From Nemertoderma westbladi (Eukaryota; Animalia; Xenacoelomorpha): a stretch of 64,000 nucleotides of DNA. Location: NCBI GenBank assembly GCA_032718475.1, contig JAUCBJ010000069.1, positions 1 through 64,000 of the forward strand. The letters are read 5' to 3'. The notes beneath the pieces were generated by a model. It did not search any database, was not told where the DNA came from, and saw only the letters and a list, made by a program, of their open reading frames with translations. Both the position numbers and the translations under genes were made by a program. This document shows positions 1 to 64,000 of the stretch, piece by piece; position 1 is the stretch's first letter; the number at the start of each line of letters is the position of its first letter.

Positions 1-2
1 TA

Positions 3-1643
3 TGTAGAGAACGGTTTAGCGATCCGTGTACTCGTAATAGCTGGACCGGGTATAGGAATTCTGGTCGTCGTCGACTCGCGTATAGTCGGAGTTCTCGCTT
101 CCTGTTCGGCCTTCTGCAGTGCGAACAGTTCTCGTAACTCTGTCCCTACACTCGCCCCACATTCTTCGATCATTCGCATCCCCTTCTCGGCGATTTCGTT
201 CGCCTTCCTAGTCCGTTCTTCGCTCTCTAAACTTAATCTCGCACTTTCCAACTGCGCCAGTTTACGTTCTTCTTCCTCCCTTGCTCGTCTCGCTGCGCCC
301 TCTTCTTCCACACGCGCCTTCTCTTCATACAACGCCCGTCGCTCCCTCTCGCGCTCAAGTTCGCGCTCCTTGCGCTCGCGTTCGAGCTGGAGTTCGCGTT
401 CCTTCTGTTCGCGTTCGAGCTGGAGTTCGCGTTCCTTCTGTTCGCGTTCGAGCTGGAGTTCGCGTTCCTTGCGTTCGCGTTCCGCTTGCTCGCGCTTACC
501 TTTCTCTTCCAACTCTCGCAACTTTGCGTCTAACTTACGTGTTCGCTCCCGTTCCCGCTCGGCTTCCTTCCGTGCTTCCGATGCACGCAAAACTTCCGCC
601 TGCTGTTCGTCCAGTCGGCGTCTTCTCTCCTCCGCCGAGTTGTGCGAAACAAGGGATCTAGCACATATTACCTTACCTCGCGCGTGACTAACCTGGGAAT
701 CGCCGCTGTCTCTAGATGCATCATCGGGTGGAGTCAACGTCCTCTGTTGGATGTTCTCCGTCGTCGGTAGCACCTGACCTGGTACCACCACTCCATTCTG
801 CATCAGCCAGCTAGTAACTTCCCTTTGATACCTGCGCTCCTCCTTGTCTTGGATCTCTTCTCGCTCCACTAACTCTCTCAGCTCTGCGTCACTCACTTGA
901 GTCGCCTGCGCTTGTGATGTCCATAGCAGCCAGTTCTCCGTCCTAACTCGTCGGAATCGCTCCGATAACTCGCGGTGCTCTAACAAGGCTGCTAAAACCC
1001 TGTCGTAAATCCTCGTTGCTACGTCGCTCGACTGAGACTCTACTGCCTTCTTCGCTAGGACTGCAAGCTCCTCCGTCTGCTTGAATAACGCTGAGTTATA
1101 TCCTCTTCTAACCTCTACTAACTCTACCCTCCCGATGTTCGCTGAGTCAGCTAACATCTTCCTTACCTTGTCCGCCGTCCGGGTTATATGTCCGGCGTGC
1201 GCGCGAAGTTTCTTCTTCATCGCAGTGTCGAACTCTCTATCACTTACCTGACTTACGCTCGGTGGACTTGAAGGATTATTTCGGGAACTACGGGTACTCC
1301 TTACAGCCGTCGGGACCACGGCACTTACCATACCCACAGGTCTGGAAACCGGGCTCCGGGCTCTCGCTTCTGCTACACTACCCTCCCTATCACTCACCTC
1401 TGTCCGGGCTGCCGTACAGTCCTTCCTTACAGTAGCGGTAGGGGATCCTAATACTATTACCTGAGGTTGTTGTTCTTCCTCACTAGTCACTGTCTCGTCC
1501 TCCTGTTCACTTACGTCAGCGTCGCTCGCTGCGTCGTCATAGTCGGCATTGTCGTCAACAGTAATATTGACGCTATCGTCAGTCGGCGGTCCAGCCGCCG
1601 TCTCGTAGCTGTCCTCTAGTGCCTCTTTGTCTGAGACACTCAT
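3..1643 (-). CDS. Gag N-terminal region of a BEL/Pao-like LTR retrotransposon (partial, runs off the left edge)
   Basis: Not in the ORF track because no stop lies in the window. ATG at 1643-1641 reads MSVSDKEALEDSYETAAGPP...; I found no stop in manual translation. Acidic N-terminus, then MKKKLRAHAGHITRTADKVRKML (resembles BEL/Pao Gag N-terminal helical motif), then E/R-rich coiled coil with a 33-bp repeat (ERELQLEREQK). No enzymatic domain is inside the window, so the clade call rests on this motif and on architecture shared with the element at 15388-31440. Confidence 0.7.
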   Translation of the reverse strand, partial: MSVSDKEALEDSYETAAGPPTDDSVNITVDDNADYDDAASDADVSEQEDETVTSEEEQQPQVIVLGSPTATVRKDCTAARTEVSDREGSVAEARARSPVSRPVGMVSAVVPTAVRSTRSSRNNPSSPPSVSQVSDREFDTAMKKKLRAHAGHITRTADKVRKMLADSANIGRVELVEVRRGYNSALFKQTEELAVLAKKAVESQSSDVATRIYDRVLAALLEHRELSERFRRVRTENWLLWTSQAQATQVSDAELRELVEREEIQDKEERRYQREVTSWLMQNGVVVPGQVLPTTENIQQRTLTPPDDASRDSGDSQVSHARGKVICARSLVSHNSAEERRRRLDEQQAEVLRASEARKEAERERERTRKLDAKLRELEEKGKREQAERERKERELQLEREQKERELQLEREQKERELQLERERKERELERERERRALYEEKARVEEEGAARRAREEEERKLAQLESARLSLESEERTRKANEIAEKGMRMIEECGASVGTELRELFALQKAEQEARTPTIRESTTTRIPIPGPAITSTRIAKPFST

Positions 1644-3832
1644 AGTCTAATAATGTTTTGCCTTCCGGCAAAAATATCTCGCAAAAGTTCGAGATATAAT
1701 TATAATTTAACCGAAATACGGTCAAATTATTTGTCAAATAATCAGTTGGTCCAAAATGTCAAAATAAATTCGCAATGCAATATTGTGAATTTAATGGGGT
1801 ATATAGTTATAGCAAATACTAGCACAATATTTAAACAAAAATATTATTATATAGCTATTATATAGCATTAAATACCGGTATAGCACAAAATAACTTTGAA
1901 TCTAATACAAAATATTCAAAATATTTGCCGCCCGAATATTTCTAATTTTATATATATATAGCTCTAATCAACGTAATTTTAATTTCAAATATTATTATGT
2001 ATCCACTAGCGCGTGGCTACATCTTCGGGTTGCGACTCTCTCTAACTCTCTCTCTAACTTGAGCGATTCAAAACCATGGCCGGCTAAACCTAAATATCCT
2101 AACTAATAAATTGAGTTCAGCTTCGCAGTTAAACAACCGATAATTTTTTACTGCTTCCACAAACACACTGGTGCCAACAGAACAACTAACCTTGTTTGCT
2201 GTGAGATTCCACGTCCGCGTCCAAAGATTCAGTCCCTTCGCTGATTGCAAACCGAACCCGCAGACCCACACGAACCCCAAACTCAGAAGTTCCGTCTTGC
2301 CATGTATCTCCAGATGGTATAAAATAACTAAGCGGTTACCTAACATACCGGTACAAAACTCTAGAATTTTACAAAATAATTTTGACCGAAAACTGAATTC
2401 TCGCAAACCTAGCTAATAATTTCAAAAAACTTACTAATTACTGTTTGCCCTAAGGCCTAAGGAACTGCTGTATTCGCAATTAGTAAAAACGCACTACCGT
2501 ACATCCACTGTATGCAGTACAGTAAGTAAAACAGTACACCAACCTAACAGCCTAATGATACTGTGTATGGTACGGCAAAACAAATGTCCCTTCTACCGTA
2601 CGCAGTAACAGCAATCAGCCTAATGTACTACTGTACTATCGTACGCAACCAGTGAATACAGTAATCTAAACTAACAACCTAATAGAATAAACTCAATGTC
2701 TTACTGTACGCTAGCCTATAGCCTACAGCAGACGATCACGTGCTCCAACTTATTACTTAATACTGTGATACTACTATCAGCCTAAGAATACACTATTGAC
2801 TGCCGCAAGCAACAGCCAATAACACGCGTATTACTGATACGAAGTATCAGTAATCTAAACCAACAGTAGTCTAAACTAACAGCCTAAGAATACTCTATCT
2901 GCCTTACTGTACGCAGTACAGCAAAGCAATAGCCGCGTATTACTGATAAACAACCGCGACCTCTATACTAACAGCAGAACTGTTGAACAGACAAATACTG
3001 GTATACTTCTCTGCCAACCTAATAAGTTCCCGCCTAACCAATAAGACACGAAGACTGCTCTACTGTTAAGTAAAGGGGATCAGGAGCGTGCTATTACTAA
3101 ATTGTAAGGGTTGCTAAATACAAAACCGCTACTTACCGTTAGATGGCGCTAATCTGCCGTCCACTAATATATTTTACTAATTTTACACAACTCCTGCAAA
3201 ATCGCTTGTTCCTTTCTCTACCGATCGCTCGATAGAGAGCTAACTGTTCGAATCTATGAGCCACGCGGGAATAACCAAAACAATAAACCCGAGTCGGCTC
3301 CCTAAGCTTACTTAAGACGAGTGCGAGAGGCCTTGCACTCAGAGTATTCTTACGCCTAATTCTATCACTTATTAAAGCACGCTATTACCTACGTCTTTCT
3401 AATCGCGAATACTGGAGGTTCCCTAACGTAATGTGTGAATGCGAGAATATTTAAAATATCAAAACGGTACAGTATCTGTTTCTACGTGGATAATACCACC
3501 CCGGGTCTAAAACTGCCCGCGACTGGCTTTAGGCCAGCAAAATTACTAGCGTATCGTGCGTACCGAATAGTGCGTTCTAGCTGATTGCCCGCTAATGCAA
3601 ATAACCGCTCAGCGTGAATAGTTTACAGTATACTAATTATTACCTTAGCTACTCTCCGCTATGCTGCGTACTAATTCTTAATTTTTTACTAATTAATTAC
3701 AGTCACGAATATTTAACAGCGTACTAATTACTAAGAGTTCCAGAATACGTAATTCTAATTTATCACGCAACAGGTTTCGATAGTAATAGCCTAATTTGCC
3801 GTATTACTTTGACCTAATCAATAACTAATTAT
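1644..3832 (-). other. Long (about 2.2 kb) 5' leader of the minus-strand LTR element, with degenerate internal repeats
   Basis: No long ORF. Recurrent ACAGCCTAA and TACTG motifs at about 2440-3060. Length nearly equals the leader of the plus-strand element (16646-18877). Confidence 0.5.
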
Positions 3833-4845
3833 TGTAACTAAGAAATAGAAATCAATCAAAGGAAAAGAGCGCCTATCTAAGCATTCGTAATCTTAGGCAC
3901 ACTTCAATAACACACCAATCAGCGTTAGAAATCACAGTTTACAATTGTGCAATTCACTACTCGTACTCCACACTCAACGTTGTAATACGCGCAGGCCTCT
4001 CCCAGGTACATCTAGGACTCCTAACTAACCCAATTCCTGCCCCCCTAATACTAAATAGAGACAAAATCTGGATCATCAGCCCCCTAATTTGCTGTACCGG
4101 CGATCGGTCTGCGTGCCGCAGTGCAAGTTACCCGCCCGCAACGGTGACCCTGGCCAGCGTTGCTCGCTTTGAATCCTCCGCTCTCTCCTAGTCGCTCAAC
4201 CCCCCGATGCGCCCACCGCCCACTGGCACCTTAGCTCTCCATGATGCTAATAGCTACCGTAGCGGCGCATGCAAATCACAAAGTCTGACAGTCTCAGAAT
4301 CCCTTAGGATTATTGCGCAGAAAGAATCACATAGAACCATTAATCAAAGGTAGAAATCATAGTTCAATTGTAATTAGCAGCAATCAAAGGAATTATTGAG
4401 AAACACAAGCAAGTAATCGCACTAGCAAATCATTTCACGAAAATTAATCAAATTAGCAAATTGCAGAAAATATCAAGAAAAAACAGCAAGACAGGTGCTA
4501 GGGCTAGGTGTCATGTGATGAGTAGAAGATGAGGCTTTACCGGCACACCGCCAATTTATAGGTGATCCGGATGGGATGATGCAATAGGGTGACTCAATCG
4601 CTCTCCTATTGGCTCTCCAGTCCGTGCTAGCACTAGACCAACCTGGAAGCAGCTAGTCCAATAAGGAGGCCGGATTGTAGCCCTATTTGCTTCCCTTCCT
4701 CGAATTATTACCATATATGGTAATGGTTCACGTCTCTGGCTGCTGAATGGCCAGGACAGCGTCCCTATATGCTAGCCCTACTAAAGCTAATATCAGCAAG
4801 CACTGAATCCAGGGTCCGAATAAACTTACCCTGGAACTATCTACA
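3833..4845 (-). mobile_element. Putative 5' LTR of the minus-strand element (TGTAG...TTACA, about 1.0 kb)
   Basis: Minus strand starts TGTAGATAG at 4845 and ends TAGTTACA at 3833, followed by ATAATTAGTTATTGA, which matches the post-LTR sequence of the other element. Contains a promoter cluster. The partner LTR is outside the window, so both boundaries are inferred. Confidence 0.5.
4525..4775 (-). promoter_or_regulatory. LTR U3 promoter cluster: CArG box, CCAAT boxes, AP-1-like site, TATA box
   Basis: CCATATATGG (CArG consensus) at 4711-4720; CCAAT/ATTGG near 4659 and 4608; TGACTCA near 4590; TATAAA on the minus strand at 4560-4555, oriented towards gag. Confidence 0.5.
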
Positions 4846-4981
4846 TATAACCTAATACAAAATTACGTAGGTAGGGCTACATACTATACAAAATGGATGG
4901 TTTCAAATATATGGGCGTTTTGATTTCCCTACCTAAATACCACTGCGTTATTATGCCTTATCTAAAATATCATGCTGCACA

Positions 4982-5070
4982 ACGGACTAATATTACGTAC
5001 AGTATAACGGACTAATATTGCATACTGCATGACGGACTAATATTGCATACTGCATGATGACTAATATTAT
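4982..5070. repeat. Short degenerate tandem repeat (about 25 bp, 3-4 copies)
   Basis: ACGGACTAATATTGCATACTGCAT-like units repeated head to tail. Confidence 0.6.
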
Positions 5071-5180
5071 GGATACAGCGCCATATACCGTAACAAGATG
5101 CTTAATAAATGGCGTTTTAAAAATAGAAGCATTGCGTTTTCTCGTACAATACACTGATACAAGATTGGCATATTTTGCTA

Positions 5181-6160
5181 CTTCTTGGGCGGGTTATATA
5201 TACCCAGTATACAATTAAGTTAACCCGCGGAGGACTCTTCTTGGGCGGGTTATATACCCAGTATATAATTGAGTTAACCCGCGGAGAACTCTTCTTGGGC
5301 GGGTTATATACCCAGTATACAAATGAGTTAACCCGCGGAGGACTCTTCTTGGGCGGGTTATATACCCAGTATACAATTGAGTTAACCCGCGGAGGACTCT
5401 TCTTGGGCGGGTTATATACCCAGTATATAATTGAGTTAACCCGCGGAGAACTCTTCTTGGGCGGGTTATATACCCAGTATACAATTGAGTTAACCCGCGG
5501 AGGACTCTTCTTGGGCGGGTTATATACCCAGTATACAATTGAGTTAACCCGCGGAGGACTCTTCTTGGGCGGGTTATATACCCAGTATACAATTGAGTTA
5601 ACCCGCGGAGGACTCTTCTTGGGCGGGTTATATACCCAGTATATAATTGAGTTAACCCGCGGAGAACTCTTCTTGGGCGGGTTCTATACCCAGTATATAA
5701 TTGAGTTAACCCGCGGAGGACTCTTCTTGGGCGGGTTATATACCCAGTATACAATTGAGTTAACCCGCGGAGGACTCTTCTTGGGCGGGTTATATACCCA
5801 GTATACAATTGAGTTAACCCGCGGAGGACTCTTCTTGGGCGGGTTATATACCCAGTATACAATTGAGTTAACCCGCGGAGGACTCTTCTTGGGCGGGTTA
5901 TATACCCAGTATATAATTGAGTTAACCCGCGGAGGACTCTTCTTGGGCGGGTTATATACCCAGTATACAATTGAGTTAACCCGCGGAGGACTCTTCTTGG
6001 GCGGGTTATATACCCAGTATACAATTGAGTTAACCCGCGGAGGACTCTTCTTGGGCGGGTTATATACCCAGTATATAATTGAGTTAACCCGCGGAGGACT
6101 CTTCTTGGGCGGGTTCTATGTACCCAGTATACAATTAAGTTAACTCGCGGAGGACTCTTC
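5181..6160. repeat. 54-bp minisatellite, about 18 copies
   Basis: Unit CTTCTTGGGCGGGTTATATACCCAGTATACAATTGAGTTAACCCGCGGAGGACT, near-identical copies. Explains the 18-aa periodic ORFs on both strands. Confidence 0.97.
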
Positions 6161-6273
6161 CCGCCATTTCACTTAACAAATTTTCGACTGCCGTAAACGC
6201 TTGATTAACTAAATAGGTAATCATCACCAGAGTCTCACTCACTAACACCCCATAAACTATAAAAAACATAGAA

Positions 6274-7554
6274 TCCGTAAGCACCCTTAGTCAGTACTGT
6301 ATGTCCGTAAGCACCCTTAGTCAGTATGTCCGTAAGCACCCTTAGTCAGTATGTCCGTAAGCACCCTTAGTCAGTATGTCCGTAAGCACCCTTAGTCAGT
6401 ATGTCCGTAAGCACCCTTAGTCAGTATGTCCGTAAGCACCCTTAGTCAGTATGTCCGTAAGCACCCTTAGTCAGTATGTCCGTAAGCACCCTTAGTCAGT
6501 ATGTCCGTAAGCACCCTTAGTCAGTATGTCCGTAAGCACCCTTAGTCAGTATGTCCATAAGCACCCTTAGTCAGTTTGTCCGTAAGCACCCTTAGTCAGT
6601 ATGTCCGTAAGCACCCTTAGTCAGTATGTCCGTAAGCACCCTTAGTCAGTATGTCCGTAAGCACCCTTAGTCAGTATGTCCATAAGCACCCTTAGTCAGT
6701 ATGTCCGTAAGCACCCTTAGTCAGTATGTCCGTAAGCACCCTTAGTCAGTATGTCCGTAAGCACCCTTAGTCAGTATGTCCGTAAGCACCCTTAGTCAGT
6801 ATGTCCGTAAGCACCCTTAGTCAGTATGTCCGTAAGCACCCTTAGTCAGTATGTCCGTAAGCACCCTTAGTCAGTATGTCCGTAAGCACCCTTAGTCAGT
6901 ATGTCCGTAATCACCATTAGTCAGTATGTCCGTAAGCACCCTTAGTCAGTATGTCCGTAAGCACCCTTAGTCAGTATGTCCGTAATCACCATTAGTCAGT
7001 ATGTCCGTAAGCACCCTTAGTCAGTATGTCCGTAAGCACCATTAGTCAGTATGTCCGTAAGCACCCTTAGTCAGTATGTCCGTACCGTAAGCACCCTTAG
7101 TCAGTATGTCCGTAAGCACGCTTAGTCAGTCTGTCCGTAAGCACCATTAGTCAGTATGTCCGTAAGCACCCTTAGTCAGTATGTCCGTAAGCACCCTTAG
7201 TCAGTATGTCCGTAATCACCATTAGTCAGTATGTCCGTAAGCACCATTAGTCAGTATGTCCGTAAGCACCCTTAGTCAGTATGTCCGTAAGCACCCTTAG
7301 GCAGTATGTCCGTAAGCACCCTTAGTCAGTATTTCCGTAAGCACCCTTAGTCAGTATGTCCGTACCGTAAGCACCCTTAGTCAGTATGTCCGTAAGCACC
7401 CTTAGTCAGTATGTCCGTAAGCACCCTTAGTCAGTATGTCCGTAAGCACACTTAGTCAGTATGTCCGTAAGCACCCTTAGTCTGTATGTCCGTAAGCACC
7501 CTTAGTCAGTATGTCCGTAAGCACCCTTAGTCAGTATGTCCGTAAGCACCCTTA
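6274..7554. repeat. 25-bp minisatellite, about 51 copies
   Basis: Unit GTCCGTAAGCACCCTTAGTCAGTAT with scattered variants (CACCATTAG, CCATAAG, CCGTACCGTA). Confidence 0.97.
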
Positions 7555-8155
7555 ACGCTTGATGACAGTATTACTGCATTATTCACGATTGTTAGACTCT
7601 TATGGATTTGCAAAAGTATTTAATATTCGTTTAAATATTTACTTTTAAATAATTTAGACGATAAATATGAAATTACAGTATATAGCATAATGAAAAAATG
7701 TGATGACATGACAAATAATAACCTCTTCTAGTAGAATTGCTCCAAACGGCATACGAACTTCTAAATTAATACATACACATAAATACCGTACATAAATACG
7801 CAATAAATACCAATTTCTAAATTAAAAGCATTTCGATCTCCCTGTAACCCAAATTCGTAATCAAACTACTCGTAACGAGTGCGGCCCAACTTCCTTCTCA
7901 TGTCACTTATTTTATTTTATTATTCAATTTGCTTTGCATTACGGTAGGTAATTCTGTTTAGATCTGGTTCTCGTTGTTTTGTGTAGGCCCCCTCCCTATC
8001 TGTATTTAGTACGTATGCTTTATTGGTTGACCGTAAACTCTTAAACTCTTAAACATTTACTGTATACTGTAGGTATAATTACTGTTCATTACGTACGTAT
8101 GTATTGCCATGACCCTTATTGGGATAAAGGCTAATCTGAATAAAAATTAATATTA

Positions 8156-8668
8156 TGCCCCCCTCACACGGAGCAACTTGTTTCTGCAACTTGTTTCTGA
8201 AACTTGTTGCTGGACCACCTCACACAGAGAAACTTGTTGCTGCAACTTGTTTCCGAAACTTGTTTCTGTGTGTGAGGACTCCAGCAACAAGTTTCTGCAA
8301 CTTGTTTCCGCAACTTGTTTCTGTGTGTGAGGGAGTCCAGCAACAAGTTGCTGGAAGTTATATTCCCAGCAACTTTTTGAAAAACTTTTATTACATTCCA
8401 TTTTGATACTAGCTAATATTAGATAATTTGAGTGATGTGATATTATATATAAATGACTGGACATGTTAGCTATTTATTTGCAAATAATTGTTATTTTCTT
8501 CAGCAACAAGTTTCTGTGTGTGAGGGGTCCAGCAACAAGTTGCAGAAACAAGTTTCGGAAACAAGTTGCTGAAACAAGTTGCAGCAACAAGTTTCTGTGT
8601 GTGAGGGGGTCCAGCAACAAGTTTCAGAAACAAGTTGCAGAAACAAGTTGCTCCGTGTGAGGGGGGCC
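8156..8668. mobile_element. MITE, PIF/Harbinger (Tourist-like), 513 bp with long terminal inverted repeats and TTA TSD
   Basis: Left end (T)GCCCCCCTCACACGGAGCAACTTGTTTCTGCAAC is the reverse complement of the right end GTTGCAGAAACAAGTTGCTCCGTGTGAGGGGGGCC. Inverted arms exceed 100 bp and are built of AACTTGTT subrepeats around an AT-rich centre. TTA flanks at 8153-8155 and 8669-8671. Confidence 0.88.
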
Positions 8669-8934
8669 TTAAGCAAATACGCGCAATATTTAGTAATGTG
8701 TTAGCTAGTGTTTTTAAAATAATTTTTTTAAACATAATTTGGGTGAGTTTTGTTATTTGATAATGTTAAGCAAATTTAAAAATACAGTATATACAGTGTT
8801 CTAGAACATTAGCTATTATCATCTTCTAGTTATTATTAAAAAATATCAATTAATTTATTTTTGTTCCGCACTCCTCCCAAATAGTTCAGAATTTTGTTAA
8901 TACTCATATAGTCCAAAAAATCTAGCTACCATAA

Positions 8935-9510
8935 GACGACTTCCAATTACCTTGGATCATGGATAGAGGAGTAGCAAAAAAAGGCATAGAAGTTAGGAAA
9001 GCAAAGGCTTGGGTAGCTCTATCAACAATGGATACCATCTGGAAATCAGATCTCTCCAGACACCTGAAGACTAAGTTCTTTCGAGCCACAGTGGAAAGTG
9101 TATTTTTATACGGGGGTGAGACCTGGACACTGACTAAATCACTTGAACAACGAATTGATGGTTGCTACACAAGACTACTAAGGAAGGCCCTAAACATCAG
9201 CTGGAGACAACACATGACAAACGCCGAGCTCTCTGGTAAAATACCACCTGTATCAACCACCCTCCGTGAACGCAGATTAAGATTCAGTGGGCACTGCTGG
9301 CGAAGTAAAGACGAGGTCATACCAGATCTACTTTTCTGGCAACCAACTCATGGAAAGCGTAGTCGTGGACGACCGGCCATAACATAGATCAACTTGAAAG
9401 GGATACTGAACTTGAGAGAAACGAAATCGCGACAACCACAGTACGGAGAATCGGGAAGCCTGGAAGGATCTCATTTCCACTGTCCGAGTTCGCTCGACCT
9501 AGTAGTAGTT
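8935..9510 (+). mobile_element. RTE-clade non-LTR retrotransposon, 3' fragment
   Basis: ORF 8959-9387 has post-RT motifs typical of RTE (KAWVAL...IWKS, FFRATVESVFLYGGETWTLT, RLRFSGHCWR, GKRSRGRP). Ends in a short (TAG)n tail near 9500. About 47 bp of the 3' end is duplicated (9444-9490 vs 9511-9557). Confidence 0.85.
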
Positions 9511-10346
9511 GGAGAATCGGGAAGCCTGGAAGGATCTCATTTCCACTGTCCGAGTTCCGAGTTCGCTCGTGTGATACAGTGTTGGCATTCCCTGTGTATT
9601 ATGTGTGGGCGTTGTGGCCACATGGATACATTAAACTGTATAGCTACAGACTAGGTTGTAATAATTAACTCATTGAAGTAAAGTGCTTTCTGCTCTATGA
9701 TGTGATGTCATTACATACATACAGTTGTTGTTTAGGTTGTTATAAATAAAACCGTGTTATTGTCTAAATACTGTACCTTTAAATTATAACTGGTTTGAAT
9801 AATTTAGTTTATAATTTATATTTTACATTCATTATTACTCTACTGTATACAGTATACATATACAATGGTGATTATTAGTTTTGTATAACTATTTACATAA
9901 TTGTGTAAAAAATAGAATTTTTCAGCGTTATCACCCGCGTGTATTTATGTACCGAGTGAATGCTGAGAGGAAGGTTTACATAAATAAAAAGGATATCACA
10001 AAAACTCTAATAAAGTTGACATAATGTAACAGAAGTAATAAATCTTAAGAAATTGTTAGTAAATTATTTTGGAACTGAGAAAGAACCTCTCCCGGCTGTG
10101 TCAGCCTGGTGCTTCCCACTGGTAATTACAGTAACATATTTTTATTAATAATAGATTCTGGAACATCAATATTGTAACGAAATTATTAAAGTTGGTACAG
10201 TAGTAAATCCTTCCTGTCTGATGGTTGGTATATTATTGTTATACATTACAGTATTATTAGGCCTAGCGGACCGGTGCAGTGTGGTACCGGTAACTGCTGA
10301 ACTGGGTAAGTAAAACTGTCAGATTGAGTTGCAACAAAAAGACACA

Positions 10347-11957
10347 ATGGATAATCACGGTAGCACGCTAAATAACATTGGTCCCCAAGACCGTATAGAG
10401 ATGGACCGATATCTCAGGTTCCTTTGTTACAAAACGATACAGATTATAGTGCAAAGTCGTTTCAGCGAGAAGCAACACACAGTTTCTAAACCACTGGCAT
10501 CCGGTAAGGACTGGTTCAACCTAGCGATAACCGATGTGTTGGAGGTTGTAACAGAAGCGAAACGGGTGCTGGCGGGGCAGCTTCCTACACCCGGTAAGAG
10601 TTTGTGTGTGGAACTCTCTTTACGAGTGCACGATGAAGGGACTATTAATCTGGAAGTTTGGTGTATAAGCATCAAGGATAATAAACAATCAGCAAACATT
10701 CAATTACTCTGCACTCTGTACAACCGAATTACAATTCTATTAAAATCGCTTATCTGTTTGAGTCGAATAATGCCGGGTTATCGAATAGCTCACAGCTTGG
10801 ATTCCGATCATAAAGTACTTTACAGGGTTTATTTCGGTAATCCCAGACTTTACACCCTCGGGGATCAGCATAAAAGTCTGAAAGTCGGCCATGTATTAAC
10901 ACCTACCGGTACAGTCAGTTTGTCAACTTACTACCGGACAAAACTCCAGTATCTAGAGAAACTTCCGCAGACTCTAACTGCGAGGGGTCGTGAGGGTTTG
11001 GTGGGAGAGTCTTCGGTGGAGCTGATGGGGGAGGGGGCTGATCGGGGAGGGATTGTGGGGGAGGGAGAAGGGATTATAGACGATCGGAAAGAGATGGCTA
11101 ATGGGGATCGACTTGTCTCCCCAATAAATAACGGATCAAATGCTGTCCGGTCACAGAACGGATGTGCTTCTCCTGACAGAGTTACAAAATCCGATGAACA
11201 AGAAGTACCGGTGAACAAATCAGCGGATTCCGCAGTGATAGAGACGCTATCCTGGCAGGGTCTGGTTCTCCAGACAGAACAGGGTCTGGGACTCCAGAGC
11301 AGTCAAGGTGTGAGAGACCAGACCATCCAGGGTCTCAGTTCCCACACAGGCCATCGGGCGGCCTTCGTCAGCTGTAAAGACAAACCGAATCCCACATATG
11401 ATAATCTTCCCGATGACCCTCCATTCGCATCTCTCCTACTCCTATCCACTAACAACTCGTCTCCCTCGGGCAGTAACCTTTCCCAAGCTAAATCCATGGC
11501 TTCTACTCTCGAGACGGGAGATTTACATGACAATGGGACCCCGGTCTCTGGTAGATCGTCGAGGGAGCAGACAGACCCAGTGTCTGGTAGAGCGCCCAGG
11601 GAGCAGACAGACCTAGAGTCTTGTAGGTCCCCCATGGAGCAGACAGACCCAGTGTCTGTTAGGTCCCCCTTGGAGCAGACAGACCATGTGTTCTATAAAC
11701 TACACAGTAACACTGACCCCTTACACAGTAGGACCTCCGCCTCTGTAGACAACGGAGTGTCCATGGACGTGAGCCCTGCCTTCGCATCTTCTCCTTCATC
11801 CAATGCTGACTTGGACTTCTATCAGAGTTGGCAAAGGGCACCGCAACTGAAAACGATAAATCAGTCGAACGTTGCGAGTCCGATAAACGAACAACTCGAG
11901 TCTCTGAAGAATCAGATGAGTGGATTTGATATCGATAATCTATTGGCGGGTCTGTAG
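10347..11957 (+). CDS. ATG13: Autophagy-related protein 13 (N-terminal HORMA domain plus disordered C-terminal region), single-exon ORF, 536 aa
   Basis: QDRIEMDRYLRFLCYKTIQIIVQSR...GKDWFNLAITD...EAKRVLAGQLP...LCVELSL...LEVWCI and LYNRITILLKSLICLSRIMPGYR match the metazoan ATG13 HORMA domain. C-terminal PAF...DLDFYQSWQRAPQL...EQL...GFD matches the ATG13 ULK1-binding tail. First ATG is at 10347 (the track starts at an upstream TTG). AATAAA near 12097. Confidence 0.93.
   Translation: MDNHGSTLNNIGPQDRIEMDRYLRFLCYKTIQIIVQSRFSEKQHTVSKPLASGKDWFNLAITDVLEVVTEAKRVLAGQLPTPGKSLCVELSLRVHDEGTINLEVWCISIKDNKQSANIQLLCTLYNRITILLKSLICLSRIMPGYRIAHSLDSDHKVLYRVYFGNPRLYTLGDQHKSLKVGHVLTPTGTVSLSTYYRTKLQYLEKLPQTLTARGREGLVGESSVELMGEGADRGGIVGEGEGIIDDRKEMANGDRLVSPINNGSNAVRSQNGCASPDRVTKSDEQEVPVNKSADSAVIETLSWQGLVLQTEQGLGLQSSQGVRDQTIQGLSSHTGHRAAFVSCKDKPNPTYDNLPDDPPFASLLLLSTNNSSPSGSNLSQAKSMASTLETGDLHDNGTPVSGRSSREQTDPVSGRAPREQTDLESCRSPMEQTDPVSVRSPLEQTDHVFYKLHSNTDPLHSRTSASVDNGVSMDVSPAFASSPSSNADLDFYQSWQRAPQLKTINQSNVASPINEQLESLKNQMSGFDIDNLLAGL
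11535..11690 (+). repeat. 39-bp coding tandem repeat in ATG13 (13 aa, EQTDPVSGRSP-like, about 4 copies)
   Basis: GGAGCAGACAGACC recurs every 39 nt; protein SREQTDPVSGRAPREQTDLESCRSPMEQTDPVSVRSPLEQTD. Confidence 0.85.
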
Positions 11958-12904
11958 TAGCAGTGGGTACGGTGGCCGTATGAATGTTTGGGGCGGCAGG
12001 CAGGTAGTTGTATGTCTTCCTTGTTTTAATATATTTATAATTGGAAATGTAATTTTAAAATGATATTTAAGATTGTAATCTGCAGATTGTTTGTTAAATA
12101 AATCAATTGGATATCTTATTATAATACAGTACCGGTACCGGTATGTGGTATTGTGTGTGAGTCCCTTTGATATACTCACCTTAGTCACCTTCATTGATTG
12201 GGGACGACCTCAAAGAAACCTGTGTGTCAAGGAAACAAGTTGTCAATGTTATTGGAATTAGTAACGTTGGACTCTTAACTATTGATATTGTTGGCTGATT
12301 GAGGGAGACTTAATTTTAGGGGAGACTTTATTTTTTTTGAATAACTCAATAACTATTGTAAATTATTTGACAATTCCACACAAAAATGTGCAAAATACTT
12401 GTAGGCAACTCCTACGTAACAATGTTTTATTGCCTTTTGGATATTTTTTGTTTTATTGCCAATACACGTTTTCTGGGTTCAAGAGTAAAGTTTTACCCTT
12501 TACAATAACTGAAAATTTGTTAGATTTTATTGCGGTTTTAATGAACTGAATGATTTTTATTTCGCCCTTGTTAGGAGAACCATTTAAACCACCACCTAAA
12601 TTTGTATAAAATTTAGGATAATAATTTGACAAATTAATAATCGTATTTTTTTGAATTTTTTCTGCTCTACTATCAAATAGACATATTGAACAAGTTATTA
12701 TTATTTCACCTCTAATACATTTTTATACGAATTTACCAATATGCGAATGGGGGGCCAAGTCTCCCCACATTGAGAGAGACTTGACACTTTCGAAAATACG
12801 AATTATTTATTTAATTAAAAAAGTTTTTTGAAATTCTCAAAATCTCACATAATGATAGCAATCATAAATGTAATTTGATAAAGTCAAAATGGCATTGAAA
12901 AATT

Positions 12905-13750
12905 AAGGTGGGGGGGGGGGGGGGGGGGGGGTGGAGTATACCCACCCACCATCAACCTTTTTGTTTAAAATGGCTGTCAATTACTGTTAGATGATAATAT
13001 TGCTATTTTGTCATGGTCAGCCTCTATATGGAAGGCCAAATAGCCTCTATAGGAACATTTATATCCTCCCCCTAGCGGGATGTGACGGAATTAAAGATTT
13101 CACTAAAATTGTTACTAGTCCCTCAATCGTTGTCCAAATTTCTTGAAACCAACTTTTTTGGACTCAGCGTCATCGACTTTACAAAAGTTATCTTATATAA
13201 TTTATAATTAGACATTTTTATTTTAATTAATTAATCATCATATTTTTAATTAAAATTAGCTATTTTTGTAAAAAAAATGGTAATATTTATCAAAATCCCA
13301 TAAGATAACTTTTAAAGAGCTTCCAAACCTCGTTCGAATGAGCCAAAAACGAAGAAAATTGGTTGAAAAATGGCGGAGGAGTAGTAATTTGAAAATTAAA
13401 TTCCGAGAAAATGCCCTTCAACGTTAAAAAACCTTTGACTGACTGTGTTCTGGCTGGTTAATTATTTCTGGTACGAAGGATGCGTACCAATTAGCTAAAA
13501 TGTTTCATTACGGGGGTTTTCGGGGTCGCTGATTTCATTTCTGATGTCAGTTGGTTGAATCTAGTCTGTCTGTCGGTTTTCTGTCTTTCTTACAATTTGA
13601 CGGACAGACCGAAAGAGGTCTCGCTAAGCGGTTTTAGGATTTGTAATCCTTATTAAATTCTACTCTAGATGAAATAAAGAAATAACAATTTGAAATTTTA
13701 CCCGCTAAGGGGTGGTATACCCTCCCCCACCCCCCCCCCCCCCCCCTCTC
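12905..13750. mobile_element. Probable non-autonomous DNA transposon remnant bounded by poly-G/poly-C inverted ends
   Basis: Left G-run plus GTGGAGTATACCCACCC and right GGGGTGGTATACCCTCCCC plus C-run are imperfect reverse complements. AT-rich non-coding interior with a GGGGTTTTCGGGGTCGCTGAT motif. Superfamily not assignable. Confidence 0.4.
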
Positions 13751-13779
13751 TAGATTCTAGGTTCTTTAGATTGCTGTTC

Positions 13780-14995
13780 ACGTGAGAGAAACTGCTGTTG
13801 AGAGACTGCTCCGTGGAAATCAGAATGGGTTCCGTAAAGGTCGTGGGACCATGGAGCCCATTTTGGCACTTAGAAGGATAATTGAAGAGTTATCAAAAAA
13901 GAAAGACAGGCATCTGGCTGTTATCTTTGTTGACTTCTTCAAGGCCTTTGATTCAGTCTCTCGCTCACGTATGTTCAGCATACTTTCATTATATGGGATT
14001 CCTGATGAAATTATTGCAGCAATCAGATCAGTATACGATGGTTCGACAACATTTGTGTCTACTGTTGACGGTGACACAGAACCATTTGAAGTGTTATGGG
14101 GCGTCCTCCAAGGAGACACACTTGCACCATTCTTGTTCATTATTGTGGTTGACTATGTTCTACGCATGTCCTTAGATCATTATAATGATGATGGGGTGAT
14201 GATAACTCCACCTACTGGCTCCAGAAGTCGAGGAAATCCTGCCAAGTACCTAACTGATCTAGACTTTGCTGATGACTTAGGAGTACTCTCAGAATCATTA
14301 GAGGGAGCCCAACGGCTCCTCAGCTCATTAGAACATGCTGCTTCTAGTGTTGGTCCTTTTATTAACTCCAGAAAGACCAAAATTCTGACAGTTAACTTTG
14401 AAAGTCCTCAGCAAGTCTCTGATCGGATGAGCATAATCTCAAAGGATGGTATGCTTGAGCATGTGGACGACTTCTGTTACCTGGGATCATGGATCCGGAA
14501 GTCAGATGAGGACCTTCGAATACGTAAGGGAAAGGCATGGGCAGCCTTGAATAGGCTTTCCAGGATTTGGAAGTCACCTAGAATTAATCGGAAACTTAAG
14601 GTCCGATTATTTAGAGCAGCAGTAGTTCCAGTTCTCCTCTACGGGAGTCCATGCTGGGCTCTAACTGCTGAGGACACCAAATCTCTGGATGGCACATTCA
14701 CAAGAATGCTACGCCGGGTTCATTGTGTCAAGTACAATGCACACATCTCCAACCAGACACTATATAACATTGGAGGTGTCTCATTGGTTCCCCCAAGCTT
14801 GACACTAGAACAAAATCGCCTCCGCTTTGCAGGACATTGCTTTCGCCGTGAGGACCAGCCAGTGCATAATCTTCTACTTTAGCAGCCTCATGGAGTGAAT
14901 AAGCATGGTGGACAGCCCATGACTTTCTTGAGACGGATCTTAAAGGACACTGGCCTTAAAGATGCGGATGATCTATCAAATGTCATGGGTGATAC
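13780..14995 (+). mobile_element. RTE-clade LINE, 5'-truncated reverse transcriptase fragment
   Basis: QNGFRKGRGT, FVDFFKAFDSVSR, GVLQGDTLAPFLFII, DLDFADD, FCYLGS, VLLYGSPCW, RLRFAGHC. Premature TAG at 14880-14882 (expected Trp), with the frame continuing to about 14995. Diverged from the 8935-9510 fragment. Confidence 0.9.
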
Positions 14996-14999
14996 AGTA

Positions 15000-15387
15000 G
15001 GGAGTTGTGGCGGTGCAATTTTGTTGACAAGCCTGCACAGCATTCTTAAAAATGCAGCTGCAATGCAGCATGCCGATCCTAGTAGTGTTCACGTTTCCCT
15101 CACTCACCCTACTTATCTTGAGGTGACCAGATTACGGGGTACAATATTTAACCGGAATCCTCACAAATGCCTTGAAAGCAGTTATCAGTCCACTGAAATG
15201 AAAAATGAAAAGAAATAGAAATGGAAGCATCTGAATATTATATTGGACGCCTTGCAAGACTTTGATACGTTCGCTGCAGTAGTGACCAGAAAGTCATGTC
15301 ACATAAGAACAGGAACACGGAGGTCCTTTGCAAGTCTTTTTTACTTTTAAGTTGTTTTCATTTAACGTGTATGGGCAGAGGTGCTGG
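15000..15387 (-). pseudogene. Decayed CR1/L2-like LINE RT C-terminal fragment, cut by the LTR insertion
   Basis: Minus-strand translation across frameshifts gives YTLNENNLKVKKTCKDLRV...SNIIFRCF...LITAFKAFVRIPVKYCTP(V)IWSPQDK, resembling the CR1/L2 pattern Y.L....L......KDLGV...R.F...AYKA.VRP.LEYCSPVWSP. Confidence 0.6.
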
Positions 15388-16645
15388 TGTAAAAGCTTCT
15401 GTGGGATATAACTGGCCCCTTTGCTTCGCAATCCAGTCTCCCCCCAGGCGCTGGAATACTCTAAAAGGTTCTCTAACTGTATATATATTCCCCTCGCCCG
15501 CAAGGTACCGTTACAGGTGTTTTAACGGACATAAAAGTCATTCGTCTATATACCTGCTTTGGCGGACATGGTAAGGCAAAAAACCCGCAATGCACCAAAT
15601 ACCTTTACACGGCTTGGCCTTGATGATTCAGATTGCGACATCTAGCAGCTGGTTGCTGGCATGGAAACAGCCATTGGACGCACGGTTCTTTGTTTGGTTT
15701 GAGCCAATCAGAGCGATTTTTTCTGTCGACGTGTAGATATTCGGCCGATGATACTAGGAGTGTTCAGTCTTACTGTTTTTTCTTGATACTTTGTGTTGTT
15801 GCTATCTAGGCCAGGAACACCGGCTCTAGAGTCAATTAGTTTTCATACTTTAGAAGAAACATTAGTAGGCTTAAATTATAGAGTGTATAACTGTTATCAC
15901 ATCATATATCAATTCATATCAACTTGTTTCTATTCTTGCATTATCGGTTCAACATACATTATTATACTGCTATTTACTGTTGTGTTTTGGTTGAATATTA
16001 TTTGGGGAACATATATAAAGAACCCAAATTTCCCAATTTTCTTGATACACTACAGGTTAGAGAGACGGGTTATATATAGCGATTGCGACTTATATTGTTG
16101 TGGTTTGTAGTGAATTTAATGCTATTTGGTAAGCCCTACATGAGTCAATTGCTGTTCGCTTTATATATGATAAAATTCATTGACGGTCGGCAAATGAGTG
16201 AGCAGTATTGTGTGTTACCGGTAGTGTGCCTGATGGTGATTGATAACTAAGCATTTCCTAAAGAATGCGCCTCATACGTGAATCATAAGCCTTACCGACT
16301 TACCGTTGTGATTAGTATAAGTCATATCTCTGTTTACCTAGATAGAGCGCCACGTCCTAAAGGAACTGTTAATATTTCCCGAAAGTGAATAATATTAGTC
16401 AGAAATTATTTATTAACGATCAATCGAATAATACAGTAAGCTTGCACTGCAATAATAATCTAAGCCCTCAGAATCCAGTCTCCCGGGTATATCCAGCGGG
16501 TGAATGGACGCGCACTAGGCTGGCTTCTGCTAATGTTGTGTTTATTGGTATTAAATATTTGTCATCTTCTAAAGTCTATTTATAAACCAAAAGATATATA
16601 AATTTTGGCAGGTTAAACTGCTAAAGGTCTTCAAAAGCGCGTACA
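15388..16645 (+). repeat. 5' LTR (1258 bp)
   Basis: Starts TGTAAAAGCTTC and ends AAAAGCGCGTACA; aligns along its length with 30201-31440. CCAAT boxes near 15674 and 15704; ATTAAA near 16550. Confidence 0.93.
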
Positions 16646-16711
16646 ATAACAGTTATTGACTTTATTGCAGTAAGCAATAAAGTTGAAAGTACCGGTCGAC
16701 CGGTAAACCTG

Positions 16712-16840
16712 AACCTGTACTTCTGTAGGTCAGTAGGCCCAACTGCCAGAACCGGTACTGCCGTAGGTCCGTAGGTCCAACTGCCAGAACCGGTACTTCT
16801 GTAGGTCCGTAGGCCCAACTGTCCTAACCGGTACTTCCAG
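16712..16840 (+). repeat. About 38-bp tandem repeat in the leader (3 copies)
   Basis: CTGTAGGTCCGTAGGCCCAACTGCCAGAACCGGTACTT-like units. Confidence 0.75.
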
Positions 16841-16999
16841 TATAAGTACATTAGTATTATTCGATTTTGATTATTGTATACCGGTAGGTCTCGATATTAA
16901 ATCGGGGACGCCTGGTTTTTATTGGGATTTTACTTAGGTCTATTTCTGTCAGTTTTATTTCCTAGTAAGTTAATATTGAGCTGAAGACGTGTAAGTCTG

Positions 17000-17590
17000 C
17001 TCAGATTGTTCAGATAACTGTAGGCCGGACTGTTGTCGGATTGTTGTTGGGTTTGGAGAGATTACTGCGTGTGTAGAGTTTGTCCGATAGAGTGCCAGTT
17101 AGTAAGTTGGGGCAGCCATAGCTGTAAGGTCAATCCCCTCTTAAAGAATAAGTCGTACTACCGTGTTAGAACGCATACTAACTAACCATTTTGGAATCTG
17201 CACATCTGTAGTTTATTTAGGCTTGACAGTATTCTGCCAACGTTTTGGCCTGTGTTTGTTTGTGTAGTCTGTTCAGGTACCGTAATAGTTATTACTCAGA
17301 TATTTTGTAGGCTGGATTGTTGTCTAGCTATTATTAGGTCTGAAAAGATTGCTGCGTGTGTAGAGTTTGTCCGATAGAGTGCCAGTTAGTAAGTTGGGGC
17401 AGCCATAGCTGTAAGGTCAATCCCCTCTTAAAGAATAAGTCGTACTACCGTGTTAGAACGCATACTAACTAACCATTTTGGAATCTACACATACTGTAGT
17501 TTATTTAGGCTTGGTGGTAGTCTGCCAGCGTTTGGTTTGTATTTTGTTTGAGTATTCTGTACGGGTAGCGTAATATTTATTATTCAGAGT
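17000..17590 (+). repeat. 288-bp tandem duplication in the leader
   Basis: CTGCGTGTGTAGAGTTTGTCCGATAGAGTGCC...TTTTGGAATCT (about 135 bp) occurs identically at about 17065 and 17352; the flanking parts of the units are diverged. Confidence 0.9.
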
Positions 17591-18877
17591 TTATGCGATT
17601 ATTCGCAACATTCATGTCCCCAAGTTTATTCCTACAGTAATTGTGTTTGTTACACATACCGTTATAGTTAAATTAACCCCGGTACTACACGGGCTGCTTG
17701 GCGTAGGAAAAGACTGGTGACTTTGTGCTTCGGTCACTCCAGCAGATGCCGTGGTTCTTTTAACTGTTCAAGTATATTTAACTACTGATTATTTGTTGTA
17801 CCAGTACTTGTACCTAATTTAGGGTTTAGTGTACAGTGCTTTCCGAGGTAATTAGTGTGTAGGCAGTATATTTGTGTTGTAAAGTGGTTAATAGGCACGC
17901 TGGATCTGGTAGTCCGCGGTAATTAACTTCCAGGTAGGAACACTCCGTGATACATAACGTAGTACCTATAGCGATACGGCTATAGGTCGTCAGGCGGTGG
18001 TATTTTCCTATCTGGACAGTGCAATATATTTACTACTACTTATTATTTTCAAATACCGTAGTACCCTGTCCGTTGTAATAACCAGAATTCTAACCCTTTG
18101 TTAGGCTGGTTTGTAGACTTCCTGTAAAATTACCCTAAAAATTTCATACGTAATATTTTGTTGTGTTTAATTAGAGATTTAATCTCACCCGTATCGTAAG
18201 TAATTTGTAGTATTAAGTAACTTAGGTAAATTAGAATTATCTGTTTTAGTGTCCAATAAATAGCACTTCACTGAGAGCGCCCAGCTTCTGTGTAGTGACC
18301 CCCCAGAAATAATAACATTTATTTCGAATATTGAAAAAACCCTTTTAAACGGATATATATATATTATAAATCAACTCAAACGATTTATAAATAGTAGGCC
18401 TGCCATACAACAACTAGGTCTCAATATCAGTTGGACTACTGCTTAAATAACGGTAATAAAGTAAGTTAAAGTAACCAAGTAACCCTAAAATATTCAGAAA
18501 TTCAATTATTCTAAAATAATTGACATACCGGTATTTACCATAGGCTTATTATATTTATTTCTATAAATTTGAGCTGAAATCATACCGGTATTCTGTAATT
18601 AATTCTAGTTCATAATTATACTTATATATACTATAAGTGTAAGCTGTATACCGGTATTCACGATAGGCCTATTATATATTTATATATATTTGTGCTAAAA
18701 TTATATACCGGTACTCTGTGACAAACCTAGTTTACAATACTTATATATACTATAAGTGTATACCGGTATTCTAATATACTGTAATAAATTACCGGTACTA
18801 GGCCAACGGTCATACTGAATTACTAGACTTGTTTTAACTGTAACTATAGCAGTAAGCATTCAACTGTATAGCTAAAC

Positions 18878-21800
18878 ATGTCTGACACTCAGCAAAACCT
18901 GTCAGACAGTCTAATCGATACAACCATCTGTGACACAGATAGGAGTGTGGAGCGATTAAGAAAGGAGTTCAGCTCACCTCCTACTGAAAGAAAGGTCATC
19001 CCTCCAGTAGAAGTATCAGACCCTAAGTTAATCCAACACCGTAGGTCTATCATCGGCACTCGGGCCCAAGTCAAACGGAACCAGGAAGCAGCTGTCCCAC
19101 AGCAGCAACAGCCTAGTCAAGAAACTTGTTCCCAGCGATCCGATAGCTCCAGTAATTCGGATACTGTCGAGCTGACCCCCGAACGCGGATTGCAGATGGC
19201 GGCTAAAGCCTACTCGGACCCCCTTCTCACCCTTCCTGCCGCAGTGCTAACTACTATATTGATGCGGTGGAGGAACATCAAGCCGATTGGGCGAGAAATA
19301 AGCGAGCGACCCAAGATAATTATGCGGGATACGCCAGGGAAGAATTGATGTCTATTGTCGAGTCACAATGGAACTTTCCCGGACCCGGACTCCCGTTAGA
19401 TCTGTCCGAGGCTACTTGGGAAGATATACACAGGATGGGAGTGGCTAAAGATACAATGGATCCAGCTGTTTGGAAGAGGTCGGCAGCAGGATATGTGCAG
19501 GGATTCTTCGGCTCCTTGGAGCGATTAGAAGAACAACTGTTTCGACAATCCCAAGGACCTCAAGAGCAGGAAGAGCTGCTATATCAAGTACGCGAAAGAA
19601 CCCTACGCATTAGATTAATCCTATCAGCCTTTGAGGAAACTTCCAAAAGAAGACAGGACACGTCGCTGCAGGTTGCTGTCAAAACTTGGTTCCAGCGGGT
19701 CGGTCTCAAAGTAAAAGAAACGGACCAGTGGAAATCCCAGCTGTCTGAGAGACTAACCTATGAAGAACCAACCGATGCCACTCTTTCTCAAGTGGAAGGT
19801 GAAGAGACCGCAGAGAGACCACGAACGAGAGACGCCATAGACATTTATCTGTCCGACTATCAGCGATTCCTAGGAGACGAAGAGTTGAGGAGACGGCTGT
19901 CTGGACTTTCCCCTAATAGTGAAGGAACCCAGCGTGTGTTAGACTCAATCGATGCTGAAATGTTAGCTGCTAACCAAGCTGAATTTGATGAAAAACTCCG
20001 CCTCACTAGAGTCCAAGAAGAACAAGTAAAGAAAAGACAGATTGAGGACCGAAAGGCGGCAGCAGTAGCAGCGGTAATGGCAGAAGCAGAAGTGGAAAGA
20101 AAGGCAGCAGCAGTAGCAGCGGTAATGGCAGAAGCAGAAGTGGAAAGAAAGGCAGCAGCAGTAGCAGCGGCAGCGGCAATGGCAGAAGCAGAAGTGGAAA
20201 GAAAGACAGCAGCAGTAGCAGCGGCAATGGCAGAAGCAGAAGTGGAAAGAAAGGCAGCGAAGGCAGTGGCAGAAGCAGAACGGAGAGCGTCTGAGGAGAC
20301 TACCCAACTGGAGTTGGAAAATCTGCAAGAGACGCAAGACAACATAAATAAACAGTTAACTGCTAGTCACATGCAGATGATGAGAAAATCTACTCCCAAA
20401 CGCCAGGGATACACATCATCGGAAGAAAGCGAAACCACCTATCCTGAAGGCGGAGGAAATAGATCTCGTCTAAGCAGGCGTAGAAAAACATCTCACCGTC
20501 ACAAATTGCCTGATTTGCCCCCAGCTGTTAGAAGACAACTAGCTAGCACAGACTTAAGTAGTATAGAACCTACAGACCAAATTATTAAGGTCAAAAGACT
20601 CCCTACTATAGTTGATGAGCCTGAAATAATTAGGCCTGTCATTCCCAAAGTCACCCCTGTGCTAGAAACTCCTGTACTTCCAGAGCTTAACTCTAAATTC
20701 CCTTTACATAGTACTACACTGCCTGTACCCGGTAGAACAGTCCATGAGAATATCCCTGTCCTGGAAGCTGAGAGAGAAATCAAAGATTTGTCTCCCGTCA
20801 TCCCGCGTCAGCCCGCTACAATGTTGGCGACTCCCGCTTCGGCGGTTGAGTGGGTAGAGGAGGGACGGCGGGGGATGAATCTCCTGCTCGGACAGATGCA
20901 GGAGACTGTCCACCAGCTTAAGGGAACAGTAAGGGAAGGTAGGGCAGAATTGCAAGAAGTGCAGCAAAGTATCGCACTGGAACGCGACAAATTAGTCAAT
21001 ATACAAAAGGGCATACCAATACCCCCTGTAACATTGTGTCAACCTGTTAGGTCTGAAGTATTACATGCGGAAGGTGTGGAGCCTACACGCATCTATACTG
21101 CTAGTGAAGTAGAAACTCCTATAGCAAACCCTATTAAGGGTGATTATAGACCTGTTATTAATGATATTCCCTATAGACCTGACAATGATCCGAGAAATTT
21201 ATATACCGATAATTCGATATTAAATAACACGATGGCCCAAGTAAGCTTTACGCGTCAGATGGCTAGAACAGAAGCCCGCCAAGCGGTCAAAGTGGGAGAG
21301 ATCGTTAAATTCAATGGAGATGAGATGAAATGGTTACCTTTCAATGAATATTACAAAGATAGCATACAGAACTCTGTACTATCTAACGGAGAGAAACTTA
21401 GGTTCCTCATCAAGTGCTTGGAAGGACCTCCCAAGTTAATGGCGTTAAAGTTTATTGGACATCCAGAAGGATTAAGACAAGTTTGGGATACATTAAACAT
21501 CAGGTATGGTAACAAGGATAACATAGCTAAGTATTTGTATGCCAAATTAGTAGCTCCCCGACACTTCCTTAGTAGCGGGATTATAGAGTTTTCCGATGAG
21601 ATTCAAGAGATCTGTAGACAATTGGATTGGTTAGGTAAGTCTCATGAATATCAGAGTTCCATGGTTATTGGAGCAGTAGTCTCTACTTTACCAAAGGGTG
21701 GAGTATGTACACGCTGGGACAAGAAAGTGTTGTACATGAATGAACAACAACGACGAAGCCCTACCATGGCTGATCTCATGTCCTTCTTAGATGGTGAGGT

Positions 21801-24800
21801 AAAACTACAACTCATCAAGCAGTCCAGAGAGAAAACATCGGAAAATAAGGTAAGTGAGAAACCCACTTCTAGGAGAAGAGTAACACCGGTGTGTTACACT
21901 GACGACGGCGAAAGCCAAGCTTCTCAAGAAGAGGATAGCGGGAAAGACACTGAGAGATCTTACTACGTTGACAAAACCTCAAAAGATGTAAGTAAATATA
22001 AGGCTCGAAACAACGATAGGAGAGAACAGGTTGCCAAGACCCCTCCTCAGTCTCCTAACAGAATGCACCGAAGAAAACCCGAAGAAAGAACGAGAGTGCA
22101 TCAAGTTACCCAAGGTAAAGTGAGTAACATAAAACCTAACTGTGCGCTGTACGACGGTACCCACCGTTTGAGTGCGTGTGCTGAATTTCTAAAGAAATCC
22201 CTTGTAGACAGACGTGCAGTCGTATGGGATAAGCGGTTATGCTATAATTGCCTCAGACCAGGACACCAACGGCGAACCTGTTACTCCGACATAAAGTGTG
22301 CAAAGTGTGGCGCGAAACATCACATCTTGTTACACAGTGAGTTCGAACGAGACAAACAGAGTCAGGTAAGTGAGCCCGAACTACATGTCCAATTCAGTGA
22401 TGTAAACGACACTGATCAAGAATCTGAGATGGAAGGATTCTATACTGACGAATTCTCCGACGCCAACGAATCCTGTTATCTAATCAATACCGCAGTGTAT
22501 CGAGCACTTACTTATGAAAAGGACACCAACAATGAGTTTCCCCCAACTACTTTTGCCAAACAACCATCTTGGAAAGTTCCAACTTCCAACGTAGGAATCA
22601 GAGAATTTCCTGTAGTGCAGGTAAGAGTTCACGGTCCTGACAAAAGTTACATAGTGAACGCCCTCCTTGACTCCGGCAGCACAGGAACATTCATCGATCA
22701 AGAACTAGCCGAAGATATCTTTGCTGGACAACCCAAATTCCGGACTAAATTGAATATGTCAGGAATTATGCAGGTTTGGAAATCTACCCTAACGGCAGAT
22801 TACTATGTAGGTGTGTTGTCCACCCCCCAGGATAAGTTAGGAGCACAAGGTATAAGGTCGGTAAAAATGGTGGCTATAAAGAACTTCGCTACTACTCAAG
22901 CAGACCTTTATAATTGGGACGAGGATGAGAGCATCCAACATCTTAAGATACCTCGATTCCAGACAGATTATCCTGGAGTGCAAATACTCATCGGCCAAAA
23001 CGCGCACGAGGCGCTCGAAACATTGGAGAAACGGCCTGCTCAACCGCAGCCACTGCAAACCTATGCGGTAAGAACTAGAGTAGGTTGGTACTTTACTGGC
23101 CCTTCCCGCAGGACTCTCGAAGAGAGAAGGCCACAAGAACGAGTATACCAGGTGAGTGATTGGAGCGAGGAGAGCAGTGAGGTGGATGAACTAACTGAGG
23201 AAACACCATACTCTTCAGATAATGACGACATCTACCAACTCTTCGATCAAGAGAACACCATCAACCTACTTACAGAAAACCAAACTTGGAAAAATCAGGT
23301 GAACCTATGTCAACTGATTCGCCCCTCGGAACCCATCGCATACAATGACGAACTAAACGATGAGATAGAGCGCTGCAACGCTAGAACTCGGGACGAACTA
23401 GCCGTACGATTCTTTACTCAAGAACTGGTAGAGCCCAATTCATATGATAAGGCCCTATCGATAGAAGAAGAAAGAGCCAAGCAAATCCAGGAAACAACTA
23501 CACGTTTTTTAAAGGAACAAGGTAGATATGAAATCGGCCTACCATTTCGAAAACGAGAACCTAGATTTGTAAATAACAGACCCTTGGCAGAGAAAAGAAT
23601 CGCTCAATTGCATCGACGCCTTACGGCTAATACTTCAGCTAAAGAAATGTACCAAACTCAGCTGAAGAAATTTATAACAAAGGGATACGCGGAGCGAGTA
23701 CCGGAAGGAACACCAGTGACTGAGAGAACGTATTACTTAACACATCATTACGTTCCCAAACCCGGTAAACCCCATGAAGTCCGAGTCGTATTCGATGGCT
23801 CTGCTCTATATATGGGCCAATCCCTCAATTCCGAGTTGTTACCCGGACCCAACTTACTCCAATCTTTGTTGGGAATACTTTTGAGATTAAGACAATATTC
23901 CATCGCGTTCGCCTCCGATATAGAAGGAATGTTCTTACAAGTCAAGGCGCTGGATAGAGATAGAGACAGCCTGAGATTTCTGTGGTGGCCTGAAGGAGAC
24001 CTCAATCAGAAACCGGTAGAGTACTGGATGACCATCCAGGCTTTTGGAATCATATCAAGCCCTTCCAACGCCTGCTCCGTGGTACGAACCACTGCGAATG
24101 ACAACCGAGACTCCTTCTCAAAAGAGGTGATAGACAACATCAAACGGAATATATACATGGACGACAATTTAAGGTCCCTTCCATCAGTAGAAGAAGCCAT
24201 AGATGTCGCGAAAGGAACGGTAGAGTGTTTGAAAAGAGGTGGATTTCGACTGACGAAATTCACCAGCAACTCCCGTGAGTTTCTGGAAGCGATACCGGTA
24301 GAAGACCGCGGAGCGAAAGACCTAGACTTAATAAAGGACGATCTTCCTGAAACCAAGACGCTTGGCTTGAAGTGGGACACTGAAAGAGACATCCTGTTTT
24401 TTCAGCTCAAACAGCGAGATAATCCAGTTCGGACCAAACGGATTTGTTTAAGTATCCTGAGCACTTATTTCGACCCATTGGGATTTATTAGCCCAGTTAT
24501 ATTGATTGCTCGGAGTTTAGTACAACAAATGTGGCTTGAAAACCACTCATGGGACGATCCGCTTAAGGGAGAATTGTTAAAGAAATGGATGAAATGGGAA
24601 GATTCTCTACCTGCCATCGAGAACTTTATAATTTCCCGTACATACTTTGGCCATGTTCTTCCTACGTATTCCTATCAACTCCATGTGTTTGGAGACGCCA
24701 GCGATATGGGAATAGGTATAGTAGCATATCTGCGAGTCGAAACCCCGGATGGAATCAAAGTCGCCTTGGTTACCTCTAAGGCATTGATTAACAACAAGTT

Positions 24801-27039
24801 AAAGGTTCCTCGAGCGGAGTTAAAGGCGGCTTTATACGCTACAGCCATCGGCCGGAACGTAACGGAACAAATCGATTACCCACTGGAGAAAACGGTTTAT
24901 TGGACCGACGCTTTACTCGTGTTGGAGTATCTAACCAATGAAGTCTGTCAGTTCAGCGTTTTTGTTACTAACAGGGTAGCTATTATTCTTAGTCGCACAA
25001 AGATAGATCAATGGAGACATTGCCCTGGTACGATTAAGCCAGCCGATGTCGCCTCCAGGGGAGCAACTCCACAGGAACTGATAGATACTCCAGATTGGTT
25101 GGGTGGACCCGACTTCCTGAGCAAGGAAGAGGATGAATGGCCTCCTCACCTTACTACGGCAGAGATTAGACAAGCCAAGGGAGCGGAGACAGTCAAACCT
25201 AAAATCCGGGCGAGTAAATCGAAGTTATTTAAACCGACTATCGATCTATCTGTATTACATACTTCCGGGAATGATGCTTCGGATCCACAATCCCTCAACA
25301 CAAATAGGTCTGTTGTGGAAATTAGATATAGAGATTGGAAATCTGGAATACCAGACGTCTCGCAAGGAATCTCACCCATGCTGCAGAGAGCAATGCATCA
25401 TTACAGTTCCTGGAATCGGCTTTGTAAAGCCGTCACATATTTAAGACGATGTTTTCATCATCACTACTCCAGGACGAAGACCACTAGTGATAACGCTCCA
25501 TTGACATCTGCACAAGTTCATGTTATTAAAAATTTACCCAAATATAAGACATCTGACCGTTTTCTAAAGGAGAAAATTAGTCACCAGGAGCATGAAGAAA
25601 CCAATAAGCAGATACTGAGACTCCTGCAATGCTATGAGGATTCCGAAAAGTATTTCCTGTTGTTGAGAAATCCGCAGATGCGCTTAAGGGATCGATTCTC
25701 GAGCACAATGATAGATGGGCTAATACGTGTTGGAGGAAGACTCACCAATGCGCCCTTATCCTTTGACACCAAATTCCCCATACTTATTAGAAATCTTGAA
25801 GTACAAATCAAGATGATTGTAGATGTTCACAGTAAACTTTATCATGCTGGTAGAGAACGAGTTCTTAGCGAAATTCGAACTCGCTATTATTTTGATAAAC
25901 CCCGTAGAGCTCTGAACCAAGTTCTTAGGAACTGCATACCCTGTAGGAAAGCATTCAGTAGGCCTTTAACACAGCGAGAGGCAGAATTACCTAGGGAACG
26001 AGTAAGCTTCTATGAACCACCTTTTACTAATACTGGTGTAGATTTATTTGGCCCTATTGAAGTATATCGTGCGAGGACTATAGTCAAGAGATGGTGTGTC
26101 ATCTTCGTGTGCATGACTTGTAGAGCCATCCATCTCGATATGGTGAACGATCTATCTACCAACAGCTTCGTCTTAAGTTTACGACGACAGATCGCTCGCT
26201 TCGGGACGAGTAATACCATGAGATCGGATAAGGGAACGAACTTCATTGGTGCCAACAACGAAATACAGGCTTACGTGAAGGACTGGAACCAAAGACAGGT
26301 GGACGACCAGCTAAGGATAACAGCATCTAGCTGGACCTTCAACGCCGCCGACGCCCCTTGGTGGGGAGGAAGTTGGGAGAGATTAATTAGAAGTGTTAAG
26401 ACCGCATTTCACTTTATAGTGCCATGCCGCGCGTATCTCACCGACGAACTTTTGCGGACGTTAATGGAGGAAATAGCTGCCTATCTCAACGAGAGACCGC
26501 TTATGCCAGTCTCATCGAGTCCAGATTCCCTGGAAGCTCTAACACCCGCGCATTTCCTACTGAAGAAACCTGTAGCCATGCTCCCACGATCGGAGATTGC
26601 CGACGGAGACGAATACTGCCGTCGAACTTGGCAACTTATGCAGTTGCTATCCCGTCGTTTCGCTGACCATTTCGAGAAACATTATCTGCCCACGCTACAA
26701 CTTCGAACTAAGTGGTTTGCGCAGCAAGAAAACGTCAGCGCCGGAGATATGGTGCTTATTGTAGATCCAGACCTCCCACGTAAACGGTGGCAGACAGGTC
26801 GTATCATCGAGACCCACATCTCGGATGATGGTTTAGTACGCTCGGTAGAACTCATCGTCATGCGGCGTAACTTCAAAAAGCCAGGCATAATCTTTGAGAC
26901 GCAACAACTCAATCGCCCAGTTGGTCGTTTATGTTTACTGGAAAGAGACAGAGAACTCTCTGGAAACTATGGAAGGCAAGACACTCTTCCCACGACCACC
27001 TCCCTAATTCCTCAAACATCTAGGGACTCCCCAACGTGA
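18878..27039 (+). CDS. BEL/Pao Gag-Pol polyprotein, interrupted by one frameshift at about 19207-19266
   Basis: ATG at 18878 (frame A to 19348). Frame B is open from 19207 to TGA at 27039. Motifs: Gag KFNGDEMKWLPF (DUF1759-like), Zn knuckles LCYNCLRPGH...CAKCGAKHHILLH, protease LLDSGS, RT RVVFDGS/GPNL/DIEGMF/YMDD, RNase H FGDAS/PRAELKA/WTDA, integrase H-H-C-C, DLFGP, SDKGTNF, GGSWERL, C-terminal DUF5641-like region. Confidence 0.95.
20050..20285 (+). repeat. 45-51-bp coding repeat in Gag (RKAAAVAAVMAEAEVE, about 5 copies)
   Basis: GCAATGGCAGAAGCAGAAGTGGAAAGAAAG units. Explains the poly-Cys and poly-Leu antisense ORFs. Confidence 0.9.
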
Positions 27040-27587
27040 TACGTCTGGAGTGGGTGTATGACTATATTGTTTTATCTATTTTATTATATTTTTATATGCG
27101 AACTTTATTATGTACTTTATTATAATCGTTTTTATTCAATTATATTTAGTAGAATGTTGTTTTAGTGATTATTTAGTAGATTAGTGCGATATATTAGTGT
27201 TTATTACGTACGTAATTACTTATAATATACATTTAGTGCGACGGCGAGAAAATAATTATTTTTCTCTTTCCTTACTGTCCGTATCATATTGTAAATACGT
27301 GACTACAGTAAGATGAAATGTCCGTACTTAGTAAAGTACAATAAAGCCACTACTATATTCAAGTATTATTGGTAGGCAGAGTATTAGGAATGCAAAGTTC
27401 AGATCCTCGTGTCTCGGCTAAACCAAGCTCTGGGTAGACCTTGGAAACGACTTGCCTCTTCACACTGACATTGCTTCGTGCGATATTGCTCTTCTACCTT
27501 ATATTAAATAATATATATAGTAGCGTGATGTCCCTCTAACAGTAGCGTAAAACGCAAATAAATCTGTTAAACCTTTTGACCATCTGT

Positions 27588-27850
27588 AATTCTAGTCGAT
27601 TAAGATATCGCGGCACCCACCGATATACTTGAAAGACAAATTCTAGAATCAGTGGTTAATGTCCCCAGACAAGTTCTGGAATAAATCGGTGCCCATCTTA
27701 AATATTAATTTAATATTTAGTAAAATCTGTAAAATTCAGATCCTTTAAATTTCTAGTCAATTAAGATATCGCAGCACTTACCGATACGCTTAAAAGACAA
27801 TTGTCATAGAATTAAGGATCCTATGTCCCCAGACATGCTCTGGAATAAAA
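27588..27850 (+). repeat. Diverged direct duplication (about 100 bp conserved, period about 160 bp) in the post-pol region
   Basis: TTCTAGTC.ATTAAGATATCGC.GCAC...CCGATA...AAAGACAA...ATGTCCCCAGAC...CTGGAATAAA occurs twice. Confidence 0.8.
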
Positions 27851-28668
27851 ATTGTGTCAATTTTAACATCAAATAATAAAATTCACGGGAATAAATTTAA
27901 ATTCATACTTTAAATGAATTTCATAAATTGTCGTTTTGTGCAATTTATAACATTCCCAAAATTCCATTAATTAATAGATCATGGGAGCGGAGATTCATCC
28001 TATTGAGTGTATTAGAGTGCGAGAATCTCCGACATATAGTCAATAGCCAATAAAATTAATAAAATCATGTATAAAGAGGATATTGACAATTAAAGAATTA
28101 CTATTAAATAGCATTCCAGATCTGTATGCATGAGAATTACCCTAATTCTACCGCTAGCTTTCCATAATGTCACCATAGCAACACCCACGCTAGAATTAGA
28201 AGCAAGTTAAAAGAACAATAGAAAGCTTGTCCCATTGCATAGCATAGAGAATACATAGCACACTGTTAGTATCCAAGGATACACAGTAATAACGTGACAT
28301 TCTGGAAGGCACTGACTAACGGACAAATGGCCTGTATGTGTACAATTGGTGACAGTTGTGTGGAATTTGTGCGTTTATAGGTGAATGTTACTGCTAAAGT
28401 ATGTTTACAGTAGCTAGTCGCAATTGTGAAAGTAACCCAACTCTCCTATAGAAAGAACCTAAAGTGGATTCAAGCCTTTGGGACGGACAGTGGAGTGACT
28501 TGTGCCAGTTATCGTTGTCGTGCTGTTGCTACATGTTGGCGTAAACACCGCGACGACGGTACATCGGCGCTGAGAATCCCACTGTCCGGGGGTAAAGAGA
28601 GGTAGGCAGCGACGCCCGCTCGCCTAAACCTAAACTCATTACAATATTAATAAACTCAGATAGCAGAT

Positions 28669-30122
28669 ATGACGGAGTTGATAGAAGATGATCTTGGTAT
28701 CAGGGAGCGATATACTCTACCTTTACAAGCATTTGTGGATAGCTTGATACGCGGTGAAGCCGATCCACCCATTACTGAGGACGATGGTCGTTATATCGAA
28801 CCGCCGATTCCCAAGAGCAACTTACGCGTGAATTGGACTATCTAAAATTCACCGCTCGCTATGCGCATCGTAATGGTACGTATATGGACTTCCTAACTAC
28901 CGGCCATCCTATCGATTTACATGATACGGACGATGTAGACACCGAAAGGGAAATGGTTCTATTTAAATATCATACCCAGCGGCGTCGTAACGATAAACCG
29001 AGAATAGATCACGAAAATTCTATTCGTAACAGACTGGGAAGACGAACCAATATGCCTAGAATCTGAGGAGATTCAGCCTATCGCGCCCGGAACAGCGACA
29101 ACGATTACATCCTAGAATGGTATCAAGGTCCACAGTGTCTCACTGCGTACGATTATCGCCATGCCAACTATGTTTCTCGGCAACGTTGTCGGTTATGCGC
29201 ATCGAGAGACCATGTTACGCCCATGGACACAAACGTCCGCTGTTCCTATTTCCACGAACAACCGGCGATGGAAATTTATTGCGCGTATTGCAGACTCAAT
29301 AACTTGCACATTTTTGCGGTTTGCCCTCAATTTATGACTCAATGACACCATTGTCAACAAAAGGGACGCGCCAGTTTCGATTGCCCTTTTTAATCACGAT
29401 TTGGATGAATTAGCTTAGATGAAATGATCACACTACGTTACATCAGAGCTTGGGAAGCGAACGCTGATTTACATTGTGATTCGCGCCATCGTTATTATCC
29501 TGGACGCGCTTACGAAGGAGTTTATGCGTTCCATCCTTATCTATTCGCTTCTGTCGAACAGAAATCACGCATATCGAGTTACGAACTACTGAAGCGCGTC
29601 GGAGAATGTATTTCAACCAAGTTCGTACGCAAATTTCTCAGGAGTGTTAATCCTAGCGACCTTCATTCCTATAACCTAATCAATTATATCCGTCAGGATC
29701 CGGACTATGGAGACTTATTTGTTAACTCACACCCCGAGTTACAGGAAGTATATCGACGGCCTTACGAATACCGAGCCCGCGAACGCGAGTTGGAAAGAAC
29801 CATTAAACCCCGGAGGTTTCTAACTGCCTATGGTCCACCCACGGCCCTCGTTCAGACCACTCGTAAAGGACCCGTAAGAGCGGCTGTCTTGAAACGAGCT
29901 CTCAAAGCCGTTAGACCTCTCTCCCCTGACGATGATGTCAATCAACCCGGTACTTCGACTGGCGGATACACCGACCATAATCCTACACCCTCTGATGCAA
30001 TCATATTGCACCCTTCACCCAGGAGTTATAGCCCTCCTTGTAAAGTGGCTCGCCCCAAAGAGAAAAGGACTCTGGCTAGCTTTAAAAAACTGCGTAAACG
30101 CCGTCCGCGCAAGAAAGACTAA
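28669..30122 (+). pseudogene. Accessory ORF of the BEL/Pao element: about 480-aa protein with three CCHC-type zinc knuckles and a basic C-terminal NLS-like tail, disrupted
   Basis: ATG at 28669, a frameshift near 28800-28830, then one frame (shared by track ORFs 28833 and 29424) with stops at 29064, 29343, 29391 and 29406. It reads CRLCASRDHVTPMDTNVRC...CAYCRLNNLHIFAVCP...(*)HHCQQKG(R)ASFDCP and ends KKLRKRRPRKKD. Confidence 0.7.
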
Positions 30123-30190
30123 CTGTTTAGAGTATTTATGTATATTAGAAACTGTGATTTTGTATATTTTATAGACTCAAATCCCATTTT

Positions 30191-30200
30191 CTGGGAGTGG
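30191..30200 (+). other. Polypurine tract (PPT) before the 3' LTR
   Basis: CTGGGAGTGG directly abuts TGTAAAAGC at 30201. Confidence 0.7.
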
Positions 30201-31440
30201 TGTAAAAGCTTCTGTGGGATATAACTGGCCCCTTTGCTTCGCAATCCAGTTTCCCCCCAGGCGCTGGAATACTCTAAAAGGTTCTCTAACTGTATATATA
30301 TTCCCCTCGCCAGCAAGGTACCGTTACAGGTGTTTTAACGGACATAAAAGTCATTCTTCTATATACGTGCTTTGGCGGACATGGTAAGGCAAAAAACCCG
30401 CAATGCACCAAATACCTTTACACGGCTTGGCCTTGATGATTCAGATTGCGACATCTAGCAGCTGGTTGCTGGCATGGAAACAGCCATTGGACGCATGGTT
30501 CTTTGTTTGGCTTGAGCCAATCAGAGCGATTTTTTCTGTCGACGTGTAGATATTCGGCCGATCATACTAGGAGTGTTCAGTCTTACTGTTTTTTGGTGAT
30601 ACTGTTGTGTTATTGCTATCTAGGCCAGGAACACCGGCTCTAGAGTCAATTCACTTTAGAAGAAACATTAGTAGGCTTCAGATTATAGAGCGTATAACTG
30701 TTATCAGTGCATATCACGGTCCAGTCATACAGTGTTACCATCTTAGCCTACCGTCTTAATGCTATTTACTGTTGTGTTTTGGTTGAATATTATTATTTGG
30801 AGAACATTTATAAAGAACCCAAATTTCCTAATTTTCTTGATACACTACAGGTTAGAGAGACGGGTTATATATAGCGATTGCGACTTATATTGTTGTGGTT
30901 TGTAGTGAATTTAATGCTATTTGGTAAGCACTACATGAGTCCGTTGCTGCTCTCTTTATATATGATAAAATTCATTGACGGTCGGCAAATTAGTGAGAAG
31001 TATTATGTGTTACTGGTAGTGTGCCTGATTGTGATTGATAACTAAGCATTTCCTAAAGAATGCGCCTCATACGTGAATCATAAGCCTTACCGACTTACCG
31101 TTGTGATTAGTATAAGTCATATCTCTGTTTACCTAGATAGAGCGCCACGTCCTAAAGGAACTGTTAATATTTCCCGAAAGTGAATAATATTAGTCAGAAA
31201 TTATTTATTAACGATCAATCGAATAATACAGTAAGCTTACACTGCAATAATAATCTAAGCCCTCAGAATCCAGTCTCCCGGGTATATCCAGCGGGTGAAT
31301 GGACGCGCACTAGGCTGGCTTCTGCTAATGTTGTGTTTATTGGTATTAAATATTTGTCAACTTCTAAAGTCTATTTGTAAACCAAAAGACATATAAATTT
31401 TGGCAGGTTAAACTGCTGAAGGTCTTCAAAAGCGCGTACA
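30201..31440 (+). repeat. 3' LTR (1240 bp)
   Basis: Direct repeat of 15388-16645 with scattered substitutions, small indels and one non-homologous block; ends GCGCGTACA at 31440. Confidence 0.93.
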
Positions 31441-34400
31441 GCTACTCTATACAACACAAGGTGCTATTTAACCTATAACCTCGCTGTCACACGGCTACTC
31501 TACAACACAAGGTGCTATTTAACCTAAAACCTCACTGCCACACGGCTACTCTACAACACAAGGTGCTATTTAACCTAAAACCTCACTGTCACACGGCTAC
31601 TCTATACAACACAAGGTGTTATTTAACCTAAAACATCACTGCCACACGGCTACTCTATACAACACAAGGTGCTATTTAACCTAAAACCCCGTTGCCACGC
31701 GGCTACTCTATACAACACAAGGTGCTATTTAACCTAAAACCTCGCTGCCACACGGCTACTCTATACAACACAAGGTGCTATTTAACCTAAAACCTCACTG
31801 CCACACGGCTACTCTACACAACACAAGAGGTGCTATTTAACCTAAAACCTCACTGTCACACGGCTACTCTACACAACACAAGGTGCTATTTAACCTAAAA
31901 CCTCGCTGCCACACGGCTACTCTATACAACACAAGGTGCTATTTAACCTAAAACCTCGCTGTCACACGGCTACTCTATACAACACAAGGTGCTATTTAAC
32001 CTAAAACCTCACTGCCACACGGCTACTCTACATAAACAAGGTGCTATTTAACCTAAAACCTCGCTGTCACACGGCTACTCTATACAACACAAGGTGCTAT
32101 TTAACCTAAAACCTCACTGCCACACGGCTACTCTACATAAACAAGGTGCTATTTAACCTAAAACCTCACTGCCACACGGCTACTCTACACAACACAAGGT
32201 GCTATTTAACCTAAAACCTCACTGTCACACGGCTACTCTATACAACACAAGGTGCTATTTAACCTAAAACCTCGCTGCCACACGGCTACTCTATACAACA
32301 CAAGGTGCTATTTAACCTAAAACCTCACTGCCACACGGCTACTCTACATAAACAAGGTGCTATTTAACCTAAAACCTCACTGCCACACGGCTACTCTACA
32401 TAAACAAGGTGCTATTTAACCTAAAACCTCGCTGTCACACGGCTACTCTATACAACACAAGGTGCTATTTAACCTAAAACCTCACTGCCACACGGCTACT
32501 CTACATAAACAAGGTGCTATTTAACCTAAAACCTCACTGCCACACGGCTACTCTACACAACACAAGGTGCTATTTAACCTAAAACCTCACTGTCACACGG
32601 CTACTCTATACAACACAAGGTGCTATTTAACCTAAAACCTCGCTGCCACACGGCTACTCTACACAACACAAGGTGCTATTTAACCTAAAACCTCACTGTC
32701 ACACGGCTACTCTATACAACACAAGGTGCTATTTAACCTAAAACCTCACTGCCACACGGCTACTCTACAACACAAGGTTGCTATTTAACCTAAAACCTCG
32801 CTGTCACACGGCTACTCTACAACACAAGGTGCTATTTAACCTAAAACCTCGCTGTCACACGGCTACTCTACAACACAAGGTGCTATTTAACCTAAAACCT
32901 CGCTGTCACACGGCTACTCTATACAACACAAGGTGCTATTTAACCTAAAACCCCGTTGCCACACGGCTACTCTATACAACACAAGGTGCTATTTAACCTA
33001 AAACCTCGCTGTCACACGGCTACTCTACAACACAAGGTGCTATTTAACCTAAAACCTCGCTGTCACACGGCTACTCTACAACACAAGGTGCTATTTAACC
33101 TAAAACCTCGCTGTCACACGGCTACTCTATACAACACAAGGTGCTATTTAACCTAAAACCCCGTTGCCACACGGCTACTCTATACAACACAAGGTGCTAT
33201 TTAACCTAAAACCTCACTGTCACACGGCTACTCTATACAACACAAGGTGCTATTTAACCTAAAACCTCGCTGTCACACGGCTACTCTATACAACACAAGG
33301 TGCTATTTAACCTAAAACCCCGTTGCCACACGGCTACTCTATACAACACAAGGTGCTATTTAACCTAAAACCTCGCTGCCACACGGCTACTCTATACAAC
33401 ACAAGGTGCTATTTAACCTAAAACCTCGCTCTCACACGGCTACTCTATACAACACAAGGTGCTATTTAACCTAAAACCTCGCTGTCACACGGCTACTCTA
33501 TACAACACAAGGTGCTATTTAACCTAAAACCTCGCTCTCACACGGCTACTCTATACAACACAAGGTGCTATTTAACCTAAAACCTCGCTGTCACACGGCT
33601 ACTCTATACAACACAAGGTGCTATTTAACCTAAAACCCCGTTGCCACACGGCTACTCTATACAACACAAGGTGCTATTTAACCTAAAACCTCGCTGCCAC
33701 ACGGCTACTCTATACAACACAAGGTGCTATTTAACCTAAAACCTCGCTCTCACACGGCTACTCTATACAACACAAGGTGCTATTTAACCTAAAACCCCGT
33801 TGCCACACGGCTACTCTATACAACACAAGGTTCTATTTAACCTAAAACCTCGCTGTCACACGGCTACTCTATACAACACAAGGTTGCTATTTAACCTAAA
33901 ACCTCACTGTCACCCGGCTACTCTACAACACAAGGTGCTATTTAACCTAAAACCTCACTGTCACACGGCTACTCTATACAACACAAGGTGCTATTTAACC
34001 TAAAACCTCGCTGTCACACGGCTACTCTATACAACACAAGGTGCTATTTAACCTAAAACCCCGTTGCCACACGGCTACTCTATACAACACAAGGTGCTAT
34101 TTAACCTAAAACCCCGTTGCCACACGGCTACTCTATACAACACAAGGTGCTATTTAACCTAAAACCTCGCTGCCACACGGCTACTCTATACAACACAAGG
34201 TGCTATTTAACCTAAAACCCCGCTGCCACACGGCTACTCTATACAACACAAGGTGCTATTTAACCTAAAACCCCGTTGCCACACGGCTACTCTATACAAC
34301 ACAAGGTGCTATTTAACCTAAAACCTCGCTGTCACACGGCTACTCTACAACACAAGGTGCTATTTAACCTAAAACCCCGCTGCCACACGGCTACTCTATA

Positions 34401-37400
34401 TAACACAAGGTGCTATTTAACCTAAAACCTCACTGCCACACGGCTACTCTACACAACACAAGGTGCTATTTAACCTAAAAACCCCGCTGCCACACGGCTA
34501 CTCTATACAACACAAGGTGCTATTTAACCTAAAACCTCGCTGTCACACGGCTACTCTACAACACAAGGTGCTATTTAACCTAAAACCTCACTGCCACACG
34601 GCTACTCTACAACACAAGGTGCTATTTAACCTAAAACCTCACTGTCACACGGCTACTCTATACAACACAAGGTGTTATTTAACCTAAAACATCACTGCCA
34701 CACGGCTACTCTATACAACACAAGGTGCTATTTAACCTAAAACCCCGTTGCCACACGGCTACTCTATACAACACAAGGTGCTATTTAACCTAAAACCTCG
34801 CTGCCACACGGCTACTCTATACAACACAAGGTGCTATTTAACCTAAAACCTCACTGCCACACGGCTACTCTATACAACACAAGGTGCTATTTAACCTAAA
34901 ACCTCACTGCCACACGGCTACTCTATACAACACAAGGTGCTATTTAACCTAAAACATCACTGCCACACGGCTACTCTACAACACAAGGTGCTATTTAACC
35001 TAAAACCTCACTGTCATACGGCTACTCTATACAACACAAGGTGCTATTTAACCTAAAACCTCACTGTCACACGGCTACTCTACACAACACAAGGTGCTAT
35101 TTAACCTAAAACCTCACTGCCACACGGCTACTCTATACAACACAAGGTGCTATTTAACCTAAAACCTCACTGTCACACGGCTACTCTACACAACACAAGG
35201 TGCTATTTAACCTAAAACCTCACTGCCACACGGCTACTCTATACAACACAAGGTGCTATTTAACCTAAAACCTCACTGTCATACGGCTACTCTATACAAC
35301 ACAAGGTGCTATTTAACCTAAAACCTCACTGTCACACGGCTACTCTACATAAACAAGGTGCTATTTAACCTAAAACCTCGCTGTCACACGGCTACTCTAT
35401 ACAACACAAGGTGCTATTTAACCTAAAACCTCGCTGTCACACGGCTACTCTATACAACACAAGGTGCTATTTAACCTAAAACCTCACTGCCACACGGCTA
35501 CTCTACATAAACAAGGTGCTATTTAACCTAAAACCTCACTGTCACACGGCTACTCTATACAACACAAGGTGCTATTTAACCTAAAACCTCACTGCCACAC
35601 GGCTACTCTACATAAACAAGGTGCTATTTAACCTAAAACCTCACTGCCACACGGCTACTCTACACAACACAAGGTGCTATTTAACCTAAAACCTCACTGT
35701 CACACGGCTACTCTATACAACACAAGGTGCTATTTAACCTAAAACCTCGCTGCCACACGGCTACTCTATACAACACAAGGTGCTATTTAACCTAAAACCT
35801 CACTGCCACACGGCTACTCTACATAAACAAGGTGCTATTTAACCTAAAACCTCACTGCCACACGGCTACTCTACATAAACAAGGTGCTATTTAACCTAAA
35901 ACCTCGCTGTCACACGGCTACTCTATACAACACAAGGTGCTATTTAACCTAAAACCTCACTGCCACACGGCTACTCTACATAAACAAGGTGCTATTTAAC
36001 CTAAAACCTCACTGTCACACGGCTACTCTACAACACAAGGTTGCTATTTAACCTAAAACCTCACTGCCACACGGCTACTCTATACAACACAAGGTGCTAT
36101 TTAACCTAAAACCTCGCTGCCACACGGCTACTCTATACAACACAAGGTGCTATTTAACCTAAAACCTCGCTGCCACACGGCTACTCTACACAACACAAGG
36201 TGCTATTTAACCTAAAACCTCACTGTCACACGGCTACTCTACACAACACAAGGTGCTATTTAACCTAAAACCTCACTGTCACACGGCTACTCTATACAAC
36301 ACAAGGTGCTATTTAACCTAAAACCTCACTGTCACACGGCTACTCTATACAACACAAGGTTGCTATTTAACCTAAAACCTCACTGTCACACGGCTACTCT
36401 ATACAACACAAGGTGCTATTTAACCTAAAACCTCGCTGTCACACGGCTACTCTATACAACACAAGGTGCTATTTAACCTAAAACCCCGCTGTCACACGGC
36501 TACTCTACAACACAAGGTGCTATTTAACCTAAAACCCCACTGCCACACGGCTACTCTATACAACACAAGGTGCTATTTAACCTAAAACCTCACTGCCACA
36601 CGGCTACTCTACATAAACAAGGTGCTATTTAACCTAAAACCTCGCTGTCACACGGCTACTCTATACAACACAAGAACCTCACTGCCACACGGCTACTCTA
36701 CAACACAAGGTTGCTATTTAACCTAAAACCTCACTGTCACACGGCTACTCTATACAACACAAGGTGCTATTTAACCTAAAACCTCACTGCCACACGGCTA
36801 CTCTATACAACACAAGGTGCTATTTAACCTAAAACCTCACTGTCACACGGCTACTCTACAACACAAGGTGCTATTTAACCTAAAACCCCGCTGCCACACG
36901 GCTACTCTATGCAACACAAGGTGCTATTTAACATAAAACCTCACTGCCACACGGCTACTCTACAACACAAGGTTGCTATTTAACCTAAAACCTCACTGTC
37001 ACACGGCTACTCTATACAACACAAGGTGCTATTTAACCTAAAACCTCACTGCCACACGGCTACTCTATACAACACAAGGTGCTATTTAACCTAAAACCTC
37101 ACTGTCACACGGCTACTCTACAACACAAGGTTGCTATTTAACCTAAAACCTCACTGTCACACGGCTACTCTATACAACACAAGGTGCTATTTAACCTAAA
37201 ACCTCACTGTCACACGGCTACTCTATACAACACAAGGTGCTATTTAATCTAAAACCTCACTGTCACACGGCTACTCTATACAACACAAGGTGCTATTTAA
37301 CCTAAAACCTCACTGTCACACGGCTACTCTACAACACAAGGTTGCTATTTAACCTAAAACCTCACTGTCACACGGCTACTCTATACAACACAAGGTGCTA

Positions 37401-40400
37401 TTTAACCTAAAACCTCACTGTCACACGGCTACTCTATACAACACAAGGTGCTATTTAATCTAAAACCTCACTGTCACACGGCTACTCTATACAACACAAG
37501 GTGCTATTTAACCTAAAACCTCACTGTCACACGGCTACTCTATACAACACAAGGTGATATTTAATCTAAAACCTCACTGTCACACGGCTACTCTATACAA
37601 CACAAGGTGCTATTTAATCTAAAACCTCACTGTCACACGGCTACTCTATACAACACAAGGTGCTATTTAACCTAAAACCTCACTGTCACACGGCTACTCT
37701 ACAACACAAGGTTGCTATTTAACCTAAAACCTCACTGTCACACGGCTACTCTATACAACACAAGGTGCTATTTAACCTAAAACCTCACTGTCACACGGCT
37801 ACTCTACACAACACAAGGTTGCTATTTAACCTAAAACCTCACTGTCACACGGCTACTCTACAACACAAGGTGCTATTTAACCTAAAACCCCGCTGCCACA
37901 CGGCTACTCTATACAACACAAGGTTGCTATTTAACCTAAAACCTCACTGCCACACGGCTACTCTATACAACACAAGGTGCTATTTAACCCAAAACCTCAC
38001 TGTCACACGGCTACTCTATACAATACAATGTGCTATTTAACCTAAAACCTCACTGCCACACGGCTACTCTATACAACACAAGGTGCTATTTAACCCAAAA
38101 CCTCACTGTCACACGGCTACTCTATACAACACAAGGTGCTATTTAACCTAAAACCTCACTGTCACACGGCTACTCTACAACACAAGGTTGCTATTTAACC
38201 TAAAACCTCACTGTCACACGGCTACTCTACAACACAAGGTGCTATTTAACCTAAAACCCCGCTGTCACACGGCTACTCTATACAACACAAGGTGCTATTT
38301 AACCCAAAACCTCACTGTCACACGGCTACTCTATACAACACAAGGTGCTATTTAACCTAAAACCTCACTGTCACACGGCTACTCTACAACACAAGGTTGC
38401 TATTTAACCTAAAACCTCACTGTCACACGGCTACTCTACAACACAAGGTGCTATTTAACCTAAAACCCCGCTGCCACACGGCTACTCTATACAACACAAG
38501 GTTGCTATTTAACCTAAAACCTCGCTGTCACACGGCTACTCTATACAACACAAGAACCTCACTGCCACACGGCTACTCTACAACACAAGGTTGCTATTTA
38601 ACCTAAAACCTCACTGTCACACGGCTACTCTATACAACACAAGGTGCTATTTAACCTAAAACCTCACTGCCACACGGCTACTCTATACAACACAAGGTGC
38701 TATTTAACCTAAAACCTCACTGTCACACGGCTACTCTACAACACAAGGTGCTATTTAACCTAAAACCCCGCTGCCACACGGCTACTCTATGCAACACAAG
38801 GTGCTATTTAACATAAAACCTCACTGCCACACGGCTACTCTACAACACAAGGTTGCTATTTAACCTAAAACCTCACTGTCACACGGCTACTCTATACAAC
38901 ACAAGGTGCTATTTAACCTAAAACCTCACTGCCACACGGCTACTCTATACAACACAAGGTGCTATTTAACCTAAAACCTCACTGTCACACGGCTACTCTA
39001 CAACACAAGGTTGCTATTTAACCTAAAACCTCACTGTCACACGGCTACTCTATACAACACAAGGTGCTATTTAACCTAAAACCTCACTGTCACACGGCTA
39101 CTCTATACAACACAAGGTGCTATTTAATCTAAAACCTCACTGTCACACGGCTACTCTATACAACACAAGGTGCTATTTAACCTAAAACCTCACTGTCACA
39201 CGGCTACTCTACAACACAAGGTTGCTATTTAACCTAAAACCTCACTGTCACACGGCTACTCTATACAACACAAGGTGCTATTTAACCTAAAACCTCACTG
39301 TCACACGGCTACTCTATACAACACAAGGTGCTATTTAATCTAAAACCTCACTGTCACACGGCTACTCTATACAACACAAGGTGCTATTTAACCTAAAACC
39401 TCACTGTCACACGGCTACTCTATACAACACAAGGTGATATTTAATCTAAAACCTCACTGTCACACGGCTACTCTATACAACACAAGGTGCTATTTAATCT
39501 AAAACCTCACTGTCACACGGCTACTCTATACAACACAAGGTGCTATTTAACCTAAAACCTCACTGTCACACGGCTACTCTACAACACAAGGTTGCTATTT
39601 AACCTAAAACCTCACTGTCACACGGCTACTCTATACAACACAAGGTGCTATTTAACCTAAAACCTCACTGTCACACGGCTACTCTACACAACACAAGGTT
39701 GCTATTTAACCTAAAACCTCACTGTCACACGGCTACTCTACAACACAAGGTGCTATTTAACCTAAAACCCCGCTGCCACACGGCTACTCTATACAACACA
39801 AGGTTGCTATTTAACCTAAAACCTCACTGCCACACGGCTACTCTATACAACACAAGGTGCTATTTAACCCAAAACCTCACTGTCACACGGCTACTCTATA
39901 CAATACAATGTGCTATTTAACCTAAAACCTCACTGCCACACGGCTACTCTATACAACACAAGGTGCTATTTAACCCAAAACCTCACTGTCACACGGCTAC
40001 TCTATACAACACAAGGTGCTATTTAACCTAAAACCTCACTGTCACACGGCTACTCTACAACACAAGGTTGCTATTTAACCTAAAACCTCACTGTCACACG
40101 GCTACTCTACAACACAAGGTGCTATTTAACCTAAAACCCCGCTGCCACACGGCTACTCTATACAACACAAGGTTGCTATTTAACCTAAAACCTCACTGCC
40201 ACACGGCTACTCTATACAACACAAGGTGCTATTTAACCCAAAACCTCACTGTCACACGGCTACTCTATACAACACAAGGTGCTATTTAACCTAAAACCTC
40301 ACTGTCACACGGCTACTCTACAACACAAGGTTGCTATTTAACCTAAAACCTCACTGTCACACGGCTACTCTACAACACAAGGTGCTATTTAACCTAAAAC

Positions 40401-43400
40401 CCCGCTGCCACACGGCTACTCTATACAACACAAGGTTGCTATTTAACCTAAAACCTCACTGCCACACGGCTACTCTATGCAACACAAGGTGCTATTTAAC
40501 CTAAAACCTCACTGTCACACGGCTACTCTATACAACACAAGGTGCTATTTAACCTAAAACCTCACTGTCACACGGCTACTCTATACAACACAAGGTGCTA
40601 TTTAACCTAAAACCTCACTGTCACACGGCTACTCTACAACACAAGGTTGCTATTTAACCTAAAACCTCACTGCCACACGGCTACTCTATGCAACACAAGG
40701 TGCTATTTAACCTAAAACCTCACTGTCACACGGCTACTCTATACAACACAAGGTGCTATTTAACCTAAAACCTCACTGTCACACGGCTACTCTATACAAC
40801 ACAAGGTGCTATTTAACCTAAAACCTCACTGCCACACGGCTACTCTACACAACACAAGGTGCTATTTAACCTAAAACCTCACTGTCACACGGCTACTCTA
40901 TACAACACAAGGTGCTATTTAACCTAAAACCCCGCTGCCACACGGCTACTCTATACAACACAAGGTGCTATTTAACCTAAAACCCCGCTGCCACACGGCC
41001 ACTCTATGCAACACAAGGTGCTATTTAACCTAAAACCTCACTGCCACACGGCTACTCTACAACACAAGGTGCTATTTAACCTAAAACCTCACTGCCACAC
41101 GGCTACTCTATACAACACAAGGTGCTATTTAACCTAAAACCTCACTGTCACACGGCTACTCTACAACACAAGGTGCTATTTAACCTAAAACCCCGCTGCC
41201 ACACGGCTACTCTATGCAACACAAGGTGCTATTTAACCTAAAACCTCACTGCCACACGGCTACTCTACAACACAAGGTTGCTATTTAACCTAAAACCTCA
41301 CTGTCACACGGCTACTCTATACAACACAAGGTGCTATTTAACCTAAAACCTCACTGCCACACGGCTACTCTATACAACACAAGGTGCTATTTAACCTAAA
41401 ACCTCACTGTCACACGGCTACTCTACAACACAAGGTTGCTATTTAACCTAAAACCTCACTGTCACACGGCTACTCTATACAACACAAGGTGCTATTTAAC
41501 CTAAAACCTCACTGTCACACGGCTACTCTATACAACACAAGGTGCTATTTAATCTAAAACCTCACTGTCACACGGCTACTCTATACAACACAAGGTGCTA
41601 TTTAACCTAAAACCTCACTGTCACACGGCTACTCTACAACACAAGGTTGCTATTTAACCTAAAACCTCACTGTCACACGGCTACTCTATACAACACAAGG
41701 TGCTATTTAACCTAAAACCTCACTGTCACACGGCTACTCTATACAACACAAGGTGCTATTTAATCTAAAACCTCACTGTCACACGGCTACTCTATACAAC
41801 ACAAGGTGCTATTTAACCTAAAAACTCACTGTCACACGGCTACTCTATACAACACAAGGTGCTATTTAACCTAAAACCTCACTGTCACACGGCTACTCTA
41901 TACAACACAAGGTGCTATTTATCCTAAAACCTCACTGTCACACGGCTACTCTATACAACACAAGGTGCTATTTAATCAAAAACCTCACTGTCACACGGCT
42001 ACTCTATACAACACAAGGTGCTATTTAACCTAAAACCTCACTGTCACACGGCTACTCTATACAACACAAGGTGATATTTAATCTAAAACCTCACTGTCAC
42101 ACGGCTACTCTATACAACACAAGGTGCTATTTAATCTAAAACCTCACTGTCACACGGCTACTCTATACAACACAAGGTGCTATTTAACCTAAAACCTCAC
42201 TGTCACACGGCTACTCTACAACACAAGGTTGCTATTTAACCTAAAACCTCACTGTCACACGGCTACTCTATACAACACAAGGTGCTATTTAACCTAAAAC
42301 CTCACTGTCACACGGCTACTCTACACAACACAAGGTTGCTATTTAACCTAAAACCTCACTGTCACACGGCTACTCTACAACACAAGGTGCTATTTAACCT
42401 AAAACCCCGCTGCCACACGGCTACTCTATACAACACAAGGTTGCTATTTAACCTAAAACCTCACTGCCACACGGCTACTCTATACAACACAAGGTGCTAT
42501 TTAACCCAAAACCTCACTGTCACACGGCTACTCTATACAACACAATGTGCTATTTAACCTAAAACCTCACTGCCACACGGCTACTCTATACAACACAAGG
42601 TGCTATTTAACCCAAAACCTCACTGTCACACGGCTACTCTATACAACACAAGGTGCTATTTAACCTAAAACCTCACTGTCACACGGCTACTCTACAACAC
42701 AAGGTTGCTATTTAACCTAAAACCTCACTGTCACACGGCTACTCTACAACACAAGGTGCTATTTAACCTAAAACCCCGCTGCCACACGGCTACTCTATAC
42801 AACACAAGGTTGCTATTTAACCTAAAACCTCACTGCCACACGGCTACTCTATACAACACAAGGTGCTATTTAACCCAAAACCTCACTGTCACACGGCTAC
42901 TCTATACAACACAAGGTGCTATTTAACCTAAAACCTCACTGTCACACGGCTACTCTACAACACAAGGTTGCTATTTAACCTAAAACCTCACTGTCACACG
43001 GCTACTCTACAACACAAGGTGCTATTTAACCTAAAACCCCGCTGCCACACGGCTACTCTATACAACACAAGGTTGCTATTTAACCTAAAACCTCACTGCC
43101 ACACGGCTACTCTATGCAACACAAGGTGCTATTTAACCTAAAACCTCACTGTCACACGGCTACTCTATACAACACAAGGTGCTATTTAACCTAAAACCTC
43201 ACTGTCACACGGCTACTCTATACAACACAAGGTGCTATTTAACCTAAAACCTCACTGTCACACGGCTACTCTACAACACAAGGTTGCTATTTAACCTAAA
43301 ACCTCACTGCCACACGGCTACTCTATGCAACACAAGGTGCTATTTAACCTAAAACCTCACTGTCACACGGCTACTCTATACAACACAAGGTGCTATTTAA

Positions 43401-46400
43401 CCTAAAACCTCACTGTCACACGGCTACTCTATACAACACAAGGTGCTATTTAACCTAAAACCTCACTGCCACACGGCTACTCTACACAACACAAGGTGCT
43501 ATTTAACCTAAAACCTCACTGTCACACGGCTACTCTATACAACACAAGGTGCTATTTAACCTAAAACCCCGCTGCCACACGGCTACTCTATACAACACAA
43601 GGTGCTATTTAACCTAAAACCTCGCTGTCACACGGCTACTCTATACAACACAAGGTGCTATTTAACCTAAAACCTCACTGTCACACGGCTACTCTATACA
43701 ACACAAGGTGCTATTTAACCTAAAACCTCACTGTCACACGGCTACTATACAACACAAGGTTGCTATTTAACCTAAAATCTCGCTGTCACACGGCTACTCT
43801 ATACAACACAAGGTGCTATTTAACCTAAAACCCCGCTGCCACACGGCTACTCTATACAACACAAGGTGCTATTTAACCTAAAACCTCGCTGTCACACGGC
43901 TACTCTATACAACACAAGGTGCTATTTAACCTAAAACCTCACTGTCACACGGCTACTCTACATAAACAAGGTGCTATTTAACCTAAAACCTCACTGTCAC
44001 ACGGCTACTCTACAACACAAGGTTGCTATTTAACCTAAAACCTCGCTGTCACACGGCTACTCTACAACACAAGGTGCTATTTAACCTAAAACCTCACTGT
44101 CACACGGCTACTCTATACAACACAAGGTGCTATTTAACCTAAAACCTCACTGTCACACGGCTACTATACAACACAAGGTTGCTATTTAACCTAAAACCTC
44201 ACTGTCGCACGGCTACTCTATACAACACAAGGTGCTATTTAACCTAAAACCTCGCTGTCACACGGCTACTCTACAACACAAGGTGCTATTTAAGCTAAAA
44301 CCTCGCTGCCACACGGCTACTCTATACAACACAAGGTTGCTATTTAACCTAAAACCTCGCTGTCACACGGCTACTCTACAACACAAGGTGCTATTTAACC
44401 TAAAACCTCGCTGTCACACGGCTACTCTATACAACACAAGGTTGCTATTTAACCTAAAACCTCGCTGCCACACGGCTACTCTATACAACACAAGGTGCTA
44501 TTTAACCTAAAACCTCACTGCCACACGGCTACTCTATACAACACAAGGTTGCTATTTAACCTAAAACCTCACTGCCACACGGCTACTCTATACAACACAA
44601 GGTTGCTATTTAACCTAAAACCTCGCTGCCACACGGCTACTCTATACAACACAAGGTGCTATTTAACCTAAAACCTCACTGCCACACGGCTACTCTATAC
44701 AACACAAGGTTGCTATTTAACCTAAAACCTCGCTGCCACACGGCTACTCTACAACACAAGGTGCTATTTAACCTAAAACCTCACTGCCACACGGCTACTC
44801 TATACAACACAAGGTTGCTATTTAACCTAAAACCTCACTGTCACACGGCTACTCTACAACACAAGGTGCTATTTAACCTAAAACCTCACTGCCACACGGC
44901 TACTCTATACAACACAAGGTTGCTATTTAACCTAAAACCTCACTGTCACACGGCTACTCTACAACACAAGGTGCTATTTAACCCAAAACCTCACTGTCAC
45001 ACGGCTACTCTATACAACACAAGGTGCTATTTAACCTAAAACCTCACTGTCACACGGCTACTCTACAACACAAGGTTGCTATTTAACCTAAAACCTCACT
45101 GTCACACGGCTACTCTACAACACAAGGTGCTATTTAACCTAAAACCCCGCTGCCACACGGCTACTCTATACAACACAAGGTTGCTATTTAACCTAAAACC
45201 TCACTGCCACACGGCTACTCTATACAACACAAGGTGCTATTTAACCCAAAACCTCACTGTCACACGGCTACTCTATACAACACAAGGTGCTATTTAACCT
45301 AAAACCTCACTGTCACACGGCTACTCTACAACACAAGGTTGCTATTTAACCTAAAACCTCACTGTCACACGGCTACTCTACAACACAAGGTGCTATTTAA
45401 CCTAAAACCCCGCTGCCACACGGCTACTCTATACAACACAAGGTTGCTATTTAACCTAAAACCTCACTGCCACACGGCTACTCTATGCAACACAAGGTGC
45501 TATTTAACCTAAAACCTCACTGTCACACGGCTACTCTATACAACACAAGGTGCTATTTAACCTAAAACCTCACTGTCACACGGCTACTCTATACAACACA
45601 AGGTGCTATTTAACCTAAAACCTCACTGTCACACGGCTACTCTACAACACAAGGTTGCTATTTAACCTAAAACCTCACTGCCACACGGCTACTCTATGCA
45701 ACACAAGGTGCTATTTAACCTAAAACCTCACTGTCACACGGCTACTCTATACAGCACAAGGTGCTATTTAACCTAAAACCTCACTGTCACACGGCTACTC
45801 TATACAACACAAGGTGCTATTTAACCTAAAACCTCACTGCCACACGGCTACTCTACACAACACAAGGTGCTATTTAACCTAAAACCTCACTGTCACACGG
45901 CTACTCTATACAACACAAGGTGCTATTTAACCTAAAACCCCGCTGCCACACGGCTACTCTATACAACACAAGGTGCTATTTAACCTAAAACCCCGCTGCC
46001 ACACGGCCACTCTATGCAACACAAGGTGCTATTTAACCTAAAACCTCACTGCCACACGGCTACTCTACAACACAAGGTGCTATTTAACCTAAAACCTCAC
46101 TGCCACACGGCTACTCTATACAACACAAGGTGCTATTTAACCTAAAACCTCACTGTCACACGGCTACTCTACAACACAAGGTGCTATTTAACCTAAAACC
46201 CCGCTGCCACACGGCTACTCTATGCAACACAAGGTGCTATTTAACCTAAAACCTCACTGCCACACGGCTACTCTACAACACAAGGTTGCTATTTAACCTA
46301 AAACCTCACTGTCACACGGCTACTCTATACAACACAAGGTGCTATTTAACCTAAAACCTCACTGCCACACGGCTACTCTATACAACACAAGGTGCTATTT

Positions 46401-49400
46401 AACCTAAAACCTCACTGTCACACGGCTACTCTACAACACAAGGTTGCTATTTAACCTAAAACCTCACTGTCACACGGCTACTCTATACAACACAAGGTGC
46501 TATTTAACCTAAAACCTCACTGTCACACGGCTACTCTATACAACACAAGGTGCTATTTAATCTAAAACCTCACTGTCACACGGCTACTCTATACAACACA
46601 AGGTGCTATTTAACCTAAAACCTCACTGTCACACGGCTACTCTACAACACAAGGTTGCTATTTAACCTAAAACCTCACTGTCACACGGCTACTCTATACA
46701 ACACAAGGTGCTATTTAACCTAAAACCTCACTGTCACACGGCTACTCTATACAACACAAGGTGCTATTTAATCTAAAACCTCACTGTCACACGGCTACTC
46801 TATACAACACAAGGTGCTATTTAACCTAAAACCTCACTGTCACACGGCTACTCTATACAACACAAGGTGCTATTTAACCTAAAACCTCACTGTCACACGG
46901 CTACTCTATACAACACAAGGTGCTATTTAACCTAAAACCTCACTGTCACACGGCTACTCTATACAACACAAGGTGCTATTTAATCTAAAACCTCACTGTC
47001 ACACGGCTACTCTATACAACACAAGGTGCTATTTAACCTAAAACCTCACTGTCACACGGCTACTCTATACAACACAAGGTGATATTTAATCTAAAACCTC
47101 ACTGTCACACGGCTACTCTATACAACACAAGGTGCTATTTAATCTAAAACCTCACTGTCACACGGCTACTCTATACAACACAAGGTGCTATTTAACCTAA
47201 AACCTCACTGTCACACGGCTACTCTACAACACAAGGTTGCTATTTAACCTAAAACCTCACTGTCACACGGCTACTCTATACAACACAAGGTGCTATTTAA
47301 CCTAAAACCTCACTGTCACACGGCTACTCTACACAACACAAGGTTGCTATTTAACCTAAAACCTCACTGTCACACGGCTACTCTACAACACAAGGTGCTA
47401 TTTAACCTAAAACCCCGCTGCCACACGGCTACTCTATACAACACAAGGTTGCTATTTAACCTAAAACCTCACTGCCACACGGCTACTCTATACAACACAA
47501 GGTGCTATTTAACCCAAAACCTCACTGTCACACGGCTACTCTATACAACACAATGTGCTATTTAACCTAAAACCTCACTGCCACACGGCTACTCTATACA
47601 ACACAAGGTGCTATTTAACCCAAAACCTCACTGTCACACGGCTACTCTATACAACACAAGGTGCTATTTAACCTAAAACCTCACTGTCACACGGCTACTC
47701 TACAACACAAGGTTGCTATTTAACCTAAAACCTCACTGTCACACGGCTACTCTACAACACAAGGTGCTATTTAACCTAAAACCCCGCTGCCACACGGCTA
47801 CTCTATACAACACAAGGTTGCTATTTAACCTAAAACCTCACTGCCACACGGCTACTCTATACAACACAAGGTGCTATTTAACCCAAAACCTCACTGTCAC
47901 ACGGCTACTCTATACAACACAAGGTGCTATTTAACCTAAAACCTCACTGTCACACGGCTACTCTACAACACAAGGTTGCTATTTAACCTAAAACCTCACT
48001 GTCACACGGCTACTCTACAACACAAGGTGCTATTTAACCTAAAACCCCGCTGCCACACGGCTACTCTATACAACACAAGGTTGCTATTTAACCTAAAACC
48101 TCACTGTCACACGGCTACTCTATACAACACAAGGTGCTATTTAACCTAAAACCTCACTGTCACACGGCTACTCTATACAACACAAGGTGCTATTTAACCT
48201 AAAACCTCACTGTCACACGGCTACTCTACAACACAAGGTTGCTATTTAACCTAAAACCTCACTGCCACACGGCTACTCTATGCAACACAAGGTGCTATTT
48301 AACCTAAAACCTCACTGTCACACGGCTACTCTATACAACACAAGGTGCTATTTAACCTAAAACCTCACTGTCACACGGCTACTCTATACAACACAAGGTG
48401 CTATTTAACCTAAAACCTCACTGCCACACGGCTACTCTACACAACACAAGGTGCTATTTAACCTAAAACCTCACTGTCACACGGCTACTCTATACAACAC
48501 AAGGTGCTATTTAACCTAAAACCCCGCTGCCACACGGCTACTCTATACAACACAAGGTGCTATTTAACCTAAAACCTCGCTGTCACACGGCTACTCTATA
48601 CAACACAAGGTGCTATTTAACCTAAAACCTCACTGTCACACGGCTACTCTATACAACACAAGGTGCTATTTAACCTAAAACCTCACTGTCACACGGCTAC
48701 TATACAACACAAGGTTGCTATTTAACCTAAAACCTCGCTGTCACACGGCTACTCTATACAACACAAGGTGCTATTTAACCTAAAACCCCGCTGCCACACG
48801 GCTACTCTATACAACACAAGGTGCTATTTAACCTAAAACCTCGCTGTCACACGGCTACTCTATACAACACAAGGTGCTATTTAACCTAAAACCTCACTGT
48901 CACACGGCTACTCTACATAAACAAGGTGCTATTTAACCTAAAACCTCACTGTCACACGGCTACTCTACAACACAAGGTTGCTATTTAACCTAAAACCTCG
49001 CTGTCACACGGCTACTCTACAACACAAGGTGCTATTTAACCTAAAACCTCACTGTCACACGGCTACTCTATACAACACAAGGTGCTATTTAACCTAAAAC
49101 CTCACTGTCACACGGCTACTATACAACACAAGGTTGCTATTTAACCTAAAACCTCACTGTCGCACGGCTACTCTATACAACACAAGGTGCTATTTAACCT
49201 AAAACCTCGCTGTCACACGGCTACTCTACAACACAAGGTGCTATTTAACCTAAAACCTCGCTGCCACACGGCTACTCTATACAACACAAGGTTGCTATTT
49301 AACCTAAAACCTCGCTGTCACACGGCTACTCTACAACACAAGGTGCTATTTAACCTAAAACCTCGCTGTCACACGGCTACTCTATACAACACAAGGTTGC

Positions 49401-52400
49401 TATTTAACCTAAAACCTCGCTGCCACACGGCTACTCTATACAACACAAGGTGCTATTTAACCTAAAACCTCACTGCCACACGGCTACTCTATACAACACA
49501 AGGTTGCTATTTAACCTAAAACCTCACTGCCACACGGCTACTCTATACAACACAAGGTTGCTATTTAACCTAAAACCTCGCTGCCACACGGCTACTCTAT
49601 ACAACACAAGGTGCTATTTAACCTAAAACCTCACTGCCACACGGCTACTCTATACAACACAAGGTTGCTATTTAACCTAAAACCTCACTGTCACACGGCT
49701 ACTCTACAACACAAGGTGCTATTTAACCTAAAACCTCACTGCCACACGGCTACTCTATACAACACAAGGTTGCTATTTAACCTAAAACCTCACTGTCACA
49801 CGGCTACTCTACAACACAAGGTGCTATTTAACCTAAAACCTCACTGCCACACGGCTACTCTATACAACACAAGGTTGCTATTTAACCTAAAACCTCACTG
49901 TCACACGGCTACTCTACAACACAAGGTGCTATTTAACCTAAAACCTCACAGCCACACGGCTACTCTATACAACACAAGGTTGCTATTTAACCTAAAACCT
50001 CACTGTCACACGGCTACTCTACAACACAAGGTGCTATTTAACCTAAAACCTCACTGCCACACGGCTACTCTATACAACACAAGGTTGCTATTTAACCTAA
50101 AACCTCACTGTCACACGGCTACTCTACAACACAAGGTGCTATTTAACCTAAAACCTCACTGGCACACGGCTACTCTACAACACAAGGTGCTATTTAACCT
50201 AAAACCTCACTGCCACACGGCTACTCTATACAACACAAGGTTGCTATTTAACCTAAAACCTCACTGTCACACGGCTACTCTACAACACAAGGTGCTATTT
50301 AACCTAAAACCTCACTGCCACACGGCTACTCTATACAACACAAGGTTGCTATTTAACCTAAAACCTCACTGTCACACGGCTACTCTACAACACAAGGTGC
50401 TATTTAACCTAAAACCTCACTGCCACACGGCTACTCTATACAACACAAGGTTGCTATTTAACCTAAAACCTCACTGTCACACGGCTACTCTACAACACAA
50501 GGTGCTATTTAACCTAAAACCTCACTGCCACACGGCTACTCTACACAACACAAGGTTGCTATTTAACCTAAAACCTCACTGTCACACGGCTACTCTACAA
50601 CACAAGGTGCTATTTAACCTAAAACCTCACTGCCACACGGCTACTCTATACAACACAAGGTTGCTATTTAACCTAAAACCTCACTGTCACACGGCTACTC
50701 TACAACACAAGGTGCTATTTAACCTAAAACCTCACTGCCACACGGCTACTCTATACAACACAAGGTTGCTATTTAACCTAAAACCTCGCTGCCACACGGC
50801 TACTCTATACAACACAAGGTTGCTATTTAACCTAAAACCTCACTGCCACACGGCTACTCTATACAACACAAGGTTGCTATTTAACCTAAAACCTCACTGC
50901 CACACGGCTACTCTATACAACACAAGGTGCTATTTAACCTAAAACCTCACTGCCACACGGCTACTCTACAACACAAGGTGCTATTTAACCTAAAACCTCG
51001 CTCCCACACGGCTACTCTATACAACACAAGGTTGCTATTTAACCTAAAACCTCACTGCCACACGGCTACTCTACATAAACAAGGTGCTATTTAACCTAAA
51101 ACCTCACTGTCACACGGCTACTCTACAACACAAGGTTGCTATTTAACCTAAAACCTCACTGTCACACGGCTACTCTACAACACAAGGTGCTATTTAACCT
51201 AAAACCTCACTGTCACACGGCTACTCTACAACACAAGGTGCTATTTAACCTAAAACCTCACTGCCACACGGCTACTCTACACAACACAAGGTTGCTATTT
51301 AACCTAAAACCTCACTGTCACACGGCTACTCTACAACACAAGGTGCTATTTAACCTAAAACCTCACTGCCACACGGCTACTCTACACAACACAAGGTTGC
51401 TATTTAACCTAAAACCTCACTGTCACACGGCTACTCTACAACACAAGGTTGCTATTTAACCTAAAACCTCACTGTCACACGGCTACTCTACAACACAAGG
51501 TTGCTATTTAACCTAAAACCTCACTGTCACACGGCTACTCTACAACACAAGGTGCTATTTAACCTAAAACCTCACTGCCACACGGCTACTCTACACAACA
51601 CAAGGTTGCTATTTAACCTAAAACCTCACTGTCACACGGCTACTCTACAACACAAGGTGCTATTTAACCTAAAACCTCACTGTCACACGGCTACTCTACA
51701 ACACAAGGTTGCTATTTAACCTAAAACCTCACTGTCACACGGCTACTCTATACAACACAAGGTTGCTATTTAACCTAAAACCTCACTGCCACACGGCTAC
51801 TCTATACAACACAAGGTGCTATTTAACCTAAAACCTCGCTGCCACACGGCTACTCTATACAACACAAGGTGCTATTTAACCTAAAACCTCACTGTCACAC
51901 GGCTACTCTATACAACACAAGGTTGCTATTTAACCTAAAACCTCACTGTCACACGGCTACTCTATACAACACAAGGTGCTATTTAACCTAAAACCTCACT
52001 GTCACACGGCTACTCTACAACACAAGGTTGCTATTTAACCTAAAACCTCACTGTCACACGGCTACTCTATACAACACAAGGTGCTATTTAACCTAAAACC
52101 TCGCTGCCACACGGCTACTCTACAACACAAGGTGCTATTTAACCTAAAACCTCACTGCCACACGGCTACTCTATACAACACAAGGTTGCTATTTAACCTA
52201 AAACCTCACTGTCACACGGCTACTCTATACAACACAAGGTGCTATTTAACCTAAAACCCCGCTGTCACACGGCTACTCTATACAACACAAGGTGCTATTT
52301 AACCTAAAACCTCACTGCCACACGGCTACTCTATACAACACAAGGTTGCTATTTAACCTAAAACCTCACTGTCACACGGCTACTCTATACAACACAAGGT

Positions 52401-55400
52401 GCTATTTAACCTAAAACCCCGCTGTCACACGGCTACTCTATACAACACAAGGTGCTATTTAACCTAAAACCTCGCTGCCACACGGCTACTCTACAACACA
52501 AGGTGCTATTTAACCTAAAACCTCACTGCCACACGGCTACTCTATACAACACAAGGTTGCTATTTAACCTAAAACCTCACTGTCACACGGCTACTCTATA
52601 CAACACAAGGTGCTATTTAGCCTAAAACCCCGCTGTCACACGGCTACTCTATACAACACAAGGTGCTATTTAACCTAAAACCTCACTGTCACACGGCTAC
52701 TCTATACAACACAAGGTGCTATTTAGCCTAAAACCCCGCTGTCACACGGCTACTCTATACAACACAAGGTGCTATTTAACCTAAAACCTCACTGTCACAC
52801 GGCTACTCTATACAACACAAGGTGCTATTTAACCTAAAACCTCACTGTCACACGGCTACTCTATACAACACAAGGTGCTATTTAGCCTAAAACCCCGCTG
52901 TCACACGGCTACTCTATACAACACAAGGTGCTATTTAACCTAAAACCTCACTGCCACACGGCTACTCTATACAACACAAGGTTGCTATTTAACCTAAAAC
53001 CTCACTGTCACACGGCTACTCTATACAACACAAGGTGCTATTTAACCTAAAACCCCGCTGTCACACGGCTACTCTATACAACACAAGGTGCTATTTAACC
53101 TAAAACCTCGCTGCCACACGGCTACTCTACAACACAAGGTGCTATTTAACCTAAAACCTCACTGCCACACGGCTACTCTATACAACACAAGGTTGCTATT
53201 TAACCTAAAACCTCACTGTCACACGGCTACTCTATACAACACAAGGTGCTATTTAGCCTAAAACCCCGCTCGCTGTCACACGGCTACTCTATACAACACA
53301 AGGTGCTATTTAACCTAAAACCTCACTGTCACACGGCTACTCTATACAACACAAGGTGCTATTTAGCCTAAAACCCCGCTGTCACACGGCTACTCTATAC
53401 AACACAAGGTGCTATTTAACCTAAAACCTCACTGTCACACGGCTACTCTATACAACACAAGGTGCTATTTAACCTAAAACCTCACTGTCACACGGCTACT
53501 CTATACAACACAAGGTGCTATTTAGCCTAAAACCCCGCTGTCACACGGCTACTCTATACAACACAAGGTGCTATTTAACCTAAAACCTCACTGTCACACG
53601 GCTACTCTATACAACACAAGGTGCTATTTAACCTAAAACCTCACTGTCACACGGCTACTCTATACAGCACAAGGTGCTATTTAACCTAAAACCTCACTGT
53701 CACACGTCTACTCTACAACACAAGGTTGCTATTTAACCTAAAACCTCACTGTCACACGGCTACTCTATACAACACAAGGTGCTATTTAACCTAAAACCCC
53801 GCTGTCACACGGCTACTCTATACAGCACAAGGTGCTATTTAACCTAAAACCTCACTGTCACACGGCTACTCTCTACAACACAAGGTGCTATTTAACCTAA
53901 AACCTCACTGCCACACGGCTACTCTATACAACACAAGGTTGCTATTTAACCTAAAACCTCACTGTCACACGGCTACTCTATACAACACAAGGTTGCTATT
54001 TAACCTAAAACCTCACTGTCACACGGCTACTCTATACAACACAAGGTGCTATTTAACCTAAAACCTCACTGTCACACGGCTACTCTACAACACAAGGTTG
54101 CTATTTAACCTAAAACCTCACTGTCACACGGCTACTCTATACAACACAAGGTTGCTATTTAACCTAAAACCTCACTGCCACACGGCTACTCTATACAACA
54201 CAAGGTGCTATTTAACCTAAAACCTCGCTGCCACACGGCTACTCTATACAACACAAGGTGCTATTTAACCTAAAACCTCACTGTCACACGGCTACTCTAT
54301 ACAACACAAGGTTGCTATTTAACCTAAAACCTCACTGTCACACGGCTACTCTATACAACACAAGGTGCTATTTAACCTAAAACCTCACTGTCACACGGCT
54401 ACTCTACAACACAAGGTTGCTATTTAACCTAAAACCTCACTGTCACACGGCTACTCTATACAACACAAGGTGCTATTTAACCTAAAACCTCGCTGCCACA
54501 CGGCTACTCTACAACACAAGGTGCTATTTAACCTAAAACCTCACTGCCACACGGCTACTCTATACAACACAAGGTTGCTATTTAACCTAAAACCTCACTG
54601 TCACACGGCTACTCTATACAACACAAGGTGCTATTTAACCTAAAACCCCGCTGTCACACGGCTACTCTATACAACACAAGGTGCTATTTAACCTAAAACC
54701 TCACTGCCACACGGCTACTCTATACAACACAAGGTTGCTATTTAACCTAAAACCTCACTGTCACACGGCTACTCTATACAACACAAGGTGCTATTTAACC
54801 TAAAACCCCGCTGTCACACGGCTACTCTATACAACACAAGGTGCTATTTAACCTAAAACCTCGCTGCCACACGGCTACTCTACAACACAAGGTGCTATTT
54901 AACCTAAAACCTCACTGCCACACGGCTACTCTATACAACACAAGGTTGCTATTTAACCTAAAACCTCACTGTCACACGGCTACTCTATACAACACAAGGT
55001 GCTATTTAGCCTAAAACCCCGCTGTCACACGGCTACTCTATACAACACAAGGTGCTATTTAACCTAAAACCTCACTGTCACACGGCTACTCTATACAACA
55101 CAAGGTGCTATTTAGCCTAAAACCCCGCTGTCACACGGCTACTCTATACAACACAAGGTGCTATTTAACCTAAAACCTCACTGTCACACGGCTACTCTAT
55201 ACAACACAAGGTGCTATTTAACCTAAAACCTCACTGTCACACGGCTACTCTATACAACACAAGGTGCTATTTAGCCTAAAACCCCGCTGTCACACGGCTA
55301 CTCTATACAACACAAGGTGCTATTTAACCTAAAACCTCACTGCCACACGGCTACTCTATACAACACAAGGTTGCTATTTAACCTAAAACCTCACTGTCAC

Positions 55401-58400
55401 ACGGCTACTCTATACAACACAAGGTGCTATTTAACCTAAAACCCCGCTGTCACACGGCTACTCTATACAACACAAGGTGCTATTTAACCTAAAACCTCGC
55501 TGCCACACGGCTACTCTACAACACAAGGTGCTATTTAACCTAAAACCTCACTGCCACACGGCTACTCTATACAACACAAGGTTGCTATTTAACCTAAAAC
55601 CTCACTGTCACACGGCTACTCTATACAACACAAGGTGCTATTTAGCCTAAAACCCCGCTCGCTGTCACACGGCTACTCTATACAACACAAGGTGCTATTT
55701 AACCTAAAACCTCACTGTCACACGGCTACTCTATACAACACAAGGTGCTATTTAGCCTAAAACCCCGCTGTCACACGGCTACTCTATACAACACAAGGTG
55801 CTATTTAACCTAAAACCTCACTGTCACACGGCTACTCTATACAACACAAGGTGCTATTTAACCTAAAACCTCACTGTCACACGGCTACTCTATACAACAC
55901 AAGGTGCTATTTAGCCTAAAACCCCGCTGTCACACGGCTACTCTATACAACACAAGGTGCTATTTAACCTAAAACCTCACTGTCACACGGCTACTCTATA
56001 CAACACAAGGTGCTATTTAACCTAAAACCTCACTGTCACACGGCTACTCTATACAGCACAAGGTGCTATTTAACCTAAAACCTCACTGTCACACGTCTAC
56101 TCTACAACACAAGGTTGCTATTTAACCTAAAACCTCACTGTCACACGGCTACTCTATACAACACAAGGTGCTATTTAACCTAAAACCCCGCTGTCACACG
56201 GCTACTCTATACAGCACAAGGTGCTATTTAACCTAAAACCTCACTGTCACACGGCTACTCTCTACAACACAAGGTGCTATTTAACCTAAAACCTCGCTCC
56301 CACACGGCTACTCTATACAGCACAAGGTGCTATTTAACCTAAAACCTCACTGTCACACGGCTACTCTATACAGCACAAGGTGCTATTTAACCTAAAACCT
56401 CACTGTCACACGGCTACTCTCTACAACACAAGGTGCTATTTAACCTAAAACCTCGCTCCCACACGGCTACTCTATACAGCACAAGGTTGCTATTTAACCT
56501 AAAACCTCGCTCCCACACGGCTACTCTATACAACACAAGGTGCTATTTAACCTAAAACCTCACTGTCACACGGCTACTCTATACAGCACAAGGTGCTATT
56601 TAACCTAAAACCTCACTGTCACACGGCTACTCTACAACACAAGGTTGCTATTTAACCTAAAACCTCACTGTCACACGGCTACTCTATACAACACAAGGTG
56701 CTATTTAACCTAAAACCCCGCTGTCACACGGCTACTCTATACAGCACAAGGTGCTATTTAACCTAAAACCTCACTGTCACACGGCTACTCTATACAACAC
56801 AAGGTTGCTATTTAACCTAAAACCTCACTGCCACACGGCTACTCTACAACACAAGGTTGCTATTTAACCTAAAACCTCACTGTCACACGGCTACTCTACA
56901 TAACACAAGGTGCTATTTAACCTAAAACCCCACTGCCACACGGCTACTCTATACAGCACAAGGTGCTATTTAACCTAAAACCTCACTGTCACACGTCTAC
57001 TCTACAACACAAGGTGCTATTTAACCTAAAACCTCACTGTCACACGGCTACTCTATACAACACAAGGTGCTATTTAACCTAAAACCTCGCTCCCACACGG
57101 CTACTCTATACAGCACAAGGTGCTATTTAACCTAAAACCTCACTGTCACACGGCTACTCTATACAACACAAGGTTGCTATTTAACCTAAAACCTCACTGC
57201 CACACGGCTACTCTATACAACACAAGGTGCTATTTAACCTAAAACCTCGCTGCCACACGGCTACTCTATACAACACAAGGTGCTATTTAACCTAAAACCT
57301 CACTGTCACACGGCTACTCTATACAACACAAGGTTGCTATTTAACCTAAAACCTCACTGTCACACGGCTACTCTATACAACACAAGGTGCTATTTAACCT
57401 AAAACCTCACTGTCACACGGCTACTCTACAACACAAGGTTGCTATTTAACCTAAAACCTCACTGTCACACGGCTACTCTATACAACACAAGGTGCTATTT
57501 AACCTAAAACCTCGCTGCCACACGGCTACTCTACAACACAAGGTGCTATTTAACCTAAAACCTCGCTGTCACACGGCTACTCTACAACACAAGGTGCTAT
57601 TTAACCTAAAACCTCGCTGTCACACGGCTACTCTATACAACACAAGGTGCTATTTAACCTAAAACCTCGCTGTCACACGGCTACTCTACAACACAAGGTG
57701 TTATTTAACCTAAAACCTCGCTGTCACACGGCTACTCTACAACACAAGGTGCTATTTAACCTAAAACCTCGCTGTCACACGGCTACTCTATACAACACAA
57801 GGTGCTATTTAACCTAAAACCTCACTGTCACACGGCTACTCTATACAACACAAGGTTGCTATTTAACCTAAAACCTCACTGTCACACGGCTACTCTATAC
57901 AACACAAGGTGCTATTTAACCTAAAACCTCGCTGCCACACGGCTACTCTACAACACAAGGTGCTATTTAACCTAAAACCTCGCTGTCACACGGCTACTCT
58001 ACAACACAAGGTGCTATTTAACCTAAAACCTCGCTGTCACACGGCTACTCTATACAACACAAGGTGCTATTTAACCTAAAACCTCGCTGTCACACGGCTA
58101 CTCTACAACACAAGGTGCTATTTAACCTAAAACCTCGCTGTCACACGGCTACTCTACAACACAAGGTGCTATTTAACCTAAAACCTCACTGTCACACGGC
58201 TACTCTATACAACACAAGGTGCTATTTAACCTAAAACCTCGCTGCCACACGGCTACTCTACAACACAAGGTGCTATTTAACCTAAAACCTCGCTGTCACA
58301 CGGCTACTCTATACAACACAAGGTGCTATTTAACCTAAAACCCCGCTGTCACACGGCTACTCTACAACACAAGGTGCTATTTAACCTAAAACCTCGCTGT

Positions 58401-61400
58401 CACACGGCTACTCTATACAACACAAGGTGCTATTTAACCTAAAACCTCACTGTCACACGGCTACTCTATACAACACAAGGTTGCTATTTAACCTAAAACC
58501 TCACTGTCACACGGTTACTCTATACAACACAAGGTGCTATTTAACCTAAAACCTCACTGTCACACGGCTACTCTACAACACAAGGTTGCTATTTAACCTA
58601 AAACCTCACTGTCACACGGCTACTCTATACAACACAAGGTGCTATTTAACCTAAAACCTCGCTGCCACACGGCTACTCTACAACACAAGGTGCTATTTAA
58701 CCTAAAACCTCGCTGTCACACGGCTACTCTACAACACAAGGTGCTATTTAACCTAAAACCTCGCTGCCACACGGCTACTCTACAACACAAGGTGCTATTT
58801 AACCTAAAACCTCGCTGTCACACGGCTACTCTATACAACACAAGGTGCTATTTAACCTAAAACCTCGCTGTCACACGGCTACTCTACAACACAAGGTGCT
58901 ATTTAACCTAAAACCTCGCTGTCACACGGCTACTCTATACAACACAAGGTGCTATTTAACCTAAAACCCCGCTGTCACACGGCTACTCTATACAACACAA
59001 GGTGCTATTTAACCTAAAACCTCGCTCCCACACGGCTACTCTATACAGCACAAGGTGCTATTTAACCTAAAACCTCACTGTCACACGGCTACTCTACAAC
59101 ACAAGGTGCTATTTAACCTAAAACCTCACTGCCACACGGCTACTCTACACAACACAAGGTGCTATTTAACCTAAAACCTCACTGCCACACGGCTACTCTA
59201 TACAACACAAGGTGCTATTTAACCTAAAACCTCACTGCCACACGGCTACTCTATACAACACAAGGTGCTATTTAACCTAAAACCTCACTGCCACACGGCT
59301 ACTCTATACAACACAAGGTTGCTATTTAACCTAAAACCTCACTGTCACACGGCTACTCTATACAACACAAGGTGCTATTTAACCTAAAACCTCGCTGTCA
59401 CACGGCTACTCTATACAACACAAGGTGCTATTTAACCTAAAACCTCACTGCCACACGGCTACTCTATACAACACAAGGTGCTATTTAACCTAAAACCTCA
59501 CTGCCACACGGCTACTCTATACAACACAAGGTGCTATTTAACCTAAAACCTCACTGTCACACGGCTACTCTATACAACACAAGGTGCTATTTAACCTAAA
59601 ACCTCACTGCCACACGGCTACTCTATACAACACAAGGTTGCTATTTAACCTAAAACCTCACTGCCACACGGCTACTCTATACAACACAAGGTTGCTATTT
59701 AACCTAAAACCTCACTGTCACACGGCTACTCTATACAACACAAGGTGCTATTTAACCTAAAACCTCACTGCCACACGGCTACTCTATACAACACAAGGTG
59801 CTATTTAACCTAAAACCTCACTGCCACACGGCTACTCTATACAACACAAGGTTGCTATTTAACCTAAAACCTCACTGCCACACGGCTACTCTATACAACA
59901 CAAGGTGCTATTTAACCTAAAACCTCACTGTCACACGGCTACTCTATACAACACAAGGTGCTATTTAACCTAAAACCTCGCTGCCACACGGCTACTCTAT
60001 ACAACACAAGGTGCTATTTAACCTAAAACCTCACTGCCACACGGCTACTCTATACAACACAAGGTGCTATTTAACCTAAAACCTCACTGCCACACGGCTA
60101 CTCTATACAACACAAGGTGCTATTTAACCTAAAACCTCACTGCCACACGGCTACTCTATACAACACAAGGTGCTATTTAACCTAAAACCTCACTGCCACA
60201 CGGCTACTCTATACAACACAAGGTTGCTATTTAACCTAAAACCTCACTGCCACACGGCTACTCTATACAACACAAGGTGCTATTTAACCTAAAACCTCAC
60301 TGCCACACGGCTACTCTATACAACACAAGGTGCTATTTAACCTAAAACCTCGCTGCCACACGGCTACTCTATACAACACAAGGTGCTATTTAACCTAAAA
60401 CCTCACTGTCACACGGCTACTCTATACAACACAAGGTGCTATTTAACCTAAAACCTCACTGCCACACGGCTACTCTATACAACACAAGGTTGCTATTTAA
60501 CCTAAAACCTCACTGTCACACGGCTACTCTATACAACACAAGGTGCTATTTAACCTAAAACCTCACTGCCACACGGCTACTCTATACAACACAAGGTGCT
60601 ATTTAACCTAAAACCTCGCTGTCACACGGCTACTCTATACAACACAAGGTGCTATTTAACCTAAAACCTCACTGTCACACGGCTACTCTATACAACACAA
60701 GGTGCTATTTAACCTAAAACCTCACTGCCACACGGCTACTCTATACAACACAAGGTTGCTATTTAACCTAAAACCTCACTGTCACACGGCTACTCTATAC
60801 AACACAAGGTGCTATTTAACCTAAAACCTCACTGCCACACGGCTACTCTACAACACAAGGTGCTATTTAACCTAAAACCTCACTGCCACACGGCTACTCT
60901 ATACAACACAAGGTGCTATTTAACCTAAAACCTCACTGCCACACGGCTACTCTATACAACACAAGGTGCTATTTAACCTAAAACCTCACTGCCACACGGC
61001 TACTCTATACAACACAAGGTGCTATTTAACCTAAAACCTCACTGCCACACGGCTACTCTATACAACACAAGGTGCTATTTAACCTAAAACCTCACTGCCA
61101 CACGGCTACTCTATACAACACAAGGTGCTATTTAACCTAAAACCTCGCTGCTCACACGGCTACTCTATACAACACAAGGTGCTATTTAACCTAAAACCTC
61201 ACTGCCACACGGCTACTCTATACAACACAAGGTGCTATTTAACCTAAAACCTCACTGCCACACGGCTACTCTACAACACAAGGTGCTATTTAACCTAAAA
61301 CCTCACTGCCACACGGCTACTCTATACAACACAAGGTGCTATTTAACCTAAAACCTCACTGCCACACGGCTACTCTATACAACACAAGGTGCTATTTAAC

Positions 61401-64000
61401 CTAAAACCTCACTGCCACACGGCTACTCTATACAACACAAGGTGCTATTTAACCTAAAACCTCACTGCCACACGGCTACTCTATACAACACAAGGTGCTA
61501 TTTAACCTAAAACCTCACTGCCACACGGCTACTCTATACAACACAAGGTGCTATTTAACCTAAAACCTCACTGCCACACGGCTACTCTACAACACAAGGT
61601 GCTATTTAACCTAAAACCTCACTGCCACACGGCTACTCTATACAACACAAGGTGCTATTTAACCTAAAACCTCACTGCCACACGGCTACTCTATACAACA
61701 CAAGGTGCTATTTAACCTAAAACCTCACTGCCACACGGCTACTCTATACAACACAAGGTGCTATTTAACCTAAAACCTCACTGCCACACGGCTACTCTAT
61801 ACAACACAAGGTGCTATTTAACCTAAAACCTCACTGCCACACGGCTACTCTATACAACACAAGGTGCTATTTAACCTAAAACCTCACTGCCACACGGCTA
61901 CTCTATACAACACAAGGTGCTATTTAACCTAAAACCTCACTGCCACACGGCTACTCTATACAACACAAGGTGCTATTTAACCTAAAACCTCACTGCCACA
62001 CGGCTACTCTTACAACACAAGGTGCTATTTAACCTAAAACCTCACTGCCACACGGCTACTCTATACAACACAAGGTGCTATTTAACCTAAAACCTCACTG
62101 CCACACGGCTACTCTATACAACACAAGGTGCTATTTAACCTAAAACCTCACTGTCACACGGCTACTCTATACAACACAAGGTGCTATTTAACCTAAAACC
62201 TCACTGCCACACGGCTACTCTATACAACACAAGGTGCTATTTAACCTAAAACCTCACTGCCACACGGCTACTCTATACAACACAAGGTGCTATTTAACCT
62301 AAAACCTCACTGCCACACGGCTACTCTATACAACACAAGGTGCTATTTAACCTAAAACCTCACTGCCACACGGCTACTCTATACAACACAAGGTGCTATT
62401 TAACCTAAAACCTCACTGCCACACGGCTACTCTAACAACACAAGGTGCTATTTAACCTAAAACCTCACTGCCACACGGCTACTCTATACAACACAAGGTG
62501 CTATTTAACCTAAAACCTCACTGCCACACGGCTACTCTATACAACACAAGGTGCTATTTAACCTAAAACCTCGCTGTCACACGGCTACTCTATACAACAC
62601 AAGGTGCTATTTAACCTAAAACCTCACTGCCACACGGCTACTCTACAACACAAGGTGCTATTTAACCTAAAACCTCACTGTCACACGGCTACTCTATACA
62701 ACACAAGGTGCTATTTAACCTAAAACCTCACTGCCACACGGCTACTCTATACAACACAAGGTTGCTATTTAACCTAAAACCTCACTGTCACACGGCTACT
62801 CTATACAACACAAGGTGCTATTTAACCTAAAACCTCACTGCCACACGGCTACTCTACAACACAAGGTGCTATTTAACCTAAAACCTCACTGCCACACGGC
62901 TACTCTATACAACACAAGGTGCTATTTAACCTAAAACCTCACTGCCACACGGCTACTCTATACAACACAAGGTTGCTATTTAACCTAAAACCTCACTGCC
63001 ACACGGCTACTCTATACAACACAAGGTGCTATTTAACCTAAAACCTCACTGCCACACGGCTACTCTATACAACACAAGGTGCTATTTAACCTAAAACCTC
63101 ACTGCCACACGGCTACTCTATACAACACAAGGTGCTATTTAACCTAAAACCTCACTGCCACACGGCTACTCTACAACACAAGGTGCTATTTAACCTAAAA
63201 CCTCACTGCCACACGGCTACTCTATACAACACAAGGTGCTATTTAACCTAAAACCTCACTGCCACACGGCTACTCTATACAACACAAGGTGCTATTTAAC
63301 CTAAAACCTCACTGCCACACGGCTACTCTACAACACAAGGTGCTATTTAACCTAAAACCTCACTGCCACACGGCTACTCTATACAACACAAGGTGCTATT
63401 TAACCTAAAACCTCACTGCCACACGGCTACTCTATACAACACAAGGTGCTATTTAACCTAAAACCTCACTGCCACACGGCTACTCTATACAACACAAGGT
63501 GCTATTTAACCTAAAACCTCGCTGCCACACGGCTACTCTATACAACACAAGGTTGCTATTTAACCTAAAACCTCGCTGCCACACGGCTACTCTACAACAC
63601 AAGGTGCTATTTAACCTAAAACCTCACTGCCACACGGCTACTCTATACAACACAAGGTGCTATTTAACCTAAAACCTCACTGCCACACGGCTACTCTATA
63701 CAACACAAGGTGCTATTTAACCTAAAACCCCGCTGCCACACGGCTACTCTAACAACACAAGGTGCTATTTAACCTAAAACCTCACTGCCACACGGCTACT
63801 CTATACAACACAAGGTGCTATTTAACCTAAAACCTCACTGCCACACGGCTACTCTATACAACACAAGGTTGCTATTTAACCTAAAACCTCACTGCCACAC
63901 GGCTACTCTATACAACACAAGGTGCTATTTAACCTAAAACCTCACTGCCACACGGCTACTCTATACAACACAAGGTGCTATTTAACCTAAAACCTCGCTG
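31441..64000. repeat. 53-bp satellite array (51-54-bp variants), over 600 copies, continuing past the window end
   Basis: Consensus GGCTACTCTATACAACACAAGGTGCTATTTAACCTAAAACCTCACTG(C/T)CACAC, all head to tail in one orientation, with no interspersed unique sequence seen. Confidence 0.99.

Follow-up and report, generated by a model that had tools for sequence, protein, structure and literature searches.

How a BEL/Pao retrotransposon primes its reverse transcription when the bases directly behind its 5' long terminal repeat (LTR) do not offer a site for a tRNA 3' end is the question raised by a locus from the xenacoelomorph Nemertoderma westbladi. Belpaoviridae are described as tRNA-primed elements whose replication is poorly understood (PMC8742986), and the ICTV 2021 account assigns to them an 18-nt site for the 3' end of tRNA-Arg or tRNA-Gly and a genome of 4.2–10 kb (PMC8742986). 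The locus lies on the forward strand of a 64,000-nt stretch (assembly GCA_032718475.1, contig JAUCBJ010000069.1, positions 1 to 64,000; hereafter the window), for which a sequence-only reading had suggested that a cluster of hairpins takes the place of the tRNA site.

By its predicted domains, the 16-kb element is a member of BEL/Pao (Belpaoviridae), with Pao-type Gag and Pol domains in the order PR-RT-RH-IN. Its gag-pol region (18878–27039, +) is dominated by an open frame of 2610 codons (19207–27039) encoding a Pao-type Gag with Cys-His boxes, followed by protease, RT (YMDD), RNase H and integrase, and giving Pfam matches to Peptidase_A17 (1e-35), DUF1759, DUF5641 and Integrase_H2C2. Judged from the predicted protein, the catalytic motifs of the pol frame appear intact, including the acidic residues of RNase H, and the nearest database relatives of the polyprotein are animal Pao-type polyproteins (about 40–44%). 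The first ATG of gag, at 18878, opens a short frame (18878–19348) which is out of frame with the long one. Polyprotein scans of viral contigs gave no match, and four long viral contigs matching a 17-nt LTR-end pattern were dismissed as chance hits. Behind pol, an extra reading frame (28669–30122, +), rich in Cys and His over some stretches and ending in a basic C-terminal tail, is broken up by stops and a change of frame; its last 237 codons are open, and the last 234–237 codons show no match in Pfam or Atlas. A CAG is found just before the ATG of this frame (28664–28671) and a donor-like GTAAG at 16670, in a hairpin loop behind the 5' LTR. Possibly, the frame is expressed from a spliced subgenomic mRNA, as with retroviral env.

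The 5' LTR (15388–16645, +; 1258 bp) and the 3' LTR (30201–31440, +; 1240 bp), the latter preceded by a short purine-rich tract at the polypurine tract position (30188–30200, +), both have TGT...ACA ends and share 93.5% identity over 1270 columns in the self-comparison. The start of the 5' LTR was deduced from the alignment of the two copies and from loose ends of contigs of two sequencing runs (X4 and X5) before 15386, whereas a start at 15385 was dropped in favor of 15388. A target-site duplication is absent in the window copy (GCTGG versus GCTAC), and the 3' LTR directly abuts a 53-bp satellite, suggesting, together with the divergence of the LTRs, that two insertions have probably recombined to give this copy. 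The satellite, of which about 600 copies fill 31441–64000, begins exactly where the 3' LTR stops, so that one recombinant end would lie within it. Elsewhere in the window, an intronless ATG13-like frame of 547 codons (10314–11957) is located between LINE-like RT fragments (8935–9387 and 13770–14882), and tandem arrays of 54-bp and 25-bp units (5181–7554 and 8157–8667) are found together with an inverted-repeat block of 13-bp units resembling a foldback element.

The proposed end of the 5' LTR, GCGTACA at 16645, proved correct. Right after this motif, the two LTR copies part (16645 and 31440), and contigs of runs X3 and X5, which belong to two other studies, leave the element at 16645 or 16646. 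LTR and leader are present in contigs from five of seven runs, originating from four studies, where X1 may be the source sample and X4 consists of contigs only guessed to be RNA. Junction contigs from X1, X3, X4 and X5 were compared over 16596–16705, with 21 of 46 loose-end rows and 32 of 1374 pieces listed. Among these rows, long loose ends are found behind 16645 in six and behind 16646 in two X3 contigs (agreement 0.5 and 0.65, respectively), and the corresponding numbers for X5 are one and two contigs. As these flanks differ from one another, this is a genuine LTR end and no mere truncation by the satellite. None of the loose-end flanks listed begins with TGG, which is a statement about rows that each blend several flanks and not about single contigs.

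In agreement with the sequence-only reading, a site for a tRNA 3' end does not follow. The primer-binding-site position (16646–16656, +), directly after CA, reads ATAACAGTTAT, an interrupted palindrome without TGG; the first TGG past the LTR end is found at 16913, and CATGG does not occur in 16600–19300. Nor did a TGG site turn up in sister copies among the pieces listed, which carry the same TGG-less junction. At least three X4 pieces (records 19–21) span the LTR end with at least 31 bases on each side, record 21 being identical to the window sequence, and two X3 pieces (records 11 and 12) with only 17 LTR-side bases show the same junction at a contig depth, which is no copy number, of about 4400–4900 versus 24.6 for the unique 5' flank. 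Clearly, the LTR-leader junction is not private to the window copy. In the window, ARAGORN detected 0 tRNA genes and Rfam gave seven weak matches, all below the gathering score; hence, there is no element-encoded tRNA-like primer.

What the bases behind the LTR do complement is the LTR itself. The 11-mer ATAACTGTTAT at 15887–15897 (+), a candidate self-primer also present in the 3' LTR (30694–30704), is the exact reverse complement of 16646–16656, with the match beginning at the first base after CA. At this offset of 0, an 11-nt match was reached by 2 of 2000 dinucleotide shuffles with the 5' LTR and by 1 of 2000 with the 3' LTR, while at offsets 0–3 it was 5 of 2000 and 9 of 2000, respectively. 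Among 13,544 internal positions, 11-nt complements to the LTR begin at seven starts forming five clusters, compared to three in the same-strand control. The published rule for self-primers asks for a match of at least 10 bp starting 0–5 bp after the LTR (excerpt of PMC6317226), and the window element has 11 nt at offset 0. Moreover, 15878–15884 adds seven pairs (one of them G-U) past a 2x2 loop, resulting in a duplex with 18 of 20 positions paired. This 20-nt duplex has a predicted energy of –17.2 to –17.3 kcal/mol, attained by 0 of 300 shuffles; the value with the 3' LTR is –15.3 kcal/mol (10 of 300). The pattern ATAAC-N-GTTAT occurs in the window only at 15887, 16646 and 30694 and is the same on both strands. 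As an interrupted palindrome, the 11-mer is at the same time nearly a direct repeat. Immediately 3' of the primer site, 16662–16671 is complementary to a further LTR stretch of 10 nt (16446–16455, +), a match equaled by 15 and by 5 of 1000 shuffles. A flanking duplex on the U5 side, in contrast, is at chance level (862 of 1000 and 867 of 1000 shuffles as good). The 13-nt complementarity of the LTR stretch 16422–16434 (+) to the leader at 16854–16866 might represent an outer stem or be due to chance; it was this match, rather than the primer site, that a blind scan of LTR and leader chose.

As the 11 bases following the LTR are exactly complementary to 15887–15897, we consider it probable, by analogy with Tf1, that the window element uses its own RNA as the primer of reverse transcription. 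In Tf1, the transcript's initial 11 bases anneal to the site, and RNase H cleaves between bases 11 and 12 (excerpt of PMC7175516). Transferred to the window element, transcription would start at or shortly before 15887, the RNA 5' end would fold back onto 16646–16656, the element's RT/RNase H would cut past the duplex near 15897/15898, and the freed 3' end would then prime minus-strand DNA across the remaining LTR. Predicted folding is sensitive to the position of the RNA start, with a probability of the central pair of 0.87–0.99 for starts at 15870–15888, 0.17 for 15860 and at most 0.01 for 15855, 15830 and 15768. The clearest promoter-like motifs, a CCAAT box at 15704 and an initiator-like TCAGTC at 15764, are located 120–180 nt upstream of 15887, and visual inspection roughly 30 nt ahead of this position reveals no obvious TATA. 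The CCAAT box at 15704 has a counterpart in opposite orientation at 15673, 31 bp apart.

Variation around the two pairing partners was also inspected. Two nucleotides past the 11-mer, a divergent LTR block starts (15900–15967, +) in which only 34 of 72 columns are alike between the two LTRs, compared to 1151 of 1195 elsewhere, and a dip in depth at 15860–15981 overlaps with it. Under the self-priming model, this block would coincide with the 3' end of strong-stop DNA, which is only suggestive. Within 15887–15897, no LTR variant is present among the 40 of 171 variant rows listed. In the primer site, a T>C change at 16654, hitting pair 9 of 11, is found in at least 13 X1 contigs and at least one X4 contig, and among the rows listed other contig groups diverge after 16654 or rejoin the reference at 16660 or 16670. 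Overall, the post-LTR stretch differs between the copies listed while the LTR end is kept, fitting poorly with a single fixed host primer.

The three inverted repeats reported to follow the LTR end are all present as described, and the segment 16641–16705 folds at –21 kcal/mol (z –5.2), with 0 of 200 shuffles as good. The first of them, across the LTR end (16644–16658, +), contributes only –0.4 kcal/mol and is a by-product of the palindromic 11-mer. The 10-bp hairpin (16659–16683, +; –10.2 kcal/mol), which has 13 bp when taken as 16656–16686, bears the possible splice donor at 16670 in its loop and AATAAA at 16676 in its 3' arm. This hexamer (16676–16681), lying outside the LTR, is the sole AATAAA in 15388–16720, and the LTR has variant hexamers only. 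The 16-nt palindrome (16690–16705, +; –7.5 kcal/mol) ends with ACCGGTA, representing the first of the ACCGGT repeats of the leader, where this motif occurs 12 times, and adjoins a 38-bp tandem repeat (16711–16837). Among the rows listed, some contigs diverge from the reference just before or within this palindrome, and certain loose-end groups follow the reference again no earlier than 16670, beyond the 5' arm of the 10-bp hairpin. The single-base changes listed for this hairpin affect its loop and the foot of its stem. Of the three, only the 10-bp stem looks like a kept structure. With the first hairpin unstable and the third not kept in all copies, the local hairpins are probably not the primer, and a local hairpin internal to an RNA offers a free 3' end only after cleavage. 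The 10-bp hairpin may rather serve as an alternative fold or as a splice-donor hairpin. From the earlier suggestion of tRNA-independent priming by hairpins or self-priming, the self-priming part is consequently retained on the basis of sequence, via an LTR site 760 nt upstream, and the route via local hairpins is given up.

For comparison with other BEL/Pao elements, metagenomes were scanned for relatives, resulting in 79 loci kept from 524 confirmed stretches, most of them without usable LTR ends and eight with both ends fixed. These relatives are distant, with at most about 46% identity to the window element, in line with its position as a long lone branch in a midpoint-rooted FastTree of 98 RT/RNase H rows. 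Seven of the eight fixed-end relatives are complementary to their own LTR over 10–15 nt, six across a GT-AG junction and one contiguously, whereas the remaining one (L014) has a TGG tRNA-type site after the LTR. At offsets 0–3, five match across GT-AG (10–15 nt) and one contiguously (11 nt), each with 0 of 300 shuffles. These shuffle figures do not cover L049, which shows nothing at offsets 0–3 and a 12-nt junction match at offsets 0–5. LTR introns are predicted in L020, L031, L035, L049, L061 and L064 and, with inferred LTR ends, in L002, L010, L033, L041, L053 and L059. The introns have GTAAG or GTACG donors, and their junctions are complementary to the post-LTR sequence by 10–15 nt, this sequence being family-specific. 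A scan with free ends over 13 loci gave junction matches of 10–11 nt in nine (0–3 of 40 shuffles) and none in L049, L069, L073 and L076; the last three, with inferred LTR ends, show no pairing signal.

The dependence of the pairing on the own LTR is also evident from a cross table comprising the window element, the eight fixed-end loci and five loci with inferred ends, while near-duplicates (L002, L018, L021, L055, and L065), the negative L069, L073 and L076 as well as L050 were left out. Here, a match of at least 10 nt is seen in 13 of 14 own pairs but in only 1 of 182 cross pairs, the former value overstating the own-pair rate as the five inferred ends were picked by their match. Covariation of primer and site is thus seen across distant families; it was not seen within the family of the window element, for which the two sites stem from separate molecules. 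The tRNA site listed by the ICTV is missing from seven of the eight fixed-end relatives and, hence, is not a family-wide feature of BEL/Pao. Tentatively, and with slightly less than even confidence, we propose that a large marine branch of BEL/Pao as a rule relies on self-encoded primers instead of tRNAs, most families producing them by spliceosomal splicing within the LTR, and that the 16-kb, high-copy lineage of the window element is intron-free with a Tf1-like 11-nt ATAAC geometry. In that case, self-priming would span gypsy, copia and BEL/Pao, and the ICTV definition of priming in Belpaoviridae would need revision.

Several other explanations for the missing tRNA site have to be weighed against self-priming. 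A host RNA different from a tRNA 3' end, for example a half-tRNA or another small RNA, might be the primer and the LTR match due to chance. Half-tRNA primers indeed occur in other LTR groups (excerpt of PMC6317226), the chance of an LTR match is small but not nil (0.05–0.45% of shuffles), and a longer unrelated LTR-leader match exists at 16854. However, such a primer is unlikely considering that the post-LTR stretch differs among copies, that distant relatives match their own LTR and not one another's, and that no tRNA or Rfam gene was found in the element. More closely related to our preferred reading is a self-primer that arises through a splice within the LTR or stems from another LTR site, as the six of eight fixed-end relatives pairing across a GT-AG junction would suggest. 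GTAAG donors are available in the window LTR at 15571, 16129 and 16436, and the GT-AG pair 15893–16055, which encloses the variable block, would yield a 10-nt match. Yet, the donor of this pair is GTTATC, its match is equaled by 5–6 of 100 shuffles, and the best junction from six stronger donors and 36 acceptors only reaches –10.1 kcal/mol, compared to –17.2 kcal/mol for the contiguous site, making this explanation very unlikely. A splice-junction primer was rejected for the window element, with no junction beating the contiguous site.

It appears most improbable that the local hairpin cluster replaces the primer site in the manner of the Conserved Hairpin Site of GalEa, where a 9-mer palindrome immediately behind the LTR pairs with a sequence 12–41 bp further on (excerpt of PMC5445492). 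The cluster is real, as indicated by its z value, and its 10-bp stem is largely kept, but the hairpin spanning the LTR end is hardly stable, the third palindrome is missing from some copies, and the post-LTR 11-mer has its partner in the LTR and not downstream, while an LTR complement was not found by the GalEa authors according to the excerpt of PMC5445492. The palindromic nature of the 11-mer leads to another alternative, a protein-binding or RNA dimerization site present twice, with the complementarity being a side effect and priming achieved by another molecule. The confinement of ATAAC-N-GTTAT to its three positions and its identity on both strands would agree with this. Nevertheless, the 11-mer carries the complementary base at its middle position, pairing runs seven further pairs past the palindrome, self-dimers are weak (–5.0 and –5.5 versus –10.1 kcal/mol), and relatives with non-palindromic sites still match their own LTR, so that a binding site is considered very improbable. 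Self-priming from 15887–15897 therefore is regarded as the likely explanation. Counting against it are the steep dependence of the predicted pairing on the RNA start, the upstream position of the promoter-like motifs, the palindromic character of the 11-mer, the preference of the blind scan for the match at 16854, the change at 16654, the chance-level duplex on the U5 side, and relatives that are distant, mostly depend on a splice junction and, in L069, L073 and L076, give no signal.

Tf1 has been demonstrated to self-prime, and the same is predicted for certain lineages of gypsy and copia, as stated in excerpts of the cited literature. For BEL/Pao, no report was found in the literature searched, with most subscription journals, Repbase notes and supplements lying outside of it; PMC3118150 does not mention primer, PBS, tRNA or self-priming, PMC554778 does not mention PBS or tRNA, and PMC5443660 contributed nothing on the subject. 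If the window element does self-prime, BEL/Pao would be a third superfamily independent of host tRNA. It would then not be subject to control through tRNA fragments, and annotation tools requiring a tRNA site would miss it.

Compared with the ICTV 2021 description of Belpaoviridae, the window element complies in the Cys-His boxes of Gag, the order PR-RT-RNase H-IN, the Peptidase_A17, DUF1759 and DUF5641 domains and the TG...CA LTRs, but deviates by the missing 18-nt tRNA site and by its size of 16 kb instead of 4.2–10 kb (PMC8742986). With the relatives L012, L020, L031, L035, L049, L061 and L064, it shares the lack of a tRNA site and a complement to the own LTR 0–4 nt from the LTR end. Only L012 and the window element have contiguous complements, whereas the six other relatives need a GT-AG splice inside the LTR, and the window element differs from the marine relatives by its much longer LTR and leader and its own long branch. 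Among systems from other superfamilies, plant Tcn1 (gypsy) and TAR (copia) are predicted to be self-primed by the same rule, albeit in other hosts (excerpt of PMC6317226). The fungal copia element GalEa with its Conserved Hairpin Site likewise has no tRNA site, a post-LTR palindrome and a nearby hairpin, but its palindrome pairs downstream and no LTR complement is described in the excerpt of PMC5445492, in contrast to the window element, where pairing is with the LTR. A close parallel is provided by Tf1 and Tf2 of Schizosaccharomyces pombe, Tj1, Tosmo and the Tf1/sushi group, which also have no tRNA site and, directly after CA, 11 nt pairing inside the 5' LTR (excerpts of PMC7175516, PMC11042837, PMC10085805, and PMC4600332). 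However, the window element does not belong to Tf1/sushi, having Pao domains and no chromodomain match, and is a BEL/Pao element and not a Ty3/gypsy chromovirus. Further differences from Tf1 are an LTR of 1258 bp with 750 nt from primer to LTR end, a palindromic site, and a start site and cleavage that are here predicted from sequence. Nevertheless, the site starts with ATAAC as does the primer-binding site of Tf1 (excerpt of PMC11042837), and from the three duplexes of the Tf1 'pretzel', as outlined in the excerpts, the central one and the 3' flanking LTR-leader duplex have counterparts in the window element, with the U5-side duplex at chance level.
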